A stretch of DNA of 64,000 bases from an uncultured delta proteobacterium (GTDB lineage: Bacteria; Desulfobacterota; Desulfomonilia; Desulfomonilales; Desulfomonilaceae), in assembly GCA_963789265.1 (NCBI GenBank), contig CAWBKB010000001.1, forward strand, positions 2,432,001 to 2,496,000, in the 5' to 3' direction. This document shows, one piece after another, positions 1-64,000 of the stretch. The notes below the pieces were generated by a model. It did no database searches. It saw only the letters and a list, made by a program, of their open reading frames with translations, and had not been told where the DNA came from. The position numbers were made by a program, and so were the translations under genes. Position 1 is the stretch's first letter, and each line of letters opens with the position of its first letter.

Positions 1-216
1 CAAATGGATTTCACGCCGCATCCTGGCAGAGTCCAACCACTGTGTTTGCACGATGGTCCCGAAATCGCTCAACTGTGACTCTCCGTCGTGTGTTGCTCCA
101 AACAAACATTCCCGCTCGTGCGTGCAAATAGTGACGAAGTATGCTCCTCCCTGAGAATAATCATAATCTTTCAGGCGAATTGAACGCCTGTAATGTTTTT
201 CCGGATCATGTTTCAT
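1..216 (-). CDS. REP-associated tyrosine transposase (RAYT, Y1 family), N-terminal part; runs off the left edge
   Basis: Not in the ORF track. Manual translation from ATG at 216 gives MKHDPEKHYRRSIRLKDYDYSQGGAYFVTICTHERECLFG..., the typical RAYT N-terminus (RRSIRL.GYDYS..GAYFVTICT). A GTAG-REP doublet lies directly upstream. Confidence 0.85.
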   Translation of the reverse strand, partial: MKHDPEKHYRRSIRLKDYDYSQGGAYFVTICTHERECLFGATHDGESQLSDFGTIVQTQWLDSARMRREIHL

Positions 217-269
217 TTCTTGACTTCGTGACGGGGCTCCACCAGGCGCCAGATCTTCACGGTTACTCA

Positions 270-341
270 TGTAGGGGCGACTGGCGGTCGCCCTTCTGTA
301 CTTGCTTCGGAAAGTTAGGGCGACCGCCAGTCGCCCCTACA
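270..341. repeat. GTAG-type REP doublet (REPIN)
   Basis: GTAGGGGCGACTGGCGGTCGCCCT (271-294) and its exact reverse complement (317-340); each unit is internally palindromic. Confidence 0.9.
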
Positions 342-377
342 GTAACAACATCCCGAGTGTCGGGCTGTGAAACCGCT

Positions 378-716
378 TCAAAAGAAATCTGCGTTGAATG
401 CGTCTTGGATGATTTCCACGACTGCGGGCTCACCCATTGTAACAATTACGACATCAAAACGTGCCGGCGGAACCTCACGGTAACGTTTTTCCAGATAGAT
501 TTGCGCTGCTCGTATGATTCTCTTCTGCTTTTGCCGGTCCACGGAAAACACAGGGTTTAGCGCTGAGGCCGACCCTCGCGACCGCACCTCGACAAACACG
601 AGCTCTCCCTGGTGTTGCGCTACAATATCTATTTCACCGAGCTTGCATGCAAAGTTCTTCTCGACAATACGATAGCCGCGGCCTTGGAGGTCGTCAGCCG
701 CGATTTGTTCGGCCAA
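378..716 (-). CDS. yraN: YraN/UPF0102 family putative endonuclease (true start may be slightly upstream)
   Basis: Motifs GEIDIVA, LVFVEVRSR and RFDVV. Confidence 0.9.
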   Translation of the reverse strand: MAEQIAADDLQGRGYRIVEKNFACKLGEIDIVAQHQGELVFVEVRSRGSASALNPVFSVDRQKQKRIIRAAQIYLEKRYREVPPARFDVVIVTMGEPAVVEIIQDAFNADFF

Positions 717-792
717 ACTACCTTTGTCACGGGTGTTCGTGCCACTTTTTGCTCGCGATAATAAATCTTTCAGAATTGGAGGGCCTCTCCTC

Positions 793-3700
793 TTACAATT
801 TCGCTTCCATCATTCGTTCGTGCAACCGCCGAGACTGCAAGGCGAATGCTTCCAATCTCGCTTCAATAATCTGAGGAAATGCATTCCCATCGGTTTCAAT
901 AGCCAGAAACGGGAGTTTTTGATTCTTGTTCAACAAAGACTTCCGGCCACGGTCATGGCCGTTGGTTTGTGAAAGGAGGGCCAATTTCTCACCGGAAGTG
1001 AATTTTTCCGAGAGAATTGATTCAGCTACTCTGCTGGGCATACAACCGAACGGCCCGATAGAGATGATCCCGCATGCAGGATGAAGGATTTCGTGAAGGG
1101 CCGCGCCCACCGTCAGAATCGCCTCGCCAGTGAGCATCGGTGAAACGAATTTCTCCCCTGCGTGGATAAGATCCTCAACGTAAAGGGTCTCGTGAAAGAA
1201 CAGGCCCGACGGAGCAAACAGATGTCGAATCTTTCGGTCAAAATGCCGTTTCACAAAATACCGAATCCAGAAAGGAATGTCCGGCTGGCCTTCTATGCGA
1301 TTCTTTATGAGCCAATCGACATATTTTATCCATTCGCTGGTCTGAGAAGTTCGCACAATGAATCCACGGTCTGCCATCTTTTCAACCAGCTTCTGCAAAG
1401 AGATGGGATCATTTCGCACGTATATCTCGCCGATGAGCGAGATCTTTGGGATCTCCTCGTACGGCATCTTCAGAGGGATACCGGCCAACGTTTGAGCCGA
1501 GGATCGAATCTGAACGCGGATCTCTTTCCACGAACGATGGACGACTTGCACAAGAGAATCCCATTCACGATAAAATATCTCCAGAGCCGATTCCCGATCC
1601 GCGGCCGCGGCCATTAGCGTGGACCAGATCTCATACATCACGTCACCGATGATAATGGCCCGCCATGCGGGTAAAGTGAAACGATCTCCCAATCCCATAT
1701 ACCCGTTCGCCGAATTCAACGTGAGCACAGCCGCGTCGGGGATTTGGTATCTTTCGATGAGGCGACGAGAAAACACATTGTACTGGCCGAACCGGCACGG
1801 ACCACCCGCTCCGGGCATGAAATAGGCGGTCACTTCACCCGACGGCCTTTCACGCCAGAAATAGTTGAGCATAGACCCTACAGTGGTTTGGAGAGGTAAA
1901 CACTCTTTGCAGGTAGAGTTCCCGCGACCGATCTTGAGCACTTCATCGTCCGCAGGCGGCAGGCCATGAGCGTTAATCCCGACCTTCTTGAAGGTTTGGA
2001 CGAGCGCCTGATGAGCGAAGCGGCCCATTGCGGGCAAGACGACTCGGACATTGGGGTCGGTAAGGGCTAGCTTTCTCCCGTCAGCGGTAGCAACGACCGG
2101 TTTTCCATCGACGATTGCAGCGACCGCGGCCCGAAACTCTTTCCGGGTCGCGGGAAGTTGCTTCTTGCTTTCAAGCTCTACGTAGTACCTTACAATATCG
2201 AGAAAAGCCTCTATACGTGTTTCAAGTCCGGCGTCCGCGGTGTGACTGTCGAGTTCCAGAGTCAGCGAGGGCTTACGCCCCATTTCTTCTCGGAAATATC
2301 CCACCACGAAGGAGTCCGGTCCGCACGAAAAGTTGCTGATATAAGTCCCGAACAGCCTCGGGTGATTCTTGACGAACCGGGCAGCCTTCAGAATCATCCT
2401 GCCCATGGACCAGTACATAGTATCCTCGTCGTCGAAGGTTTGGTCTTCGTAGGGCAGCATGTCAAACGGTATTATCCGATAACCCCTTGACGCGAATTTA
2501 GCCGGTATGCCTTTGTTAGCCTCACCTGCGAAGGCATTGTAGGGTCGGCCGAAAAGTACGATTGCAAGGGCGTCGCGATCTTCTTCAAGCTCTTGCAGCA
2601 TTTTTGCGCCCGAAGCGCGCATCTCTTCTCTGCAAGCGGCCTGAGCCTCCAGCGCTTCCCTGAATGCCCGCAACCCATCGGCCCGCGAGCGACCCAACTC
2701 CAAAGCAACCTTGATAAATTCATCGGTTCTCGGTTCGAAACCTCGGCTAAGATCCAGATAAGGAGTGACCACCTTCTTGGACTGCAAGCGCTCAAAGGTA
2801 CTCTTCAGGTAAAAGGCTTCCCCTTGAACGAAAACGCAGGTACAGGTGTTGGCGTTCTCGCTGTCGGTGGGTACGCCTCTTATGTGCGGAAGAAAGAGTA
2901 TTTCAGGTTCCTTGTCCAGGAGGTTCGCCATGAACCCATGAGCTATTTCCACAGGGAAACAGAAAGCTGCACCCTGCTGATCGACCCCTGCCGCTTCTAC
3001 TGAGTCGGGCAATACCAACCGGTATCCCAGCGTCTTGAAAAAGGCATTAAAGAACGGGAAATAGGTATTTACGAGGAACGAACGGTTCATGCCGATTGTT
3101 GGCCGGTTATCCACCACGCCGGCGGCATCGAGATCGCGAAAAACGATTCTTTGGCGATGGTCCACCATGTCGAGGGCGCTCTTGTCGAATTCCAAGTGAC
3201 GGATAAGATTTACGTACCGGTTACAAGCACCGCCAAAGGGGTACGTTTTCCCCTCTATCTCAATCCGAGCAATTTCACACCTTCGGTCACATTTTTCTTT
3301 CCCGCCGCCGCACACAAAAGGGTTCTTGTAGACCACGTCACGAGCGGCCAGTCGGTTGAGGTCAAAAGAAGCCTCGTTCAGCAGTCCGACTGCAATTCGC
3401 CTTTCCACTTCGAGTGCCACCCCGAATGCGCCCATGAGTCCGGGTTCGGGTGGGACAACAATTTCTTTTCCGGTGAGCGCGGACATGGCCGCAGGAATTG
3501 CCTCGTTGTAGCAGACCCCGCCCTGCATAAAGACCTTTTTTCCAACCGGCCTATTGCCTTTGACTCGGTTCGAGTAATTCATGCAGATGGAATACACTAA
3601 GCCTGCTACGATATCGTTTACGGGGATCCCCTCCTGTGCTGCATTTTTTATGTCAGACCCTATGAAAGCGGCGCACTGATCGTTGAAGTTTGGAGGATTT

Positions 3701-5079
3701 TGGCCCGTATATGCCACCGAGCCGATGTCGGTAACTTTGAGCCCGAGACTCTCTTTAGCCGACTCCTCCAGGAATGAGCCCGTCCCAGCGCTGCACGCTT
3801 CATTCATTGCGTAGTCGCTGGGGACCCCGTTGGTAATGTACGTATATTTCGCATCCTGGCCCCCGATTTCGAAAATGGTATCCACCTGAGGGTCAAAGTG
3901 CACTGCCGCGGCGGCATGCGCTATGATCTCGTTGAGCACGCCGTCGGTCATTGCGTGAAGTCCGGAAATCTGCCGACCCGATCCGGTAACTCCCAATCCT
4001 ATGATGCTTATGGGGACATCAATCTGTTGGGCGAGGCTGCTGTAGACTTTCCGGGAAGCTCCAACCGGATCGCCGTCGGTTCGAAGGTAGTCGGCTGCCA
4101 GTATAGCCTTATCGCGGCAGCGCATGATTACCCCCTTGGTTGTAGTGGACCCCACATCCAGACCCAACACCGTGCGGTCGCCGGCTTCAGCTTTTCCCCG
4201 AGGCCGATCTTCGAAACGGACCATGTGCCGAAATTCCGACAAGGGCTTGAGGTATGAGAAGGCAGACCCTTTATTCTGATAGACATCATCGGGGCCGGTG
4301 TAAGGGACAGTAGGATTATCCAGAGCCCACAAAGCAGCCCCAAGTGCTTCAAAATAGGGAGACTCTTCGGGGATGTGAAGGTCTTCAATCTCCTTGGCGA
4401 GATAATGCATCATGGTCTGATTACGGGATGAACCGCCGACGAGAAGTACAGACTTCTTCGGCAGCTTTTTCAGCAACTCGACCACTTTGGCGGCCATCAT
4501 CTTGGCGAGGCCGGCCACCACCTGCCCCTTCGGGATGCCCTTGTTCAGAGCGTGAGTGCAGTCACTCTTGCAGAAGACGGAACACCGGCCCGAGACCTTG
4601 TGTGGGTGGTCGGATATTCCGAGCTTGGCCACGTCCTCAAGGGTAATGTTCATCCTCCGGATTTGTTGGAGAAAGAACTCACCTGTGCCGGAAGCGCATT
4701 TGTTACCGGTTTGTATTCCCTGGATTTGCCCGTCTTCATCCAGGTGGTACACGAGAAATGTCTCTCCTCCCGCGCTGACGACCACTCGATAAGAATCATC
4801 CTTGCCGAGTATATGTGCCACAGCTCTCTCGACTGCCTCGGGTTCGGATATGGTAGTCAACCTGATAAAATTAATGAATTTTCGTCCAGTGACTGCTATC
4901 GGGATGTCACGAGCTTGAGGGATCTCTTCAAGTGCATCGAGCAGGGTTTTCCTGGGGTTCCCCTCATGGGTGATCGTCGAGGCACCAATTACCTCGATCA
5001 CATCGTCATCCTTGCGCAGGCGCACCATGCCGAGCGTGGAGGCTCCCAAACAAATACCCAGAGCTTCCATGAGCAACAC
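793..5079 (-). CDS. CoA-substrate-specific enzyme activase (two BadF/BadG/BcrA/BcrD ATPase domains plus DUF2229/dehydratase-like domains)
   Basis: GNKCASGTGEF, CSVFCKSD, DVGSTTTK, EIGGQDAK, MNEACSAGTGSF, NFSCGPDS, GPCRFGQY, GPFGCMP. Confidence 0.9.
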   Translation of the reverse strand: MLLMEALGICLGASTLGMVRLRKDDDVIEVIGASTITHEGNPRKTLLDALEEIPQARDIPIAVTGRKFINFIRLTTISEPEAVERAVAHILGKDDSYRVVVSAGGETFLVYHLDEDGQIQGIQTGNKCASGTGEFFLQQIRRMNITLEDVAKLGISDHPHKVSGRCSVFCKSDCTHALNKGIPKGQVVAGLAKMMAAKVVELLKKLPKKSVLLVGGSSRNQTMMHYLAKEIEDLHIPEESPYFEALGAALWALDNPTVPYTGPDDVYQNKGSAFSYLKPLSEFRHMVRFEDRPRGKAEAGDRTVLGLDVGSTTTKGVIMRCRDKAILAADYLRTDGDPVGASRKVYSSLAQQIDVPISIIGLGVTGSGRQISGLHAMTDGVLNEIIAHAAAAVHFDPQVDTIFEIGGQDAKYTYITNGVPSDYAMNEACSAGTGSFLEESAKESLGLKVTDIGSVAYTGQNPPNFNDQCAAFIGSDIKNAAQEGIPVNDIVAGLVYSICMNYSNRVKGNRPVGKKVFMQGGVCYNEAIPAAMSALTGKEIVVPPEPGLMGAFGVALEVERRIAVGLLNEASFDLNRLAARDVVYKNPFVCGGGKEKCDRRCEIARIEIEGKTYPFGGACNRYVNLIRHLEFDKSALDMVDHRQRIVFRDLDAAGVVDNRPTIGMNRSFLVNTYFPFFNAFFKTLGYRLVLPDSVEAAGVDQQGAAFCFPVEIAHGFMANLLDKEPEILFLPHIRGVPTDSENANTCTCVFVQGEAFYLKSTFERLQSKKVVTPYLDLSRGFEPRTDEFIKVALELGRSRADGLRAFREALEAQAACREEMRASGAKMLQELEEDRDALAIVLFGRPYNAFAGEANKGIPAKFASRGYRIIPFDMLPYEDQTFDDEDTMYWSMGRMILKAARFVKNHPRLFGTYISNFSCGPDSFVVGYFREEMGRKPSLTLELDSHTADAGLETRIEAFLDIVRYYVELESKKQLPATRKEFRAAVAAIVDGKPVVATADGRKLALTDPNVRVVLPAMGRFAHQALVQTFKKVGINAHGLPPADDEVLKIGRGNSTCKECLPLQTTVGSMLNYFWRERPSGEVTAYFMPGAGGPCRFGQYNVFSRRLIERYQIPDAAVLTLNSANGYMGLGDRFTLPAWRAIIIGDVMYEIWSTLMAAAADRESALEIFYREWDSLVQVVHRSWKEIRVQIRSSAQTLAGIPLKMPYEEIPKISLIGEIYVRNDPISLQKLVEKMADRGFIVRTSQTSEWIKYVDWLIKNRIEGQPDIPFWIRYFVKRHFDRKIRHLFAPSGLFFHETLYVEDLIHAGEKFVSPMLTGEAILTVGAALHEILHPACGIISIGPFGCMPSRVAESILSEKFTSGEKLALLSQTNGHDRGRKSLLNKNQKLPFLAIETDGNAFPQIIEARLEAFALQSRRLHERMMEAKL

Positions 5080-5213
5080 TCCCTTTTTTGCTTACGGGTG
5101 ATTCTGTATAGGAATAACTTAAACTACTAGTATAAACGAGCCGCACATGACCGGCAAGACTTACTCAGCAAGGCGGGCAAATCGTTAATTCGCGCTGGAG
5201 AATCGCTCCAAAT

Positions 5214-5867
5214 TCAATGAAAGTACTCGTAAATCCCCAGCGTAATCAGAATCAACCCGGAAATTCGGCCGGCAAACTTTCCAAACCAATGCACGCCGGA
5301 ATATTGCCCGAACTCTATCCCAAACCAAATCGTGAGAATGCTAAGTGCCGCTGTGAATGCTACCATCAAGGCCACATCGAGTCTCAACAGGCCCGCGCCG
5401 ATCCCATTGCTCAAATTATTCAACGATAATGCCAGGGCCAGCAAGAATCCTTCCCTCAGGTCGATGTGCCCGGAAAAATCCGCGTCAGCGAGAAATGGAT
5501 GATCGAGAATCGCAAGCATCTTCCTGAGACCCGACTGATTGGAAAGCGTCGTCTCTTGAAACTGCTGGGGCCCATCGCTTTGTAACTCATCCCGTCGAGA
5601 AATCTCCTGAGCAAAGACCCAAACTCCTGTGCCTCCAATCATGAGAGCGCCCAGGGCAGTCGCCACATTTTGATTTATGAGGCGGCCTATTTCGTTGCCG
5701 GCGGCCATCGAAAGATAAGTTCCGAAAGATGTGACGATAGCAATAAGCAAATTAGCGTTGAAAGGGATATTTATCTTTCTGACTCCGTAGGACGTACCAA
5801 CTCCCACGTTATCAAGGTTGCTCGACAGGGCAAGCAAAAAGATAGAAATGATATGTAGATTGGTCAT
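5214..5867 (-). CDS. YtaF/MntP-family membrane protein (putative Mn2+ efflux family)
   Basis: Duplicated motif ALSSNLDNVGVG / ALSLNNLSNGIGAG, about six hydrophobic helices, central ADADFSGHID loop. Confidence 0.8.
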   Translation of the reverse strand: MTNLHIISIFLLALSSNLDNVGVGTSYGVRKINIPFNANLLIAIVTSFGTYLSMAAGNEIGRLINQNVATALGALMIGGTGVWVFAQEISRRDELQSDGPQQFQETTLSNQSGLRKMLAILDHPFLADADFSGHIDLREGFLLALALSLNNLSNGIGAGLLRLDVALMVAFTAALSILTIWFGIEFGQYSGVHWFGKFAGRISGLILITLGIYEYFH

Positions 5868-5884
5868 TCTTCTCTCTAATGAGA

Positions 5885-6298
5885 TTAGCCGGGCGCGCTG
5901 TCTTCGGTCTCGTCCTTCTTTGTGTCGGCCCTTTTTCTCTCTTTATGCTCTACTAATCTCGGTTTCGGATGTGCGTCAGCGCCCGCCCCTTGCGCAGGAC
6001 GTGCCTTTTCCGTCGCCTCCGATTCCTTTTCCTTGACCGCGCTCACTTTCCGAGCCGACGGTCGCTTCTCTTTGCTTACGGCCGCGGACCGCCCTTCCCT
6101 TCGGCCTTCGCAAACCTCCGCGCAAGTTTGCCGTCCCGTTTCGTACAGCAGGAACCCGCTCTTTAGAATCGCCTTTAGCAACGGCCTCACAGTGTACCAT
6201 GCCAACGGCACAACCACAGGCGCTGCGAGTAAACCGGCGCCGACTGCGACACCGGTCCAGATATCGCCACTCTTCGGTCTGAAATCCCAGATTGCCAT
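5885..6298 (-). CDS. DUF5132-like small membrane protein with a basic/charged tail (paralogue of 12856-13122)
   Basis: WTGVAVGAGLLAAPVVVP...RPLLKAILKSGFLLYE closely parallels the 13 kb protein. Start placed at ATG 6298 after a purine-rich RBS. Confidence 0.75.
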   Translation of the reverse strand: MAIWDFRPKSGDIWTGVAVGAGLLAAPVVVPLAWYTVRPLLKAILKSGFLLYETGRQTCAEVCEGRREGRSAAVSKEKRPSARKVSAVKEKESEATEKARPAQGAGADAHPKPRLVEHKERKRADTKKDETEDSAPG

Positions 6299-6383
6299 GT
6301 GCTGCCCCTCTCTACCGGACTGTTTTGGGCGCCACGACACCGCAATCAGGTATGCTATCAGACATAAGGCTGTCGTCAGCCGC

Positions 6384-6411
6384 TGACAATGTCAAGTTAG
6401 GATTCTGTCAA
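6384..6411 (-). promoter_or_regulatory. Possible 11-bp-periodic direct-repeat box upstream of the DUF5132-ytaF unit
   Basis: Minus strand TTGACA-N5-CTAACT-N5-TTGTCA; a weaker match than the other boxes. Confidence 0.35.
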
Positions 6412-6441
6412 TCGCGTTTGTCATGACACCAAATGAAAGAC

Positions 6442-6624
6442 TCAGTCTTCAGTCAACTCGTCAACAATAAGAGAACCGATTTTACTCTCCGCGGCTTCTA
6501 TTTCTTCTATCTCCTTGCAAGTCGTCGGGCTTAGGAGGCCGTAGGTCTCGACGATCTTTTCCAGATATTCGGCGATTACTCGTCCCAGGTGCATCCCCAC
6601 CGACAATCCGATCCAAAACTCCAT
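6442..6624 (-). CDS. Small protein with N-terminal GxxxGxxxG helix and acidic tail
   Basis: MEFWIGLSVGMHLG...; GGGGA upstream of the ATG; co-oriented with the cluster genes. Confidence 0.5.
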   Translation of the reverse strand: MEFWIGLSVGMHLGRVIAEYLEKIVETYGLLSPTTCKEIEEIEAAESKIGSLIVDELTED

Positions 6625-6750
6625 GATGTTTCCCCATAAGGTCTGAGATGTGAGAGGCCCGCGCCGTAGCGATTTACCAGCCCCACGCGGCGCGCTGAGC
6701 CAGTCCTACCGCGTATATGCCGGGTATGCTGTACCTGCCGGCCAGGTCTA

Positions 6751-6841
6751 ATACCGATTCGCATTCAGAATCCCCCCGTCCCCCCTTTACTAAAGGAGGG
6801 TTAGAGGGGATTTTCTCACAATCTTGAAAGCGAATCGGTAT
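6751..6841. mobile_element. MITE-like element with 17-bp terminal inverted repeats, enclosing a CCCCCTTT/AAAGGAGGG palindromic repeat
   Basis: ATACCGATTCGCATTCA / TGAAAGCGAATCGGTAT (16/17 match). Related ends occur near 20868, 28614, 33598 and 56293. Confidence 0.7.
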
Positions 6842-7008
6842 AAAACCGGACGAGCAGCCTTCCCGACGAAGAGTTGCTTTCCGGTCTTACCCCATTGTCG
6901 CCACAGTCCCTCGCCCCATGTAGACATTTTGCGGACCCCAACACGGCGTCGCAAGCCTAAGATCATGCAAAGACATGAAATCCTCAAAGAAGACTTCCAC
7001 ATTAAGAA

Positions 7009-7037
7009 TTAATTTGTTGCTAATACTAGCCTAACAT
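7009..7037 (+). promoter_or_regulatory. 11-bp-periodic direct repeats (OmpR/PhoB-type box) upstream of the HMA2-like gene
   Basis: TTAATTT (7009), CTAATAC (7020), CTAACAT (7031). Confidence 0.5.
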
Positions 7038-7129
7038 TTTGTCGGCATTAGTTTAAACAGATTCATACGACGAAATTCCTCGTCGTCCAAATAGTCGTAC
7101 TGCTGGTCAGAATCCAAAGGGAGAAAGGC

Positions 7130-7501
7130 ATGAGCTATTATCTCCACGACGTGCCGGGGCGTATGAGAATCCAGATTCCGGCGTTGAAGAGGAATTCCGA
7201 ACGGGCGCAAGATGTTCAGGAGCTGTTGGACAGCCTCTCGGGCGTCAAATCGACCTCCGTGAACCCTGTTACAGGGAGTGTGATAGTTCTTTACGATCCG
7301 CAAGTAGTGCATTCTTCGACCATTCTGACACTTCTTTCCAGGGAAAGGCACATTGACATCGCAAGAATAATCTCAAGCCGTCAACATCTCGAGGCTGGCC
7401 TTTCCAAGGCGGGCCGCGCAGCGTCCAAAGCCCTCATAGGTATCGCATTGGATCTAGCGTTAGAGGGTTCTCCCTTATCGATTCTCACAGCCTTCATTTA
7501 G
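7130..7501 (+). CDS. HMA2-like (Cys-less heavy-metal-associated fold) protein
   Basis: YLHDVPGRMRI...GVKSTSVNPVTGSVIVLYDP; RBS GGAG. Confidence 0.8.
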   Translation: MSYYLHDVPGRMRIQIPALKRNSERAQDVQELLDSLSGVKSTSVNPVTGSVIVLYDPQVVHSSTILTLLSRERHIDIARIISSRQHLEAGLSKAGRAASKALIGIALDLALEGSPLSILTAFI

Positions 7502-7522
7502 AGTTTCCCGCTAAAATAGGCC

Positions 7523-7680
7523 GCACCTAAATTCGCTCCTTGTCCCCAATTCTCGAGCGGGCGCAGCATCCTGCGCCCCCACCTTCGTAACGTGACTGGC
7601 CTCTTGGTGGCGACGGGCATCTTGCCCGTCATTTCTAATGGACAGGCTGGAAGCCTGTCCCACCAATCTAAATTCGGTGC
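7523..7680. repeat. Cluster of short palindromic REP-like repeats between convergent genes
   Basis: GGGCGCAGCATCCTGCGCCC, GACGGGCATCTTGCCCGTC and GGACAGGCTGGAAGCCTGTCC, bracketed by GCACCTAAATT / AAATTCGGTGC. Confidence 0.7.
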
Positions 7681-7751
7681 CAACTCTCTCGAAAACCACT
7701 ATAAACGAATTTCGATGCGGTCCGCGGTCGTTGATGAAACGCGCCGAGCAA

Positions 7752-8942
7752 CTACGACCTTAGTAGATCTGCTTTGTCGGTGGCCTCCCACGGCAAATCC
7801 ATATCTGTCCGTCCGAAATGCCCATACGCGGCAAGTTTGCGATAGAAGCCATCACTGGACATCGATGGTAGCTTTGTCAAATTGAATTGTCTGACAATCC
7901 CGCCTAGCCTGAAATCGAAATGCTTCTCCACAAGGGCACTGATTTTGTCATCGGAAAGCTTGCCCGTTCCCATAGTCTCAACCTGGATGCTGACCGGCCC
8001 TGAAAGTCCTATCGAATAGCTAAGCTGGACCTCGCACTGTTCGGCAAGCCCTGCGGCGACAACATTCTTGGCCGCGTAACGAGCTGCATACGCACCGACC
8101 CTGTCAATTCTTAACGCATCTTTTCCGCTCAGAGCCGATCCGCTGTTTCTGGAATAACCTCCGTAAGTGTCGATGGCATTCTTTCGACCTGTCAGTCCTG
8201 AGTGCACCGACGGCCCGCCCATTTTCAAAGGGCCTCCCGGATTGATCAGGATACTGGTGTTCCCGTCAGGGACTATAGGCTCACCCTCAAATGCCTCTTT
8301 TATGACCGTTTCCATCACATCGTCTCGAAGTCGGTCCAGTTTGGGATGGGTCCGATCTATCTGGCTTGAATTGATCGTGATACTGTGGATCCTGTGCGGA
8401 ATGCGATTGTCGTATTCGACTCCGACCTGGGTGGTGCCGTCAGGCGCCAAGTATGGCAATACGCCTTGCAGCCTCACCTCGGAGAGCCTCTTCGAAAGCT
8501 TGTGGGCAAGCCATATCGGAAGCGGCATAAGCGTCGGTGATTGATTGCAAGCAAAACCGAATAACGTTACCTGGTCGTATGCCACGACTCTATCTATGTC
8601 CTCTTCGGACACATCGTCTTCGGCAACCAGGCAGTGCTGCTCCGGCGTCATTTCTTTGAGGCTGGTCAATATGCTGCAAGTCTTGAAGTTGAATTCATGG
8701 TCAATGTACCCGATCCGCCGGATAACCTTTCTGGCCACATTAGGAAAATCGACCTTCACGCCGGATGCAAATCTTGCAGCAATGAACACCACTGACAGTG
8801 ACACTGCGCACTCGGCGATAACCCGGGCGCATAAGTCATGCTCGAGAAAACGGTCTATGATGGCATCGCTTATCTGATCGCACAGCTTGTCCGGGTGTCC
8901 TTCGGTGACCGATTCGGACGTGTGGATGAAGTGCTTTTTCAT
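7752..8942 (-). CDS. Divergent S-adenosylmethionine synthetase (MetK) paralogue
   Basis: TSESVTEGHPDK, GLTGRK, DTYGG, SGKD and AAYGHFGR are present, but GAGDQG is VAYDQV and the substrate residues are changed. Start overlaps the ATPase stop (ATGA, 8939-8942). Confidence 0.85.
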   Translation of the reverse strand: MKKHFIHTSESVTEGHPDKLCDQISDAIIDRFLEHDLCARVIAECAVSLSVVFIAARFASGVKVDFPNVARKVIRRIGYIDHEFNFKTCSILTSLKEMTPEQHCLVAEDDVSEEDIDRVVAYDQVTLFGFACNQSPTLMPLPIWLAHKLSKRLSEVRLQGVLPYLAPDGTTQVGVEYDNRIPHRIHSITINSSQIDRTHPKLDRLRDDVMETVIKEAFEGEPIVPDGNTSILINPGGPLKMGGPSVHSGLTGRKNAIDTYGGYSRNSGSALSGKDALRIDRVGAYAARYAAKNVVAAGLAEQCEVQLSYSIGLSGPVSIQVETMGTGKLSDDKISALVEKHFDFRLGGIVRQFNLTKLPSMSSDGFYRKLAAYGHFGRTDMDLPWEATDKADLLRS

Positions 8943-11900
8943 TTGTTGTCCGCCGATGTTTTTTTGGTGACTTCGTTTATGAGCAGAGGAACTACTGACG
9001 CAGCCCCGATTACCAACCCGTCAAAAAGTGTTATCGGGGTTGTGCCCAGCAGTGTTCTCAGCCCGGGAACAAGCTGAGAAGCCAGTTGCAGCCCGAGTGA
9101 GCCAACGACCGCCACATTAAGATATTTATTCGGCGCGGATTTCCGGCGATCGAAGATGGTGCGCGTCTCTGAACGACAACTCACGGCGTGCAGGATCTGA
9201 GACGTGGTAAGGCTTTGAAATGCCAACGTACCCGCGGCCGGGCCCATGCCGTATTTCATAACACCGTATCCGTACGCGGCAAGCGAAGTCGCGGTCATCG
9301 TCGCAGCCTCGAAGCCAATTCTCTTGAAGTCGTTTGTCTTCACAATAGGCGCGGTGGAATCCCGCGGCGGGTGACTCATTACGTCAGGTTCCGCAGGTTC
9401 CAAAGCCAAGGCAAGTCCCGGGAATATGTCCGATACAAGGTTGATCCAGAGCAGTTGCATGGCATTAAGAGGGTATCCCAGTCCTAGAGCGCCTGCGACA
9501 AACATTACTTGGATTTCGCTGAAGTTGGTGGCAAGAAGATATCGGAGCGTCTTTCTGATATTATTGTAAATTGTTCGCCCATCACTTATCGCGATGATCA
9601 AGGTCTCCAGGTCGTCTTCTTCAAGCACCACATCAGCCACGTCTCGAGCCACATCAGTTCCAGCCCGCCCCATTGCTATACCAATGTCCGCGGCCTTGAG
9701 TGCAGGCCCGTCGTTAATGCCGTCGCCGGTCATGGCCACCACCTTGCCGGAACTCTGAAGGGCCTGAACAATCTGGAGCTTATTCGACGGGCTGACCCTG
9801 GAAAAGACGTGGACCTCCTTGCTCAGAGCTTTTAATACCGCAGGCTCGGTGGTTGTCAGGTGTGTCGAATCCAGGATTTCCAGCGGCCTGCCGTTGCTGA
9901 GCCCCAATTCCTTTCCCACAGCATACGCGGTCGGGCTCTGGTCTCCGGTGACCATCACAGTTTCCAGCCCCGCTTCATGAAACACCACTATGGATTCTTT
10001 GACTCGATTCCGGATAGGGTCGGCCATGCCGACCAGGCCCAACCAAGTGAAGCCATTCTCTGTCTCCGAGTGCTCATCGGAATTCCGGACGGCGAACGCG
10101 ACCCCCAGCACCCGCAATGCATTGCCGGCCATATTGTCATTTTCGGCTTCGACAATGTCTCTGTCCTTATCGGTAAGCGCGATGGCAGCCCCATTCCGGA
10201 TCTGATATTTGCACTTGGCGAGGACTTCTACGGGATTCCCCTTCAAAGCCACCAATACTTCCTTATCCGCGTATACGTGTTCAGTAACCATGAATTGGCG
10301 ATCATCGGACCGATACTGAATATTCAACACCGGATGTTGATCCCTTAGTGCCCGAACGTCAATGCCGCCGTTAATCGCCATGTAGATCAGAGCGTTTTCG
10401 GTTGGGGAGCCATTCAAAACGTACTGCCGATCTCTGAACTCGATTTGAGTCTCATTGCAGAGCACGCATATATGAATGAGTTTCAAGACCTCGTCGGACT
10501 GGGAGGGGTCAAATAGCTTTTCGCGGCTATAGAAGCTATTTTCACTTATCCGTATCTTCTCCATCCCGGAATAAATCGTCAGCACGGTCATTCGGTTATG
10601 GGTAATTGTGCCGGTTTTATCGAAACATATCGTCTGGACCGAGCCTAGCGTACAGATTGCATCGAGATTCCTTATGAGGACTTTGTGCTTCCTCATATTA
10701 TTGATCCCAAGCGCAAGCGTGGTCGTCGCAACAGCCGGCAGTCCTTCGGGAACTGCCGCGACGGCAAGAGAGATGGCTGTCTTGAGCATCTGAAGAAAGC
10801 CGTTCCCCCTGATGAGCCCCATAAAGAAAACTAACCCGCAGACGGCCCCGGAGATCAATACCAGTTGGTTGCCGATCTTCGTCAACTGTCGCTCTACGGG
10901 GGTTTCCGGGGCTTCGGCTTCAGCAAGAAGACTTTGGATCTTGCCTACTTCCGAGAACATGCCGATTGCTACGACAACCGCCAACCCCTGGCCCCCGGTG
11001 ATGAGCGTGCCCGAATAAACCATGTTGGTCCGGTCCGCGAGGGGAACCTTGGGGCCCTTAAGCGGAGATGAATTCTTGGACACCGGCATGCTTTCACCGG
11101 TGAGCACCGACTCGTCCACGGTAAGACGGGTTGCCTCGATAATTCTCGCGTCCCCTGTCACATACGTCCCTGGTTTCAGCAAAAGGATATCCCCCACGAG
11201 GACCTGTTCCGCGGGGATTTCCTGCAAACTGCCTTCCCGTATTACCTGTGCGGTTGGGCGGATCAACCTCTTCAACGAGCTTATTGTCTTTTCCGCTTCA
11301 TTTTCCGTAACAAAGCCGATTGCCGCGTTAATGCCCACCACAACCACAATTATGACGGCATCCGCAAGCCCCCCAGTAACCACGGAAAGACCGGCAGCCG
11401 CAGCCAGGAGCGCGACCGGGAAAGAGTTGAATTGATCGAAGAAAATGCCCAGCTTGGAGCGAGACAGAGGCTCGGGAAGAACATTAAGGCCGTATTCGCG
11501 GCGATTTTCCTGGGAGGCTTGGGCTGACAAGCCTCGTTTTCTGGAGGATTTCAGCGATGAAAGGACGAATTTCACATTGAGCAGGTGCCAGGGTTTAGAC
11601 TTATGAGCTTTGGAGAGGCCATACTCCGGCCGATCTTTCCCGGTGCGAACAACCCTGAGATCGGTTACAACGGCGAGTGCACCGACTTCAGTAGAGCCGG
11701 GGCCGCCCTTGGCCTCGTTATCCCTGGTCTCTCGCAGATAGGCTATCACAACACTCTCCACGCTCAGGGCTATCTTGCGAGGATTACAGTCAGGATTGAA
11801 AATTACCAGCACGTTTCCGGTCAAAATGTTGGCCGAAACGCGCCTGACGTCTTCGTCCTGCGGGAGTAACATTTCCAAGCGGTATTTGAGTGACACGCAT

Positions 11901-11965
11901 CGATAGAGGCCTTCGACTTTGTATCGCACTCTGCCCGGAATATGGTTATGAACTGTTTCTAACAA
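8939..11965 (-). CDS. Type-IIA-like (Ca2+/Mn2+-class) P-type ATPase with an N-terminal HMA2-like domain
   Basis: LTGES, AVPEGLP, DKTGT, TGDGIND, TM5 ATNFSE, TM6 WINLVSD. N-terminus VHNHIPGRVRYKV...VSANILTGNVLVIFNP. Confidence 0.92.
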   Translation of the reverse strand: MLETVHNHIPGRVRYKVEGLYRCVSLKYRLEMLLPQDEDVRRVSANILTGNVLVIFNPDCNPRKIALSVESVVIAYLRETRDNEAKGGPGSTEVGALAVVTDLRVVRTGKDRPEYGLSKAHKSKPWHLLNVKFVLSSLKSSRKRGLSAQASQENRREYGLNVLPEPLSRSKLGIFFDQFNSFPVALLAAAAGLSVVTGGLADAVIIVVVVGINAAIGFVTENEAEKTISSLKRLIRPTAQVIREGSLQEIPAEQVLVGDILLLKPGTYVTGDARIIEATRLTVDESVLTGESMPVSKNSSPLKGPKVPLADRTNMVYSGTLITGGQGLAVVVAIGMFSEVGKIQSLLAEAEAPETPVERQLTKIGNQLVLISGAVCGLVFFMGLIRGNGFLQMLKTAISLAVAAVPEGLPAVATTTLALGINNMRKHKVLIRNLDAICTLGSVQTICFDKTGTITHNRMTVLTIYSGMEKIRISENSFYSREKLFDPSQSDEVLKLIHICVLCNETQIEFRDRQYVLNGSPTENALIYMAINGGIDVRALRDQHPVLNIQYRSDDRQFMVTEHVYADKEVLVALKGNPVEVLAKCKYQIRNGAAIALTDKDRDIVEAENDNMAGNALRVLGVAFAVRNSDEHSETENGFTWLGLVGMADPIRNRVKESIVVFHEAGLETVMVTGDQSPTAYAVGKELGLSNGRPLEILDSTHLTTTEPAVLKALSKEVHVFSRVSPSNKLQIVQALQSSGKVVAMTGDGINDGPALKAADIGIAMGRAGTDVARDVADVVLEEDDLETLIIAISDGRTIYNNIRKTLRYLLATNFSEIQVMFVAGALGLGYPLNAMQLLWINLVSDIFPGLALALEPAEPDVMSHPPRDSTAPIVKTNDFKRIGFEAATMTATSLAAYGYGVMKYGMGPAAGTLAFQSLTTSQILHAVSCRSETRTIFDRRKSAPNKYLNVAVVGSLGLQLASQLVPGLRTLLGTTPITLFDGLVIGAASVVPLLINEVTKKTSADNK

Positions 11966-12040
11966 CTGATTAGCCTTGTCTCGGCGGGCTCGCCCTACCT
12001 CATGAAAACGCGAGACGCCTGCTTTAGTCCTCTACTAGTT

Positions 12041-12254
12041 CTGGTTCCCAGGTTGTGCCATATAGGGGCTAACTTAACGATTTCCCCCCCTTCGTAAAGG
12101 GGGGTTAGGGGGGATGTTTGTCTAACTCCTTGAAAATCCCCCCTAATCCCTCTTTAGAAAGGAGGGACTTTGATGGCCCTTAGCCCGTTGGACCTCTTCA
12201 GAGATATCGAGATGCTCTTAAGTTAGCACCTATCAGGCAGAGCCCGGGAACGAG
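12041..12254. repeat. Nested repeat: GTTCCCAGG-family palindrome > MITE-like IR pair > CCCCCCTT/AAAGGGGGG repeats
   Basis: Outer CTGGTTCCCAGGTTGTGCC / GGCAGAGCCCGGGAACGAG; inner ATAGGGGCTAACTTAA / TTAAGTTAGCACCTAT. Confidence 0.75.
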
Positions 12255-12305
12255 AAACGCTTAAGTTAAGCTACTTAGCAATATATTGACGCCAACGCGA
12301 TGCTT

Positions 12306-12827
12306 TCAATCTCCATTTGCATCGTCCGCTTCCAATGCAAAGTCTTCCCCTTCGTCCCACTCCTCAATCTGTGCTCGCGTGAATACGCCCAACGCGTAAT
12401 AAAATGCCGTGTACCATGCAGGCATGACAATATTTCCTCGTGCAATCTGCCAGACTCCGGAAATTACCAGGCTGAGAAAAATGAGACTGGGAATATCGAC
12501 TTCGCCGCCGGTCGCATTCTTAAGATATCTATTATACACTTGAAACGTATCGGCTACATTGGTGAAAAGAGGCTTCTGTGGCCGTCCGGAGCGTCCCAAA
12601 ACAAACAGCTCGTTTTCTCTCGCAAAGTCAGCGATGGTCTTTCTTTCGCCTTCGTAGGAAATCAGGGCGCTTCCTATGTTAGGATTCACCCTGATTTCCT
12701 TTACCCCGGGGCAGCCGGAAAGCCGCTCCATCAAATTAGAAAAATATGAGACATCCCTTCTCTTAGAAGGAATCTTGATTCTTAGCCTGCGGGCCATCCG
12801 ATGAGACACATGAGCCTTCGGAATCAT
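12306..12827 (-). CDS. HMA2-like domain protein with C-terminal membrane helices (FezC-like architecture)
   Basis: HVSHRMARRLRIKIP...GVKEIRVNPNIGSALISY, then hydrophobic LIFLSLVISGVWQIARG...PAWYTAFYYALG and an acidic tail. Confidence 0.8.
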   Translation of the reverse strand: MIPKAHVSHRMARRLRIKIPSKRRDVSYFSNLMERLSGCPGVKEIRVNPNIGSALISYEGERKTIADFARENELFVLGRSGRPQKPLFTNVADTFQVYNRYLKNATGGEVDIPSLIFLSLVISGVWQIARGNIVMPAWYTAFYYALGVFTRAQIEEWDEGEDFALEADDANGD

Positions 12828-12855
12828 TTCTCCTCTCTTTGGTTCCCGTGTTCGT

Positions 12856-13122
12856 CTAAGCTCCTTTTGTCTTCGCCGGAGTCAGCTCAGCCTGCACTTC
12901 AGACTTCGCTTCGGCAGCCAGATCTTCTACTACCTCTGCGACCTCGGCAATCATTTCTCTGCATTTTTCGTAGAGCATTAAGCTGCCCTTTATGCCCGCC
13001 TTTGCAACCGGCCTTGCCGCGGTGGCTATCATCGGAATTACCACGGGGGCTACGAGTAAGCCCACCCCGATCGCGACGCCAGTCCACACACTGCCTTTAG
13101 GTGTGAAATTCCAACTGGCCAT
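12856..13122 (-). CDS. DUF5132-like small membrane protein (GxxxG helix plus amphipathic helix)
   Basis: TGVAIGVGLLVAPVVIP...RPVAKAGIKGSLMLYEK...EDLAAEAKSE; strong RBS AAGGAGG. Confidence 0.85.
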   Translation of the reverse strand: MASWNFTPKGSVWTGVAIGVGLLVAPVVIPMIATAARPVAKAGIKGSLMLYEKCREMIAEVAEVVEDLAAEAKSEVQAELTPAKTKGA

Positions 13123-13205
13123 TTGACGCCTCCTTCTTTCCGATCGTTCGGTAGGTCATCAACCTACTATAATAGCGTAAATCATTTCCCAGATTATGTC
13201 TATTT

Positions 13206-13233
13206 TGTTAGCTTATCATTAGCATTGTGTTAA
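13206..13233 (-). promoter_or_regulatory. 11-bp-periodic direct repeats upstream of the DUF5132-HMA2-ATPase-metK unit
   Basis: Minus strand TTAACA-N5-CTAATG-N5-CTAACA. Confidence 0.55.
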
Positions 13234-13364
13234 AAATGACGGCTTCGAGAAGTATTTTTAGAAATTCATTTTCCTGTACGGCCCCGGACCTGCTGAAAGT
13301 CGCTCAACCCCTTTGCTGAAGAGGAACGGCGAATCCGAAAGGGATGCAAAATTCTTCCCCCGAA

Positions 13365-13393
13365 TTTAACACCTTTTTAACATTTGTCTAATC
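13365..13393 (+). promoter_or_regulatory. Pho-box-like 11-bp-periodic direct repeats facing phoB
   Basis: TTTAACA (13365), TTTAACA (13376), TCTAATC (13387). Confidence 0.55.
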
Positions 13394-13971
13394 GTAGCTC
13401 AACAATCTTTGTTGAGAATGACTTCGCGGATTAATTCTCCCCGGCGGACAAAGGACGATTTACCGCACGGCCCCCCACAACTGTTAATCGACGGCTGAGC
13501 GGGATCGGTGTCTCTTCCGGCCACCGGGGTCTCCTCGACTCGGAGCATTTTTTCGAGAGCGGCGGCATAAGGTCCCCGCACTGCATTGCCCCTTGGCTCG
13601 CTGCCTTCGTATCCCCGGGGAAACGCATACTCGGCGCGCGAGGGAGATATTTGTTTTGTTCGCAATGACCAGGAGGAAATATAACTTGAATCTCCATACT
13701 TCTAGCCGAGATTTCGGCATTGTGCCTCTAATAGATCGCGATATTGCACTAGGGGAGTCCACGGAGATTCGACAAGTTCGTCGCTGTACAGACTTTGACG
13801 TATCGATAGAGATTCGTCTGTTGGTTAGCTTGTGATGACGGTAGGGAGGTCGGCGGGCTCGCCATCCCGTCAGCCAGTGGTGGTGAGCCCCCTCCCAATC
13901 CACTGCCGGCCTCCCAACATTTCTGGCTTTCCAAACACGTGTAATGCAAGGCAGAGAACAAGCGGGTGTGA

Positions 13972-14661
13972 ATGGCCAAAGAAAAAGTTCTAGTCGTCGA
14001 TGACGACGAAGATATCTTAGAGCTGGTAACGTACAATCTGACAAAGGAAGGGTATCACGTTTCTTCAGTTCTTTCCGGGGAACAGGCTTTAAAGAAGGCA
14101 AAGGAGGAACACCCTGACGCAATACTGCTCGACCTCATGCTGCCCGGGGTAGATGGCCTGGATGTCTGCCGGGAATTGAAGAACGATCCTGCTACCAGGT
14201 ACATACCCGTTCTGATGGTAACCGCAAAAGGAGAGGATGCCGACATAGTCAGCGGCCTGGAATTGGGTGCGGACGATTACATCACCAAACCTTTCAGCCC
14301 CCGAGTCCTTTTGGCCCGCCTGAAAACCGTTCTACGGCGGAACAAGCCTCAAGAGTCTGAAGAGCTCGCGGTCGTGAACCTGCACGGCCTCACCATCGAT
14401 CCTAACCGTCACCAGGTCCTCCTTGAGAGGATGCCCATCGTTCTCACCACCACGGAGTTCAGGATCCTTCATTTTCTGGCGCGGCGCCCCGGTCGAGTCT
14501 TCAGCCGAGACCAGATAATAAACGCGGTGAAGGGGGAGAATTATGCTGTAACGGAGCGCTCTGTCGACGTACAAATTGTTAGTCTGAGAAAGAAGCTCGG
14601 CAGGTTTGGAGACGCGATAGAGACGGTCAGAGGGGTGGGCTATAGGGTGAAAGAGGAGTAG
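13972..14661 (+). CDS. phoB: OmpR/PhoB-family response regulator (PhoB/PhoP-like)
   Basis: VVDDDED, LLDLMLPG, GADDYITKPFS and winged helix IETVRGVGY; adjacent to phoU. Confidence 0.85.
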   Translation: MAKEKVLVVDDDEDILELVTYNLTKEGYHVSSVLSGEQALKKAKEEHPDAILLDLMLPGVDGLDVCRELKNDPATRYIPVLMVTAKGEDADIVSGLELGADDYITKPFSPRVLLARLKTVLRRNKPQESEELAVVNLHGLTIDPNRHQVLLERMPIVLTTTEFRILHFLARRPGRVFSRDQIINAVKGENYAVTERSVDVQIVSLRKKLGRFGDAIETVRGVGYRVKEE

Positions 14662-14880
14662 TGTTTGTTCAGCGGATTATCGGGATTCACGGTCCTGCAA
14701 GACGCGCGATTGCCGTGAACGAATACCATGCGCGCCGTACCGGCACAGACCGGATAGTAGGATGGCCCACCGCATCGCCGGGCGGAAAGAACAGAATTCT
14801 CCGCGATCTCAACGTTCTCTGCGGTGAACTGTTGCTGAGAAGAAACGTCACTTGGCAAAACCGCGAGGAAGGAACGATGA

Positions 14881-15594
14881 ATGAGGATAAGACTGCAGAA
14901 GGACATTGACAGGTTGAAAGAGAGGATTGTTTCACTAGGGACTCTGGTGGAAGAGCACTTTCGCGTGGCGATCAAAGCCATCCAAAATCTGGATGCCCAG
15001 TTGGCCAAGACTGTCATTGATGGTGATATAGAGGTTGATCGGCTGGAGATTGATGTTGAGGAGGATTGCCTGAAGATTCTGGCCCTTCACCAGCCCGTTG
15101 CAGACCAGTTGCGGTATATAGTGGCGATACTGAAGATGAACAATGATTTGGAACGAATAGGGGATTTAGCTGTCAATATTGCCGAGCAAGCGGAAGCTAT
15201 CGCTCGCGACGAGCGACAGGTCTTAGCATTTGACTATCTGACCATGGGACAGAAGGCCGAGGAAATGCTGAAGAAGAGCCTCGATTCCCTCATAAATACC
15301 GATCTTCGCTTGGCTTACGAGGTATTGAGCCGAGACGACGACGTTGATGCCATGAAAAATGCGATCGAGGCCCAGTTCGCGCAGGAGATGTGCAAGTCCA
15401 AGGGAGATCCTGCATCCCTGATCAACTTGTTCCTGGTCTCACGTCATCTCGAACGCATAGCCGACCATGCCACCAACATTGCGGAAGACGTGATATATCT
15501 GATCACAGGCGAGATCCACAGGCACCGAGGAGCGGTGGTCATACGAGGCAGCGATAGCTGGTTTAGTAAATCGGACGAGCACGAACTGGGCTGA
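14881..15594 (+). CDS. phoU: Phosphate signalling protein PhoU
   Basis: LALHQPVADQLR, DLERIGDLAVNIAE, HLERIADHATNIAEDVIY. Confidence 0.95.
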   Translation: MRIRLQKDIDRLKERIVSLGTLVEEHFRVAIKAIQNLDAQLAKTVIDGDIEVDRLEIDVEEDCLKILALHQPVADQLRYIVAILKMNNDLERIGDLAVNIAEQAEAIARDERQVLAFDYLTMGQKAEEMLKKSLDSLINTDLRLAYEVLSRDDDVDAMKNAIEAQFAQEMCKSKGDPASLINLFLVSRHLERIADHATNIAEDVIYLITGEIHRHRGAVVIRGSDSWFSKSDEHELG

Positions 15595-15643
15595 CGAACG
15601 GGCAATAGAAACCCGGAAGCAGCGGTTCCCGAACATGATTCGC

Positions 15644-16969
15644 TCATTTCCTCGGCACTGATGCGTCGGTCGCAGACTCAATACCGGACGCGACCTCGGG
15701 TAGAATCCCCTTTGTGACGTAGGTTGGACGGGCCTTCTCTCGCAAGTGCGGAAGCCTGCGGGCAAAGACTCCGGCGCCGACCATGCACGCAACTCCCCCG
15801 ATAAGTACGGTCCACGGGGCACCAATCGCACCGGCCAGTGCGCCTGCCAGCAAACTGCCAACAGGGGCCATTCCTATAAACGCGACCGTGTAGAAGCTCA
15901 TGACCCGTCCCCGCCGGTCGTCGTCCACCATAGTCTGCAACAGTGTGTTGCTCGCTGCCAATTGGATCATCTGGCCGAAACCCACCCCGGCCACCAACGC
16001 CAACGACCAAAACATGTTGTGTGACAGGGAGAAACCCACAAGCCCAAGGCCGAATATGGCCGCGCCGGTGGGGATCATTTTGCCCAGCCCCAGAACACCT
16101 CTTCTAGAGGCCAGGTACAAAGCTCCTGCCAGAGCTCCTACTCCGGAGCCTCCCATCAAGAATCCCAGTGCATCGGGGCCTCCATGCAAGACATCTTTGG
16201 CAAAGACGGGCATGAGCACGATGTAAGGCATTCCCATCAGGCTAACCAGGGCGAGCAGCAAGATAATATCCCGAATAGGCTCGAAACCGTATACATACCG
16301 AAAACCCTCCTTTAAGTCATGCCATGCTCTCGACTTTTGTGCTCTGAAATTCTGGCGCACAATCCTCATCATAAGCAAAGAGACTATTACGGCCAAGTAG
16401 CTCAATCCATTGATAAGAAAACACATTCCTTCTCCCACAGCGGAAATGAGCAACCCGGCTATGGTCGGCCCCAAAAGGCGCGCGCAATTGACCATAGACG
16501 AATTCAAGGCAATGGCATTCCCCAAGTCGGTCTTTTCTTCAATCATCTGGATCATGAAAGATTGACGCACAGGCATGTCAAATGCACTGACAACTCCTAA
16601 GGCCAGGCTTAATGCCACAATGTGCCAGATCATTATAGTTCCGGTCAGAACAAGATAGGATAAGACGAAAGCCTGCAACATTGCGAGCACTTGCGTCCAA
16701 ATCAGCAACTGGTGGCGATTCCAACGATCGGCCAGCACACCTGCAAAGGCAGCCAAAACGAAAATGGGGATTTGTCCCGCAAATCCAACGACTCCCAAAA
16801 GAAAAGCAGAATGCGTGAGTCGATAAACCAGCCATCCCACGGCAATGCGTTGCATCCAGGTGCCGACGAGAGAAACGCCCTGTCCGACAAAGTACAGTCT
16901 GAAATTGCGATAGCGCAGTGCGCGAACAATGGGCCGAAGCGGCCGCTTGTCTTTCTGATTCATTTGCAC
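15644..16969 (-). CDS. MFS transporter (MFS_3/DUF894-like)
   Basis: RNFRLYFVGQGVSLVGTWMQ, GVLADRWNR, RGRVMS; about 12 TM helices. Confidence 0.92.
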   Translation of the reverse strand: MQMNQKDKRPLRPIVRALRYRNFRLYFVGQGVSLVGTWMQRIAVGWLVYRLTHSAFLLGVVGFAGQIPIFVLAAFAGVLADRWNRHQLLIWTQVLAMLQAFVLSYLVLTGTIMIWHIVALSLALGVVSAFDMPVRQSFMIQMIEEKTDLGNAIALNSSMVNCARLLGPTIAGLLISAVGEGMCFLINGLSYLAVIVSLLMMRIVRQNFRAQKSRAWHDLKEGFRYVYGFEPIRDIILLLALVSLMGMPYIVLMPVFAKDVLHGGPDALGFLMGGSGVGALAGALYLASRRGVLGLGKMIPTGAAIFGLGLVGFSLSHNMFWSLALVAGVGFGQMIQLAASNTLLQTMVDDDRRGRVMSFYTVAFIGMAPVGSLLAGALAGAIGAPWTVLIGGVACMVGAGVFARRLPHLREKARPTYVTKGILPEVASGIESATDASVPRK

Positions 16970-17060
16970 GGTCCCTTACAGGTAGTATATGACATATTTC
17001 CGCTGAGACAGTCGCGCGCGGGCGGGGTTGCCTGTCTTCATGCTCGCGTATTCGGGGCAA

Positions 17061-17109
17061 TGTAGAGGCGACCGGCGGTCGCCCAGGGCGAATGCCATTC
17101 GCCTCTACA
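17061..17109. repeat. GTAG-type REP doublet related to 270-341
   Basis: TGTAGAGGCGACCGGCGGTCGCCC-AGGGCGAATGCCATTCGCCTCTACA. Confidence 0.8.
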
Positions 17110-17218
17110 GGCTCTGGGCAATGGCTGCAATCAGACCTGTAATCATGCGCTGACGTGGGGCAGGCTTTCCGAAACTGTCTCAAAACTCTTGAACCGGACG
17201 CAATCGTAACACGAAATT

Positions 17219-17455
17219 CCCTCACCCTTCCCCTCTCCCAAAGGGCGAGGGGACGTTAATAGAGACCTTGGATCAGCTCTCTCTCCCTCTGGGAGAGGGT
17301 TGGGGTGAGGGCACCGAAAATGCCCACCAGGCTTAATCGTGGCGCGATTCTGGTCATCAAAATAGCTTTGAGACCCTTCCTTCCAGCCTGTGGCGCAGAC
17401 TTTCCAGTCTGCGGATTCTCGAACTGGACTTGGCGGACGGGAAAGTCCGCCCCAC
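17219..17455. repeat. CCCTCACCC...GGGTGAGGG-family pair plus a GTGGCGCAGACTTTCCAGTCTGCG-family pair
   Basis: Inverted palindromic units read directly; the second family recurs at 52001-52220. Confidence 0.75.
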
Positions 17456-17516
17456 GGCGCAATGACAGTCGTTTACCGTTCGTAACTGAATGATTCCTTA
17501 CACCAGCTCATTGTTC

Positions 17517-17590
17517 TTGACACCGCAATTTGAGAAATGGTATCACACGTACTGTTCATATATACCAAACTCCAGTTCACCATACAGAAC
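17517..17590 (+). promoter_or_regulatory. Sigma70-like promoter and two candidate IclR operator sites
   Basis: TTGACA-N18-TATCAC, followed by GTTCATATATACCAAAC and GTTC-N8-GAAC. Confidence 0.45.
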
Positions 17591-17592
17591 TC

Positions 17593-18384
17593 ATGGCCAC
17601 CCACCCTAAGTCCGAATCAGATGACAAATACATGGTACCCGCTGTGGAGCAGGCCCTACGCGTGCTGTTCCGCATGGCCCAGGCCGAATCAGCCCACATG
17701 AACTTGACTGAAATCTGCGACAAAGTGGGAATGCACAAAAGCACTGCGTTCTGCATCCTTCACACGCTCCGGAAGTACGGACTCGTTCAAACAGGCGGCA
17801 GGGGCAAAGGCTACACCCTTGGTCCGGGCTTGATCGGTCTTTCACGGAGATTCTTGGATACTCTCAGCGCCCCAAAGCTTGCCGAGCCGCTCCTGGCGGA
17901 ACTCGCGACAAAGACGGAGGCCACCGCAGCTCTTGGGCTGATAGCAGATAAAAGTGTCTTTGTGGCCGCTAAGAATGAAGGTGCGCGTGTGCTTGGTATC
18001 ACCATGCGAGTCGGTCATCGTTTCCCCCTTACCTACGGCTGCCACGGCAAAGCCATTGCGGCTTTCCTTTCAGAAAAGGAGCTCGCCGAACTGCTGGAGG
18101 ATGAAAAACTCTATTTTCATGGAAATCCGTCGCAGTTTGACAGGGATAAGCTCGACGAGGAAATTGTCAGATGCCGCCGGGACTGGTTCGCCGAGGACTT
18201 GGAGGAAACCACACCGGGACTCAATGCTGTGGCGGCCCCTGTTCTAGGCCCCAACGAACGACCTATCGGATATGTGGCGGTAATCGGGCTGTTGTCCCCA
18301 GACGCTGCTCGAAACAGCGGACCTTTGGTTGCAGAAGCGGGACAAACTCTGTCACGGCGGTTGGGTGCCGAGGTAGAGGAATGA
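17593..18384 (+). CDS. IclR-family transcriptional regulator (start uncertain)
   Basis: VPAVEQALRVL, HTH EICDKVGMHKSTAFCILHTL, GCHGKAIAAF, AVAAPV. Confidence 0.92.
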   Translation: MATHPKSESDDKYMVPAVEQALRVLFRMAQAESAHMNLTEICDKVGMHKSTAFCILHTLRKYGLVQTGGRGKGYTLGPGLIGLSRRFLDTLSAPKLAEPLLAELATKTEATAALGLIADKSVFVAAKNEGARVLGITMRVGHRFPLTYGCHGKAIAAFLSEKELAELLEDEKLYFHGNPSQFDRDKLDEEIVRCRRDWFAEDLEETTPGLNAVAAPVLGPNERPIGYVAVIGLLSPDAARNSGPLVAEAGQTLSRRLGAEVEE

Positions 18385-18459
18385 AGAGTTGATCGCGGAC
18401 CGCGGAGAATGTGGGCGGCCCCTGGCCGGGAACGCCTGCGTTTTACAGAGGGAGGAGGC

Positions 18460-20052
18460 ATGGCCAAGGGACTGATACTGAAGGAACTGAGCCGCTACCG
18501 GATAGATACGTATGCGGACATCATTTACCGGAATGCGCTCCTCAATGCAGATCGGGAGGCATTTGTATGCGGACGGGAAAGAATAACCTTTGGTCGGTAC
18601 AATCAACGAGTAAATAGCCTCGTCCACGCGCTTTACTCAATGGGGTTCTCAAAGGGTGACGGAATCGGCATCCTTTCCTGGAATTGCCTGGAATGCACAG
18701 ATATTAACGGCGCGGCCATGAAGGGCGGATTTGTCGTTTCCCCCTTTAATCCAAGGATGCAGACGAGGGAATTGGACCACATAATCAACTACTCCGAAGT
18801 GAGATTGCTTTTTGTGGGTCCCGAGCTTGTGGAGGAGGTGGAAAAACTTCGGCCGCATCTTCCCAATGTTCAACAGTATGTGTCTCTTGAAGGGTCCGCT
18901 GCGGGCATGGCTTCTTTCGGCGATCTAATTGAGTCGTTTCCTTCGGACGAGCCTGACGTGGACGTGAAAGAAGACGATAAATTCATCATATTTTACACGA
19001 GCGGGACCACAGGAACTCCCCGTGGAGCGGTCTATACCCATGGCCGCAAACTCCGAGAGGCAAAGAACAAGGCGCTCCAAGTGGGATTAACGCCCCAAAA
19101 GAAGCACGTGATGATCCTGCCTCTCTTTCATATCGGGGGCTGGTCCTATTTTTGGGCATTCTTCTATGTAGCGGCGAGCAATGTGATCATGCCCAAGGGA
19201 CCTTTCGATCCTCATGCCGCTCTTCAGACAATTGCGGACGAGCGAGCGACAGACCTTCATATCGTGCCGACCCACCTTGTGAGCATGCTGGCAACTCCCG
19301 ACATAGGCCGCCACGATCTCTCCAGCCTCGAGAGGATGTGGTATGCGGCCTCCCCCATGCCGACCGAATTGCTCCGCAAAGGAATCGCCATCTTCGGCGA
19401 TATCTTTGCCCAGGGGTACGGGCAGTCTGAGTCAGGTCCGGATATCGCCATCCTTTCAAAGGAATCGCACGGAGTTCTGGATAAGTCGCCTGAAGAGCAG
19501 AAGGTGTTGGCATCGTGCGGTCAACCCTGTACCGGCGTCCACGTCCGGGTCGTCGATGAGGGAGACAATGACGTAGAGCCCGGCACTGTAGGGGAAATCG
19601 TCGTACAGAGCGAATCGGCCATGATCGAATATTGGAAAATGCCCCGGGAAACACGCGACACCATAGTCGATGGATGGCTGCACACCGGGGACATGGGATA
19701 CTACGACGAAAAGGGCTTCATATACATCGTTGACAGAAAGAAGGACATGATCATCTCCGGAGGGGAGAATGTCTACCCCCGGGAAGTAGAGGAAATCTTA
19801 CACTGCCACCCCGCGGTCTTGGAGGCAGCGGTCATAGGCGTGCCGGATGACAAGTGGGTGGAAAGGGTTCACGCTGTGATCAGGTTGAAGGACGGGCATA
19901 AGGCAAGCTCGGATGCAATCATAGCGTTCTGCAAGGATAATCTCGCCCGGTACAAGGCACCAAAGTCCGTAGATTTTGTCGAATCCTTGCCCAAGAACCC
20001 CGCCGGCAAGATCCTGAAAAGGGAACTGCGGAAGAAATATCAGGAAGAATAA
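18460..20052 (+). CDS. Acyl/aryl-CoA ligase (ANL adenylation family)
   Basis: YTSGTTGTPRG, GYGQSE, WLHTGD, DRKKDMIISGGENVYP, PAGKILK; RBS GGAGGAGG before ATG 18460. Confidence 0.92.
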   Translation: MAKGLILKELSRYRIDTYADIIYRNALLNADREAFVCGRERITFGRYNQRVNSLVHALYSMGFSKGDGIGILSWNCLECTDINGAAMKGGFVVSPFNPRMQTRELDHIINYSEVRLLFVGPELVEEVEKLRPHLPNVQQYVSLEGSAAGMASFGDLIESFPSDEPDVDVKEDDKFIIFYTSGTTGTPRGAVYTHGRKLREAKNKALQVGLTPQKKHVMILPLFHIGGWSYFWAFFYVAASNVIMPKGPFDPHAALQTIADERATDLHIVPTHLVSMLATPDIGRHDLSSLERMWYAASPMPTELLRKGIAIFGDIFAQGYGQSESGPDIAILSKESHGVLDKSPEEQKVLASCGQPCTGVHVRVVDEGDNDVEPGTVGEIVVQSESAMIEYWKMPRETRDTIVDGWLHTGDMGYYDEKGFIYIVDRKKDMIISGGENVYPREVEEILHCHPAVLEAAVIGVPDDKWVERVHAVIRLKDGHKASSDAIIAFCKDNLARYKAPKSVDFVESLPKNPAGKILKRELRKKYQEE

Positions 20053-20176
20053 AGAAGGAGGGACATGGTGAAGGCGATTCGCCTATAGGTGTTAAGAGAA
20101 GTGTGCATCATTAGCCTAAGAATCCCCCTCACCCTGTCCTCTCCCGCTAATGGGTGGTAGGGGCGGGTTTGAAACC

Positions 20177-20350
20177 CAATGCTGTTGACTTAAGCCGCAT
20201 GCCTCTTGTCCAGGAGCTTTTCCTTCGACGGGCCTTCACCTCGTCATTCCGGCGGAGGCCGGAATCCAGGTTTTCCTAATCTCCCCTGGACCCCGGCCTT
20301 CGCCGGGGTGACGGTGGGGTAGACGGAGGTCCCTTAAGTCAACAGCATTG
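20177..20350. mobile_element. 174-bp IS4-like MITE inserted into a GTAG REP
   Basis: Perfect 18-bp IR CAATGCTGTTGACTTAAG / CTTAAGTCAACAGCATTG, flanked by an 11-bp direct repeat GGTTTGAAACC (20166-20176, 20351-20361). Confidence 0.85.
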
Positions 20351-20911
20351 GGTTTGAAACCCGCCCCTACAGGTTCTCCTCCCTTGATGGGAGGGGGAAG
20401 AGGGAGGGCGACAACTGGGTTAAATTGCGCACTGGTTTTTGTCATTTTAATGCTGGGCAAAATATCCATCTCACTATCGGTGTATTTGCAAAAGGAAGCA
20501 CTAAATATAGTGATTCTCAAAAGTAATCACTGAGAAGGAATGATTTGGTGGCGACATCCGCCGCGAAACGCGGGGCTGCCCGTCCATCAGCGACAGGCTG
20601 TCCCGGGCCTCGCGGGACTGTTTCACCAGTCTTAATTTGGGGCCTACGGACTTGCGTATTATGACGATACTTTCGGGAACCGTTCTGAATACCAGCGCGC
20701 GATCCAAGGGTGAACAATCAAGGAAGTACAGCACGGATCTGACAAAACCTCCCGCGGGACGCGGGATAGCACCCAGGACCGATCTTGACAGGATGTTGGG
20801 TGCCACTGACCTGAGCCATCATGGCGCCAGGTCAGTGCCGTTTGCTATTGGAGCATTCTCACTCGTTTGAAAGCGAATCAGTATAAACGACCATTGATTG
20901 GGAGAAGAGGA

Positions 20912-21460
20912 ATGGCAGCAGGCAAGGCAGCTCGTGACGCGACAAGTGCATCTATAACCCGCCGCGTAGGCTTTTCAGTTAATGGGGAGTCCTACCAGTT
21001 CAATGTGGGAGGCGACACCGGCGAAATCTCCCCGGCTCACACACTGGCCCGAACGCTCAGGGAGACCATCGGCCTTACGGGGACCAAAATTTCGTGCGAT
21101 AGCGGCGCATGCGGAGCTTGTGCCGTGATCATGGACGGAAAGGCCGTCCTTTCCTGTAAGGTCCTGACGGTCGAGTGCGATGGAAAGACAATAACAACAA
21201 TCGAAGGTCTCCGGGATGCAAAAACAGGGGCACTCGATCCGCTTCAGCAGGCGTTTATCGACCACAACGCGTTTCAGTGCGGTTACTGCACGCCGGGGAT
21301 GATCATGACTGCGAAGGCATTTCTCCAAGAAAACCGGCACCCCACGGAAGAAGAGATAAAAGAGGCACTTTCAGGCAACTTCTGCCGGTGCATAAGCCAC
21401 TACCAGGTTATCAGGGCTGTCATGGCCGTGGTAGAAAAGAGAAGCAATCATGGGCAATGA
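20912..21460 (+). CDS. Xanthine dehydrogenase-family [2Fe-2S] subunit (CoxS/HcrC-like)
   Basis: GTKISCDSGACGAC...C and QCGYCTPG...GNFCRC. Confidence 0.93.
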   Translation: MAAGKAARDATSASITRRVGFSVNGESYQFNVGGDTGEISPAHTLARTLRETIGLTGTKISCDSGACGACAVIMDGKAVLSCKVLTVECDGKTITTIEGLRDAKTGALDPLQQAFIDHNAFQCGYCTPGMIMTAKAFLQENRHPTEEEIKEALSGNFCRCISHYQVIRAVMAVVEKRSNHGQ

Positions 21461-23747
21461 TTACAGATACGTTGGGAAACCATTGCCCCGGAGGGATGCT
21501 GCGGAGATCGTCACTGGCACCGCTCTGTTCCTTGACGATCTGAAATTTCAGAATCTCCTCCACGGTAAGGTCCTGAGAAGCCCTCACGCTCATGCACTTC
21601 TTAAGAGGATCGACAAGAGCAAGGCTGAGGCGCTGCCGGGCGTGAAGGCCGTGCTCACCTGGGAAGATGTTCCTGATTGGAGGGGCGGCACTCCTCGCAA
21701 ACTACGCATCCTGGACAAACAAGTCAGGTACGTGGGTGACGCTGTGGCCCTCGTCGCGGCAACTACCGAGGAAATCGCGGAAGAAGCCCTGGATCTTGTC
21801 GAGGTGGACTATGAAGTCCTGCCCGCGGTCCTGGACATAGAGTCAGCCCTCAAACCGGATGCTCCGCTTGTTCACCATGAATTCCCCGGCAATATCATAC
21901 CTGCCGGAAATCCGCTTTTCGGGCCCAACTGCCTAAAAGGTGTCGTGACAGGGGAGGTGGAAAAAGGATTCGCGGACGCGGACGTCATTGCGGACGGCAC
22001 CTTCGGTTACGAGAGCATTCCGAACGCCCTCCCCCCTGAATCCGTAGGTGCAGTGGCCCTATGGGAGGAGCCGAACAAGGTCACCGTTTGGGGCACCAGC
22101 CAAGCGCCCTACATGGACAAGGTGATCCTTTCCCATGTTCTCAACCGGCAAGTAGAAGTAAGAATTATCGGGAATCACGTGGGCGGCAGTTTCGGGACAA
22201 AGCTCATGTGCTGGCAGGTCCAGACCTACGCCATACTTCTGAGCAGGTCTACAGGGAAGCCGGTAAAGGTCATGTTCACAAAAGAAGAGCACATGGCCGC
22301 CTTCACCCTGCGGGTCGGCTCGAGGATTCATGGCAAGGTAGGTATGAAAAAGGACGGCACATTAACTGCTATACAGGGCACATGGTATGTTGACTCCGGC
22401 TACTATTCGTTTACTACCCAGGCCCAGGTCGCTGTGGGATCCGGTGAGATCATGATCATGGCGCAGTGCCCCAACTGGGACCTGAAGAACGTAATAGTGG
22501 CCACAAACCGCAACGCCTCAGGGAGCACAAGGGGCTTCGGCGGCCAAGAATTGAAGTGCTCGTTTATCCCGCTCCTGAGTCTTGCCATGGAAAAAGCAGA
22601 TCTCGATCCATTCGAAGTGCTCAAAAAGAACTTTGTCAAGCCTGGCGGGGAATACTTCTGGCGGGATGGCGCCCGGTATCGGTACCGGGGCATCGACTAT
22701 TCCAAGGCAATGGACAAAGGCGCGGAACGATTTGGCTGGAAAGAGAAATGGAAAGGTTGGCTGACACCGACCGCGGTAAAAGGAACCAAACGGACCGGGA
22801 TTGGGGTGGGTGTCCACGGAAACGCGGATGTGGGCGAAGACGTGGCAGAGGCGTACGTGCAGCTCGACTATAACGGCACGGCCACAATCTTTGTCTGTGC
22901 AGCAGAGCACGGCACCGGTCAGAAGAGCAACTACGCCAGGATGGCAGCCGAAGTGCTTCAGATACCGCCGGATCGGATCGCCATGAGCCCTGCGGATTCG
23001 CTGGTAACACCCTTTGAGTTCGGACCGGTAGGCTCCAGAGGGACTTATGCCATTGCGAGTGCCGTGATCAACGCAGCAGAAGATGCGAAGAGAAGACTCT
23101 TGGAGTTCGCGGCCCCGAAACTGGAAGCAGACCCCCAAGATTTGGAGACTGCGGACGGGGTCATTTTTGTCAAAGGGCATCCGGAAAAGAGCGTGAAATG
23201 GAGAACATTGGGAACCGACCGGACTGTACTTGGATACGGGCGCTTTGAACCGGATTTCACCCTGTGCAATTGCATGATGAGCTTTGTCGAAGTCGAGGTG
23301 GACACAGAGACCGGAAAGGTGGCCTTGCTGCGCGTGGTGCTCGCCACTGATGTCGGCCGGATCATAGACCCGCTGGGACTCGAAGGCCAGCTTAACGGAT
23401 GTATCGGTTCCGCGGGCATCGACAGTGCCATCTTTGAAGAGACAATAGTCAATCCACGCTCGGGACACATACTCAATGCTAACCTGATCGACTACAAGTG
23501 GCGGACCTTTGCGGAGCTTCCGGTCATGGAGCATGTAGTGCTCGAGACGCCGATGCCCACCCATCGCTTTCAAGCGATTGGCGTCGGGGAAATAGCAACA
23601 TCTCCGGGGCCTTCTGCGGTGCTCATGGCTGTTTCGAATGCCGTGGGTCGCTGGATTCATGAGTACCCGGTCACTCCTGACAGGGTGCTCCAGGCCATGG
23701 GCAAGATCGACAATGCGAAAAGAGAGGCACAAGATGAGGTGGTTTGA
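21450..23747 (+). CDS. Xanthine dehydrogenase-family molybdopterin-binding subunit (CoxL/HcrA-like)
   Basis: RSPHAHA, VGGSFGTK, RGFGG, EHGTGQ, VGSRGT, GVGE. Confidence 0.93.
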   Translation: MGNDYRYVGKPLPRRDAAEIVTGTALFLDDLKFQNLLHGKVLRSPHAHALLKRIDKSKAEALPGVKAVLTWEDVPDWRGGTPRKLRILDKQVRYVGDAVALVAATTEEIAEEALDLVEVDYEVLPAVLDIESALKPDAPLVHHEFPGNIIPAGNPLFGPNCLKGVVTGEVEKGFADADVIADGTFGYESIPNALPPESVGAVALWEEPNKVTVWGTSQAPYMDKVILSHVLNRQVEVRIIGNHVGGSFGTKLMCWQVQTYAILLSRSTGKPVKVMFTKEEHMAAFTLRVGSRIHGKVGMKKDGTLTAIQGTWYVDSGYYSFTTQAQVAVGSGEIMIMAQCPNWDLKNVIVATNRNASGSTRGFGGQELKCSFIPLLSLAMEKADLDPFEVLKKNFVKPGGEYFWRDGARYRYRGIDYSKAMDKGAERFGWKEKWKGWLTPTAVKGTKRTGIGVGVHGNADVGEDVAEAYVQLDYNGTATIFVCAAEHGTGQKSNYARMAAEVLQIPPDRIAMSPADSLVTPFEFGPVGSRGTYAIASAVINAAEDAKRRLLEFAAPKLEADPQDLETADGVIFVKGHPEKSVKWRTLGTDRTVLGYGRFEPDFTLCNCMMSFVEVEVDTETGKVALLRVVLATDVGRIIDPLGLEGQLNGCIGSAGIDSAIFEETIVNPRSGHILNANLIDYKWRTFAELPVMEHVVLETPMPTHRFQAIGVGEIATSPGPSAVLMAVSNAVGRWIHEYPVTPDRVLQAMGKIDNAKREAQDEVV

Positions 23748-24744
23748 GCACCATAATGCACGGTCGATCGACGAAGCAGTTGGTCTCCTGACCGACTATG
23801 AAGGAAAAGCAAGGGTCATTGCAGGAGGCACCGATCTTTTGGGCGCTTTGAAGGACGGGGTTTTTTCTGAATACCCGGAAGCGGTGATCAACATAAAGAC
23901 CGTTAAGGACCTCGATTATATCAGGAACGATCAAAAAAGCCTCACCATAGGCGCGCTTGCGAAATTAGTGGATATCGCCAGATCCCCGGCAGTGCAAGCA
24001 GAATACAAGCTGCTTGCAGACGCAGCCTACTCTGTCGGTACTCCCCATATTCGTAACATGGCCACTATCGGGGGCAACCTTGGCCAGGATGTTCGCTGCT
24101 GGTTTTACAGGTATCCTCGCAACATCGGCGGACCTATTGCCTGCCTGCGCAAAGGCGGCAAGGTTTGCAGCGCCCTGGCCGGCGACAACCGGTACCATTC
24201 GATATTCGGCCCTGCCCGCCTCACTGGCGTATCCTCCGGCCCGGGAAAAGTCAGAAAAGGGTGCTATGCCGTGGGGCCGTCGGATATAGCAGTTGCCCTC
24301 GTGGCCCTGGATGCCCGCATAGTCACAACAACCCGGAGTCTCTCTGCGGAACGGTTTTTCACGGCCACAGCGACCAATTCTACTGTCCTGGCAGCGGATG
24401 AGCTGATAACAGAGATTCAAATACCAAAGCCGCCGGCCGGAGTGAGACAGAGATATGACAAATTCACACTCCGAAAACCGATCGACTTCGCTGTTGTAAG
24501 CGTGGCATCGGTCTTAACGGTGGAAAATGGGATATGCAAAGACGCGCGGATTGTGCTCGGCGCAGTAGCGCCTGAGCCGCTGAGGGCGCAAAACGCGGAA
24601 GAGGTGCTAAGAGGCCGGATCGTCGATGAGAAAATTGCCGCGAAGGCAGCACAGGCCGCCCTCTCGGGCGCGAAGCCTCTGAAAATGAACGCTTACAAGG
24701 TGGAAATCGCGAAGGCCCTCGTGAGGCGAGCAATATTGGGCTGA
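23734..24744 (+). CDS. Xanthine dehydrogenase-family FAD subunit with a four-Cys insert (HcrB/PaoB-like)
   Basis: AGGTDL, IRNMATIGGNL, RCWFYR...CLRKGGKVC...GCYAVGPSD. Confidence 0.9.
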   Translation: MRWFEHHNARSIDEAVGLLTDYEGKARVIAGGTDLLGALKDGVFSEYPEAVINIKTVKDLDYIRNDQKSLTIGALAKLVDIARSPAVQAEYKLLADAAYSVGTPHIRNMATIGGNLGQDVRCWFYRYPRNIGGPIACLRKGGKVCSALAGDNRYHSIFGPARLTGVSSGPGKVRKGCYAVGPSDIAVALVALDARIVTTTRSLSAERFFTATATNSTVLAADELITEIQIPKPPAGVRQRYDKFTLRKPIDFAVVSVASVLTVENGICKDARIVLGAVAPEPLRAQNAEEVLRGRIVDEKIAAKAAQAALSGAKPLKMNAYKVEIAKALVRRAILG

Positions 24745-24968
24745 TGAAATGGTGCCTGGAGCGAAAAGAGGAATGTCCAGTTTTTTGTATTCGTCTGCGG
24801 CTGGCCGTGGGCTGAGGTCTGCATTAAGGGCTCATTCATTGGGCGAGCGGTGTTATGCTGCCGGCGCTCGATCCCGTGCGGGTCACACCGACGGATTGAA
24901 GGCCGAAAAGAGGTTCGTCTCCTTTTCCTCATTACCGGTTATGCTAGGTTAGTGCTAAAATTGTCCCC

Positions 24969-26699
24969 ATGCCCGTGGCGGCGAACCGTCGGCGCATAAT
25001 CCCGAAACTCGGCATCCCGACATTTCTAGGACAGACAAAAAGACCTCTTGCGAAGGGACTTCCTTTGAAGCAATTGGCCCCGAGAACCTTCAGGTTGAGT
25101 GTTGTAGCTGCCAATCTTTTGACAAACGCGCTTGGAGCAGGGCTAACCTTTTTCTATTTCACGTTTATTGAATCAGGCCTCTGGCGGCAGCGGACCGAAC
25201 TGAACACAAGAACCGAAACCTTGCTTTTTTTGTGTGTAATGATCGTAGTCTTCGCGACGCTCTGTGCGTTATCTATAACCTATTACAAGCCGCTGTGGAA
25301 CAGCCTCTTAAAGAACTTGGACGAATTGAAACCTGATCGTGCCAAGGCTCTGGCAGGCAGGTTTCTGGATGTCCCGTTTGTCTCTGCGATGCTCAGCCTT
25401 GCGGGATGGCTTTCCGCCGCACTCTTATATGTTCTCATTCCCAGGGTATGGTCCGGAGTTGAGTGGGGTATTTGGCATCACTCGTCCCATATCGTTTTCG
25501 GAATCATTTTCGTCGGCGCTCCTATCACTGCGCTATTCACTTATTTTCTATTGGAATGGATAGTGAGAAGCCGACTTCAATCGTTCTTCCATTCTGATGT
25601 GCTGCTCGCCGTTCCAAGATCCATCCGCGTAAATGTGTTGTCAAAGGTGATAATCGTCTCGCTAGTGATAGGCACGCTGCCGGTCACAATAATTAGTTAC
25701 GTGGTGCTAAGCCAGATCCACCAGATCCAGGCGGGGTCTCAAGACATCGGAAGCTTTCTCCGACATATTCCGCTCGTCATTGCTTTCCTCCTCACTTTGG
25801 CCGTTCTTGTTGCGGTGGGTCTGTCAATACATTTGGCCAAAAGCCTGTCTGAGCCGCTACGTCAAATAAGCGCGGGTATGGAGCGAATCCGACAAGGAGA
25901 GCTTGAGCTCACCATGCCCGTGATGTCCAACGACGAGATCGGCGTGATGGCTGAAGGTTTTAATCGCATGGCCGCGGGATTGAGGGAGCGGGATTTCATA
26001 AAAGATACCTTCGGATCTTACCTCAGCCCGGAAGTTGTGTCGGAAATCCTTGAATCTCCGGCCGGGATCCATCTTGGCGGAGAGTTGCGGGAAGTCACAA
26101 TCCTGGTGTCGGATCTGCGGGGATTCACCTCGCTGACCGCGTCACTGCCGCCGGAAGTCGTGGTAAGAATCTTAAACCGGTTTCTGGAGAAAATGGTTGA
26201 TATAATTATCAGGCACGGCGGAACCATAGACGAGTTCACCGGAGATGGAATCCTCGCATTTTTCGGTGCGCCCCGACTGATGACCGATGCCACATCCAGG
26301 GCGGTCCGGTGCGCCGTTGATATGCAACGGGCAATGCCCGAACTTAACAGGACATTGCAGGGTAATCCGGCAGTGGCGGACTGCCGCGAGGACGGACTCG
26401 TAGTTGCGGAACCTCAGAGTGTAGCGATGCCCCCCCCTTCCCTCGGCATGGGAATAGGAATTAGCAAAGGTAGTCTAATCGTCGGTAACATAGGCTGCGA
26501 CAAGCGAAAGAAATATGGTGCAGTAGGCACGCCCATCAATCTGGCCTTTCGGCTTGAAGATAAGGCAAGAGCCGGCGAGATCTTCGTAACCGAAGAGGTG
26601 TACTCAAGTGTCAGGGACATATTCAGGGCCGACCGCAAGTCGGGAGTTGAACTGAAGGGGATCGATCATCCGCTTATGCTTTACAGTGTTGTTGTCTGA
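24969..26699 (+). CDS. Membrane-bound class III nucleotidyl cyclase with HAMP domain (start uncertain)
   Basis: About six TM helices, HAMP NDEIGVMAEGFNRM, ILVSDLRGFT, FTGDG, VGNIG, INLAFRLE. Confidence 0.9.
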   Translation: MPVAANRRRIIPKLGIPTFLGQTKRPLAKGLPLKQLAPRTFRLSVVAANLLTNALGAGLTFFYFTFIESGLWRQRTELNTRTETLLFLCVMIVVFATLCALSITYYKPLWNSLLKNLDELKPDRAKALAGRFLDVPFVSAMLSLAGWLSAALLYVLIPRVWSGVEWGIWHHSSHIVFGIIFVGAPITALFTYFLLEWIVRSRLQSFFHSDVLLAVPRSIRVNVLSKVIIVSLVIGTLPVTIISYVVLSQIHQIQAGSQDIGSFLRHIPLVIAFLLTLAVLVAVGLSIHLAKSLSEPLRQISAGMERIRQGELELTMPVMSNDEIGVMAEGFNRMAAGLRERDFIKDTFGSYLSPEVVSEILESPAGIHLGGELREVTILVSDLRGFTSLTASLPPEVVVRILNRFLEKMVDIIIRHGGTIDEFTGDGILAFFGAPRLMTDATSRAVRCAVDMQRAMPELNRTLQGNPAVADCREDGLVVAEPQSVAMPPPSLGMGIGISKGSLIVGNIGCDKRKKYGAVGTPINLAFRLEDKARAGEIFVTEEVYSSVRDIFRADRKSGVELKGIDHPLMLYSVVV

Positions 26700-26750
26700 C
26701 AGTTCCGTATCCTTTCAGTTATCCGGCGTCTTCGATCTGTTCCGACCGGT

Positions 26751-26835
26751 GTCATTGCGAGCGAAGCGAAGCAATCTCGTTTTTGGAGAGAGCCCAGAAC
26801 CGAGATTGCTTCGTCGCTTTGCTCCTCGCAATGAC
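26751..26835. repeat. GTCATTGCGAG...CTCGCAATGAC-family palindromic repeat
   Basis: Complete inverted pair. The family recurs at 33421-33660, near 40977-41054 and at 49541-49617. Confidence 0.8.
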
Positions 26836-26950
26836 AATTTCCCGTCCAAAAGTGAATGATTACACGGTTGCTGGAAGCGTCGTTGACAAATAGTCTTGCA
26901 TCTGAAAAAATGCTCACAATTGTATAAAACTTGTTTTGGGAGGGAATGAA

Positions 26951-27238
26951 ATGCCTAGTTACATTATTCTAAGCCGCGTGTCACCCAACGCATTCACGCA
27001 CCCGAAAGATTTTGTTAAGTTGGCCCAAACCGTATCCGAGCAAATAAAAAAAGAATGTCCGGCTGTAACCTGGAAGCACAGTTACGCCACTATGGGGCGA
27101 TTCGACGTGGTGGACATCGTAGAATCGGAGGATCCCAAACAGGTGGCAAGAGCCGCGATGATAATTCGAGCGTACGGTAAAAGTGAAACCGAGACATTAT
27201 CTGCGATGCCGTGGGATGACTTCCTGAAGATTCTGTGA
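26951..27238 (+). CDS. GYD-domain protein
   Basis: MPSYIILSR...YATMGRFDVVDIVE...ETLSA; RBS GGAGG. Confidence 0.85.
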   Translation: MPSYIILSRVSPNAFTHPKDFVKLAQTVSEQIKKECPAVTWKHSYATMGRFDVVDIVESEDPKQVARAAMIIRAYGKSETETLSAMPWDDFLKIL

Positions 27239-27402
27239 TCGTCAACCGGAAACCTGGCAAGACGCAGAGCGGCAACAAATATGGACTGGAGTGGATACTT
27301 ATGTCCGCGTTCTAATGGCGGGACCGCATCTGACATTTCTGCCAGATAGCAGATGCCCAGAACAATGTCTCTATTGAACAGAAAATGTCGGAAAAGGTCC
27401 AG

Positions 27403-28527
27403 CTATTGTGGCCTCAAATCGGATGGACGCTGCTTATTGTCTTGATCGGACATACCGGGCATATACCGATCATTTTGCTCATCGGATACTTCATGCATGT
27501 ATATGATCCTCTGAGGCGTTGCAAAGACCATCCCGACTTTATTAAATTCCTTAAATACTGCCGAGTTTAGTTGGTGGATAAGCAAACCTTTATCTTTCGG
27601 ATACGCGGTCCAGCAGAGCAATTCGACATCGAGCCCCGAATTACCGAAGGCCCTGAATCTTACCCGCGGCTCCGGTTCAGACAAGACCAGTGAGTTGGCA
27701 GCAGCCACTTCGAGTAGAATCGCCTCCACTTGATCCACGTCCGAAGAATAGGCTACCGAAACCTTTATCCTGATTCTCATTCTGGGATCGGGAGCACTTT
27801 CATTGATAATTTTGGTATTGACTATTACGGAATTGGGGACGGATATGAGGACATCGTCCCGGGTGAGGATTCTGGTACTGCGAAGACCTACGTGGATCAC
27901 CTTGCCCCTCTCGCCGGAATTCAGCACAAGATAATCTCCCGGCCTGAACGGCCGATCCAGGAAAACGCTTATCCCGCCAAAGAAATTCCCTAGAGTGTCT
28001 TTGGCTGCCAGGCCGACTATGATCCCTACGATGCCGGCAGAAGCCAAAAGAGGGGTTAGATTGATCTGCCAAATTGAAAGGATCGCAAGCCCTGTCATGA
28101 CTGCAATAAAGGCTATGCCTACATTTTCGGTCAGCGTGAGGAATTCGGCCGCTCCAGGGTAATACCCGCCTAGTCTGGAGGAAACAAGTTTCAGAGTTCT
28201 TCCGAGCACTATCATCCATACGATTGCCAGAGCGGTTTTCGCCGCTCCTGCTATGAAGAGTTCCAGCGGTGGACACGGAGTAAGCCACTGGACTTCGAGT
28301 AAAACTCCGATTAAGAGAACGCTGACCCAAAGTGGAAGGCGTATGATTTTGAATAGTTGTCCTCTGATTCCGAGTCTGGACCATTTGGATAAGGCCAATG
28401 CCACTCGGTCCCCGAGGATCCTTATCAGACCTGCCGCTATCACGGTGGCTACAGCGATTATGGCCGCTCCCACAAGGGGAGCAACTCCTATTTGAGCAAG
28501 CCACTGGTTGACGAGTTCCATTTTCAC
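27403..28527 (-). CDS. MscS-family mechanosensitive channel
   Basis: LLASAGIVGIIVGLAAKDTLGNFFGG, RPFRPGD, VGLRSTRI, VPNS. Confidence 0.92.
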   Translation of the reverse strand: MKMELVNQWLAQIGVAPLVGAAIIAVATVIAAGLIRILGDRVALALSKWSRLGIRGQLFKIIRLPLWVSVLLIGVLLEVQWLTPCPPLELFIAGAAKTALAIVWMIVLGRTLKLVSSRLGGYYPGAAEFLTLTENVGIAFIAVMTGLAILSIWQINLTPLLASAGIVGIIVGLAAKDTLGNFFGGISVFLDRPFRPGDYLVLNSGERGKVIHVGLRSTRILTRDDVLISVPNSVIVNTKIINESAPDPRMRIRIKVSVAYSSDVDQVEAILLEVAAANSLVLSEPEPRVRFRAFGNSGLDVELLCWTAYPKDKGLLIHQLNSAVFKEFNKVGMVFATPQRIIYMHEVSDEQNDRYMPGMSDQDNKQRPSDLRPQ

Positions 28528-28654
28528 TTCAAACTTCCGGTGTAATCCCTGACCTCACATTTAATTTAAGCATTGCGGATTCGTCATCGGCAGATCCGTC
28601 CAGCTCGCCACTGATGCCGATTCGCCTTCAAACGAGTGACACTGTGTTTTGCTG

Positions 28655-28683
28655 GTAGGTGCAGGTTTCAAACCTGCCCCTAC
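28655..28683. repeat. Single palindromic GTAG REP (intact relative of the interrupted REP at 20157-20370)
   Basis: GTAGGTGCAGGTTTCAAACCTGCCCCTAC. Confidence 0.75.
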
Positions 28684-28878
28684 TTGTCGTCATTCTCGCG
28701 CACCCGGGAATCCAGACGCTTTACTGGGACCGGCATCTGGCCGGTCATTGGAGTTGTCATGCCCGCAGCGCGGACACCGGTAGAACCGGCCTGCCCGCGA
28801 GACGTGGGGCAAATCGGACATTTTTTTTGACAATTGCAACATGCTAAGGAGAATCTCGGTCAAATCGTGAAATGGAAC

Positions 28879-28919
28879 TTGCACTCGGGACGGAAACTGG
28901 GTATACTCAACTAGTTTCC
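28879..28919 (+). promoter_or_regulatory. Sigma70-like promoter overlapped by a candidate TetR operator
   Basis: TTGCAC-N17-TATACT; inverted GGAAACT...AGTTTCC straddles the -10 element. Confidence 0.6.
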
Positions 28920-28954
28920 TGGGTACTGTAATCCGCTCCCAAGAGGTTGCCCCC

Positions 28955-29602
28955 ATGACTGTTCGATCATCCTTCAATCGTAAACGAGCACAGTCCAAAG
29001 AATTTCCTGTCGAGAATTCGGCCCGCGACCGTATCGTCGCCGGGGCACGACGCCATTTTTTCGCTTACGGTCTACGCGGCGTTACCATGGATGATCTCGC
29101 CAAGGAACTCGGCATGAGCAAAAAGACGCTCTATGCACATTTTCCGAGCAAGATGGCTCTCCTGAAAGCAGTGCTACTTAACAAGCTCCACAACATCGAG
29201 GCTGACCTCGAGCAAATCACGTCCGCGTGCGCTTCCGATTTCCCCACGGCATTGCGTCAACTGCTAGCCTGCATACAGAAGCATTCAGACGAGGCCCAGC
29301 CGCCTTTTGTACGTGACATCGAGGGAGAGGCGTGGGAGCAGATCAAGTCGATTCAAGCCCAGGGCAGGCAAATGATTTACCGCCAGTTCGGCAAATTCCT
29401 TGATGAAGGGCAAAAGGCCGGAATTATCCGTCAAGACATTCCGACAAAACTGGTGATCGAGATTTTGCTCGGCGCCAGGGATGCGATCATGAATCCGGAA
29501 AAGCTATCCGAGTTGGAGATCATGCCTAAAATCGCCGTTGCGGCCATTATAACTGTGATTCTTGAAGGCGTGATCACGGAAACAGGCAGGACCAGCCTAT
29601 GA
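28955..29602 (+). CDS. TetR-family regulator
   Basis: VTMDDLAKELGMSKKTLYAHFPSK. Confidence 0.93.
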   Translation: MTVRSSFNRKRAQSKEFPVENSARDRIVAGARRHFFAYGLRGVTMDDLAKELGMSKKTLYAHFPSKMALLKAVLLNKLHNIEADLEQITSACASDFPTALRQLLACIQKHSDEAQPPFVRDIEGEAWEQIKSIQAQGRQMIYRQFGKFLDEGQKAGIIRQDIPTKLVIEILLGARDAIMNPEKLSELEIMPKIAVAAIITVILEGVITETGRTSL

Positions 29603-30582
29603 CCGGCTGCAACACGGCTCACGGAAAAGTCCTTTTTTGTCTCAGCTTCGCAGTTGCAGCGCTGAGTCTTCTGGTGAGTTGCAGCCGCGAGGACCCGAAT
29701 CGGGTGCAGGGTTATGTAGAAGGAGAATTTGTGTACGTTGCATCACCGCTTGGAGGTCAACTTGAATCGCTGTATGTGCAACGAGGGCAGCAGGTGAAAG
29801 CAGGCGATCCTCTTTTCACGCTGGACAGCGCTCCGGAAAGAGCCGCGCGAGACGAAGCGGAACGGCGTCTCGCGCAGGGTCAGTCAAATCTGGAAGATGC
29901 GAAGAAAGGGCGACGGCCCTCAGAGATTGAATCCATGGAGGCCCAGCTCAAGCAGGCCCGGGCAGCACTGGTGTTTTCCGAAAAGGAATTTCAGCGGCAG
30001 CAAAGGCTTGCTCAGACGGGCGCTCGCGCAATGGAGGATTTGGACCGCGCGCGTTCCACGCTAGATCAGGATCGTAACCGGGTCGCGCAGCTTGAGGCAG
30101 ATCTCCAAACGGCGCATCTCGGCTCTCGCACCGATCAGATCGAAGCAGCGGAGGCCAATGTGCGTGCGTTGAATGCTGCGCTGGCAAAGGCTGAGTGGGA
30201 CCTATCACAAAAGAGCCAGAATGCGCCTCAAGCAGGACTCATTTTCGATACTCTTTATCGTAAGGGGGATTGGGTTGCGGCCGGCCGGCCGGCGATCGTG
30301 CTGCTTCCGCCCCAGAACATCAAAGTCCGGGCTTTTGTGCCGGAGACGCGGATCGGCACAATCAAGTATGGCGAACCTGTGCGTGTGTTTGTGGATGGTG
30401 TGTCTAAACCGCTGCCCGGCAAGGTAAGTTTCATTTCACCGCATGCGGAGTACACGCCGCCCGTTATTTACAGCCGGGAGAGCCGTGAGAAGCTTGTCTT
30501 TATGATTGAAACGGTGTTCGATCCTAAGATCGCTGAGAAATTGCATCCCGGCCAGCCGGTGGATGTGAAATTCGGGTCCTGA
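29599..30582 (+). CDS. HlyD-family membrane fusion protein (YbhG-like)
   Basis: Lipobox-like LVSC, QGYVEGE, coiled coil, AEYTPPVIYS, LHPGQPV. Confidence 0.9.
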   Translation: MTGCNTAHGKVLFCLSFAVAALSLLVSCSREDPNRVQGYVEGEFVYVASPLGGQLESLYVQRGQQVKAGDPLFTLDSAPERAARDEAERRLAQGQSNLEDAKKGRRPSEIESMEAQLKQARAALVFSEKEFQRQQRLAQTGARAMEDLDRARSTLDQDRNRVAQLEADLQTAHLGSRTDQIEAAEANVRALNAALAKAEWDLSQKSQNAPQAGLIFDTLYRKGDWVAAGRPAIVLLPPQNIKVRAFVPETRIGTIKYGEPVRVFVDGVSKPLPGKVSFISPHAEYTPPVIYSRESREKLVFMIETVFDPKIAEKLHPGQPVDVKFGS

Positions 30583-30585
30583 TCT

Positions 30586-31509
30586 ATGGCTGATGATTTT
30601 GCGATAGATGTCATTGGCATGACCAAACGGTTCGGTGACCTCACTGCCGTGGATCACATAGACCTCAGGGTCCCCACTGGGGAGATTTGCGGCTTTCTCG
30701 GGCCGAACGGAAGCGGAAAGACGACCTTCATTCGTATGTTGTGTGGCCTCCTCCGAGCAGATGAGGGTAGCGGTACCGTTCTGGGCTATGACGTCATCAC
30801 CGAAAGTGAAGCGATCAAACTGCAAGTCGGCTACATGACTCAGCGATTCAGTTTTTACGAGGATTTGAGCATTTATGAAAATTTGGACTTCGTCGCGCGC
30901 ATGTATTCTCTGAAAAATCGGCGTGATGTGGTTGGTGAAAGCATAGAGCAACTTGGACTCAAAGAACGCCGGAATCAACTTGCAGGCGAGCTTTCCGGCG
31001 GTTGGAAACAACGACTGGCGCTGGCCGCGTGCATGATTCATCAGCCGAAACTGCTCCTGCTCGACGAGCCTACGGCGGGTGTGGACCCCGAGGCACGCCG
31101 CGACTTCTGGGAACAGATTCATCAGCTCGCGGCCCAAGGGCTCACATTTCTCATCGCCACCCACTATATGGACGAAGCGGAACGCTGCCACATGCTGGCT
31201 TTTATCCTCAACGGCATCCTGCTCACCCAGGGCACGGTCCTAGAAGTCATTGAACAGGCGCACTTGACGACCTGGTCGGTTAGCGGTCCGAAATTGCTCG
31301 AACTTGCCGAACAGATTCGTGATCGCCCGGGAAACTTGCAAGCAGTGGCATTTGGAAACACGCTCCACGTGAGCGGAGACGATACAGACGCTCTGGAAGA
31401 GGCAATTACTCCGTTCCGCTCGAAGCCGTACGAATGGCGCCGCATCGATTCGGGGCTTGAAGATATTTTCATTCACCTTATGGAGCGATCGAAGGAGCGT
31501 GGTCCTTGA
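30586..31509 (+). CDS. ABC transporter ATP-binding protein (YbhF-like)
   Basis: GPNGSGKT, LSGGWKQR, LLLLDEPT. Confidence 0.95.
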   Translation: MADDFAIDVIGMTKRFGDLTAVDHIDLRVPTGEICGFLGPNGSGKTTFIRMLCGLLRADEGSGTVLGYDVITESEAIKLQVGYMTQRFSFYEDLSIYENLDFVARMYSLKNRRDVVGESIEQLGLKERRNQLAGELSGGWKQRLALAACMIHQPKLLLLDEPTAGVDPEARRDFWEQIHQLAAQGLTFLIATHYMDEAERCHMLAFILNGILLTQGTVLEVIEQAHLTTWSVSGPKLLELAEQIRDRPGNLQAVAFGNTLHVSGDDTDALEEAITPFRSKPYEWRRIDSGLEDIFIHLMERSKERGP

Positions 31510-32648
31510 TGAGAAAGTGGGAATTCTCGCCTGCTCGATTTTGGGCAATGGTTGTAAAAGAATTCGTGCAGATGCGCCGGGATCGCGTTACCTTCGCGAT
31601 GATGGTGGGCGTCCCCTTGTTGCAGCTTATCCTTTTCGGTTATGCAATCAATTCAGACCCGAAACACCTGCCCACAGCAGTCATTTTAGCGGACAACGGG
31701 CCAGAGGGGCGAACTATACTGTATGCGATTCAGAATAGTGGCTACTTCAAATTCGTTAGACAATACAAAACGGAATCCGAGGGGCATAAAGCTCTCGCGC
31801 GAGGTGACGTCCAGTTTGTGGTGAACATCCCGGAGAATTTCACACGGGACCTCCTGCGAGGCGACCGGCCCCCGGTTCTCGTCGAGGCGGACGCCACAGA
31901 TCCCGGGACCACCAGCAACGCTATAGGCTCCTTGAGCCTTCTGCTGAACACGGCTCTAGAAAACGATCTCAAAGGCTCGCTCGCGTTTCTGGCAGGAACC
32001 GACGGCCCCATAGACCTGCGAGTCCACGCGCTCTACAATCCGGAAGTAATCACGCAATACAACATAGTGCCGGGTCTGATCGGTGTGGTTCTCACAATGA
32101 CCATGGTCATGATCACTGCTCTGGCCATCACCCGGGAGAGAGAAAGCGGCACAATGGAAAATCTCCTGTCCATGCCGGCTCGTCCGCTGGAAGTGCTTAT
32201 CGGCAAGATCATACCGTACATCCTCGTAGGGTACGTACAGGTCTCGTTGATTCTCCTTGCAGCGTACTTTCTCTTTCACGTGCCGATGGTGGGCAGTGTC
32301 ACTCTGTTGCTCGTCTTAATGATCCTGTTCATTTTGGCTAACTTAGCGATAGGCATTACCTATTCGACGATTGCCGAGAACCAGCGCCAGGCTATACAGA
32401 TGGCGTTCTTTTTTTTCTTGCCGAACATCTTGCTTTCGGGGTTCGCTTTCTCTTTTCGGGGCATGCCCGGCTGGGCACAGACGATCGGAGAACTGCTACC
32501 ACTGACTCATTTTCTCCGAATCGTCCGCGGCATCTTGCTCAAGGGCAACGGCTTGGCAGATGTCGCGCCGGAGATTTGGCCGATAGCGCTTTTTACTGTG
32601 GTGGCTTTAGCTATCGGTGTGAAACGCTACCGTAGGACACTTGACTAA
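31506..32648 (+). CDS. ABC-2 permease (YbhS/YbhR-like)
   Basis: KEFVQMRRD, RERESGTMENL, PLTHFLRIVRG. Confidence 0.93.
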   Translation: MMRKWEFSPARFWAMVVKEFVQMRRDRVTFAMMVGVPLLQLILFGYAINSDPKHLPTAVILADNGPEGRTILYAIQNSGYFKFVRQYKTESEGHKALARGDVQFVVNIPENFTRDLLRGDRPPVLVEADATDPGTTSNAIGSLSLLLNTALENDLKGSLAFLAGTDGPIDLRVHALYNPEVITQYNIVPGLIGVVLTMTMVMITALAITRERESGTMENLLSMPARPLEVLIGKIIPYILVGYVQVSLILLAAYFLFHVPMVGSVTLLLVLMILFILANLAIGITYSTIAENQRQAIQMAFFFFLPNILLSGFAFSFRGMPGWAQTIGELLPLTHFLRIVRGILLKGNGLADVAPEIWPIALFTVVALAIGVKRYRRTLD

Positions 32649-32838
32649 AGCCAATTCTCATTCAAAATCCCCCCTTCCCTCCTTTACAAAAGAGGGGAAC
32701 CCCCCGTCCTCTGGGGCTAAGTTAGCGCATATAGGATCGTAGTCCGGCATGACGGTTTCTTTCTCACCGATCGGATAAAGATCTTGGCGCTTGCTGTATA
32801 CGGTGTTCTTCGCCTCCCCGTAAAAGTGTCTCGCTGCA

Positions 32839-33228
32839 CTATTTCTTCGTCTTCTCCTGCAATTCCTTGTTCTTCTGTTTCATCAACTCCTTGAGCTCAT
32901 CCTTCAATTGATTCTTCTTTTGTTCCAATTCTTGTTTGATCTGTTTGCTGAGCTCAGCCCTCTTTTGTGCCAACTGTAGTCGAACATTCAGCGTGTTGTG
33001 AGGGATTACGGATTTAAGTTTGTCTCTCAACTCTTGCAGTTCATTTTTAGCCTTCTGCAGGAGCTGTTGTTTAAACTCCTGAAACTCTTTCCTCTTCTGC
33101 TCCTTAATCTGCTGAATGGATTGTTTCGCCATATCCGTACCGAGCTTGTTCTGTGGTTCAGTTGCAAAGCTGAAAGCAAAGATAGATACCGTGAACAAAA
33201 GGGCCAACAACCAACTAAGTTTCCTCAT
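32839..33228 (-). CDS. Secreted Lys/Gln/Glu-rich coiled-coil protein
   Basis: Signal peptide MRKLSWLLALLFTVSIFAFSFA; RBS AAGGA. Confidence 0.65.
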   Translation of the reverse strand: MRKLSWLLALLFTVSIFAFSFATEPQNKLGTDMAKQSIQQIKEQKRKEFQEFKQQLLQKAKNELQELRDKLKSVIPHNTLNVRLQLAQKRAELSKQIKQELEQKKNQLKDELKELMKQKNKELQEKTKK

Positions 33229-33420
33229 AGCATATCCTTCCGCAAATTCCGGACATTCAATTGGGGAAGCCTGTTTCCGAGAATGGGCAACGAACAAGCT
33301 AATTCCTGGGGATCCCGGCAACAAGGCGCCCTTCCCCTTTCCGAAAAATCTTACAGACGTTTTTCCGGTTAATCAACCCGCCTAAAGGGATAACCGTTCG
33401 CTTAAGGTGAGCTAGAGCTT

Positions 33421-33660
33421 GTCATTGCGAGTCTTACGTCTCGTGGGACGAAGCAATCTTTTCTCCATAAAATGCTTTCATGGGAGCGCAACGAAACGAG
33501 GAACATGAGCCCTGTACGGGCGGACGCGCATGTCCGCCCTGAGAACCGGGCCGACACACGGATCGGCCCCTACCAATCGGCGGTGATGCCACTCGCTTGA
33601 AAGCGAATAGGTATTAGACTGCTTTCCCACGGAACGCGGGATTTCCCCCCTCGCAATGAC
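33421..33660. repeat. Nested repeat: GTCATTGCGAG family > MITE ends > REP doublet (33514-33573)
   Basis: Outer GTCATTGCGAG / CTCGCAATGAC; inner end TGAAAGCGAATAGGTATTA; core GTACGGGCGGAC...GGCCCCTAC. Confidence 0.7.
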
Positions 33661-33778
33661 ATGAACCCGAACAATCTCCGCGTAAATCAATGATTACCAT
33701 AAGGCACTGTTTCGGCTGGCTTCGCCGAATAATCTAGTGTAAATTGCTGCCTACAAACTTCCGGCGGGGGTTGGAGAC

Positions 33779-34366
33779 ATGAAAAATTTAAGGGTGTGGT
33801 CGCGTGTTTCCCTATTGCTGTTGGTCGTGTTCTTAGGCTCCATCCGCGATGTGCGATCGCAAGATGTTTTCAGAGAGATGGATCAAATAAAGAAACAGGT
33901 GTCCGATCTGAAAAATGAGGTTAACAAGCTCAGAAGCCTGGTTTACGATTTGCGAAAAGCAGTCATAGAGTGTGCTATTGCTCCGGCTCGACAAGCGCCT
34001 GTGGTAGCGCCTCCCAAACAAGAGGCCGCTACAAAGTCCGCGCCACCCGTGAACGAAGAGCAAGTGACAAGGACAGCGTGCCGCGCCGTTGGGAAGTTCT
34101 TCTCGGAAGCTGAGGCGAGTTTGAGAGAAAGCAACCCCTCCGCTGCACAGACAAGGATGAGGAAGGCTCTGCAAAACATGAACTCGGCACTGGAAGAGTA
34201 TGCTAAAACGCACCGGGTTTCCAAGCTTCTTCGAATTTACGAAGGGCTCGCCTGGGATACTTATGTGGCCGTAGAGCTTCGTCCAAGCATCCAGGGAAAC
34301 GAGGCTTTTCTGAAAGCCTTGAGAGCGCACAAGGAAAAATACATTGAGACCTGCCCCAAGAAGTAA
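33779..34366 (+). CDS. Hypothetical exported protein (signal peptide, coiled coil, helical C-terminal domain)
   Basis: RBS GGAG, hydrophobic N-terminus, heptad pattern. Confidence 0.7.
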   Translation: MKNLRVWSRVSLLLLVVFLGSIRDVRSQDVFREMDQIKKQVSDLKNEVNKLRSLVYDLRKAVIECAIAPARQAPVVAPPKQEAATKSAPPVNEEQVTRTACRAVGKFFSEAEASLRESNPSAAQTRMRKALQNMNSALEEYAKTHRVSKLLRIYEGLAWDTYVAVELRPSIQGNEAFLKALRAHKEKYIETCPKK

Positions 34367-34512
34367 CCGCGGCAATAGTTGCACATAGACCACGGGTTTG
34401 CCGAACTAGGTCGGGGGGCGGAGGCCACGCGTGGTTTTGTTACAGGAAGGCAGAGAGCAACCTCCAGGGCAACTGGGTATAGTTTCGCCTATTTCGACCG
34501 GACTCGCTCGAG

Positions 34513-34728
34513 TTATCTTCCTCTGTTAGACTCGGGGGAGGCCAAAACGGCCTGGGCCTTCTCTAGCAGGACCTTTTCCGCCGCGGCGTCTTTCTTCTGC
34601 TGCGCTTGTATCGCGTTCCAGGCCCGCCTCACCGAATTCCGGTTTCCATCATGTCCCGCATTTACGAGAGTTGCCGACGACACCACGAAAACCGCGAGAG
34701 TTAACAAGAATGTTAGCCTTTTCATCAT
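34513..34728 (-). CDS. Small secreted hypothetical protein
   Basis: Signal peptide ending VNA; RBS AAGGA. Confidence 0.6.
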   Translation of the reverse strand: MMKRLTFLLTLAVFVVSSATLVNAGHDGNRNSVRRAWNAIQAQQKKDAAAEKVLLEKAQAVLASPESNRGR

Positions 34729-35016
34729 CTATTTCCTTCGGTGGAATTTCGCCCGGGCTCACAGCCGTTTTCGGATAGATTAAGATACATGTTATCCACC
34801 AAGAATCTGCCGGAGCCTATGTTTGGTAAGGTCCAGCACCATCCCGAGGGCACGGCTTCACAATTCTTGGCAGAAGCTGCCGCTTGCCGGGGCAGGATGA
34901 AATAGTACATCGCAGCAATCTTCGTGCCAAATGAGGGGAGTGCGATGGAAAAGGGGAATTGCTCGATATGTTGCGAAACTACCTTTGGTCCTGCAGAAAC
35001 TTGCAGCCTTTAGTGG

Positions 35017-35073
35017 GACCCGGCCATGTCAGGATTTTTAACATTGTGTTAAGAATCCTGACATGGCCGGGTC
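35017..35073. repeat. 57-bp near-perfect hairpin
   Basis: 27-bp arms GACCCGGCCATGTCAGGATT(T/C)TTAACA with one mismatch and a 3-nt loop. Confidence 0.85.
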
Positions 35074-35232
35074 GGATTGACGAAATTCTTCGACGAAATG
35101 CAAAAGGATTTCAAGAGGGAAGTAGCTGTACAACAATCAGTTGGATAGCCGGCGCATTTTTGCGGCGTCCGGGCGATGTCCTGGCTCATCCTTTCCTCCT
35201 ACAGCTCGAGGACGAAGACGAGCCGCTTCCGT

Positions 35233-37008
35233 TCAACCCTGAACAGTCCGGGTTTCTCTAATGAGCTCGCGGGCTTTGCTCAGGTGTTCCAGGATTTTTC
35301 GCAGGTTTTCGTCGTTTCTTTCGTTGAGGTAGCTGATAATGGCGTCACACGCTTCGTAGGTCTCTGTTATTGATCGACGGATCACGGCATGATACTGGGC
35401 ATACTTGGGCGGCGGTATTATAGCAAACGTCTTCGAATCAAGATTCTGAAGTTCTCGCTTCAAGGAATCCATCTTCAGGTAAACTTCCTTCGGAACTATA
35501 GGAGCATTCGCGTCGGAGGGGTCGTAATCAGCCAGGTTTAGCGATGGTGCTTTGGTCATCAGGAGAGAGAGTTCCTCCAATACGGGAGCGGTCGCTCTCA
35601 GGTATCGCTTGACTTGCGGGCTGTCCAGAGCATTAGCAGCCAATGGCGACGGCGGAAGCTCCTTGACGGGAGGCACGGGCTTCTCGACAGGACGCAGGCT
35701 CTGCTCCGGTTGTGCGGGTTCCTCCGCGGCGGGAGGCGTGAGTGCTGAAGGGAACGGCTCGGGCTGCGGCGAAAGTAATGCCTCCTTCAGGGGTTCCTTC
35801 GCGGGTTCCTTCAGAACCTCTTTCTCGGGGGCCTTCTGCAGTTCCAGTTCTGCTTTTTTCAGCGGCTCATTCCGTACTTCTTGCTCGGCCGCCTTGCGCA
35901 GTTCCTGTTGCGCTTGTTTCAGCAGTTCTGCCGGAGCTACTTTCTCAGGTGTCTTCTGCGGTTCCGCTTCTGCTTTTTTCAGCGGCTCATCCCGTACTTC
36001 TTGCTCGGGCGCTTTGCGCAGTTCCTGTTCGGCTTGTTTCAGCAGTTCTGCCGGAGCTGCTTTCTCAGGTGTCTTCTGCGGTTCCGCTTCTGCTTTTTCC
36101 AGCGGCTCATTCCGTACTTCTTGCTCGGGCGCTTTGCGCAGTTCCTGTTCAGCTTCCTTAAGGGGTTCCTTCCGAACGTCCTTCTCAGGGACTTTCTGCA
36201 ACTCCGGTTCGGCTTCCTTCTCGGGTTCCGCCTGAGCTGTGAGTGGCGGCTCTATAGGCGGGATTACTTCCGGTTCCCGGCGCGGGTCCAGAAGAATTTG
36301 ATCCTGAGAACCGGCCTCATCTTGAGTTCTTGCCCATCCCAGAGAAGTCGCCTTCAATGCCACTTTTTGAGGTTGTAGGACCAGCAGAGGCGGTATTGTC
36401 GGGTTTGTTTTTTTTCCAAGTATTTGTTTCTTTGGAGCAGGAGCCGCTATGACGTCCTCCGGTGTATTCGGGGGGCGTATAAGAGGAGAGCGATACTCTT
36501 TCTCCAAAGGGCGTCGGACCGGCGACCGCTCCAACGGCTTCTGCAAAATCGGTCTTCGCTCCACCGACTCGAAAGGCAATCTGTCAACATTAGAGGCAGC
36601 CGGCACTTTGGCGGCGGCAGGAGGTTCAACCCTTCCCGGCTTCTCCACTTCGGTTGAAGGAGGCTGCTCTTTTGGTCGGGCCGGAATGGCAGAAGATTGC
36701 TCTTTCGGTGGTGGCACTGTGACGGTACGAGAAGGTTCGTTCCCTATGATCGATTTCATCTTGATCTCCGGGATGGGAACCAAGTACCCGGAGTTTCCAA
36801 TGGGCGCAAGGGTTTGGCCGGGCTTCACCTCGCGAGCACTATGCGGTTGCGCCTCTCCTCGGCTGAGGGGCTGTGCTGCCGATTCGAAGAGACACGGCCG
36901 GCCGAGGCAAAACCCTACGACGAGCACGGCCACTGCCAGCGCTCTGGTAACGCACACGTTACGGAAACGAAAAGGTATTTTCGAACGCTGGGCGGTGCGG
37001 GCCCTCAT
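35233..37008 (-). CDS. Exported Pro/Glu/Lys-rich protein with 40-aa tandem repeats and a helical C-terminal domain
   Basis: N-terminal hydrophobic segment; 120-bp DNA tandem repeats at about 35820-36220. Confidence 0.75.
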   Translation of the reverse strand: MRARTAQRSKIPFRFRNVCVTRALAVAVLVVGFCLGRPCLFESAAQPLSRGEAQPHSAREVKPGQTLAPIGNSGYLVPIPEIKMKSIIGNEPSRTVTVPPPKEQSSAIPARPKEQPPSTEVEKPGRVEPPAAAKVPAASNVDRLPFESVERRPILQKPLERSPVRRPLEKEYRSPLIRPPNTPEDVIAAPAPKKQILGKKTNPTIPPLLVLQPQKVALKATSLGWARTQDEAGSQDQILLDPRREPEVIPPIEPPLTAQAEPEKEAEPELQKVPEKDVRKEPLKEAEQELRKAPEQEVRNEPLEKAEAEPQKTPEKAAPAELLKQAEQELRKAPEQEVRDEPLKKAEAEPQKTPEKVAPAELLKQAQQELRKAAEQEVRNEPLKKAELELQKAPEKEVLKEPAKEPLKEALLSPQPEPFPSALTPPAAEEPAQPEQSLRPVEKPVPPVKELPPSPLAANALDSPQVKRYLRATAPVLEELSLLMTKAPSLNLADYDPSDANAPIVPKEVYLKMDSLKRELQNLDSKTFAIIPPPKYAQYHAVIRRSITETYEACDAIISYLNERNDENLRKILEHLSKARELIRETRTVQG

Positions 37009-37053
37009 GGGTTGCTACCTCTGACAAAGCCGCCAATATATTGTATTACAATT

Positions 37054-37548
37054 TTAGACTGTTGTGCCGGATTCGTCAAGTTTTGTGATAATCTCTTGCA
37101 ACTGGGCGGCAGACGTGGGGCGGGGCTCGAGTGCGTGTATTCTGTCCAAGATCCCATTGATGAAAGCGGAGGAATTTTCAGCGCCGTACTTCTTCCCTAT
37201 ATCGACGGCCTCATTCAAAACCACTCTTGTGGGAATCTCCGGAAAATTGGTGATCTCAGCTATGGCCATTCGCAGGATGTTTCGGTCCACACGGTTAATC
37301 CTGTGCAGCTTCCAGTGGTGGGATAGATGAGCTATGAGCTGATCTATAATTTTCATATCGCGAGACACTGCCCGTACGAGGTCGCGGGCAAAAACTCTCA
37401 CAACGCGATGCATCTTGATGACTTCGTCCGGGTCGGACTCGAAGTGTCTCTCGAGCGTTTCCCACACCTCAGCCGGGTCTTGTTTTCTGGCGTCGGCTGC
37501 GAACAAAACCTGAAGTACGAATTCACGACTCTTGCGTCTGGACGGCAC
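37054..37548 (-). CDS. nusB: Transcription antitermination factor NusB
   Basis: RRKSREFVLQVLF, VDRNILR, VVLNEAVDIGKKYG, FINGILD. Confidence 0.95.
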   Translation of the reverse strand: MPSRRKSREFVLQVLFAADARKQDPAEVWETLERHFESDPDEVIKMHRVVRVFARDLVRAVSRDMKIIDQLIAHLSHHWKLHRINRVDRNILRMAIAEITNFPEIPTRVVLNEAVDIGKKYGAENSSAFINGILDRIHALEPRPTSAAQLQEIITKLDESGTTV

Positions 37549-37612
37549 TGGAGAATGATGAGTTCCCGTAAAGAAATGTAAATGATATCAGACCCGGAAG
37601 ACCTGGATTCGA

Positions 37613-38077
37613 TCACATTTGCTTGAGAAGATTCGCCATTTCAATAGCGGACATCGCTGCCTCGGCGCCTTTGTTCCCAGCTTTGGAGCCCGCTCTCTCT
37701 ATGGCCTGTTCGATCGTGTCTGTGGTCAGCACACCGAAGCTGACCGGAATTGTGGCTTCCAAAGCGGTTAAGGCCACCCCTTTGGCAACCTCGGCCGCAA
37801 GATAGTCAAAATGGGGGGTCGATCCTCTGATGACCGCCCCAAGAGCTATCACGATGTCGTGCTTTCCTGTACGAACCATTGCCGACACTACCTGAGGTAT
37901 CTCAAATGCCCCAGGGACTCTGGCAATTGTTATGTCTTCTTCGGATGCCCCGTGTCGCACGAGAGCGTCTATAGCCCCCGCGATCAACCTCGACACAATA
38001 AAGTCATTGAAGCGACTTGCCACTAGGCCTGCCTTCAAGCCGCGAGCATCCAAGCCTCCTTCAATTTGTACGGTCAT
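37613..38077 (-). CDS. ribH: 6,7-dimethyl-8-ribityllumazine synthase
   Basis: [31 protein letters not shown]. Confidence 0.97.
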
Positions 38078-38151
38078 ACAGCCTCCGACATTTGATTCAA
38101 AGGAGGCGGCCCGTCAGCGCGCCTCCATTTGCACCGGTTTCGCCCGTCAAG

Positions 38152-39363
38152 TCAGGCTTTTAAATCATAGAGATGGCCCATCTTATCTCTCTTGGTCTTG
38201 AGATAACGAAGGTTTGTGGAGCATGGCTCGATTACGATGGGAATTTGTTCTACTACCTCAAGACCGTAACCCTCCAATCCCACAATTTTCGTAGGATTAT
38301 TCGTCATAAGGCGCATCTTGTGGACTCCCAGATCCGCAAGCATCTGTGCACCTATTCCGTAATCTCTCAAGTCGGGTTTGAACCCCAGTCTGAGATTCGC
38401 CTCGACAGTGTCGCACCCCTGATCCTGAAGGGCGTAAGCCCTTATTTTATTAAGCAAACCGATGCCGCGGCCTTCCTGCTGCATGTACAGGATAACACCT
38501 TTCCCCGCCTCTTCGACCATGCGCATCGCCTTTTCCAACTGGCTCCCGCAATCACACCGCCTGGAGCCAAAAACATCACCGGTCAAGCACTCGGAATGGA
38601 CCCGGACAAGAATTGGTTCGTCGGGGTTGACCTCACCCTTTACGAGGGCAACGTGGTTATGGTTGTCTACGTCATTCTCGTACACAATCAGCTTGAAATC
38701 CCCTCCGAAATCGGTTGGAAGGGTTGTCTCCGCGCCTCGTCTGACCAGCCTCTCGGTCCGCATTCGGTATTTGATCAGATCCTTTATCGTGCATACCTTG
38801 AGTCCGTGTTGCTTGGCCATAACATTGAGGTCCGGAAGCCGTGCCATCGTGCCGTCGTCGTTCATCACTTCGCAGATCACACCGGCCGGAGTAAAGCCGG
38901 CAAGTCGTGCCAGATCGACACTCCCTTCGGTCTGACCGGCACGCACAAGAACACCGCCCCCACGCGCCCGCAAAGGAAAGACATGGCCGGGTGAAATCAA
39001 GTCCTTGGGTCCGGCGTCCCTATCTATGGCCGTAAGAATTGTTATTGCTCGGTCGTGGGCAGAAATGCCGGTCGTAACCCCCTTGGCGGCCTCGATGGAG
39101 ACGGTGAACCCGGTCCCATACGGGGACTTGTTATTGTTGACCATCATGGGGAGTTCCAATGACTGAATCTTTTCAGGAGTCAGCGACAAGCACAGCAATC
39201 CCCGGCCGTACTTTGTCATGAAGTTGACAGCTTCCGGAGTAACCTTCTCGGCCGCCATAGTAAGATCGCCTTCGTTTTCACGATCTTCATCATCCACAAG
39301 AATAATCATTCGGCCTTGTCTAATTTCTTCTATGGCTTCCTCAATTCCGACCACAGCACTCAT
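38152..39363 (-). CDS. ribBA: Bifunctional DHBP synthase / GTP cyclohydrolase II
   Basis: DDEDRENEGD, TTGISAHDR, RVHSECLTGDVFGSRRCDCG, QEGRGIGL. Confidence 0.97.
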   Translation of the reverse strand: MSAVVGIEEAIEEIRQGRMIILVDDEDRENEGDLTMAAEKVTPEAVNFMTKYGRGLLCLSLTPEKIQSLELPMMVNNNKSPYGTGFTVSIEAAKGVTTGISAHDRAITILTAIDRDAGPKDLISPGHVFPLRARGGGVLVRAGQTEGSVDLARLAGFTPAGVICEVMNDDGTMARLPDLNVMAKQHGLKVCTIKDLIKYRMRTERLVRRGAETTLPTDFGGDFKLIVYENDVDNHNHVALVKGEVNPDEPILVRVHSECLTGDVFGSRRCDCGSQLEKAMRMVEEAGKGVILYMQQEGRGIGLLNKIRAYALQDQGCDTVEANLRLGFKPDLRDYGIGAQMLADLGVHKMRLMTNNPTKIVGLEGYGLEVVEQIPIVIEPCSTNLRYLKTKRDKMGHLYDLKA

Positions 39364-39377
39364 TAATTGTCCCTCCT

Positions 39378-40019
39378 TCAGATAAATCCATGATCTATGA
39401 GAGTCTGTTCGTCCACCCCGGTTTTTCCCGCCCGCCCGGAAATGAACTTTTCAATATACTTTCCAATGACGTCAAATTCCACGTTGACTTTATCATTGAT
39501 ATTTTTTTCGGTCAACCCCGTCAGCAGCGCAGTATGCGGGATTATCATTACCCAGAAGCGCTGACCTTGTACTCGATTGACCGTCAGACTCACCCCGTCC
39601 ACGGCCACACTCCCCTTCTCAACCAGATAGCGCCCGGAATCCACGAGGAATCCCATGAGAAACCCGCCTCCCGCCGGGCGCTTTTCGACCAGCCGCCCTA
39701 CACAATCCACGTGGCCTGCCACCATGTGCCCCCCGAGGCGTGAATCCAGCCGCATTGCCTTTTCCAGATTTACCCGATCGCCGGCTTTGAAATAGCTAAG
39801 AGTCGATATCCCAAGCGTTTCCGGGGAGACATCAGCGCTGAATTCACGACGAGAAGGATCGACCACGGTTGCAGTCAAGCATGCGCCGTCAACAGAAATG
39901 GAATCCCCTTCTTTCAGGTCGGACAAATCGAGATTTGACGCGATGCGAATCCTTATGAAATCGCCTCTGGGTTGAATTCCTTTTATCTCCCCTCGCGCTT
40001 CAATTATGCCTGTAAACAT
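39378..40019 (-). CDS. ribE: Riboflavin synthase (alpha chain)
   Basis: MFTGII, GACLT, GGHMVAGHVD, KGSVAVDGVSLT. Confidence 0.96.
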   Translation of the reverse strand: MFTGIIEARGEIKGIQPRGDFIRIRIASNLDLSDLKEGDSISVDGACLTATVVDPSRREFSADVSPETLGISTLSYFKAGDRVNLEKAMRLDSRLGGHMVAGHVDCVGRLVEKRPAGGGFLMGFLVDSGRYLVEKGSVAVDGVSLTVNRVQGQRFWVMIIPHTALLTGLTEKNINDKVNVEFDVIGKYIEKFISGRAGKTGVDEQTLIDHGFI

Positions 40020-40801
40020 TCTTCTTTCCCCTGTGACAAAGCTTTATCCTCTATCGCATCTTTCCGGGCAGCGAGCAGATGCCTGTAACGAACCCGGCCC
40101 ATGGATGCAAGCAGGTTGGATCGCACGTGGGGAACTTCCCTTTCGATTTGGTTCAGCAGACTCTTGACCCATTGCCGCCGCGATCCGCTCATTCCCTGGT
40201 ACGCGCATGAGCACCCCAAAATAGGAATGCCGAGACTTTGGGCGCATTGACGAGTCAGCTCTTCCCTCACGTAGACCAAAGGACGAATCACGGTGTTGCG
40301 CCCGTCGTCCGCGAGAAGGTGCGGACTCATACCTTTAATTGAGCCGTTGAAGAATAGATTGAGCAATAGAGTTTCCACAAAGTCGTCGAGATGATGTCCA
40401 AGTGCTATTTTATTCCAACCCTCACGCGAGGCGTACGTGTAGAGCACACCCCGGCGCAGCCGAGAGCAAAAAGAGCATGGATTGGTCCCATCGGATAGAT
40501 TCTCGTTAACCACAGTCACGATGTCAGCCGGTATAACGCTATGGGGGATATGGTCGTGGGCAAGGCGATCCGCCAGGCTGGAGCAATCGAAAACCGAATT
40601 CCCGGGATGGATTGTTACTGCAGCCACCTCAAATTTGATCGGAGCCTTGCCCTGTAGATACTTGAGCGCATAGAGGAGCGACCAGGAATCCTTGCCTCCC
40701 GATAGCGCCACAAGCACGCGGTCGCCGTTGTCGATCAACCGGAAGTCGCCTATGGCTCTGCCCACAAGGCGTGTTATGTTAGTGAAGATGCGGTTCTTCA
40801 T
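40004..40801 (-). CDS. ttcA: tRNA 2-thiocytidine biosynthesis protein TtcA family
   Basis: PP-loop SGGKDS, CSFCSRLRRG, ALGHHLDD, IRPL. Confidence 0.9.
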   Translation of the reverse strand: MKNRIFTNITRLVGRAIGDFRLIDNGDRVLVALSGGKDSWSLLYALKYLQGKAPIKFEVAAVTIHPGNSVFDCSSLADRLAHDHIPHSVIPADIVTVVNENLSDGTNPCSFCSRLRRGVLYTYASREGWNKIALGHHLDDFVETLLLNLFFNGSIKGMSPHLLADDGRNTVIRPLVYVREELTRQCAQSLGIPILGCSCAYQGMSGSRRQWVKSLLNQIEREVPHVRSNLLASMGRVRYRHLLAARKDAIEDKALSQGKEECLQA

Positions 40802-40848
40802 GTTATGTTTATCCGAAGCATCAAAGAAAACGTTGAATGTAGTAGTTT

Positions 40849-41155
40849 ACCGCGGAGAGCGCAGAGACCGCGGAGAATTTTGTTCTTGTGCCGTTCTCAA
40901 GTAGAGCCTGGGAAAAAGAACTATAGGGATTCTCAAAAGTAATCGCGGATTGACCAGACAGATCGCCAAAAGATTGTCATTGCAGGGCGAGATCCCGAAG
41001 CACTCTCGACTGGGCCAAAACTGAGATTGCGTCGTCGTTCCTCCTCGCAATGACACGAATCAGCCGTGCCGGTTTTTCTGAGGACCAGACCCATATCCGA
41101 CGATATTTTCGAGAATTGCCATAAATTCTTGGCAATCTAGGCGTTCTCTGCAGTG
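40849..41155. repeat. Nested repeat: ACCGCGGAGAGCGCAGAG family > MITE-like ends > GTCATTGC family
   Basis: Inner ends TATAGGGATTCTCAAAAGTAATC / GATATTTTCGAGAATTGCCATA; a similar left end occurs near 20508. Confidence 0.65.
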
Positions 41156-41238
41156 AGTCCAATTTCTATTCTTGGATTTCCGGCGATTATCATATACTTG
41201 TAGGCTGAATTGGCAATCATGTCCAGACGAGAGCACAA

Positions 41239-42286
41239 ATGGCTGTGATAGATCCCCACGAACTCGTCAATGCGGTTTCTACGATTGAGGAATCTGTACG
41301 GCTTCGTACCGAAATTGCCAGCTACGTGCTAGGCGCGTTGGCGATCCCGGTGGTTCTGCATTTTCATCTGCTGCCGACGGTTTTCGCTGGACTTACGGTT
41401 CATGTGCTCACGGTCAAGCTCGCTAGACGGCTTCCCGTGCAATGGCGGGGGCTGGGGCACAAGTTCGCGTCAGCCGCGTTAGCCGTTGTGGTCGTGTTGC
41501 TTTTGCTCGGCGCCGGCGTGGGGCTCTGGTCGTTTCTCCGCGGCAGCCAAGGCATGGCTGCACTATTGGGCATCGCGGCCGAGACTTTGGATAATGTCAG
41601 ACGCAGCCTGCCGCCCGAAATAGCCCAAGCCATGCCTCCGACGATAGAAGATCTCCGTGAGCAGATCACCAATGTGCTGCGCGAGCATGCCCATAACGTC
41701 TCCGCGGTAGGAATGGCAGGGATACGAACGCTGGTATATGTAATCTTCGGAATGGTTATTGGGGGGATGACCGCGCTACATCATTTCGATCCTTCCAACC
41801 AGGGACCACTGGTTGCTGCACTTTACGCTCGGACCGGAACATTGGCGGACGCGTTCGACAAGGTGGTATTCGCGCAGGTAAAGATTTCTGCACTGAACAC
41901 GACCTTGACCGCGATCTATTTGTTGGTGGTCTTGCCGCTTTGCGGTTTTCACTTGCCGATGGCGCAAGTTTCTTATCCCGCTCACCTTTGTCACCGGTCT
42001 CCTTCTCGTGGTGGGCAACCTGATTTCCAACACGGCTATTGTGCTGATCAGCCTGCACGTTTCACTGGTCGCGGCCCTGTCTTCGCTTGCTTTTCTAGTC
42101 GCGATCCACAAACTCGAGTATTTCTTTAACGCTCGTATCGTGGGTGGGCAGGTGCAGGCCAGCGCATGGGAACTGGTTTCCGCGATGCTGGTTATGGAGG
42201 CGGTGTTCGGAGCGCCGGGCCTGATCGTGGCCCCGGTGGCGTACGCGTGGCTTAAATCGGAGTTAAGGGCAAAGAACCTGATTTGA
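41239..42286 (+). pseudogene. AI-2E family transporter, frameshifted near 41963
   Basis: ORF 41239-42129 loses membrane character after LPM. The +1 frame continues KFLIPLTFVTGLLLVVGNLISN...HKLEYFFNARIVG to 42286. Confidence 0.8.
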
Positions 42287-42376
42287 CGGCGTATCTCCAA
42301 GAGGCAGCCTGACCGGCGCGATCGCCAAAACCTTCGGCCGCGGTCAGAAAAGGCACTTGTGAATCCTCCAGCTAAA

Positions 42377-42396
42377 TGTTATATTAAAATATAACA
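42377..42396. promoter_or_regulatory. pemIK/parD-type operator palindrome
   Basis: TGTTATATT-AA-AATATAACA immediately upstream of the antitoxin RBS. Confidence 0.75.
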
Positions 42397-42408
42397 ATGG
42401 AGGGCGCC

Positions 42409-42666
42409 ATGTATACAACCAATTTGCGAAAGGTCGGCGGCTCTGTGATGCTGGCCGTCCCCCCCGCTCTGCTCGACATGCTGCACCTGCGGCCCGGAGC
42501 AAAGGTTGGCATTGCTGTAGAGAGCGAGCGGTTGATAGTGGAGCCTCAGAAACGGCCTCGATACAGCCTGGAGGAACTCCTTGCACAGTGCGACCCCAAG
42601 GCCCACCGAACCGTAGAAGAGCGTGAGTGGCTCGATGACAAAGCGGTTGGCGACGAGCTGATCTGA
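42409..42666 (+). CDS. pemI: PemI/MazE-family antitoxin
   Basis: LRKVGGSVMLAVPPALL...RPRYSLEELLAQCD...EEREWLD, closely resembling plasmid R100 PemI. Confidence 0.92.
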   Translation: MYTTNLRKVGGSVMLAVPPALLDMLHLRPGAKVGIAVESERLIVEPQKRPRYSLEELLAQCDPKAHRTVEEREWLDDKAVGDELI

Positions 42667-42998
42667 TGAAGCGGGGTGAAATCTGGCTGGTCGGGCTTGA
42701 TCCCGCGGCAGGACATGAGCAAAAAGGCCGGCGGCCGGTGCTGATTGTGTCACCGGAGGCATTCAACCAGGTTACCGAGGTACCAGTAGTTGTTCCAATT
42801 ACCACCGGTGGTAGTTTCGCTCGAACAGCGGGCTTTGCCGTGCCTCTGACGGGTGCGGAAACCAGGACGACGGGTGTTGTGCGGTGCGACCAACCTCGGG
42901 CTGTGAACGTCGCCGCGCACAACGGTAAAAGGTTGGAAAACGTCCCCGACGACATCATGGACGAAGTATTAGCGAAGCTGGCCCCGATTTTTGAGTAG
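42666..42998 (+). CDS. pemK: PemK/MazF-family endoribonuclease toxin
   Basis: RGEIWLVGLDPAAGHEQKGRRPVLIVS, FARTAGFAV, TTGVVRCDQPR. Confidence 0.93.
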   Translation: MKRGEIWLVGLDPAAGHEQKGRRPVLIVSPEAFNQVTEVPVVVPITTGGSFARTAGFAVPLTGAETRTTGVVRCDQPRAVNVAAHNGKRLENVPDDIMDEVLAKLAPIFE

Positions 42999-43004
42999 GT
43001 TTCG

Positions 43005-43240
43005 GATGCACCCTTAATTGGTCGTCATGCCGACTCATACTGGATTTCTGCCTCGCTCAGAATCTGGTCACGAAGGTATTTGCCCAAGAATCCCTGTGTG
43101 TTGAGGTCCACTTTTCTTCCAAGGAGCAGAGAAAGTTCATGTTCGATGGTAAAGAAATTCAGGCCCACCGCGGTGCCTGGCTCAAACTCCACGAGGACGT
43201 CGACATCACTCTCTTCACTGAAATCATCACGACGGACAGC
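43005..43240 (-). pseudogene. Remnant MNT (nucleotidyltransferase)-HEPN toxin-antitoxin locus
   Basis: RDDFSEESDVDVLVEF...LLGRKVDL lacks its N-terminus. An overlapping frame starts MSRHDDQLRVH (DUF86-like start) and then runs into pemK sequence. Confidence 0.65.
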
Positions 43241-43319
43241 CCTCACGCACCAGGCTAACATCGAGCAAGGAGCTCAATCGCTCGGCTGCAACTGCGTACA
43301 ACCCCTTCCTGCCAGGTAA

Positions 43320-43832
43320 TTACATGTCCAGGGTGTATTCCCGATAACAATGCTTGCCCTGATGCATAAGGCAGCCATGCACTTCGGGAGTCACCCGAAA
43401 CCCTATGCCCAAGGCCTTGAGCCAGGCTTCCACCCGGTAAAAGATGCCGCAATCATAATCGTCCAGCGCCCCGATTCGCTCAACACCCTTGTATGCGAAA
43501 CACTGCCCTTCGGGTACGTCCCAGCGCACCACATTGTTGCCGGGATATTGGCGGCGAAACTGCATAAAATCCGCTCCAATCACTTCAAATGCCCCTTCGA
43601 TGAAGTCTTTCAACTGCTCGTAGGTCGTGACTTCATCCACACCCATTACCTTTTTCAAGCGTGGAATTTCGAACGCGCTCATGGACTGTATGGCCGCCCG
43701 ATTCAGGTCGCTGGCTGTTTTCGCGCCACATTTCTGAAACACATTGTAAAACCACATACCGTCATGAGTCATCCAGCCCATGCACAGAAATTCTCGCAAA
43801 TCCCTTTTATCGATGCTTTCCAAAATACCCAT
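43320..43832 (-). CDS. DUF6125-like protein
   Basis: WMTHDGMWF...CFAY...YDCGIFYRVEAW...GCLM...C; RBS GAGGG before ATG 43832. Confidence 0.7.
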   Translation of the reverse strand: MGILESIDKRDLREFLCMGWMTHDGMWFYNVFQKCGAKTASDLNRAAIQSMSAFEIPRLKKVMGVDEVTTYEQLKDFIEGAFEVIGADFMQFRRQYPGNNVVRWDVPEGQCFAYKGVERIGALDDYDCGIFYRVEAWLKALGIGFRVTPEVHGCLMHQGKHCYREYTLDM

Positions 43833-43961
43833 AATGCCCTCCTTTACTGCTGTGGCCTTAAGGATTGCCAAACAGCCCTTCCAATAAGCTCCTTGGCTTG
43901 CCAGATGTCCGTAAACGCTATTCCCTGCACCCAAAGCCGGGTAAATTCCTGACAAGCTCGC

Positions 43962-44091
43962 GTAGGATGCGGTGAACCCAGCGAAAGCTGGTTGAACCGC
44001 ATCGATTACGAAAAACCTAGACGGCGACCCTCAACGTCCGAGACGCGACAGATGCGGTTCACTCCCTGCTAAGAGGCTCACCACATCCTAC
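43962..44091. repeat. GTAGGATGCGG-type REP doublet
   Basis: GTAGGATGCGGTGAAC...GAACCGCATC / GATGCGGTTCAC...CACATCCTAC. Confidence 0.75.
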
Positions 44092-44281
44092 ACGACCAAA
44101 ATCCCCCCTAACCTCCCTTTATGAAAGGGGAGAATAGATCGGTAAGTCAGCGCCTATCGCCGAGCCCGCGAATTATGAATAGCAATCATCTGATGGAATG
44201 GAACTGAGGCACCATACCACCCGACGAACTGTTCCGGCAAGGCAAATCGTCAATTTCAGAGCCATTGGGGAGGGAAGAGAC

Positions 44282-44941
44282 ATGGCTGGACCAAAAATTC
44301 TTATATGTGAAGGCGAAGGAATTGTGGCACTGGATCTTCAGAAAAGCTTGCATGATATGGGATACCAAGCTCCTGTAGTGGTTTCTACAACAAAGGAGGC
44401 GGTTGAAATCGCGCTCTCGATGAATCCGGACCTCATCCTGACCGGAACACATCTTCAGCGCAGGCATGACGGGATCGAGGCCGTGGAGGAAATCAGGGCC
44501 CTAGTGAATGTGCCGGTCATTTATTTGACCGCGGATTCCAGGGCCAACACTCTGCAACGTGCGAGTTGCACTCGCCCATACGCATACTTGCTCAAGCCTT
44601 TTCGACTGGATCAGGTGCACGCCTCCATCCAACTGGCCCTTTACAATCATAGGCTGGACGCAACAGCAAGGCAGGACGAGTCCGGACCGGACCGACAGAA
44701 AATCTTAAGAGGAATAAGTCCTCGGGATAAGAGCGGTCCTACAGAGGTACCCACCGATGGCTGCCAAACCGGTGGCTCGTCAGAACAGATAATTCCGATA
44801 TGCTCGTGCTGCAAACAAATACGGGACGACTGCGGCATCTGGATACAGCCGGAGGATTACTTCAGAGACCATTTCAACTTCATGTTCACCCATACACTCT
44901 GTCCTGAATGCGTGAAGGTTCTGCGGCCGCAGCACAGATGA
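44282..44941 (+). CDS. Atypical receiver-domain protein with a C-terminal Cys-rich domain
   Basis: Receiver fold (VPVIYLTA, YLLKPF) with DLILTG instead of DLxLxD; C-terminus IPICSCCKQIRD...THTLCPEC. Confidence 0.8.
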   Translation: MAGPKILICEGEGIVALDLQKSLHDMGYQAPVVVSTTKEAVEIALSMNPDLILTGTHLQRRHDGIEAVEEIRALVNVPVIYLTADSRANTLQRASCTRPYAYLLKPFRLDQVHASIQLALYNHRLDATARQDESGPDRQKILRGISPRDKSGPTEVPTDGCQTGGSSEQIIPICSCCKQIRDDCGIWIQPEDYFRDHFNFMFTHTLCPECVKVLRPQHR

Positions 44942-45230
44942 TGTCGGGCGCCATCGCGCATACGGGCATTATTGCAAATGTCATCGCGAAAGGTTGGGCA
45001 GGCAGGGCAAAGTGACTATAATGGAGATTGCATTCGGTTCCACCGCAATCTAGGCGCTGTTCGCGGATATCATTGCGGGTCCACCATTCTGCAGGATGAA
45101 GCCGTCTTTTTTGCTTGGACGGGCATCATGCCGGTCGCTTGATGACGGGCAGGATGCCCGTCCCACCGAAGCCCGACGCCGCCCTGCCGACGACTCGATG
45201 ACAACCCCGCTTGCCGCGGGGAGGCCGGTC

Positions 45231-45830
45231 CTACTGAATCTCCTCGGACACGGGGTTGCGTTCCCTGAACTGCGCTCTCGTACCTTCTGCAACCAGGTTC
45301 AGCGGGCAGGCGAAATTCATGCATTGAGTGCAAAAAAACATCCTGACAGTCATGTAATATACAGCCAACACGACTACATATACGATCAACAGGAACCATT
45401 GGCCGCCCAGCAGAATGAAAACCAGTGGGTAGACAAAAACTGTAATCAGTCCAGCCAGGAACAAAAACTTCTCGACTGCGGACATGGGGCCGGCCCGGGG
45501 GCGCCACAGTTTCATTGCTCCATAATTGGCCCAGCATTTCAACGTACGGCCCGGCTCGGCATAGTGAGGGCAATGAGAGCACATGACCCGTATTTCGAGA
45601 AACCCGAAATACCCGACGATCAAGAGCAACCACAGCGCCAACATCCACCCGCTGATATGATATATACCGGCGCCTCCAAGAAGAAACGAAGGTGCGGATA
45701 ACAGCATGAATTGACCCAAATCGCGCAATTTGAAATGGCAGTGCAGCTCTTCTCCGGCCGGACAGCCGGCGCAACTCTCAGCCACGCATGTGGCCAGAGG
45801 TTTTTCAGGATCCAGAAACCACATCGACAC
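45231..45830 (-). CDS. Cys-rich four-TM hypothetical membrane protein
   Basis: CxxxCxxC N-terminus, CSHCPHY, CTQCMNFACPLN; four hydrophobic segments; RBS AAGGA. Confidence 0.7.
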   Translation of the reverse strand: MSMWFLDPEKPLATCVAESCAGCPAGEELHCHFKLRDLGQFMLLSAPSFLLGGAGIYHISGWMLALWLLLIVGYFGFLEIRVMCSHCPHYAEPGRTLKCWANYGAMKLWRPRAGPMSAVEKFLFLAGLITVFVYPLVFILLGGQWFLLIVYVVVLAVYYMTVRMFFCTQCMNFACPLNLVAEGTRAQFRERNPVSEEIQ

Positions 45831-45977
45831 TTCCTTGCGCCGGAACCAACAGGAACCGCATCATTGGCGTTCTCTTCTCGCCGGGGATACGGTTCACCTG
45901 CGGCTGGGGAGATAACTACATCCTACGCAACTGTTTGCAAAACGTAGAAGTCAGGGGTCGGAAAATACGACGAGATT

Positions 45978-47924
45978 CTACTTCTTTCCCTCTTCTTTCA
46001 CCTCTTCAAAGTCTGCATCCACCACGTCTTCTTCCGGCCTAGCCGACGTTCCTCCCGTTCCCGCGTGCGCGGCACCGGCATCGCCTGCGGATTCTGCCCC
46101 GCCTCCGGCGCCGGCGGCAGCCTGCTGGTACATGGCTTCCGCGAGCTTGTGAGAAGCAGTTTGCAGCTCTTCCATCGCGGACTTGATGGCGTCGGTATCG
46201 GATCCTTCCATAGCGCTCTTTGTTTTGCTGACAGCCGCTTCTATGGCGCTCTTTACCGACGAATCCACTTTGTCCCCGTGCTCTTTCAAGGATTTTTCGG
46301 TCATGTACACCAGCGAATCCGCCTGGTTGCGGGCCTCGATGAGGTCGCGCTTCTTCCGGTCTTCCTCCGCGTGCGCCTCCGCGTCCTGAACCATCTTTTT
46401 GATCTCTTCTTCGGACAAGCCGCTTGAAGCCGTGATCTTGATGGACTGCTCCTTGCCGGTCCCGAGATCTTTGGCGGAAACGTGCACGATGCCGTTGGCA
46501 TCTATATCGAAGGTAACCTCTATCTGCGGGATTCCCCTGGGCGCGGGCGGAATACCGACCAACTCGAATCGGCCCAAGGTCTTGTTGTCGCCCGCCATCT
46601 GCCGTTCACCCTGCAGCACGTGAATGGAAACTGAAGGCTGATTGTCAGAGGCAGTCGAGAATATCTGGCTTTTTCTCGTCGGGATAGTGGTGTTTTTCTC
46701 GATGAGACGAGTAAAGACACCGCCGAGAGTTTCAATGCCCAGAGAGAGTGGGGTCACATCCAGCAGGAGCACGTCCTTCACATCGCCCCTGAGCACTGCG
46801 CCCTGAATGGCCGCACCGATTGCCACCACCTCGTCGGGGTTGACTCCCTTGTGGGGTTCCTTGCCAAACAATTCCTTGACTTTGGCTTGCACTGCCGGCA
46901 TTCGGGTCATCCCGCCTACCAGAATCACTTCGTCAATTTGTGCTGCCGTAAGATTGGCGTCCTTGAGAGCAGTACGGCACGGCCCTATCGTCCTCTCGAT
47001 GAGGTCTCCCACAAGGGCTTCCAGTTTGGACCGTGAGAGTTTCATCGTCATGTGTTTGGGGCCTGAAGCGTCAGCAGTGATGAACGGAAGATTGATGTCT
47101 GTCTCCATGGAGGTGCTGAGTTCGCACTTCGCCTTTTCCGCGGCTTCCTTCAGACGTTGGAGAGCCATTCTATCGGTCCGAAGATCTATGCCCTGGTCTT
47201 TCCTGAACTCATCAGCCAGGTAATCAATTATTCGCTGATCGAAATCCTCGCCGCCCAGGTGCGTGTCACCGTGTGTGGACTTCACCTCGAAGACACCTTC
47301 GCCAATCTCCAGGATGGATATGTCGAACGTTCCACCGCCCAGGTCATAGACGGCCACCTTTTCTTCTTTCTTTTTGTCCAGGCCGTATGCCAGAGATGCG
47401 GCGGTCGGTTCGTTAATGATCCGCAACACATTCAAGCCTGCGATCCGGCCTGCATCCTTTGTGGCTTGACGCTGAGAGTCGTTAAAGTACGCCGGGACGG
47501 TTACCACCGCGTCCTTCACTTCTTCTCCCAGATAGTCTTCGGCGGTTTGCTTCATCTTCTGCAGAATCATCGCCGAAATTTCTGCGGGGCTATACTGCTT
47601 GCCTCTTACCGATACGGCAGCGTCCCCGGCTTTCCCTTCCACGATCTTGAAGGCGATAATTTTCACATCGGCTTGTACTTCAGGGGAGTTGAACTTCCGG
47701 CCGACAAGCCTTTTGATGGCGAACAAGGTATTTTCCGGATTAGTGATTGCCTGTCGTTTCGCCACTTGTCCTACAAGCCGTTCCCCCGAATCGGTGAAAG
47801 CAACCATGGACGGAGTAGTTCGTCCCCCTTCCGAATTCGGGATAACCACAGGGTCCCCGCCTTCCATTATCGCCACGCAAGAGTTCGTGGTTCCAAGATC
47901 TATTCCAATGACTTTACCGGCCAT
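45978..47924 (-). CDS. dnaK: Chaperone DnaK
   Basis: [40 protein letters not shown]. Confidence 0.98.
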
Positions 47925-47990
47925 CTTCTCCTCCTACCGCACTTTTTATTATCACGGTCTTTTTTTCTTGATTTTGAGCTTACAATCGCC

Positions 47991-48632
47991 CTATTTCTCT
48001 ACGTCGACGGCAACCACCACCCTTGCAGGCCGCAACAGTCGGTCTTGGTACATGTATCCCTTTTCCATTTGCTCGACGACCTGATTCGCCGGTTTGTCCC
48101 CTGCCGGTACCCGTGCTATCGCCTCATGCAGATTTGGGTCAAAAGTTTCTCCCAGTGCTTTTATCTCCTTGACGCCATACCGCGCGAGTACCTCGCCGAA
48201 CATTTTGGCGATCATACAGACACCGTCCGCCAGCGCATCGGATCTGCCCGCTTCGTCACAGTGCATCTGAGCCCGCTCCAGGTTGTCCACCACCGCAAGA
48301 AGGTCCCGCAAAATCTCCTCATTTTTGTATTTCAAGAACTTGCTCTTTTCCTGCAAACTCCGTTTCTTGTAATTCTCCAGTTCCGCCACGGCGCGAATCC
48401 AGCGGTCGCGGTTCTCTTCGGCCTCTTTTAACGCTTTCTCCAATGGGTCAGGCTCAGGCTGACTCACTTCTTGCGCTTTTTCGCCTTCGGCCTCGTTCTC
48501 GGACACTGGTGTCAAATCGGTGCGAGCATGTTCTTCGAGGGCTTTTTCTTTTCTTCGACGCATCTCTCGTAAGTCGATAGGCTCTGAGCCTTTCGGTTCG
48601 CTGCTATCGTGTTCAGTCACCTTGACCTCCAC
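47991..48632 (-). CDS. grpE: Nucleotide exchange factor GrpE
   Basis: AELENYKKR, VVDNLERA, FDPNLHEA, KGY...RLLRPARV. Confidence 0.96.
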   Translation of the reverse strand: MEVKVTEHDSSEPKGSEPIDLREMRRRKEKALEEHARTDLTPVSENEAEGEKAQEVSQPEPDPLEKALKEAEENRDRWIRAVAELENYKKRSLQEKSKFLKYKNEEILRDLLAVVDNLERAQMHCDEAGRSDALADGVCMIAKMFGEVLARYGVKEIKALGETFDPNLHEAIARVPAGDKPANQVVEQMEKGYMYQDRLLRPARVVVAVDVEK

Positions 48633-48820
48633 TGAAACTGCTGATCGCTCTCCGCGAAAATAATTCGGGCAAACATCCGGTCCGGCAGCAAGATGCGCGA
48701 TTCGGTGTTTCCAGTTATATGCCGTCCAGGGGATTAGGTTTACAAACGGCCCTCAATTCTCTCTCTCGGCAAAATAACTAATTATACCCAAATGTTAGTT
48801 CCTTGCCATGCTCACACATA

Positions 48821-48850
48821 CATTTGGGCACACCCCCGTTCGTTGTCAAG
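48821..48850 (-). promoter_or_regulatory. RpoH (sigma32)-like heat-shock promoter for grpE-dnaK
   Basis: Minus strand CTTGAC-N16-CCCAAATG, about 190 nt upstream of grpE. Confidence 0.5.
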
Positions 48851-49028
48851 AGGACCTAATGAACGGAGTCAACATTCCGAGACGGGAAAGACCAACGAAG
48901 CGCTTAGAGTGGTGCCGCTATGATTTGGATTCCTGATCGTTAGGCAAGTTGTTTCTCAGCGACCGACAAATAAGTTGTTCTTGTGGATCCGGACTGTGAC
49001 AGCTAATCCATCAATGCCAATCCACAGT

Positions 49029-49541
49029 CTAATCGCGTTGGAAGGTGGCTGTGCTAAGCTCAACCCCCAATTGATGCAGCCTGTCCCTGAAGTCTTCGAT
49101 CAGCCGTGTTAATTCGAGTCGATCCACGTCATGATAGGACATCAGCAGAACGACCTTTTCGGGGCTTGGATCACCTCCCACTGTTTGAATCGCTTGGTAC
49201 CTTTCCGCCAAGTGCTTGAGATGCTCAAGCACCTCGCCCATGCCCTGATACCTGTCGGCAGGGTTCTTTTGTGTCGCCTTTCCTATGAAATCAGCTACTT
49301 CTGCGGGCAGGTCGGAATTCACGGCACCAGCGTCAGGGAACGGCATTTCTCGATGAGCCATCAACACGTCAGCCACATTCGGCCCGGGAAACGGCTTTCG
49401 GCCTGTGAACATTTCGAATGCTGTGATGCCCAGGGAGTAGGTGTCCGTTCTCTCATCAACAGGATCCATGTCTATTTGCTCGGGAGCCATGTAGTACGGC
49501 GTTCCCACGAGGTCCAGCTCCTGCCCCACCCCTGCCCTTTT
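49029..49541 (-). pseudogene. Ser/Thr protein kinase C-terminal fragment
   Basis: GTPYYMAPEQ, DERTDTYSLG, KNPADRY. Subdomains I-VII are absent and the 5' end abuts a palindromic repeat. Confidence 0.8.
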
Positions 49542-49667
49542 TCGTCGTTTCACTCCTCGCAATGACATTCCCGCTACCTCTCATTGCGAGTCCACGGGAC
49601 GCGGGACGAAGCAATCTTTTCTTCGGTGCCAAATTCTTCACGTTACCGCATTTGCTGCATGGTGTAC

Positions 49668-51341
49668 TTAGCGTTTTCGCAAGAGCTTCTTGTCGACCTT
49701 TCCCACCGAGGTAAGCGGCATGGAATCGATGAATTCCACCACCTTTGGAACCTTATACGGCGCCATTTTATCTCTTGCGTACGCGACGAGTTCGCCTTCT
49801 ATTTCATCGTTGGGCTTGTCCTTGTATTCCGAGCTCTTTTGAACGAACAGCTTTACGATTTCACTGTCCGGACGCTCCGGGTTTGGAAGGCCGATCAGAG
49901 CGCACATACCGACGGCAGGGTGCTTGTAGAAGTGATCCTCGACTTCAATCGAAAACACCTTGTATCCACCCACTATGATCATGTCTTTTACACGATCCAC
50001 GATGTACACGTATCCATCTTCGTCCATACGGCCAATATCGCCAGTGTGCATCCACGCACATCCGTTGTGAGCCCGCAATGCTGTTTGTGTCTCTTCCGGC
50101 TGGTTCCAATATCCTTTCATTACCTGCGGACCGCTTGCCACCAGTTCGCCTTCTTTTCCCATTGGTACGGAGGTCACGCCGTCAATGGGATCCACAACAC
50201 GCAAGAGTGTATTGGGTAGAGGGAGCCCCACCGAACCACCCTTTTTCTTGCCTTTGATCGGGTTCGCGGTAATCACGGGACTCGTTTCCGTCATGCCCCA
50301 TACTTCGATCAACTTTGCCTCACCTATGACCGATTCCAGAACGGGTATGACATCCACCGGGAAAGGCGATGCGCCTGAGATCCAAGCTTTGAGTGACGAA
50401 AAGTCGAGCTTCTTGAATTCTGGATCGGCAAGGAGCATGAGTGTAAGCGAGGGAACATTACAGATCACCGTTGGTTTGTGCGCCGCAATGGCTTTTACGA
50501 TATACTGGAGGTTCCTGGGGTCCGGTATGAGCACCTGAGCATGACCGTGCGCCATCGCCCCGTTCGCCGTACCCAGGCCCGCCACGTGGAAGATTGGAAA
50601 AGCGGAGAGGTATATCTCTTGTCCTCTGATGATGGATTGATTCCAATGCTCACCCTGAATGATGTTGGCCATCATGTTTGAGTGGCTGAGTTCAGCTCCT
50701 TTGGGCCTGCCTGTAGTCCCTCCCGTGTACTGCACAAAGCATGTGTCTGCCGGTGACACTGTAATGTCCGAAACGTCTGTGGAAGCGGAGGCGAGAAAAC
50801 TCGCGAACGACATCACTTCCTTTCCTGCAAGAGGTGTTCCGGCAGGATACTGGGTTGTAATCGGCAGCATATCGGCAGCGCCGGTCACGAGAATCAGCTC
50901 GAGTTTCGGCAACCGGTCTGCGATTGCAGCAATCCTTGCGGCGAAAAGCAGGTCCAGCGTGAGGATAGCCTTGGCACCACTATCGTTGATCTGATAAGCC
51001 ATCTCGTCAGGACTTAACAACGGAGACACGCCTGATATCGCGCACCCGGCTCGTAACGACCCAACGAGTGCGATTAGATATTGAGGGGTGTTAGGCATGT
51101 GGATAGCCACTAGATCGCCTTTGGTCAGCCCTCTCTCGATTAGCGCTTTCGCAAAACGGCCACTTTTTTCCAGCAGTTCTCCGAACGTCATCGTCATTCC
51201 CATGTAATGCAACGCCGGCCGCTCTGAGAACTCTTTGAAAGTGTGGACAAAGTGGTCTTTGAGAGAGACGTTAGGAATCTCGATCTCCGCTTGCACACCG
51301 AGATCGTACGACTTAAGCCACGGCTTCTGCTCATAGATCAT
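49668..51341 (-). CDS. Long-chain fatty-acid-CoA ligase (FadD-like)
   Basis: QYTGGTTGRPKG, WGMTETSP, GPQVMKGYW, HTGD, VGKV; RBS GGAGG before ATG 51341. Confidence 0.92.
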   Translation of the reverse strand: MIYEQKPWLKSYDLGVQAEIEIPNVSLKDHFVHTFKEFSERPALHYMGMTMTFGELLEKSGRFAKALIERGLTKGDLVAIHMPNTPQYLIALVGSLRAGCAISGVSPLLSPDEMAYQINDSGAKAILTLDLLFAARIAAIADRLPKLELILVTGAADMLPITTQYPAGTPLAGKEVMSFASFLASASTDVSDITVSPADTCFVQYTGGTTGRPKGAELSHSNMMANIIQGEHWNQSIIRGQEIYLSAFPIFHVAGLGTANGAMAHGHAQVLIPDPRNLQYIVKAIAAHKPTVICNVPSLTLMLLADPEFKKLDFSSLKAWISGASPFPVDVIPVLESVIGEAKLIEVWGMTETSPVITANPIKGKKKGGSVGLPLPNTLLRVVDPIDGVTSVPMGKEGELVASGPQVMKGYWNQPEETQTALRAHNGCAWMHTGDIGRMDEDGYVYIVDRVKDMIIVGGYKVFSIEVEDHFYKHPAVGMCALIGLPNPERPDSEIVKLFVQKSSEYKDKPNDEIEGELVAYARDKMAPYKVPKVVEFIDSMPLTSVGKVDKKLLRKR

Positions 51342-51607
51342 TGCAGCACCTCCTGTGCCGGGGACCTTTTCACAGTCCCCAGGTTGATCCATGTCAATCC
51401 GCTTCGATCCATTTAAGTCTTGAAAAAAGCTTATTGTATGGTAACCGGATTCCTCATTGCAAGATGCAGCTAAATCTTGTTTTCGGCCTTTTTTGGGAAA
51501 TTGCCTCTTTTTGCCTCCCAAAGGATGACTTCACAAGTTGGGTAAAGACGAGAAGGTGCGAGGGAAGAGCACCAGGGCGTTTTGGTGGCACACTTCAAAC
51601 AAAAAGC

Positions 51608-51901
51608 TCAGGGCAGACCGGCAATGATTTTCCGGTATTGATCCTCTGGAAAAGCGGTAAGAGTCTCCGAGCGAAGCGCACCTCGCGAACCGATGGAGAG
51701 AGCTAACTTTGCTGCTGTTTCATCGTCCGGCCCCTCCACGACAATGACCATGTCGTACCGGCCCGTCACGAGGTAGAAATCTTTGATCCGCGCTCCCACC
51801 GCTTCAAAGGCCTTCTTGGCCGCATCGAGCCGAGCAGGCCCCTCCTTGATGTTTTCAATCCCCTTCTGCGTTAAGTTGCACAACACGACATAAGTTTTCA
51901 T
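51608..51901 (-). CDS. GYD-domain protein
   Basis: MKTYVVLCNLTQKGIENIK...TGRYDMV...SETLTAF. Confidence 0.88.
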   Translation of the reverse strand: MKTYVVLCNLTQKGIENIKEGPARLDAAKKAFEAVGARIKDFYLVTGRYDMVIVVEGPDDETAAKLALSIGSRGALRSETLTAFPEDQYRKIIAGLP

Positions 51902-52000
51902 AATGGTTCCCCCCTTCATATATTGTCCCCGGTGCTTCCCTCAAGCTGCATTCAGTGATTTGTCTAGGTGCGCTTGCAGTTCCCTCTTTTTTTTCGATTC

Positions 52001-52220
52001 GGCGGACTGGAAAGTCCGCCCCACAGGTCAAGTTGCAATTCCAATAGTCTATTCTGTGGCGCAGGCTTTCCAGCCTGTGATTTAAAGGTTAAGATATTCA
52101 ACCCAAATTTCTTTTTGGTTCCCCTTCTTGTACCGATTCGGCGGACTGGAAAGTCCGCCCCACAGGTCAAGTTTGTAAGCTTCACAGTCCCAGCTTGTGG
52201 TGCAGGCTTTCCAGCCTGCG
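52001..52220. repeat. Tandem (about 140-bp period) array of GTGG-type REP-like palindromes
   Basis: Two copies each of GGCGGACTGGAAAGTCCGCCCCACAGGTCAAGTT and GTGGYGCAGGCTTTCCAGCCTG. Confidence 0.8.
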
Positions 52221-52289
52221 ATTTTAGGCAGCCGGCCACTCTCATCCCTGAACCTAGCCTTGATGGCTCCTGAAAAGCCTTGATTTTTT

Positions 52290-55200
52290 TCACAGCCTCG
52301 CCAGCGCCTCCTGCGCCTTACCCAGCCAGTAGTCCATTCCCATATCCCGGAACATGCCTTCGGCCTTTTTCAGGTTGTGAAGGGCCTCTTCTCTTCGGCC
52401 CGCCTCAGCGTAGGCCTCTCCGAGATACAGATAGCCCCCACTAGAATAATATGGGAGTCGCAGTTGGTCAGCCAGGCTTATCCCTTGCAACATGAGCTGT
52501 TCCGCAGCCTCAATTTGGCTTGGTTCGGTTTTGGCAACTACCTTCCCGAGCCAAACCTTCGCGAGCGACTGAACGTGTCTCTCGTTGTTTTCCAGAGAGA
52601 ATTGAAGAGCCAACTCTGCATGCGATCGTGCTTCCTCAATGTCGCCGTGTTCGAAATGTGCATGGCTGCAGAAATAGTGGCACGCTCCTTTCCAAAAAGG
52701 CAAGCCAAGATCAGTGTGCATTTCAAGCCCTTTCTTGGTCAGATCGACGGCAGTCTTGGACTGCCCCATCAAGCTGTGCGCCCATCCCAGCCAAGCCCAT
52801 GTAGCGCCCAGTACATATGCTGTTTGGGATTCTTCCATGTATCTGATAGCATCCTGAAGATGAGCTGCTGCCCTTTGCCCGTCTCCCTTCATTGCAAGCA
52901 CACATCCGTAAACAAGTTCTACTTGCCCTAGAGTACTCAGATGATCCATTTCGAGGGCGAAAGACAGGGCTTGCTCAAGCAGCCTCTCGCCTTGACAGAA
53001 ATCCCCACACACTCCGGTACTTGTGCCCCACAGCGCGCGAACATACGAATAGGGGTTAAAAGGTAGACCAAATAATTCTGCTTGCATACTGGAGGTCTCA
53101 ATCAGGCTGATGATGCCAGGAGCAACACTGATTATTCTGTAGTAATCTCCCGAAGCTATGCAAGACGAGCACAGGTTAACCCCTAGGGTGACCATGAGTT
53201 CAACATCCTGTATCAAATCAGGATTTCCTAAACAGCTCTCCATATAATTCCATCCGAGTTCGGGATTGCCGCCCCCAAAAATATAATAAACACCCAAAAT
53301 ACTGCGTACATGCAGTAACTTCTTGTCATCCCCAAGCTCTTGAGCCAACGCCTCCGCGTCTTGAAGCATTGGAAGATAATCATCCTGAGACCAGCCTAGC
53401 CTTCTCACTGGCACATTCATCCCCAGAACCAGATCTATCTGCTCTCTCTTATTCTCTTCTTTTGGGGGCAATAGCGAGAGGACCTCCATCCCTTCCTTGT
53501 AAAACCGGACGGCTTCGAACGTTGCGTCATTTCGCACAGCCTTCTCCGCTGACCCCTTCAGGTACAAATATGCCTTCTCCAGATTCCCGCTCTTCGAATA
53601 ATGATAGGCCAACATCTCGCAGAATTCTTCCAGCCGCTGCGGATAGAGCTTTTCAATGGCCCTGCCGATCTTCTCGTGGATCTCCTTTCTCCGGTTGATA
53701 AGCAGGCTGTTGTAAGCGACCTCTTGAACCAGTGCGTGCCTAAATATGTACTCAAGGTCAGGGAAGAGGCTCTTCTCGTAGATGAATTCCAGCCCTTGCA
53801 GGTTCACCAGTCCTGATTTCAGTTCCTCTTTCATCTCCGTGATCGTTTCGAGGATACGAAAGGCAAATTCTCGCCCTATCACAGCGGCCACTTGCATGAT
53901 TCGCTTGAGACTTTCTTCCAAACGGTCCATGCGAGCCGCAATGATCCCCTGAATGGTATCCGGAACTTGCACGCTGGAAATATCCCTCGTCAGGATAAAC
54001 TGATGATTCTTTTTCTGGATGGACCCATTCTGGAGTAGGCTATGGGTAAGCTCCTCCATGAAAAGCGGGTTACCTGCTGCCCGGTTGAGTATCAGTTCCC
54101 TCAGCTCGGGGACCACGTCTCCGCCCTCAAGGATTGCTGCGACGAGTTCCGTGCTTGTGCTCGTGGAGAGATGTCCCACGCCAATCATGCTGTAATAGGA
54201 CTTGCTCCCCCACTGATGGGTATATTCGGGGCGGTAGAGAAAAAGCAGGAGAATGCGGGTCTTTGGCAGCCAGCCGATCATGTAGTTGAGGAACTCTTCG
54301 GTGGTCTTGTCTATCCAGTGGAGGTCTTCAACGACCAGAACAAGCAACCGATCCTGGCTGCCCCGAATCAGCAGGTCCCGGATGGCTTCAAAGGTTTTTT
54401 CCCTCTTCTGTTTTGGCTCCAGCTTGGCGAAGGCTTCATCATCGACCTTCAGAGACAACAGTTCCTGGTATGGTGCAATGACGTGTAGAAGGCTCTCGTC
54501 AAGCCCAAGGATTCTCTCTTTCAGCTTCTGCCTGATTACGTGCTCTTGCTCCCCTTCTTTGACTCCGATGAAAGACCTCGTAATGTCGAGTATGGGCAAA
54601 TAGGGCATAGAGCCACCATAATGAAGACATCGCCCCTCATAATACCAGTGCTCACCCTTTGGAAGAGTGTTTCGGAACTCCAGTAGCAGCCTCGACTTGC
54701 CTACCCCAGCTTCGCCCACGATGCCCACTACCTGGCCTTCTCCTGATTGAACCTTGTCGAACGCTGCTTTCAGCGTATCGATCTCATGGGTGCGGCCCAC
54801 AAATCGGGTAAGACCCTTGGCGGCAGAAGCAGCAATTCTCGTTTCAACCTCTGTGGGCTTTATGAGTCGGTATGCCTCGACAGGCTCCTCTTTTCCCTTC
54901 ACATGAATCTCACCAATGGGATCGAACTCGAAGAACTCTTTGGCCTGTCTGTATATGTGGTTTGATACCAGCACACTGCCGGGCTGGGCGCTGCTTTCCA
55001 TGCGAGAAGCTAAGTTTGCCGTATCTCCTTGGGCTGTATAGTCCATCCGCAGGTCATCACCGATGGAGCCGACCACCACAGGGCCGGAGTTGAGGCCGAT
55101 ACGCATCTTGAAATCAATTCCATAACGGTTCTTTAAGGTCTCGCTGTACGGTATCAGGACCTGCTGAATAGCCAGAACCGGCATGGCAGGCTCTCTGTGC

Positions 55201-55663
55201 ATGGTCCTCGTGCGCGATGGGCGCGCCGAAAAGAGCCATCACCCCGTCACCGCGGAACTGATTGATTGTCCCCTCGTACCTGTGGATCTCGTCCATCAGG
55301 AGGCGGAAACACCCGTCCATGATCTCATGAACTGACTCAGGGTCGAGGGTTTCAAACATGCACGTTGAATTGGCCACGTCCGCGAAGAGGATCGTGACCA
55401 GCTTGCGTTCCCCCTCAATAGAGCTGCGCGTGGTGAGGATCTTTTCCGCAAGATGCTTGGGGGTGTATGAATGAGGCTGGTCGTAATCCAGAGGCTTGGC
55501 CTCTTTCGGCTTGCGGAGGTCGTGGCCGCAGTCACCGCAGAAAGTATCTTCCGGAAGAATTTCGGAGGCGCATTGCGGGCAGGTAAGTGCGAGTTTCCCT
55601 CGACACTTTCTGCAGAAACTTCTTGCTCTCAGGATTTTCCGTCTGGCACTTTGGGCATTTCAT
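52290..55663 (-). pseudogene. Double zinc ribbon + class III cyclase + AAA ATPase + TPR protein with two +1 frameshifts (near 55617 and 55180)
   Basis: MKCPKCQTENP start at 55663; ERKLVTILFADV, FRGDG, GDTANLASRME, GEAGVGKS, EDLHW, GNPLFMEE; three consecutive frames. Confidence 0.85.
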
Positions 55664-55744
55664 GATCGCCTCCCTGACCTTAATGAATTGGTTCTAACGA
55701 AGTTTTGCCGGCTCTCCTTCAGCCTTCGTTACCCACCCGTCAGT

Positions 55745-55871
55745 GTCGGGCACGGCCCAACCTATCTGGAGGTTTCTCCGTTATTTCGCTGTAGGGCGGC
55801 CCGTGGCCGCCGTCAATAATTGACAATCCTTTGTCGACTCATAAAACCGTGTCGGGCATGGGCCGACCTAC
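55745..55871. repeat. GTAG-type REP cluster
   Basis: GTCGGGCACGGCCCAACCTA, GTAGGGCGGCCCGTGGCCGCC, GTCGGGCATGGGCCGACCTAC. Confidence 0.65.
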
Positions 55872-55951
55872 CCTGGTTGAGAGGCTGGTGGCACACCGTC
55901 TTGTTATCGGGACCTCTTCATGGAAATACGATTCGCGGTCTGCTCGTGTGG

Positions 55952-56245
55952 CTATGGGAGCTTACCAATCATTCCCACAAGCTGTTCTTTAGTGAAAGCA
56001 CGCATCGTGGTAGTCCTGACGCTTCCCCCTGCGCCTAATCCCAGCATGAAGGTTGCAGCGACCTCGTCACTCGGAGCCTCCGCAATGCCAATGTAGTCAT
56101 ACTCCCCCATCACGAGGTAGAATGCGATCAATTTGCCCCCCATAGCTTCAAGGGCCTTTACCGCCTCTTCAAGGCGCTTGGGTGCGTCTTTGATGTTTTT
56201 GATTCCTTGCTCCGTCAAGTTCATCACACTGATGTAAGTTGGCAT
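55952..56245 (-). CDS. GYD-domain protein
   Basis: MPTYISVMNLTEQGIKNIK...MGEYDYI...TTTMRAF. Confidence 0.88.
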   Translation of the reverse strand: MPTYISVMNLTEQGIKNIKDAPKRLEEAVKALEAMGGKLIAFYLVMGEYDYIGIAEAPSDEVAATFMLGLGAGGSVRTTTMRAFTKEQLVGMIGKLP

Positions 56246-56344
56246 GACTCTCCCCCCTTTCCGATTTGCCGTCCAGTCAGTGTGCCACCAAATTGAAAGC
56301 GAATCTCATTCTTAAGGATACGGAAGCACGCAGCCACGTTTTGG

Positions 56345-56544
56345 TGAATCTGCTCGGGATCGAGCTTCTTGGTCATGGACGTGTAGCCGGTGAGGTCTGA
56401 AAATACGGCTGTGACGTGTTTGCGTTCCGGCTCGGGTGTTAGATGGGGCTTCGCTTCAGGCGGGGCTGACTTCAGTGCTTGGCCGCATTTGTGACAGAAG
56501 TTCGCTCCATCGGGAAGCTCAGTTTGACATGCGGGGCACTCCAT
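56345..56544 (-). pseudogene. Truncated zinc ribbon + cyclase N-terminus
   Basis: MECPACQ...FCHKCG...ERKHVTAVFSDLTGYTSMTKKLDPEQI, after which similarity ends; RBS AAGGAGG. Confidence 0.8.
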
Positions 56545-56577
56545 GGTTTCCCCTCCTTGGCCGCCATAGACTCATCG

Positions 56578-58150
56578 CTAAGACAGCCTTGCCAACTCCT
56601 CTTCAGCCCTCGTCACCCAGCCGTCTGCGCCGCATTCCCTGTAGATGTCTATGGCTTTGCCCAGTTGCTCTCTGGCTTTTTCTCTGTCGCCTTTTCGTTT
56701 GAATAGTTCAGCGTAAACGGCATAGTCCCTACCCAAGCTGAACATCGTTTGGTTTCGTTTGTCCGCTTCGATGGCCTCATCGATCCAATGCTGAGCTTCT
56801 GGGATTTGCTGATTACCGAGAATCAAAAGGATTTCGGCGAGGTACCTGCGCATCCAGCCTTCCTGCGCCTTGATCTTATTATCTCGGACATAGCGATGGA
56901 GCCCTTCCAGTTCAACACTTTTCTCCCCACTCAAGGCTTGTGCCTTTTCCAAAGCCATCCTGCTCAAGTTCGACATAGAAGGGAGCAATCTCACGGAGTC
57001 AAGAAGCTCAGTGGCGTCTCGACAGCAAATCTTGGCAACTTCGTATTCCCCGATCTCAAGGCAAGTTTCTGCGAGAGCAAACCACGCCAAGGTACCAAAA
57101 AAATTGGATTGCACCTTTTACCAAGATCTACAGCCTTTGAAAGGTGGTCTCTTGCTTCTTCGAGATAGCCTCCACCATAACAGGAATAACCATGAATGCT
57201 GTGTCCTATTGATCGTGAGTATATGTCGCCGCTCTGCTCAGCTAGCCTCAATGCCTCACCACTGGTTTGATAGCTTAGTTCAACTTGCCCATGCAATAAT
57301 TGGAAATAGCTGTGGGTGCTCTTGATGGCTGATACACCCCAGAGGTTGTTTGCTGCCATGTTGATCTCGATTGCTTTCTCAACAAGGGATAATGCCTCTT
57401 CGAATTGGCAATGAGAAGCTAACACAACTGCCAGGTAATAGCTTGCGAGGACAGCGGAAAGCATGTCGCCCGTTTGTTCGGCAAGCTCCAGAGCACGCGT
57501 GAGATGTTCGAGAGCTCTGGGAAAATCCTCTTCAACGGAGTAATCGAAGGCTCCTATAACTGTGTAAATCTGAGCTAGTCGCCTGTTGTAACCCCTTTGT
57601 GCTGCCGACTCCATTATCGGATCTATTATCTCTTTAGCTTTGCAAAAATAGTTCATTTGCGTCAGATAAAGGCCCAAAACCGTTCTGGCATCTATGATCT
57701 TTATCTGCACTTCTTCACTGGCTGGTAACCGCTCCAGACAAGCTATGCCTTTCTCCGCGTACAGGATCGCATCACTGAGTGAAGCTGTCTTCTCTGCCTT
57801 CTTGCTGGCGAGTCTGCCATACCGGGCACCTTTCTCATGCGCGTCACCGGCAAGAAAATGCTCTACTAGGGCTCCGTAATGATCGGTTAGAATGTCCCTG
57901 TAACTGTTCTCAATGATGTTGCCGATCTTCTGGTGAAGCAGCTTACGTCGTTTCGTCAATATCGAGTCGTAGACCACCTCTCGGGTGAGTGCATGTCTGA
58001 ACACGTATGTGGATTGCGGGAAGATCCCTCGTTCGTAGAGAAGCTCCGCATCCTTGAGAACAGAGACATGGTAAAGCAATTCTTGCTCCGGCAATTCTGT
58101 CACTCCCTTGATCAGCTCATAATTGAATTCCCTCTCTATTGCCGAGCAAG
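56578..58150 (-). pseudogene. 3' part (wHTH/TPR region) of the transposon-interrupted cyclase-AAA-TPR gene; additional -1 frameshift in an A/T run near 57100
   Basis: SAIEREFNYELI...YVFRHALTREVVY continues the 61089-62890 frame once the element is removed. Confidence 0.85.
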
Positions 58151-58318
58151 TGTAGGATTTCGAATTGAATGGACAGAAAAGGGGTGAAATTTTCAGAATA
58201 GGTTGACCTGGCAGGGGAAAATATCAGAATAGATGGACGGAATGAAGAGGGCGGTGGCTTGACGGAGCTACCGCCCGAAACATGTACGGGCCGTAAGGCC
58301 CTACAAAAGGATGTTCTG

Positions 58319-58765
58319 ATGATATTCCCTGTTCTTGTTTCCATCAAGGAGATAGTTGCGAGGGGGCGGGATTTTCCTTGGCCGAGACCGGAGGCGTGCC
58401 CTCGGTGTGAGGGGCGTCGGGTCTGGTATCATGGCTTTGTCCCTGCCTTTTTTGACGGTTTTTCTGAACAGCTCTTTTTGCGACGGTATCGCTGCCCGGA
58501 GTGCAGGTGCGTGATGAGGGCGCGACCATCGGGCTATTTCAAACGGGTACAAGCGTCTATCGAGACGGTCCGTTCGTCCATCGCTTTCAGGCTGGAGCAT
58601 GGGAGATGGCCCGCAGGCATTTCACGGTCTCGGCAGGGCCATTGGCTGAGGTCTCTTACACGGAGAGTGTGTGCCCGGTTTGGGCAGGAATGGAGCAAAC
58701 GCCTGCTGGAGGGATTCGATGAGCTGATACTCAAAAATGAGAACCCGGTTTCCCGTCGCATCTAA
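58319..58765 (+). CDS. Transposon-associated zinc-ribbon protein (DUF6431-like)
   Basis: CPRC...WYHG...LRRYRCPEC. Confidence 0.75.
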   Translation: MIFPVLVSIKEIVARGRDFPWPRPEACPRCEGRRVWYHGFVPAFFDGFSEQLFLRRYRCPECRCVMRARPSGYFKRVQASIETVRSSIAFRLEHGRWPAGISRSRQGHWLRSLTRRVCARFGQEWSKRLLEGFDELILKNENPVSRRI

Positions 58766-58869
58766 TCTGCACTGTCCATCGACGCTCACACACCCTACCG
58801 AAGAGTGTCGTTGTCCTGGGATTGTCTTGGGAGTACCACCCCAGACAACATACCCAAGGAGGCAGATCG

Positions 58870-60171
58870 ATGGAGGAAGATAAGAAAAAGCAGATTGCAA
58901 CGTTTCGGTTCGGGGTGATTCATGACCTCGTAGGACATGCGGCGCTCGAACCTGGCGAGCAGGAGAGGCTCATAAGGGACAAGTGCGACCGAAAATGGGT
59001 GATTCCATTCTCGGACAAGACCCGTATTACCCGGAGCACTATCCTGCGCTGGGTGAAGCTCTACAAAGACTCTGGCGGCAAACTGGAGGCGCTGGCTAAC
59101 CATGATAGATCAGATCATGGGAAGAGCCGCGCCATAGATGAAGAGACCGGTTTGGCTTTGATCCGTTTGAGGGCGGAGCTTTCCAAGGCAACGGTCGCCC
59201 GGCTGATCCGTGAGATGAACAAGAGACGACTGGTATCGCCTGGCATCACTCTCACCGCTACAACGGTACACCGCTTCCTGAGAACCAATGGTCTGATGAA
59301 GGGAGATGAGGCCAGGCTCGAAGATCGACGGAAATTCGAAGCTGAGTTACCGAACGATCTGTGGCAGTCCGACTGCATGCATGGCCCGAGCGTGGAGCAC
59401 GAGGGGAAGAAGAGGAAAACCTATCTCCTTGCATTCATCGACGATCACTCTCGCCTGGTTCCTCATGCCGAGTTTTATCTCACCGAGTCGCTTCCATCGT
59501 ATTTGAAAGCCCTTGAGGAAGCCCTCTTGACCAGAGGACTCCCCAGGAAAATCTATACCGACAATGGGAGCGCCTTTCGTTCCCATCACCTGGAGCATGT
59601 CACCGCGAGCCTCGGGATCGCCCTTATCCATGCACGGCCGTACAAGCCACAAGGCAAAGGGAAAATCGAGCGGTTCTTCCGCACAGTGAGGGGCGATTTT
59701 CTGTCCGGCTTCAAAGGCACTACGCTTGCCGATCTGAATCAAGCCCTCTTCTTCTGGCTGGGTGACATCTACCACCAGCGGGTACATTCTTCCACCGGCC
59801 AGACTCCCTTTGCCCGGTTTACGTCACGTATGGAATGCCTGAGAGAAACTCCCCGCAATCTCAGGGACTATTTTCGCAAGACCGTGCGACGAAGAGTAGC
59901 AAAAGACAGGACCATAAGCTTGGACGGAAGGATCTTTGAAGCGCCTGTCCCCCTCATAGGCAAACAAGTCGCCCTTCTATATCACGAACAAGAGCCGGAT
60001 CAGGTCGAGATCATGCTCGGCGGAGTCTCTTTCGGCATGGCTGCCCCAGTAAATATCCACGTCAATAGCCGGGTGAAACGGGACAAGTGGCGAAATATAG
60101 AGCTTCAATCCTCCGAGGAGGCAGAAAAATACCAAGGTGGAAGTCTTTGGGGAAAGAAGGACCGTACATGA
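58870..60171 (+). CDS. DDE transposase/integrase (rve core with Mu-transposase-like C-terminus)
   Basis: LWQSD, FIDDHSR, YTDNGSAF, PYKPQGKGKIERFF; RBS GGAGG. Confidence 0.93.
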   Translation: MEEDKKKQIATFRFGVIHDLVGHAALEPGEQERLIRDKCDRKWVIPFSDKTRITRSTILRWVKLYKDSGGKLEALANHDRSDHGKSRAIDEETGLALIRLRAELSKATVARLIREMNKRRLVSPGITLTATTVHRFLRTNGLMKGDEARLEDRRKFEAELPNDLWQSDCMHGPSVEHEGKKRKTYLLAFIDDHSRLVPHAEFYLTESLPSYLKALEEALLTRGLPRKIYTDNGSAFRSHHLEHVTASLGIALIHARPYKPQGKGKIERFFRTVRGDFLSGFKGTTLADLNQALFFWLGDIYHQRVHSSTGQTPFARFTSRMECLRETPRNLRDYFRKTVRRRVAKDRTISLDGRIFEAPVPLIGKQVALLYHEQEPDQVEIMLGGVSFGMAAPVNIHVNSRVKRDKWRNIELQSSEEAEKYQGGSLWGKKDRT

Positions 60172-60977
60172 GCACCAACTATCGATCTTTCTTCGGCATG
60201 AGCCGGGAGGCGTTCCCCACCGACATAAACATCAAGGACATTCTGGAAACCCAAGACATTGCAGCAATCAAAGAGCGCTTTGACTATACGGTCAGGTTGG
60301 GAGCTATTGCGACCCTCACCGGCGAGGTGGGATCGGGAAAGTCCACGGCTCTCAGGTACGTCATCTCAAAGCTCCACCCATCCGAATACAAGACCGTGTG
60401 GATCACTGCCTGCTCAGGCTCCATTCTGGAGTTTTATCGGCTCTTCCTCGCTGAATTCGGTATTCACATGGCGGGATCACAGAAAGCCATCATGGTGCGC
60501 CTTATCAAGAAGGCAGTACGGGAAGTGATCCTGGAAAAGAAGATGAAGATCGTGCTGGTGGTCGATGAGGCATCGTTGATGCGTCTGGAGGTCTTTGCCG
60601 AGATCCACACCATCACCGTCTTCGAGGCTGACTCAAAACCGTGGTTGCCTATTGTCCTGACCGGGCGGAGCAACCTCATCGACAAGCTCATGTATCAAAC
60701 CTCCGCTCCGCTCGCGTCACGAATCGTCGCACGCAGCCATATGGAGCCGGTCAGCAGGCAGGAGATGGAACAGTACCTCTCTCACCATCTCTCTCTCACA
60801 GGCGTCAAATCCAGCCTCTTTGACGACGCTGCGATCACCGCAATCCATCAAGGCTCAGGAGGAACATTCAGGAAGGCTAACCATCTGGCAAGAGGCGCTC
60901 TCGTCGCAGCGGCAAACAACCAATCCACCATCGTCACCGCAGATCACGTCAGACTCGCAGCTACCGAAATCTTTTGA
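60168..60977 (+). CDS. ExeA/TnsC-like AAA+ ATPase
   Basis: GEVGSGKST, LVVDEA; ATGA overlap with the transposase. Confidence 0.9.
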   Translation: MSTNYRSFFGMSREAFPTDINIKDILETQDIAAIKERFDYTVRLGAIATLTGEVGSGKSTALRYVISKLHPSEYKTVWITACSGSILEFYRLFLAEFGIHMAGSQKAIMVRLIKKAVREVILEKKMKIVLVVDEASLMRLEVFAEIHTITVFEADSKPWLPIVLTGRSNLIDKLMYQTSAPLASRIVARSHMEPVSRQEMEQYLSHHLSLTGVKSSLFDDAAITAIHQGSGGTFRKANHLARGALVAAANNQSTIVTADHVRLAATEIF

Positions 60978-61088
60978 ACAACCTATCACCGGGCCGGACC
61001 ACCCGGCCCAGTCAAAACAATCTGAAAAACTAGGCGCTCTGTCCCAAATAATCAGAAAAAATCAGTCAATTTAATGTGAAAAACAACA

Positions 61089-62890
61089 GCGCAAGCCTGA
61101 AGCACCTCCTTCGCAGCATCGGGCAACGAATCTACCCTAGCCATGATCACGTCCTGGATCGTGGAAGGAATGGCCACCCGATCCACATCTTTGGGCAAAT
61201 GGTACGTATAGTTTGTTAGCTCTATAATGCCCATGTCTCTAAGTGACCGCACAAACTCCTCAATGAAGAAAGGCACTCCCTCAGTCTTTTCAAGGATTAG
61301 ATCCTGCAGGTCAGGCGCTATGTTGTCGCTGCCCAGTAAGTCGGCCATCATGGCCAGACTTTCGTGATTAGCAAGGCGATTTAAAGTGACCTGGCTGTGA
61401 AAGGATTTGCCCCCCCACGTGTGAACGAATTCGGGCCGATATGTGAATATCATCAGCACCCGAGCGCCTGGGATACTCTCCATAAGGTACTTGGCCGCGT
61501 CTTCCGAACTCTTATCCATCCAGTGCAGGTCTTCAAAAGCGAATACCAGCGGCCTGCCTTCTGAGCCCTTCAGGATTATGCGTTGCAGCGCCCTTTGAAT
61601 CCTGTCTTTCCTCGCCTCGGGGCTCATTAAAATCTTATCAATACCACTGTCTTTCACGGATAAAAGTTCAAGCAGATATGGCAAGGTGGAAGCTTCATCG
61701 ACTCCCAGTATTGTAAGTCCTCTCTTAACTTTGACCGTGACATCCGAATCTGAGGCGCCATCATCCACCCCGAAGTTCGACTTCAGCACGTCAATGATCG
61801 GATGATAGGCGGTCCCTCGGCCATAAGAGATGCATTTCCCTTCCAGAAACAGGATGTCTTCGTTGGCTATAGCCTTCCTGAACTCATACAAAAGCCGAGA
61901 CTTGCCGACCCCAGCCTCTCCCATGATGGAGACAGCCTGACCTCTGCCTGCCTTGGCTCTCTCAAAGCTGTCGAGTAAGAGTTCGAGTTCTCTTTCCCTT
62001 CCAACGAATTTACTCAGGCCACGCTCAGCACTTACGTCGAACCTGGTCCTTCGGGTGCTCGGTGCAATCACCTGATAGACCCTCATGGGCTTTTCTTTAC
62101 CCTTAATCTGCTTTTCGCCCAAAGCCTCGAACCGGAAGAATCCCTCAGTCAGCTTGAACGTATCCTCTGTGGCATAGGTGGTACCCGGCTCCGCCATTTG
62201 CTCCATCCGGGCCGCCATATTGATGGTGTCGCCGACAGCGGTAAATTGGACTCGAAGATCGTTTCCGACAGTGCCCACGACGACCGGACCAGAGTTGATG
62301 CCTATGCGAACCAACACTGGTGGAATGTTCTTCTCAGTCTTGAGCTTGTCATTAAATCGGGTCAGTTCTCGGTGAATAGCCAAGGAGGATCTGATAGCTC
62401 TCTGGGGTGCATCCTCCAAAGCAATGGGCGCACCGAAAAACGCCAAGACACCGTCGCCCCTTAGTTCGTTTACAGTGCCTTCGTAATCGTGGATCTTGTG
62501 AATGAGCAGCTCGAAGACCTGATCCATGAGGGAGAATGTCTCCTCAGGGCCGAGCTTTTCCGTCAATGGCGTAAAGCCCTTCATGTCCACAAACATGATG
62601 GTCACATGCCGCCGCTCCCCTTCTATCCTGTCTCTTTGAGACAAGATCTTCTCGGTCAGGCCACCGGGAAGATATTTCTGAATCTTGGCAAGCTTTTCAT
62701 CGAAGGAGAGATTTTTCGGCAAAGCGGTGTCGGCAGGGGAGGTTAGATTGTGGCCACACTCACCGCAGAACTTGAATTCTGGAGGATTGGAGGCTTTGCA
62801 GTTTGAGCAAACAGCTTCAAGCTTAGTGCCGCATTCGCCGCAGAATTTTATGCCCGCTGGGTTCTCGAACTGGCATTTCTGGCACTTCAT
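61089..62890 (-). pseudogene. 5' part of a double zinc ribbon + class III cyclase + AAA ATPase + TPR gene, interrupted by the transposon
   Basis: MKCQKC...FCGECG...CSNC...FCGECG, MFVDMKGFT, LRGDG, GDTINMAARME, GEAGVGKS, EDLHW. Confidence 0.9.
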
Positions 62891-63123
62891 GGCTTCCCCC
62901 GCCATGCAATTGGGAAGAGGATGGCAGAAATTCTAAACTCTGGGGAAACGCAATAAGATGGAATGAATCATGACTATCACTACCCCCTGGTAATCCGATG
63001 TTAGTTTAATGGACAGCGCACCCCCTGTCAATCAATTATTTCGTTATCCTGGGGACTTGTAATTGCTCGCTGTCGGAGCTTTCAATTTTGAGATGCCCGC
63101 TTGCAAGGTGATTTGTTTCAGGA

Positions 63124-64000
63124 TCACCTACGGTTGCTATGACCTTTTTCCTCGTAGTAGCTGAGGAGTCTCTTCTTTATCTGATAAGACTGGTCGGATA
63201 ATGAGACCTTGTAAATGTGCGGGTTGGAGAAGCGCTTATATTCGGGCTCTAGACTGTTGATCTGAAACTGGGCCCGCGCTCGAATCTTCTCCAGTCCGGG
63301 GGACTCATAAACTTGCTTGCCATTGAGAAAGATCGGCACCATAAGCTCCGTAGCACTGTATGGGGCCCGATAAATCTTTTTCATATAATCGTACATGGGA
63401 TGGTGGGCTCTAACAGGTTTGCCGTCGGGCAATGGCTCATCCACTTGAGCCAGGAGGTCGCCGATCATTCGATCGTTCCCGTTATAGAACCGTACGATCT
63501 TTTTGACTCCCGGGTTGGTAACCTTCATTGGATTCTGGGAGATCTTGATCTTCGGCACCAGAACTCCATCACCCTTATCGGCAGCCATGAGCTTGTAGAC
63601 AACCCCCAGAGCCGGCGTCTGATATGAAGTCATCAGACGAGTTCCCACACACCAGATGTCGATACGAGCGCCCTGATCTTGGAGGCTCTCGATGATCCAC
63701 TCATCCAGATCGCTACTTGCAAGGATTTTGACCTCAGGAAGACCCGCAGCGTCCAACATGAACCGCGCTGCTTTGGAATAGTAAGCCAAGTCACCGCTGT
63801 CTATCCTTATTCCCGCAAGCTGCTTGCCCATTCCTCGCATTTCCTGGGCCACCTCGATTGCCTGGCGAATGCCCTCGAGAGTGTCGTAGGTATCGGTGAG
63901 CAAGACGCAGTTATCGGGAAAAATCCTGGCAAATCCTCTGAATGACTCTATCTCGCTATCGAAGCTTTCAACCCAACTATGGGCATGAGTCCCTTTCACA
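63124..64000 (-). CDS. pncB: Nicotinate phosphoribosyltransferase, C-terminal part (runs off the right edge)
   Basis: GTHAHSWV, LTDTYDTL, GIRIDSGDL, ALGVVYKL, KVTNPGVK. Confidence 0.93.
   Translation of the reverse strand, partial: VKGTHAHSWVESFDSEIESFRGFARIFPDNCVLLTDTYDTLEGIRQAIEVAQEMRGMGKQLAGIRIDSGDLAYYSKAARFMLDAAGLPEVKILASSDLDEWIIESLQDQGARIDIWCVGTRLMTSYQTPALGVVYKLMAADKGDGVLVPKIKISQNPMKVTNPGVKKIVRFYNGNDRMIGDLLAQVDEPLPDGKPVRAHHPMYDYMKKIYRAPYSATELMVPIFLNGKQVYESPGLEKIRARAQFQINSLEPEYKRFSNPHIYKVSLSDQSYQIKKRLLSYYEEKGHSNRR

Follow-up and report, generated by a model that had tools for sequence, protein, structure and literature searches.

Two described systems resemble the locus reported here. 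In the ferrosome system, as outlined in the ferrosome preprint, fezABC encodes a hydrophobic GxxxG protein, a two-TM protein annotated as HMA and a P-type ATPase, and the N-terminus of this Fez ATPase carries an RxR 'R-rich' motif. The second system centres on calcyanin, the protein in which the CoBaHMA domain (the Pfam HMA_2 domain) was first described. In Microcystis, the calcyanin gene ccyA is reported to be flanked by a pair each of DUF5132 and CoBaHMA genes together with a gene for a Ca2+/H+ exchanger; co-expression with ccyA is reported for this exchanger and for one gene of each kind, DUF5132 and CoBaHMA (DUF454).

Herein, we analysed a stretch of 64,000 nucleotides (the window) from an uncultured member of the Desulfomonilaceae. 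It contains a gene set, found in relatives of Desulfomonile, in which a putative Ca/Mn pump and small membrane helpers are joined by an apparently re-purposed copy of the SAM-synthesising enzyme, a combination that points to a metal-handling system so far undescribed. All genes named in the earlier note on this DNA were recovered at their positions with the ORF list, Pfam and NCBIfam. The features are as follows.

5214..5867, minus strand: YtaF-type MntP-family membrane protein (TIGR02840, 154.6 bits against a cut-off of 149.6)
5885..6298 (ORF to 6340), minus strand: second DUF5132-type protein (Pfam E 0.0055, 17.2 bits against a cut-off of 25)
6442..6624, minus strand: 60-aa protein, no family assigned
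7020..7036, plus strand: operator-like pair CTAATA-N5-CTAACA, 5' of the small CoBaHMA gene
7130..7501, plus strand: small CoBaHMA protein, 123 aa (PF19991, E 2e-14, 54.2 bits)
7752..8942, minus strand: MetK-like protein, 396 aa
8939..11965, minus strand: P2A-type (SPCA/LMCA1-like) cation ATPase, 1008 aa, TTG start (NCBIfam, Pfam)
11708..11965, minus strand: CoBaHMA domain at the ATPase N-terminus, spanning roughly residues 1-86 (hhalign, AF2 model, Foldseek)
12306..12827, minus strand: CoBaHMA (HMA_2) protein, 173 aa (PF19991, E 1.2e-15, 58.3 bits against a cut-off of 30)
12856..13122, minus strand: first DUF5132 protein, 88 aa (PF17195, E 9.6e-10, 38.8 bits against a cut-off of 25)
13206..13233, minus strand: operator-like array 5' of the first DUF5132 gene (hexamers TTAACA, CTAATG and CTAACA at 11-bp spacing)
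13366..13382, plus strand: second operator-like pair TTAACA-N5-TTAACA, toward phoB
13972..14661, plus strand: PhoB-like response regulator (TIGR02154, 260.6 bits, below the equivalog cut-off of 296.2)
14881..15594, plus strand: PhoU (194.5 bits against a cut-off of 130)

The kinds of genes present mirror fezABC as the ferrosome preprint gives them, in line with the ferrosome-like architecture that had been claimed. Compared by description and at the level of genes alone, the layout corresponds to fezABC one to one in its GxxxG protein, CoBaHMA-TM protein and pump, and the 173-aa CoBaHMA protein can be likened, again by description, to FezC in architecture. The RxR motif, placed by the preprint at the N-terminus of the Fez ATPase, was found here in all three CoBaHMA domains (GRVRYKV, GRMRIQI and RRLRIKI). 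However, ferrosome clusters carry a P1B-6 pump, whereas the present pump is of the Ca2+/Mn2+-class P2A and a P1B-6 ATPase is absent; no iron genes were found near the cluster. The helpers of the cluster are single-pass GxxxG proteins (two DUF5132 paralogues and the 60-aa protein) and two membrane-anchored CoBaHMA proteins, and the same kinds (DUF5132, CoBaHMA) surround the calcyanin gene in cyanobacteria with intracellular carbonate. Given the DUF5132 and CoBaHMA genes reported there around ccyA, the calcium-linked precedent is no more distant than the iron one. The calcyanin/CoBaHMA parallel is absent from the earlier note.

P2A pumps of the SPCA1/LMCA1 kind carry out the ATP-driven export of Ca2+ or Mn2+ from the cytoplasm. 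The best NCBIfam model for the ATPase of the cluster was the PMR1-type TIGR01522 (623.5 bits, not reaching the equivalog cut-off of 798.3), and the solved structures closest to it in the PDB were human SPCA1 (E 9e-143) and Listeria LMCA1, which bears out its proposed placement in the Ca2+/Mn2+ P2A class. PEGLP, DKTGT, N814/E817 and N842/D846 were invariant in 46 aligned ATPase relatives. Judged by its sequence, the pump probably moves Ca2+/Mn2+. An HMA2 domain fused to the pump had also been proposed. The N-terminus matched the HMA_2 profile under the Pfam cut-off (E 2e-4), but the fusion was upheld by its alignment with the stand-alone HMA_2 proteins (hhalign probability 96.4%, E 1.3e-9) and by the AF2 model (pLDDT 82.9), which comprises a beta-alpha-beta-beta-alpha HMA-like unit and an extra first strand (strands 2-6, 12-17, 40-46 and 51-56; helices 24-36 and 62-86). 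Foldseek matched this model to the HMA domains of ATP7B, CopA and CopZ with an rmsd of 1.4-1.8 Å over 61-63 columns, and, among the matches listed, 78 of 120 ATPase relatives had a precomputed PF19991 match. The invariant residues of this HMA-fold domain are H6, which lies in the extra strand, followed by G11 R12 x R14 and R22; the domain has a basic patch and lacks metal-binding cysteines.

The start of the MetK-like gene overlaps the ATPase stop as ATGA, as the suggested translational coupling of the two genes implies. The MetK paralogue had been called degenerate; instead, its clade is deep and conserved and retains the triphosphate and Mg residues, and the gene is not a decaying copy. H14, D16, K17, E42, R244, K245, K265 and D271 were kept in 118/118 members. 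The MetK-like enzyme retains its catalytic His, its Mg ligands and the Arg/Lys cage that binds triphosphate. The same 118 members all carry E55R, D238H, C239S and K269R, Q98 is replaced by M or L in 114 and K165 by T in 96 of them, and GAGDQG of MetK is turned into xAxDQV; the residues that hold methionine in true MetK are swapped for basic or hydrophobic ones. Among the best 150 representatives at 50% identity, H238 occurred in 24, and E55, D238 and K269 were kept in 92. A tree built from 107 full-length rows placed 17 of the 18 H238 rows to the same side of a single branch, whose SH-aLRT was 99. In every locus with both genes unbroken, the MetK-like protein was more conserved than the pump (for example, 94 vs 88%, 87 vs 75% and 78 vs 68%). 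These patterns mark a conserved, evidently neofunctionalised clade. The protein could still make SAM, as the gene passes the NCBIfam metK cut-off (TIGR01034, 376 bits against 309) and the kept His14 may allow adenosyl transfer to survive, but its methionine pocket is altered, and we consider it likely that no SAM is made. The most likely role of the MetK-like protein is either to act upon or sense ATP, tripolyphosphate or short polyphosphate, or to transfer adenosyl groups to some acceptor that is not methionine.

The small proteins were assigned by Pfam to DUF5132 and HMA_2, the families expected from the earlier reading. The first DUF5132 protein has one hydrophobic segment with GVAIGVG (GxxxGxG), followed by an acidic helix. 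The second, which has a long basic tail, lies below the Pfam cut-off and is upheld by the N-terminal block MAIWDxRPK..WTGVAxGxGLLxAPVV common to both paralogues; it is likely to start at an internal Met, since conservation begins at MAIWDF. The gene of the 173-aa CoBaHMA protein has an RBS and lies 28 nt after the DUF5132 gene; its product covers positions 9-151 of the 154 in the PF19991 profile and has the motif RRLRIKIP, a C-terminal hydrophobic hairpin and an acidic tail. The small CoBaHMA protein, encoded convergently with the MetK-like gene, has a hydrophobic C-terminus, and the PF19991 matches of both proteins substantiate the two stand-alone HMA2-like proteins proposed. In the 60-aa protein, which had no family match in Pfam or NCBIfam, the N-terminus FWIGLSVGMHLG is a tandem GxxxG and the tail is acidic.

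The cluster was compared with 15 related Desulfomonilaceae loci (L001-L015) and a Microvirga plasmid locus (L016). The ATPase was directly followed by the MetK-like gene in 15/15 Desulfomonilaceae loci, counting L006, in which just a 46-aa remnant remains. A DUF5132 gene lay upstream of the ATPase in 14 of the 15, the exception (L010) being a 3.3-kb contig that starts inside the ATPase. Orthologues were present in 13/15 of these loci for the small CoBaHMA protein, 10/15 for the CoBaHMA-TM protein, 9/15 for the second DUF5132-type protein and 7/15 for the 60-aa protein (52-85% identity). The core that recurs across these 15 loci consists of DUF5132, the CoBaHMA membrane protein, the CoBaHMA-fused P2A ATPase, the coupled MetK-like gene and the small opposite-strand CoBaHMA gene, and the variation of the flanks between loci indicates that it moves as a block. 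This recurrence across the Desulfomonilaceae loci rules out a chance neighbourhood, and we regard the cluster as very likely a real functional module. Frameshifts were seen in pump copies of MAG loci L004, L006, L014 and L015 and in MetK-like copies of L013 and L014. In D. tiedjei DSM 6799, the sole identified pump (AFM22950.1) and the sole identified MetK-like protein (AFM23731.1) are not adjacent. In the Microvirga plasmid locus, a CoBaHMA-ATPase (43% identity) is accompanied by two genes each for DUF5132 and HMA_2, and the MetK-like gene is missing. A Nitrospiraceae MAG encodes a MetK-like protein and an ATPase under consecutive accessions (HCC68868.1 and HCC68869.1), and three chimeric ATPase+MetK-like ORFs are known, one from a Richelia-labelled MAG. 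For 24 of 119 MetK-like clusters, the longest contig equalled in size that of one of 119 ATPase clusters, which is indirect evidence.

The earlier interpretation thus stands for the recurring unit, its DUF5132 and HMA_2 families and the pump class, but not for MetK decay or for the membership of YtaF and phoB-phoU. YtaF is present, above the TIGR02840 cut-off, but was found by blastp and tblastn in 0/15 Desulfomonilaceae loci, and L001 has a different MntP-type gene (PF02659, E 4e-35) in its position; it is a lineage-specific add-on outside the core. Likewise, phoB and phoU are present in the window, but both occurred in just one of the 15 loci (L001, the closest relative), their adjacency being confined to 2/16 genomes (the window and L001); L009 has a PhoB-like regulator with 61% identity over 165 aa. 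The pair are divergent neighbours outside the conserved core and provide a candidate regulator.

In each of the two promoter regions of the cluster, TAACA-like hexamers are arrayed every 11 bp. The array before the first DUF5132 gene, after which comes the -35-like hexamer TAGACA, is the sole match to BTAAYR-N5-BTAAYR-N5-BTAAYR in the window, and 100 shuffles gave 0 matches. Upstream of the orthologous DUF5132 gene, the exact three-hexamer pattern was found in 8 loci and a looser regex form in 10/14. In a PWM scan of 748,252 positions, the only additional matches were in L012 and, as second sites, in L003 and L014. Two matches to YTAAYA-N5-YTAAYA, the pairs at 7020..7036 and 13366..13382, were found in the window against 0.01 expected, and, of the 12 regions examined upstream of the small CoBaHMA gene, 11 had two or more of these hexamers with that spacing. 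The shared operators, gene content and coupling define a co-regulated module. These conserved direct-repeat operators lend phosphate control indirect support, but the hexamers differ both from the CTGTCAT box of E. coli and from the box of D. vulgaris, (c/t)GTnAC with 4-bp spacers, as given in PMC3333781.

We propose an explanation that, taken whole, falls just short of an even chance. Both promoters would be activated by a regulator of the OmpR/PhoB type, perhaps the PhoB encoded next to the cluster. Embedded alongside the DUF5132 proteins, and with its own CoBaHMA domain and the free CoBaHMA proteins serving to target or gate it, the pump would fill a membrane-delimited store with Ca2+ or Mn2+, a reading modelled on ferrosomes and carbonate inclusions, and the MetK-like enzyme, made in step with the pump, would tie ion loading to the phosphate-anhydride pool. 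The default alternative is that the pump simply moves the ion out across the cytoplasmic membrane, since plain efflux is usual for bacterial P2A pumps, LMCA1 among them; none of the papers listed by our literature search reported inclusions in Desulfomonile. An internal store rather than plain efflux is suggested by the analogies named above and is a tentative reading, somewhat below an even chance. The link of the proposed storage system to phosphate is weak. Beyond phoB-phoU, a PstS-like gene lies in the flank of L012, a phosphonate-binding gene in that of L003, and two CYTH (triphosphate tunnel) genes upstream in the Microvirga locus.

ORF calling, Pfam and NCBIfam place eleven genes between 5214 and 15594, and the genes listed in the earlier note are all present. 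CoBaHMA denotes the domain of Pfam family HMA_2 (PF19991).

Features of the cluster
5214-5867, minus strand: YtaF-type protein of the MntP family, 17 nt after the second DUF5132 gene
5885-6298, minus strand: second DUF5132-type protein (ORF extends to 6340; 17.2 bits, below the cut-off)
6442-6624, minus strand: 60-aa protein, heading the second minus-strand unit
7130-7501, plus strand: small CoBaHMA protein, 123 aa, convergent on the first minus-strand unit (HMA_2 54.2 bits, cut-off 30)
7752-8942, minus strand: MetK homologue (MetK-like protein), its ATG overlapping the ATPase stop as ATGA
8939-11965, minus strand: P-type ATPase (the pump), 1008 aa, TTG start at 11965
11966-12305: spacer of 340 nt from the CoBaHMA-TM gene to the pump gene
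12306-12827, minus strand: CoBaHMA-TM protein, 173 aa, with a hydrophobic C-terminal part (HMA_2 58.3 bits, cut-off 30)
12856-13122, minus strand: DUF5132 protein, first copy (Pfam PF17195 38.8 bits, cut-off 25)
13972-15594, plus strand: PhoB-like regulator (13972-14661) and PhoU, divergent, 850 bp upstream of the first DUF5132 gene

The CoBaHMA-TM gene starts 28 nt past the first DUF5132 gene and has its own ribosome-binding site. The profile scores bear out the proposed assignment of the small proteins to DUF5132 and HMA_2. The remaining window is ordinary chromosome, with riboflavin genes, dnaK-grpE, an ABC-2 transporter and cyclases. An Rfam search of 4800-17600 (E up to 1) returned no riboswitch or known RNA, only weak miRNA-type palindrome matches; no riboswitch for Mn, Mg or SAM thus points to an ion or a ligand. 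A scan for sigma-70 promoters and terminators gave counts not above chance, and the Protein Atlas yielded no family for the 60-aa protein (best score 0.78, to phage hypotheticals, below the useful level).

A search of genome contigs recovered 15 loci (L001-L015), every one from Desulfomonilaceae MAGs, with pump identities of 66-88%; the closest relatives of both the pump and the MetK-like protein carry the same family label. The window proteins were compared by BLASTP with all ORFs of the 15 loci, and Pfam was run on 88 flank ORFs from seven of them.

Occurrence of the window genes in the 15 related loci
Pump: 15/15; frameshift-broken in L004, L006, L014 and L015
MetK-like, directly downstream of the pump: 15/15; a 46-aa remnant in L006, frameshifted in L013 and L014
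First DUF5132: 14/15; fused in frame with CoBaHMA-TM in L003; L010 is a 3.3-kb contig starting inside the pump
CoBaHMA-TM protein: 10/15
Small CoBaHMA protein: 13/15
60-aa protein: 7/15
Second DUF5132: 9/15
YtaF: 0/15; tblastn also negative
PhoB plus PhoU: 1/15 (L001); a PhoB-like regulator, 61% identity, in L009

The neighbourhood of DUF5132, HMA_2, pump and MetK-like genes therefore recurs as had been anticipated, with order and orientation conserved in the 15 loci. The flanks differ from locus to locus (PAS histidine kinases, phosphatidylserine decarboxylase-like genes, a PstS-like gene, a phosphonate-binding protein and others), which indicates that the core travels as a unit. A chance juxtaposition or an annotation artefact, for which nothing speaks beyond the general frequency of small hypothetical ORFs, is extremely improbable; it is refuted by this conservation amid unrelated flanks, by recurrence of the genes on an alphaproteobacterial plasmid, by the sequence conservation of the small proteins and by operators shared between promoters, for which 0 matches are expected by chance.

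The earlier note had also counted YtaF and phoB-phoU as parts of the system; their distribution (none and one of the 15 loci, respectively) identifies them as local additions. This weighs against its full version, namely that the eleven genes form one phosphate-controlled compartment system for Ca/Mn/Mg phosphate with an inactive MetK as passenger or scaffold. Although the genes exist, YtaF closely follows the second DUF5132 gene and the architecture resembles that of ferrosome (fez) clusters, the phosphate mineral and the compartment are hypothetical, and we consider the full version distinctly unlikely.

Several loci depart from the common plan. At exactly the YtaF position, L001, the closest relative, carries a different MntP-type gene (16078-16644; PF02659 E 4e-35; MntP NF008546 67.9 bits), a non-orthologous swap within one family that ends the cluster and hints at manganese. 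In L003 (8995-9843), DUF5132 and CoBaHMA-TM form a single 282-aa ORF, either a natural fusion or a sequencing frameshift. One MAG (MFD01689.bin.2.77) holds two cluster copies: that of L012 is intact, and that of L006 has a frameshifted pump, 46 aa of the MetK-like protein and no small CoBaHMA gene.

Beyond this family, tblastn against plasmids found one pump aligning from residue 1, on pMVF16-1 of Microvirga sp. VF16 (43% identity; locus L016). Two DUF5132 genes precede this pump, and an opposite-strand HMA_2 gene, a DUF445 gene and a second HMA_2 gene follow it. The MetK-like gene is absent from L016; two CYTH-domain genes (triphosphate tunnel metalloenzyme family) lie upstream on the same strand, 663 bp from the DUF5132 genes, and CYTH enzymes may take over the function of the MetK-like protein. 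Within L016, the CYTH genes upstream of the DUF5132-pump block and the DUF445 membrane protein between the HMA_2 genes fall in 5728-7339 and 12711-14009. In plasmid searches the 173-aa CoBaHMA protein matched Microvirga only and the DUF5132 protein had no match. In a Nitrospiraceae MAG, MetK-like HCC68868.1 and pump HCC68869.1 are consecutive accessions. Among the clusters listed, 24 of 119 non-self MetK-like clusters have a longest contig exactly equal in size to that of one of the 119 pump clusters, an indirect sign that the two genes are co-located; several of the contigs common to both by size are only 4-9 kb. Among the named relatives are Nitrospirota, Dissulfurispiraceae, Syntrophobacteraceae, a Planctomycetota-labelled MAG and a Richelia-labelled MAG.

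The earlier assignment of the pump to the Ca2+/Mn2+ class of P2A ATPases stands on profile, homologue and motif comparisons. Its top NCBIfam models are the PMR1-type and SERCA-type Ca2+ pumps, both below equivalog cut-offs, with 623.5 bits for TIGR01522 against 248.9 bits for the heavy-metal model TIGR01525; given that the cut-offs of TIGR01522 and TIGR01116 are both missed, the pump is a separate subfamily. Among solved structures, human SPCA1 (E 9e-143) and Listeria LMCA1 (E 4e-138) match best. Cation_ATPase_N/C domains were found, and TGES, PEGLP (406-410), DKTGT (449-453), TGD, GDGIND, N814/E817 and N842/D846 are invariant in 46 relatives. All catalytic motifs and the ion ligands E (TM4), N/E (TM5) and N/D (TM6) are shared with SPCA1 (ATP2C1), PMR1 and LMCA1, which are single-site Ca2+/Mn2+ or Ca2+ P2A pumps. 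Unlike these pumps, the present one has an extra 125-residue N-terminal region with a CoBaHMA domain and dedicated accessory genes; it scores below every NCBIfam equivalog cut-off, and its Q923 aligns to an Asp of SPCA1.

That the closest solved relatives are ordinary Ca2+/Mn2+ pumps favours a plain reading, in which the cluster serves envelope Ca2+/Mn2+ efflux or homeostasis and there is no compartment. The pump would then act in the cytoplasmic membrane, with a lipid-sensing or autoinhibitory CoBaHMA domain, a MetK-like protein serving as a nucleotide- or triphosphate-sensing regulator, and DUF5132 and 60-aa proteins serving as small regulatory subunits, comparable to phospholamban or sarcolipin (SERCA) and KdpF (Kdp). 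In keeping with this, the window cluster ends in a gene of the MntP family, a Mn2+ exporter family, and that of L001 in another member of the family; in the literature, CoBaHMA is hypothesised to regulate via anionic lipids, and inclusions are undocumented. However, it is unusual for an efflux pump to be accompanied by five or six conserved accessory membrane proteins. We regard plain efflux as a serious possibility that nevertheless falls short of being probable.

The two free CoBaHMA proteins both exceed the Pfam cut-off, whereas the N-terminus of the pump reaches 21.7 bits, below it. When 12 pump N-termini were aligned to nine free CoBaHMA proteins, alignment against alignment, hhalign gave a probability of 96.4% (E 1.3e-9). 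Among 46 pumps, G11, R12, R14 and R22 are invariant and H6 nearly so. An AlphaFold2 model of this region (16-row alignment, pLDDT 82.9) has strands 2-6, 12-17, 40-46 and 51-56 and helices 24-36 and 62-86; the extra strand 2-6 contains H6, strand 12-17 contains R12 and R14, R22 comes afterwards, and the domain has no CxxC. In Foldseek the model superposes on the HMA domains of ATP7B, CopA, CopZ and MerP (rmsd 1.4-1.8 A over 61-63 columns), with weak E-values (~1e-3 to 3e-2) and with RNA polymerase subunit L/Rpb11 ranking similarly. At the level of the predicted structure, these comparisons confirm an HMA fold for the pump N-terminus. CoBaHMA architectures are reportedly treated by Gaschignard et al. 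2024 (Proteins), who may already list CoBaHMA-P2A pumps or a link between CoBaHMA and Fez proteins. The domain was first described in calcyanin, with an HMA fold, an extra first strand bearing a conserved histidine, a basic patch and no CxxC, according to PMC8890360; calcyanin is presented as a marker of intracellular amorphous calcium carbonate in cyanobacteria in bioRxiv 10.1101/2024.07.07.602159.

A precomputed PF19991 match is present in 78 of 120 listed pump relatives and lacking in 42; the nearest negative relatives may owe this to late gene starts or weak profile scores. The public gene call for the window pump itself (P0001, 977 aa) starts 31 codons late, missing 11873-11965 and with it the first two CoBaHMA strands. 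The TTG start at 11965 is supported because conservation reaches residue 1.

The two DUF5132 proteins have MAIWDxRPK..WTGVAxGxGLLxAPVV in common, with GxxxGxG within a single hydrophobic segment; beyond this block the first has an acidic helix and the second a long basic tail. The second is, by this alignment, clearly a paralogue of the first. The 60-aa protein starts with a conserved EFW(I/V)GLSVGMHLG, and the GxxxG motifs GVAIGVG, GVAVGAG and GLSVGMHLG are kept across loci. The CoBaHMA-TM protein matches HMA_2 over positions 9-151 of the 154-position profile, and its hydropathy shows one clear segment (110-128) and a weaker second stretch. RxR motifs (GRVRYKV, GRMRIQI, RRLRIKI) occur in the pump and the accessory CoBaHMA proteins.

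The MetK-like protein scores 376 bits against TIGR01034 (cut-off 309), contains all three MetK domains and is ~45-49% identical to solved and plasmid-borne MetK enzymes. With MetK (E. coli b2942; PDB 7r3b, 1fug) it shares the three-domain fold, His14, the Mg ligands and the triphosphate cage; unlike MetK, it forms a separate clade and its gene is coupled to the pump in all loci seen. At least 119 clusters of the same kind are 66-94% identical to it, and its conservation exceeds that of the pump in every locus with both genes unbroken. Key residues were surveyed in 118 family members of at least 380 aa, from 120 listed, aligned to E. coli MetK (mature numbering).

Residues of E. coli MetK in 118 members of the MetK-like family
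H14, D16, K17, E42, R244, K245, K265, D271: retained in 118/118
D163: retained in 117/118
E55: R in 118/118
D238: H in 118/118
C239: S in 118/118
K269: R in 118/118
Q98: M in 93, L in 21
K165: T in 96, K in 16
F230: L in 101
G120: V in 116
D118: D in 72, E in 28, N in 17

The GAGDQG loop of MetK has become xAxDQV in the family. In the E. coli enzyme, we take E55, Q98 and D238 to hold methionine, and H14, D16, R244, K245, K265, K269 and D271 to serve C5'-O5' cleavage and the triphosphate/Mg site. Scanning 1.84 billion representatives gave 17,727 relatives; among the best 150 of these, E55/D238/K269 are kept in 92 and H238 occurs in 24, mostly with R or H at 55 and R at 269. In a tree of those 107 of 152 rows that measure 360-470 aa (45 rows excluded), 17 of the 18 H238 rows and one other non-canonical row lie on one side of a branch with an SH-aLRT of 99. 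The protein therefore belongs to an old, strongly constrained clade with a remodelled substrate pocket and is not the degenerate MetK copy that it had been taken for, which also counts against the full version with its inactive MetK.

A working SAM synthetase isozyme, supplying SAM locally for, e.g., lipid or protein methylation tied to the system, would be in line with the score above cut-off, the three domains and the retention of His14, D16, K245, K265 and D271. Nevertheless, the four substitutions fixed in all 118 members (E55R, D238H, C239S, K269R), the loss of Q98 and of the GAGDQG loop, the retention of E55/D238/K269 by most of the best representatives and the lack of a conserved methyltransferase in the flanks (Pfam, seven loci) make such an isozyme very improbable. 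As candidate activities, the protein may hydrolyse or sense tri- or polyphosphate, or may adenosylate an acceptor that lacks an alpha-amino group. A deep clade with charge-reversed methionine ligands and an intact triphosphate site is a clean target for enzyme discovery.

No solved structure of the altered-pocket type was found among the two PDB alignments inspected, nor any bacterial pump-linked MetK among the literature matches listed on MAT paralogues or tripolyphosphatase; in the plasmid search, the 12 listed of 186 records were only canonical metK, at most 48.8% identical. Three chimeric ORFs join pump and MetK-like sequences (P0242; P0243, NJO57609.1, from a Richelia-labelled MAG; P0332), with both parts internally truncated. 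A Rosetta-stone fusion was rejected, since the junctions fall at differing internal points of both genes; the chimeras are probably deletions or truncations, or assembly products. They extend the pump/MetK-like adjacency to a cyanobacterium-labelled MAG.

Upstream of the first DUF5132 gene lies an array of three hexamers, TTAACA-N5-CTAATG-N5-CTAACA, followed by a -35-like hexamer TAGACA. Direct repeats with an 11-bp period are typical of regulators of the OmpR/PhoB family. The operator-like matches in the window are as follows.

13206-13233: three-hexamer array, the single window match to the exact pattern (0 matches in 100 shuffles)
7020-7036: hexamer pair upstream of the small CoBaHMA gene
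13366-13382: hexamer pair pointing toward phoB

The two-hexamer pattern has two window matches against 0.01 expected. A looser regular expression finds the array in the window and in 10 of 14 loci, and a PWM scan of 748,252 positions adds a weaker site in L012 and a second strong site in L003 and L014, ~6.7 kb upstream. The 11 three-hexamer matches in the loci comprise eight upstream of the DUF5132 gene, one upstream of the small CoBaHMA gene and two at the second site, and of 12 regions examined upstream of the small CoBaHMA gene, 11 have at least two hexamers with the same spacing. This shared motif gives good support to co-regulation of the first DUF5132 unit and the small CoBaHMA gene.

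The PhoB boxes of E. coli and D. vulgaris, as given in PMC3333781, differ from the cluster hexamers. The name 'Pho box' was rejected for the latter because they match neither the D. vulgaris nor the E. coli consensus. In Bacillus, the PhoP box is TT(A/T/C)ACA with spacers of ~5 bp, and Pho boxes of cyanobacteria look like CTTAACCT; the cluster hexamers seem more similar to these Bacillus PhoP and cyanobacterial boxes. Phosphate control of the cluster is hypothetical. The pair facing phoB accords with the full version of the system, and phoB-phoU adjoin the cluster in only two of 16 genomes.

The second three-hexamer site (L003:2235-2262; L014:2179-2206) lies ahead of a small ORF, downstream of which are an 841-aa protein that matches no Pfam family and genes resembling phosphatidylserine decarboxylase and LGT; upstream in L007 are a GT4 glycosyltransferase and, again, a PS decarboxylase-like gene. 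The regulon may thus include genes for lipid remodelling.

Likeness to ferrosome clusters was the central claim of the earlier note. In bioRxiv 10.1101/2020.01.10.902569, FezA is described as hydrophobic and bearing GxxxG, FezC as combining an N-terminal HMA annotation with two TM helices, and FezB is a P1B-6 ATPase with the TM motifs D[Y/F]SCA and HNxxT and an N-terminal RxR/RxRxR motif that is also found in other fez cluster proteins. By these published descriptions, fezABC of Desulfovibrio magneticus can be matched one-to-one with the present genes, DUF5132 corresponding to FezA, CoBaHMA-TM to FezC and the pump to FezB; further R-rich proteins and a distribution in anaerobes are also common to both. 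In contrast to fez clusters, the pump is of the P2A type (PEGLP in TM4; SPCA1/LMCA1-like) instead of P1B-6, a MetK-like enzyme is added, and an organelle is hypothetical. No Fur, DtxR, Feo or ferritin-like genes were found in the window or in eight flanks (seven Desulfomonilaceae loci and L016). The likeness extends to the GxxxG proteins and the R-rich motif, with CoBaHMA-TM as a candidate FezC counterpart, but not to a P1B-6 pump or to iron genes.

A second parallel is the neighbourhood of ccyA, the calcyanin gene. Around ccyA of Microcystis aeruginosa PCC 7806 lie two genes each for DUF5132 and CoBaHMA proteins, together with a Ca2+/H+ exchanger; ccyA is co-expressed with the adjacent DUF5132 gene, a CoBaHMA-DUF454 gene and the exchanger, and the carbonate inclusions lie within a compartment (bioRxiv 10.1101/2024.07.07.602159). 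As there described, this neighbourhood resembles the cluster in its pairs of DUF5132 and CoBaHMA beside a calcium transporter, with one CoBaHMA protein bearing a C-terminal helical hairpin; the cluster differs in its P-type pump in place of a Ca2+/H+ exchanger, its MetK-like gene and its non-photosynthetic anaerobic hosts. A general Pfam search flagged nothing in the window like calcyanin, with its triple GlyZip C-terminal domain. The literature search found no paper naming both ferrosome and calcyanin.

Of the contexts found, only ferrosomes and the calcyanin neighbourhood give a biological setting for the pairing of GxxxG proteins with R-rich CoBaHMA proteins, and both concern membrane-bounded intracellular mineral bodies, which speaks against plain efflux. 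The position of DUF5132 beside a Ca2+/H+ exchanger in Microcystis likewise argues that it is not a subunit specific to P-type pumps. Collectively, the comparisons partly support the earlier interpretation: the cluster is a module combining features of fez clusters and of the ccyA neighbourhood with a Ca2+/Mn2+-class pump, a novel MetK-derived partner and operators of its own, whereas the storage compartment, the ion and the phosphate mineral are hypothetical. That the same toolkit accompanies a transporter of a third type, a Ca2+/Mn2+ P2A pump, points to a general and modular means of building or serving metal stores.

By analogy, the module could be an unrecognised, fez-like store of Ca or Mn phosphate, membrane-bounded or membrane-attached, in anaerobic Desulfomonilaceae and Nitrospirota and under a PhoB-type switch, a tentative proposal to which we give a rather low probability. 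In such a store, the pump and its partners would be held at an anionic phase (polyphosphate or anionic lipid) by the basic patches of CoBaHMA, and the DUF5132 proteins would shape or mark the membrane. The MetK-derived enzyme would have switched from SAM synthesis to the handling of tripolyphosphate or short polyphosphate, a role that the unrelated CYTH enzymes might fill on the Microvirga plasmid. If this is true, CoBaHMA, GxxxG/DUF5132 proteins and a cation transporter would together make up a general kit with which bacteria build metal-storage compartments, with iron (ferrosome), carbonate (calcyanin) and the present system as three versions. The cultured Desulfomonile tiedjei DSM 6799 has a CoBaHMA pump and a MetK-like protein of the clade, WP_014808885.1, which makes these ideas directly testable.

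Some other elements in the window were recorded. Directly downstream of the cluster, 793-5079 encodes a 1428-aa fusion of two BcrAD/BadFG-type ATPase domains and DUF2229 (CoA-enzyme activase type), syntenic only in L001 (95% identity). An integrase/transposase (rve) at 58822-60171, unrelated to the cluster, lies amid repeated adenylate-cyclase/AAA/TPR genes (52290-62905). Long palindromic G-run/C-run elements of REP or MITE type occur at 12023-12177, inside the spacer 11966-12305, and at ~6759-6806 and 17211-17319. The 340-nt spacer between the CoBaHMA-TM and pump genes has a folding energy of -132.6 kcal/mol (z = -5.76); the same spacer is ~130 nt in L001, so the palindromic element looks like an insertion in this genome.

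What the first reader, a model, noticed from the sequence alone, without database searches (positions are those of the whole stretch)
7752..8942. MetK paralogue with a rewired active site: methionine/adenine pocket lost, triphosphate/metal ligands mostly kept
Seen, by manual alignment to E. coli MetK recalled from memory (mature numbering): Met-binding E55>R (GGEI>AARF), Q98>M (KQSPDI>EMTPEQ), D238>H (PMGDCG>PSVHSG) and K269>R; adenine-site R229/F230>P/L; K165>T; GAGDQG>VAYDQV. Retained: H14, D16, E42, D118, D163, R244, K245, K265, D271. The ORF is full length and intact. Known: MetK has an intrinsic tripolyphosphatase activity. Inference: this is not an ordinary SAM synthetase but possibly a tripolyphosphate/polyphosphate-handling enzyme, an adenosyltransferase for another acceptor, or a ligand-sensing partner of the ATPase to which it is translationally coupled.
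Basis: partly seen in the sequence, partly recalled or inferred. Interest (0 to 1): 0.85.

Follow-up and report, generated by a model that had tools for sequence, protein, structure and literature searches.

The report
MetK-like partner of a calcium-type pump
This gene encodes a relative of the enzyme that makes S-adenosylmethionine which has lost its methionine pocket but kept its triphosphate and metal site, and it is always found fused in operon to a calcium/manganese-type ion pump, which points to an undescribed job beside that pump.

Summary
ORF 7752-8942(-) is an intact 396-aa MetK homologue.

The core changes are not drift. D238H and K269R occur in 10 of 10 close members. E55 and Q98 are lost in 10 of 10. 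H14 (9 of 10), D16, K17, E42, R244, K245, K265 and D271 are kept.

The group is separated from canonical MetK by one branch with 100/100 support. It still separates at 98 without the signature columns. It spans at least six phyla.

In 9 of 9 related loci a CoBaHMA-headed, SPCA/LMCA1-like P-type ATPase ends directly upstream. This was seen in 0 of 71 canonical metK loci. A 4-nt stop/start overlap occurs in 7 of 9 loci and in the window.

CoBaHMA and DUF5132 proteins recur around the pair. Both families also flank the cyanobacterial Ca-carbonate marker gene ccyA.

Most likely this is a non-SAM-forming partner of the pump that binds or hydrolyses a triphosphate.

Not tested: the activity, binding to the pump (the complex tool never ran), and whether a canonical metK lies elsewhere in this genome.

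The parts
7752..8942 (-). MetK-like protein (396 aa). It has the three-domain MetK fold. The methionine/adenosine pocket is lost and the triphosphate/Mg/K ligands are kept.
8939..11965 (-). P2-type cation ATPase (1008 aa from the TTG at 11965) with an N-terminal CoBaHMA (Pfam HMA_2) domain. DKTGT, TGES, TGDQ and GDGIND motifs are readable in the translation. The best solved relatives are SPCA1 and Listeria LMCA1.
   Evidence: HMA_2 scores only 21.7 bits here (cut-off 30). It scores 32.6-36.9 bits in the homologues of L002, L006 and L007, and PF19991 is precomputed for many homologues.
8939..8942 (-). ATGA overlap of the ATPase stop and the MetK-like start (translational coupling).
   Evidence: The same 4-nt overlap is present in 7 of 9 related loci.
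12306..12827 (-). CoBaHMA domain protein (173 aa) with two C-terminal hydrophobic helices, lying upstream of the ATPase.
   Evidence: HMA_2 58.3 bits, profile 9-151 of 154. Sequence read. Homologues are in L002, L003, L004, L006, L007 and L010.
12856..13122 (-). DUF5132 small protein (88 aa) with an N-terminal hydrophobic segment.
   Evidence: 38.8 bits, cut-off 25. DUF5132 is also present in L003 and L006.
7130..7501 (+). CoBaHMA single-domain protein (123 aa), convergent with the MetK-like gene.
   Evidence: HMA_2 54.2 bits. Homologues are in L003, L006, L008 and L010.
7612..7630 (.). GC-rich hairpin between the two convergent genes, terminator-like.
   Evidence: This is only a consensus match, and the total number of such sites is not above the shuffles.
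5214..5867 (-). MntP-like putative manganese efflux protein. It may belong to the locus.
   Evidence: A 47%-identical copy lies directly after the MetK-like gene in L006. It was seen in only 2 of 10 loci.
13972..14661 (+). OmpR-type response regulator, divergent from the cluster. It may be the regulator.
   Evidence: A 61.5%-identical copy lies beside the cluster in L006. It was seen in only 2 of 10 loci.

Best explanation
The gene encodes a member of an old, multi-phylum offshoot of the MetK family that no longer makes S-adenosylmethionine. The residues that hold methionine and adenosine have been given up. The residues that hold the triphosphate chain, two Mg2+ and K+ are still under strong selection. 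D238 is always His and K269 always Arg, so the former methionine site is more positively charged.

The protein is made from the same message as a CoBaHMA-headed P2-type pump (Ca2+/Mn2+-like), and its translation is coupled to the pump's. It evolves in step with the pump.

My reading is that it is the pump's cytoplasmic partner. It would bind, and probably hydrolyse, a metal-loaded triphosphate: inorganic tripolyphosphate or polyphosphate, or the triphosphate end of a nucleotide. In that way it would feed or gate cation transport within a CoBaHMA/DUF5132 cation-handling module.

Shown: the residue pattern, the separate clade, the gene linkage and the co-variation.
Inferred: loss of SAM synthesis, triphosphate binding or hydrolysis, physical contact with the pump, and the identity of the ion.

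My own odds:
- not a SAM synthetase, about 0.85
- functionally tied to the pump, about 0.9
- triphosphate or polyphosphate is the ligand, about 0.5
- stable complex with the pump, about 0.4
For: 1. Residue pattern (window plus 9 loci).
- Position 55 is R/K/H in 10 of 10.
- Q98 is present in 0 of 10.
- D238H and K269R are each 10 of 10.
- D16, K17, E42, R244, K245, K265 and D271 are each 10 of 10, and H14 is 9 of 10.

2. Deeper sample (29 clade and 82 canonical sequences).
- 59 columns are conserved and identical in both groups, including the phosphate and metal ligands.
- 28 columns are conserved in canonical MetK but free in the clade (Q98, S99, D101, I102, G115, G117, D118, K165, F230 and others).
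- Only 5 columns are conserved in both but different (D238H, K269R, F262L, L27V, V270I).

3. Residue roles. PMC1282579 (passages read) assigns Q98, D238 and E55 to methionine; D163, R229, F230 and S99 to adenosine; and H14 as the acid. It says that even archaeal enzymes keep the substrate-binding set.

4. Separate clade. Support is 100/100 in the careful tree of 66 rows and SH-aLRT 98 after removing 42 signature columns.

5. Linkage. The ATPase lies directly upstream in 9 of 9 clade loci and 0 of 71 canonical loci. The 4-nt overlap is present in 7 of 9 loci and in the window.

6. Selection. In 32 gene pairs, identity to the window co-varies between the two genes (Spearman 0.95). The MetK-like protein is the better conserved of the two in 32 of 32 pairs.

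7. Size of the group. There are more than 120 clusters at 90% identity that are 66-94% identical to the window protein. About 23 of the 150 best 50%-identity representatives carry H238 plus R269.

8. Recalled, not seen here. In E. coli MetK, K165, D118 and D238 mutants lose SAM synthesis but keep tripolyphosphatase activity (Markham laboratory papers). The natural pattern here resembles those mutants.
Against: - No biochemical data exist for any member that I could find.
- The protein still passes the NCBIfam metK equivalog cut-off (376 against 309 bits), and sources name all relatives methionine adenosyltransferase.
- H14, the acid that cleaves C5'-O5' of ATP, is kept. It would not obviously be needed for plain tripolyphosphate hydrolysis.
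- No column is newly conserved in the clade while free in canonical MetK (0 found). There is therefore no clear sign of a new, specific pocket.
- The AlphaFold model is least confident exactly over the active-site loop. Residues 238-268 have pLDDT 31-41, against 61-82 in a canonical control. This could mean disorder rather than a working site.
- Nothing connects tripolyphosphate to this type of pump in the literature I searched.
- No fused ATPase/MetK-like protein was seen among the 150 best representatives (longest 833 aa).
Confidence: 0.45

Rival explanations
1. It is a catalytically silent sensor or scaffold (a pseudoenzyme). It uses the old triphosphate/metal site only to bind ATP, PPi, polyphosphate or a divalent cation, and it switches the pump on or off without turnover.
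For: The pocket is relaxed at 28 columns and no new constraint appears. The model has low confidence over the active-site loop. Tight coupling to the pump suggests a fixed stoichiometry.
Against: All catalytic-type residues of the phosphate site, including H14, R244, K245, K265, D16 and D271, are kept across members only 38-60% identical to each other. That is more than binding alone usually requires.
Confidence: 0.25
2. It is an adenosyl (or other nucleosidyl) transferase that attacks ATP with a different acceptor. The acceptor is probably anionic, since R55, H238 and R269 replace E55, D238 and K269.
For: H14, D163 and the whole triphosphate site are kept. The charge at the former amino-group site is reversed, with H238 and R269 invariant.
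Against: The adenosine contacts are not conserved inside the clade. S99, R229 and F230 vary (F230 is L, F or R), and the GAGDQG loop is free. Position 55 also varies in deep members: R, H, K, S or G.
Confidence: 0.12
3. It is still a working, merely divergent SAM synthetase: a second isozyme dedicated to some local need.
For: It scores above the TIGR01034 cut-off. The fold is identical, with TM 0.85 to 7r3b. H14 and the metal ligands are kept.
Against: All three direct methionine ligands are lost in 10 of 10 members, whereas they are invariant or nearly so in 71 canonical loci. According to PMC1282579 they are kept even in archaeal enzymes.
Confidence: 0.07
4. It pairs with the cell's canonical MetK, since the active sites lie at the dimer interface, and it tunes SAM synthesis in the manner of a prozyme.
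For: The MetK dimer builds each site from both subunits (PMC1282579). 59 columns are still shared with canonical MetK.
Against: The strict linkage is to the ATPase, not to metK. No canonical metK lies in the window or in any of the 9 loci.
Confidence: 0.05
5. It is a decaying duplicate with no function.
For: Many canonical constraints are lost.
Against: The ORF is intact in the window and in all 9 loci. There are more than 120 clusters at 66-94% identity. It is better conserved than its neighbour in 32 of 32 pairs.
Confidence: 0.01

Closest known systems
Canonical bacterial MetK (methionine adenosyltransferase, EC 2.5.1.6; E. coli MetK; PDB 7r3b, 1fug)
   Same: It has the three-domain fold. 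Identity is 41-44% to E. coli and about 43% to 7r3b over the model. The GHPDK motif and the triphosphate, Mg2+ and K+ ligands are kept.
   Different: The methionine ligands E55, Q98 and D238 are lost. The adenosine contacts and the GAGDQG loop are lost or free. The gating-loop region is 5 residues longer, and a 7-residue insert sits near the C-terminus. It forms a separate clade. It is always next to a P-type ATPase.
Separation-of-function mutants of E. coli MetK (K165, D118 and D238 variants; recalled from Markham laboratory papers, not read here)
   Same: The positions concerned are the same: K165 and D118 are free and D238 is replaced, while R244, K245, K265, D16 and D271 are intact.
   Different: Those are laboratory mutants. 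Here the pattern is a natural, selected lineage with His at 238 and Arg at 269.
CoBaHMA/DUF5132 gene neighbourhood of ccyA (calcyanin) in Microcystis aeruginosa PCC 7806, the marker locus for intracellular amorphous Ca carbonate
   Same: The module is the same: DUF5132 small membrane protein(s), a CoBaHMA protein with a C-terminal helical hairpin, a CoBaHMA single-domain protein, and a Ca2+ transporter (passages of bioRxiv 10.1101/2024.07.07.602159; window and loci).
   Different: There the transporter is a CAX antiporter, and the locus has calcyanin and no MetK-like gene. Here it is a P-type ATPase with its own CoBaHMA head plus the MetK-like gene. No calcyanin was recognised, but no model for it was available.
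Ferrosome fezABC cluster (Desulfovibrio magneticus)
   Same: The layout is the same: a small hydrophobic protein, a P-type ATPase whose N-terminus carries an RxR-type basic motif, and an HMA-domain protein with two transmembrane helices (passages of bioRxiv 10.1101/2020.01.10.902569). The ATPase and both CoBaHMA proteins here carry a GRxRxK/Q-type motif.
   Different: FezB is a P1B-6 metal pump. The pump here is P2-type, closest to SPCA1 and LMCA1. The fez text has no mention of adenosylmethionine or MetK (0 occurrences).
SPCA1 / PMR1 and Listeria LMCA1 Ca2+(/Mn2+) ATPases (for the neighbouring pump)
   Same: These are the best solved matches: 480 and 465 bits over residues 127-1003. The best NCBIfam model is the PMR1 type.
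   Different: The pump is below every equivalog cut-off (623 against 798 bits). It has an extra N-terminal CoBaHMA domain of about 125 residues.

Membership tests
MetK / methionine adenosyltransferase (TIGR01034, EC 2.5.1.6) | Three S-AdoMet_synt domains and the MetK fold | tested here: met
   Pfam E-values are 2.8e-32, 7.5e-34 and 3.2e-56. The AF2 model has pLDDT 85.7. Foldseek gives TM 0.85 to 7r3b.
MetK / methionine adenosyltransferase (TIGR01034, EC 2.5.1.6) | Score above the curated equivalog cut-off | tested here: met
   376.1 bits against a cut-off of 309.4.
MetK / methionine adenosyltransferase (TIGR01034, EC 2.5.1.6) | Methionine ligands E55, Q98 and D238 (E. coli numbering; roles from PMC1282579) | tested here: not met
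   The window has R, M and H. The clade has 0 of 10 E55, 0 of 10 Q98 and 0 of 10 D238. Canonical loci have 70 of 71, 71 of 71 and 70 of 71.
MetK / methionine adenosyltransferase (TIGR01034, EC 2.5.1.6) | Adenosine contacts S99, R229, F230 and D163, and the GAGDQG loop | tested here: not met
   Only D163 is kept (D in 8 and E in 2 of 10). S99, R229 and F230 are replaced or variable. The loop reads VAYDQV.
MetK / methionine adenosyltransferase (TIGR01034, EC 2.5.1.6) | Triphosphate/Mg2+/K+ ligands H14, D16, K17, E42, R244, K245, K265 and D271 | tested here: met
   Each is 10 of 10 except H14, which is 9 of 10. All are conserved in the 29-sequence deep sample.
MetK / methionine adenosyltransferase (TIGR01034, EC 2.5.1.6) | Groups with canonical MetK in a family tree | tested here: not met
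   27 clade rows are separated from 39 canonical rows by one branch, with support 100/100 and 98 without the signature columns.
MetK / methionine adenosyltransferase (TIGR01034, EC 2.5.1.6) | Makes SAM from ATP and methionine | not testable with these tools
   This needs an enzyme assay or complementation.
CoBaHMA/DUF5132 cation-handling module (as beside ccyA in Microcystis) | CoBaHMA (Pfam HMA_2) proteins, both with a membrane hairpin and as a single domain | tested here: met
   Window 12306-12827 scores 58.3 bits and 7130-7501 scores 54.2 bits. Such proteins are present in 7 of 9 loci.
CoBaHMA/DUF5132 cation-handling module (as beside ccyA in Microcystis) | DUF5132 small membrane protein | tested here: met
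   Window 12856-13122 scores 38.8 bits. It is also present in L003 and L006.
CoBaHMA/DUF5132 cation-handling module (as beside ccyA in Microcystis) | Calcyanin (ccyA, triple glycine-zipper domain) | not tested
   No profile for calcyanin was available. No Pfam hit suggests it in the window.
Ferrosome fez cluster | P1B-6 ATPase (FezB) with the D[Y/F]SCA and HNxxT motifs | tested here: not met
   The pump is P2-type. Its best matches are SPCA1, LMCA1 and SERCA and the PMR1-type model. The P1B models score far lower.
Ferrosome fez cluster | HMA-domain protein with two transmembrane helices (FezC-like) | tested here: inconclusive
   The architecture is the same, but no FezC sequence was compared.

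The most novel reading that the evidence does not exclude
The CoBaHMA-ATPase, the MetK-like protein, the CoBaHMA hairpin protein and DUF5132 together build an undescribed membrane-bound cation store. It would be a Ca2+/Mn2+ counterpart of the ferrosome or of cyanobacterial Ca-carbonate inclusions, found in anaerobes such as Desulfomonilaceae and Nitrospirota. In it the MetK-derived enzyme has been re-used as a tripolyphosphate or polyphosphate processing step. That step would release the chelated cation to the pump, or supply phosphate for the mineral.
Probability: 0.15. Interest if true: 0.9.

Novelty: new variant of a known kind. Interest (0 to 1): 0.72.

Why it matters
MetK is treated as a one-function, near-universal housekeeping enzyme. 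Annotation pipelines name every member of this clade methionine adenosyltransferase.

A deep, selected lineage that has lost the methionine pocket, and is bound by operon structure to an ion pump, would be the first natural re-use of this fold that I could find. It would also correct a systematic mis-annotation.

It gives a concrete handle on the CoBaHMA/DUF5132 module. That module's role in intracellular mineral formation is open in the papers I read.

It also predicts a new accessory factor for bacterial P2-type ATPases.

Tried and rejected
**Complex prediction**
- I sent ATPase residues 1-200 and 441-800 with the MetK-like protein. The job never ran: the queue was full and the tool was then withdrawn. 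There is no result either way.

**Genome scan**
- The scan for relatives used patterns that canonical MetK also matches.
- Only 9 of the 80 loci kept are of the clade, and none is from a close relative of the window.
- No second scan was allowed.
- As a result I could not test for a canonical metK in the same genome. I also could not test whether CoBaHMA-ATPases occur without a MetK-like gene.

**Other collections and tools**
- Plasmid collection: 189 records matched. All were below 60% identity (best 48.8%) and of the canonical type.
- Rfam on 5000-14000: no riboswitch. The only hit was a chance-level miRNA match.
- Promoter and terminator scan: counts were not above the shuffles.
- ESM Atlas: only generic SAM-synthase clusters.
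- Fused forms: none of the 14 long representatives I scanned joins a clade-type MetK to another known domain. The extras were inteins, pentapeptide repeats and an SRP domain on canonical forms. I did not run the 'longer' search of the search for homologous proteins.

**Literature**
- Five searches found no paper on such a paralogue: MetK with P-type ATPase and paralog; pseudoenzyme; biomineralization; 'MetK-like' and similar terms; tripolyphosphatase.
- The main CoBaHMA paper (Gaschignard et al. 2024, Proteins 92:776) is not held. It may describe the CoBaHMA-ATPase architecture or its neighbours. I know only its abstract, from recall.
Full report
**What is in the sequence.**
- ORF 7752-8942 on the minus strand is open from ATG to stop and gives 396 residues.
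- It carries the three Pfam domains of S-adenosylmethionine synthetase.
- It scores 376 bits on the NCBIfam metK equivalog (cut-off 309).
- Its best solved relative is Lactobacillus plantarum MetK (7r3b, 350 bits).
- I fetched E. coli K-12 metK from its genome record and aligned it. Every residue said to be retained is retained.
- The stop of the upstream ATPase gene and the ATG of this gene overlap as ATGA.

**The changes are conserved, not drift.**
- A protein search gave more than 120 clusters (at 90% identity) that are 66-94% identical to the window protein. Where named, they come from Desulfomonilaceae, Nitrospirota and 'Deltaproteobacteria' assemblies, and all are annotated as methionine adenosyltransferase.
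- Fourteen of them, aligned with E. coli MetK, carry the same replaced motifs.
- The genome scan gave 80 loci. Nine of them (L002-L010, 51-66% identical) carry the pattern. They are from Nitrospirota, Binatia, Acidobacteriota, a Crocosphaera assembly, Thermodesulfobacteriota and a gammaproteobacterium.
- In the window plus these nine:
  - position 55 is R/K/H in 10 of 10
  - Q98 is present in 0 of 10
  - D238H and K269R are each 10 of 10
  - T43C is 10 of 10 and G258S is 9 of 10
  - D16, K17, E42, R244, K245, K265 and D271 are each 10 of 10, and H14 is 9 of 10
- The other 71 loci are canonical: E55 70 of 71, Q98 71 of 71, D238 70 of 71, K165 71 of 71, F230 70 of 71. L069 is aberrant, L040 is cut short, and L050 has Q55.
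K165 is kept in 7 of 10, and D118 is D in only 2 of 10.
- An exhaustive search of 1.84 billion representatives showed that about 23 of the best 150 carry H238 with R269. These are 38-58% identical to the window protein, so the group is deep.

**Pattern of constraint.**
- I compared 29 diverse clade sequences with 82 canonical ones.
- 59 columns are conserved and identical in both, including all the triphosphate and metal ligands.
- 28 columns are conserved in canonical MetK but free in the clade. These are the gating loop (Q98, S99, D101, I102, G105), the GAGDQG loop (G115, G117, D118), K165, F230, H257 and others.
- Only five columns are conserved in both but different (D238H, K269R, F262L, L27V, V270I).
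- No column is newly conserved in the clade.
- According to passages of PMC1282579:
  - methionine is held by Q98, D238 and E55
  - adenosine is held by D163, R229, F230 and S99
  - H14 is the catalytic acid
  - even archaeal enzymes keep the substrate-binding set
- So the substrate pocket has been released from selection while the triphosphate/metal half has not.

**A separate clade.**
- A maximum-likelihood tree of 66 rows (27 clade, 39 canonical) puts the two on either side of one branch. Support is ultrafast bootstrap 100 and SH-aLRT 100, and the split appears in 100% of 200 bootstrap trees. The bootstrap had not fully settled (quick version).
- With the 42 signature columns removed the split stays (SH-aLRT 98).
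- The tree is unrooted, so 'one origin' is not ruled out rather than proven.
- Within the clade the order does not follow the phyla. The Crocosphaera copy sits with the Nitrospirota and Binatia copies, while the canonical Crocosphaera MetK (L029) sits with cyanobacterial MetKs. This suggests transfer of the gene pair. I left out the fragmentary representatives and 47 of the 71 canonical loci to keep the tree small.

**Linkage to the pump.**
- The upstream ORF 8939-11965 is a P-type ATPase of 1008 residues with the DKTGT, TGES, TGDQ and GDGIND motifs.
- It is best matched by the PMR1-type Ca2+ model but lies below every equivalog cut-off.
- It is closest to human SPCA1 and Listeria LMCA1 among solved structures.
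- Its first 60 or so residues match Pfam HMA_2. The score is weak here (21.7 bits) but above the cut-off in homologues.
- A homologous ATPase (40-56% identical, full length) ends directly upstream of the MetK-like gene in 9 of 9 clade loci. It is adjacent in 0 of 71 canonical loci; two of those have weak, distant ATPase matches elsewhere.
- The 4-nt stop/start overlap is present in 7 of 9 loci. L005 has an 80-nt gap, and in L006 the ATPase reading frame is broken.
Some of these contigs are under 7 kb.
- In 32 pairs, identity to the window co-varies between the two genes (Spearman 0.95). The MetK-like protein is the better conserved of the two in 32 of 32 pairs, by 9.7 points on average.

**The wider locus.**
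- On the same strand upstream lie a DUF5132 protein (12856-13122) and an HMA_2 protein with two C-terminal hydrophobic helices (12306-12827).
- Convergent downstream lies a single-domain HMA_2 protein (7130-7501).
- HMA_2 proteins recur in 7 of 9 loci and DUF5132 in 2.
- Other neighbours recur or fit the theme:
  - ArsA-type ATPases with an HSP20-like domain (L003, L010)
  - an MntP-like protein (window, L006)
  - CorA (L002)
  - a Na/Ca exchanger (L007)
  - an OmpR-type regulator (window, L006)
- Passages of bioRxiv 10.1101/2024.07.07.602159 equate HMA_2 with the CoBaHMA domain.
- The same passages describe, beside the Ca-carbonate marker gene ccyA of Microcystis, the same set: two DUF5132 proteins, a CoBaHMA protein with a helical hairpin, a CoBaHMA single domain and a Ca2+/H+ exchanger. 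Three of these are co-expressed with ccyA.
- Passages of the ferrosome preprint describe a similar layout around a P1B-6 pump.
- Neither text mentions adenosylmethionine or MetK (0 occurrences).

**Structure.**
- The AlphaFold model (95-row alignment) has mean pLDDT 85.7 and superposes on MetK structures at TM 0.85.
- Residues 238-268, the loop that carries H247 and the GRK motif, have pLDDT 31-41.
- A canonical control (L070, 64 rows) has pLDDT 91.1 overall and 61-82 in the same loop.
- The loop is therefore hard to model in any monomer but is markedly worse here. I give this little weight.

**What it most likely does.**
- Loss of SAM synthesis is an inference from the residue pattern. I put it at about 0.85.
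- A working link to the pump is shown by gene order, coupling and co-variation. Physical binding is an inference only.
- The retained half of the site binds triphosphate, two Mg2+ and K+ in MetK.
- From recall, not read here: E. coli mutants at K165, D118 and D238 lose SAM synthesis but keep tripolyphosphatase activity.
- I therefore favour a metal-dependent protein that binds or hydrolyses tri- or polyphosphate, or an NTP triphosphate, and that feeds or gates the pump.
- A silent sensor is the main rival.
- A new adenosyl acceptor is less likely, because the adenosine contacts vary inside the clade.
- The transported ion, Ca2+ or Mn2+, is inferred from homology only.

**Limits.**
- No canonical metK was found in the 64-kb window, and I could not search the rest of the genome.
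- The complex prediction never ran.
- The key CoBaHMA paper could not be read.
- Five full-text searches found no description of this clade. Subscription journals are largely outside that library.

Noticed in passing
L002:952-1683, L003:6209-6907, L008:3134-3769: A protein of about 210-245 aa, rich in V, G, A and E, with a repeated motif and no Pfam match. It lies directly upstream of the ATPase in 3 of 9 loci (55-72% identical to each other) and is absent from the window. It has the look of a coat or amphipathic-helix protein.
   Followed up: partly
L003:11627-12793 and L010:4068-5324: An ArsA/Get3-type ATPase with a C-terminal HSP20-like domain sits next to the CoBaHMA single-domain gene in 2 of 9 loci.
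   Followed up: no
L006:6913-9950: The ATPase upstream of an intact MetK-like gene is split over three reading frames (three tblastn pieces). This is either a sequencing error or a broken pump.
   Followed up: no
window 11873-11965: The public gene call for this ATPase (P0273, 977 aa) starts 31 codons downstream of the TTG at 11965 and cuts into the CoBaHMA domain. Homologues of 1008-1030 aa cover the full N-terminus.
   Followed up: partly
window 6792-6807, 12096-12111, 12140-12155, 44105-44120: A short C-rich/G-rich intergenic repeat (CCYCTAACCCYCCTTT and its partner arm) occurs 4 times, against 0.2 expected. Two copies flank the locus, in the gaps at 12.1 kb and 6.8 kb.
   Followed up: partly
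window 14881-15594; L003:2387-4378; L006:3955-5460: Phosphate-related genes lie within 10 kb of the pair in 3 of 10 loci: PhoU in the window, PhoX in L003 and PhoH-like in L006. This is a weak hint of a phosphate link.
   Followed up: no
P0140 (representative): This is an intermediate MetK form (E55D, Q98M, D238N, K269R, K165S). It branches between the clade and canonical MetK in the quick tree.
   Followed up: no
L069:10001-11157: A Chloroflexia MetK homologue has canonical residues up to K165 but an aberrant pattern after it (H238, D245, R269). It may be a frameshift or another divergent form.
   Followed up: no
window 793-5079: A 1428-aa fusion of two BcrAD/BadFG-type ATPase modules with DUF2229 (a CoA-enzyme activase type) lies downstream on the same strand.
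   Followed up: no
window 49029-49568, 52290-55202, 56991-58103, 58822-60171, 61052-62905: Two adenylate-cyclase/AAA_16 proteins, one of which also has MalT-like TPR repeats, a separate TPR-only protein and a truncated Ser/Thr kinase lie around an rve-type integrase gene.
   Followed up: no
P0148, P0220 (representatives): These canonical-type MetK proteins are interrupted by inteins carrying LAGLIDADG homing endonucleases.
   Followed up: no
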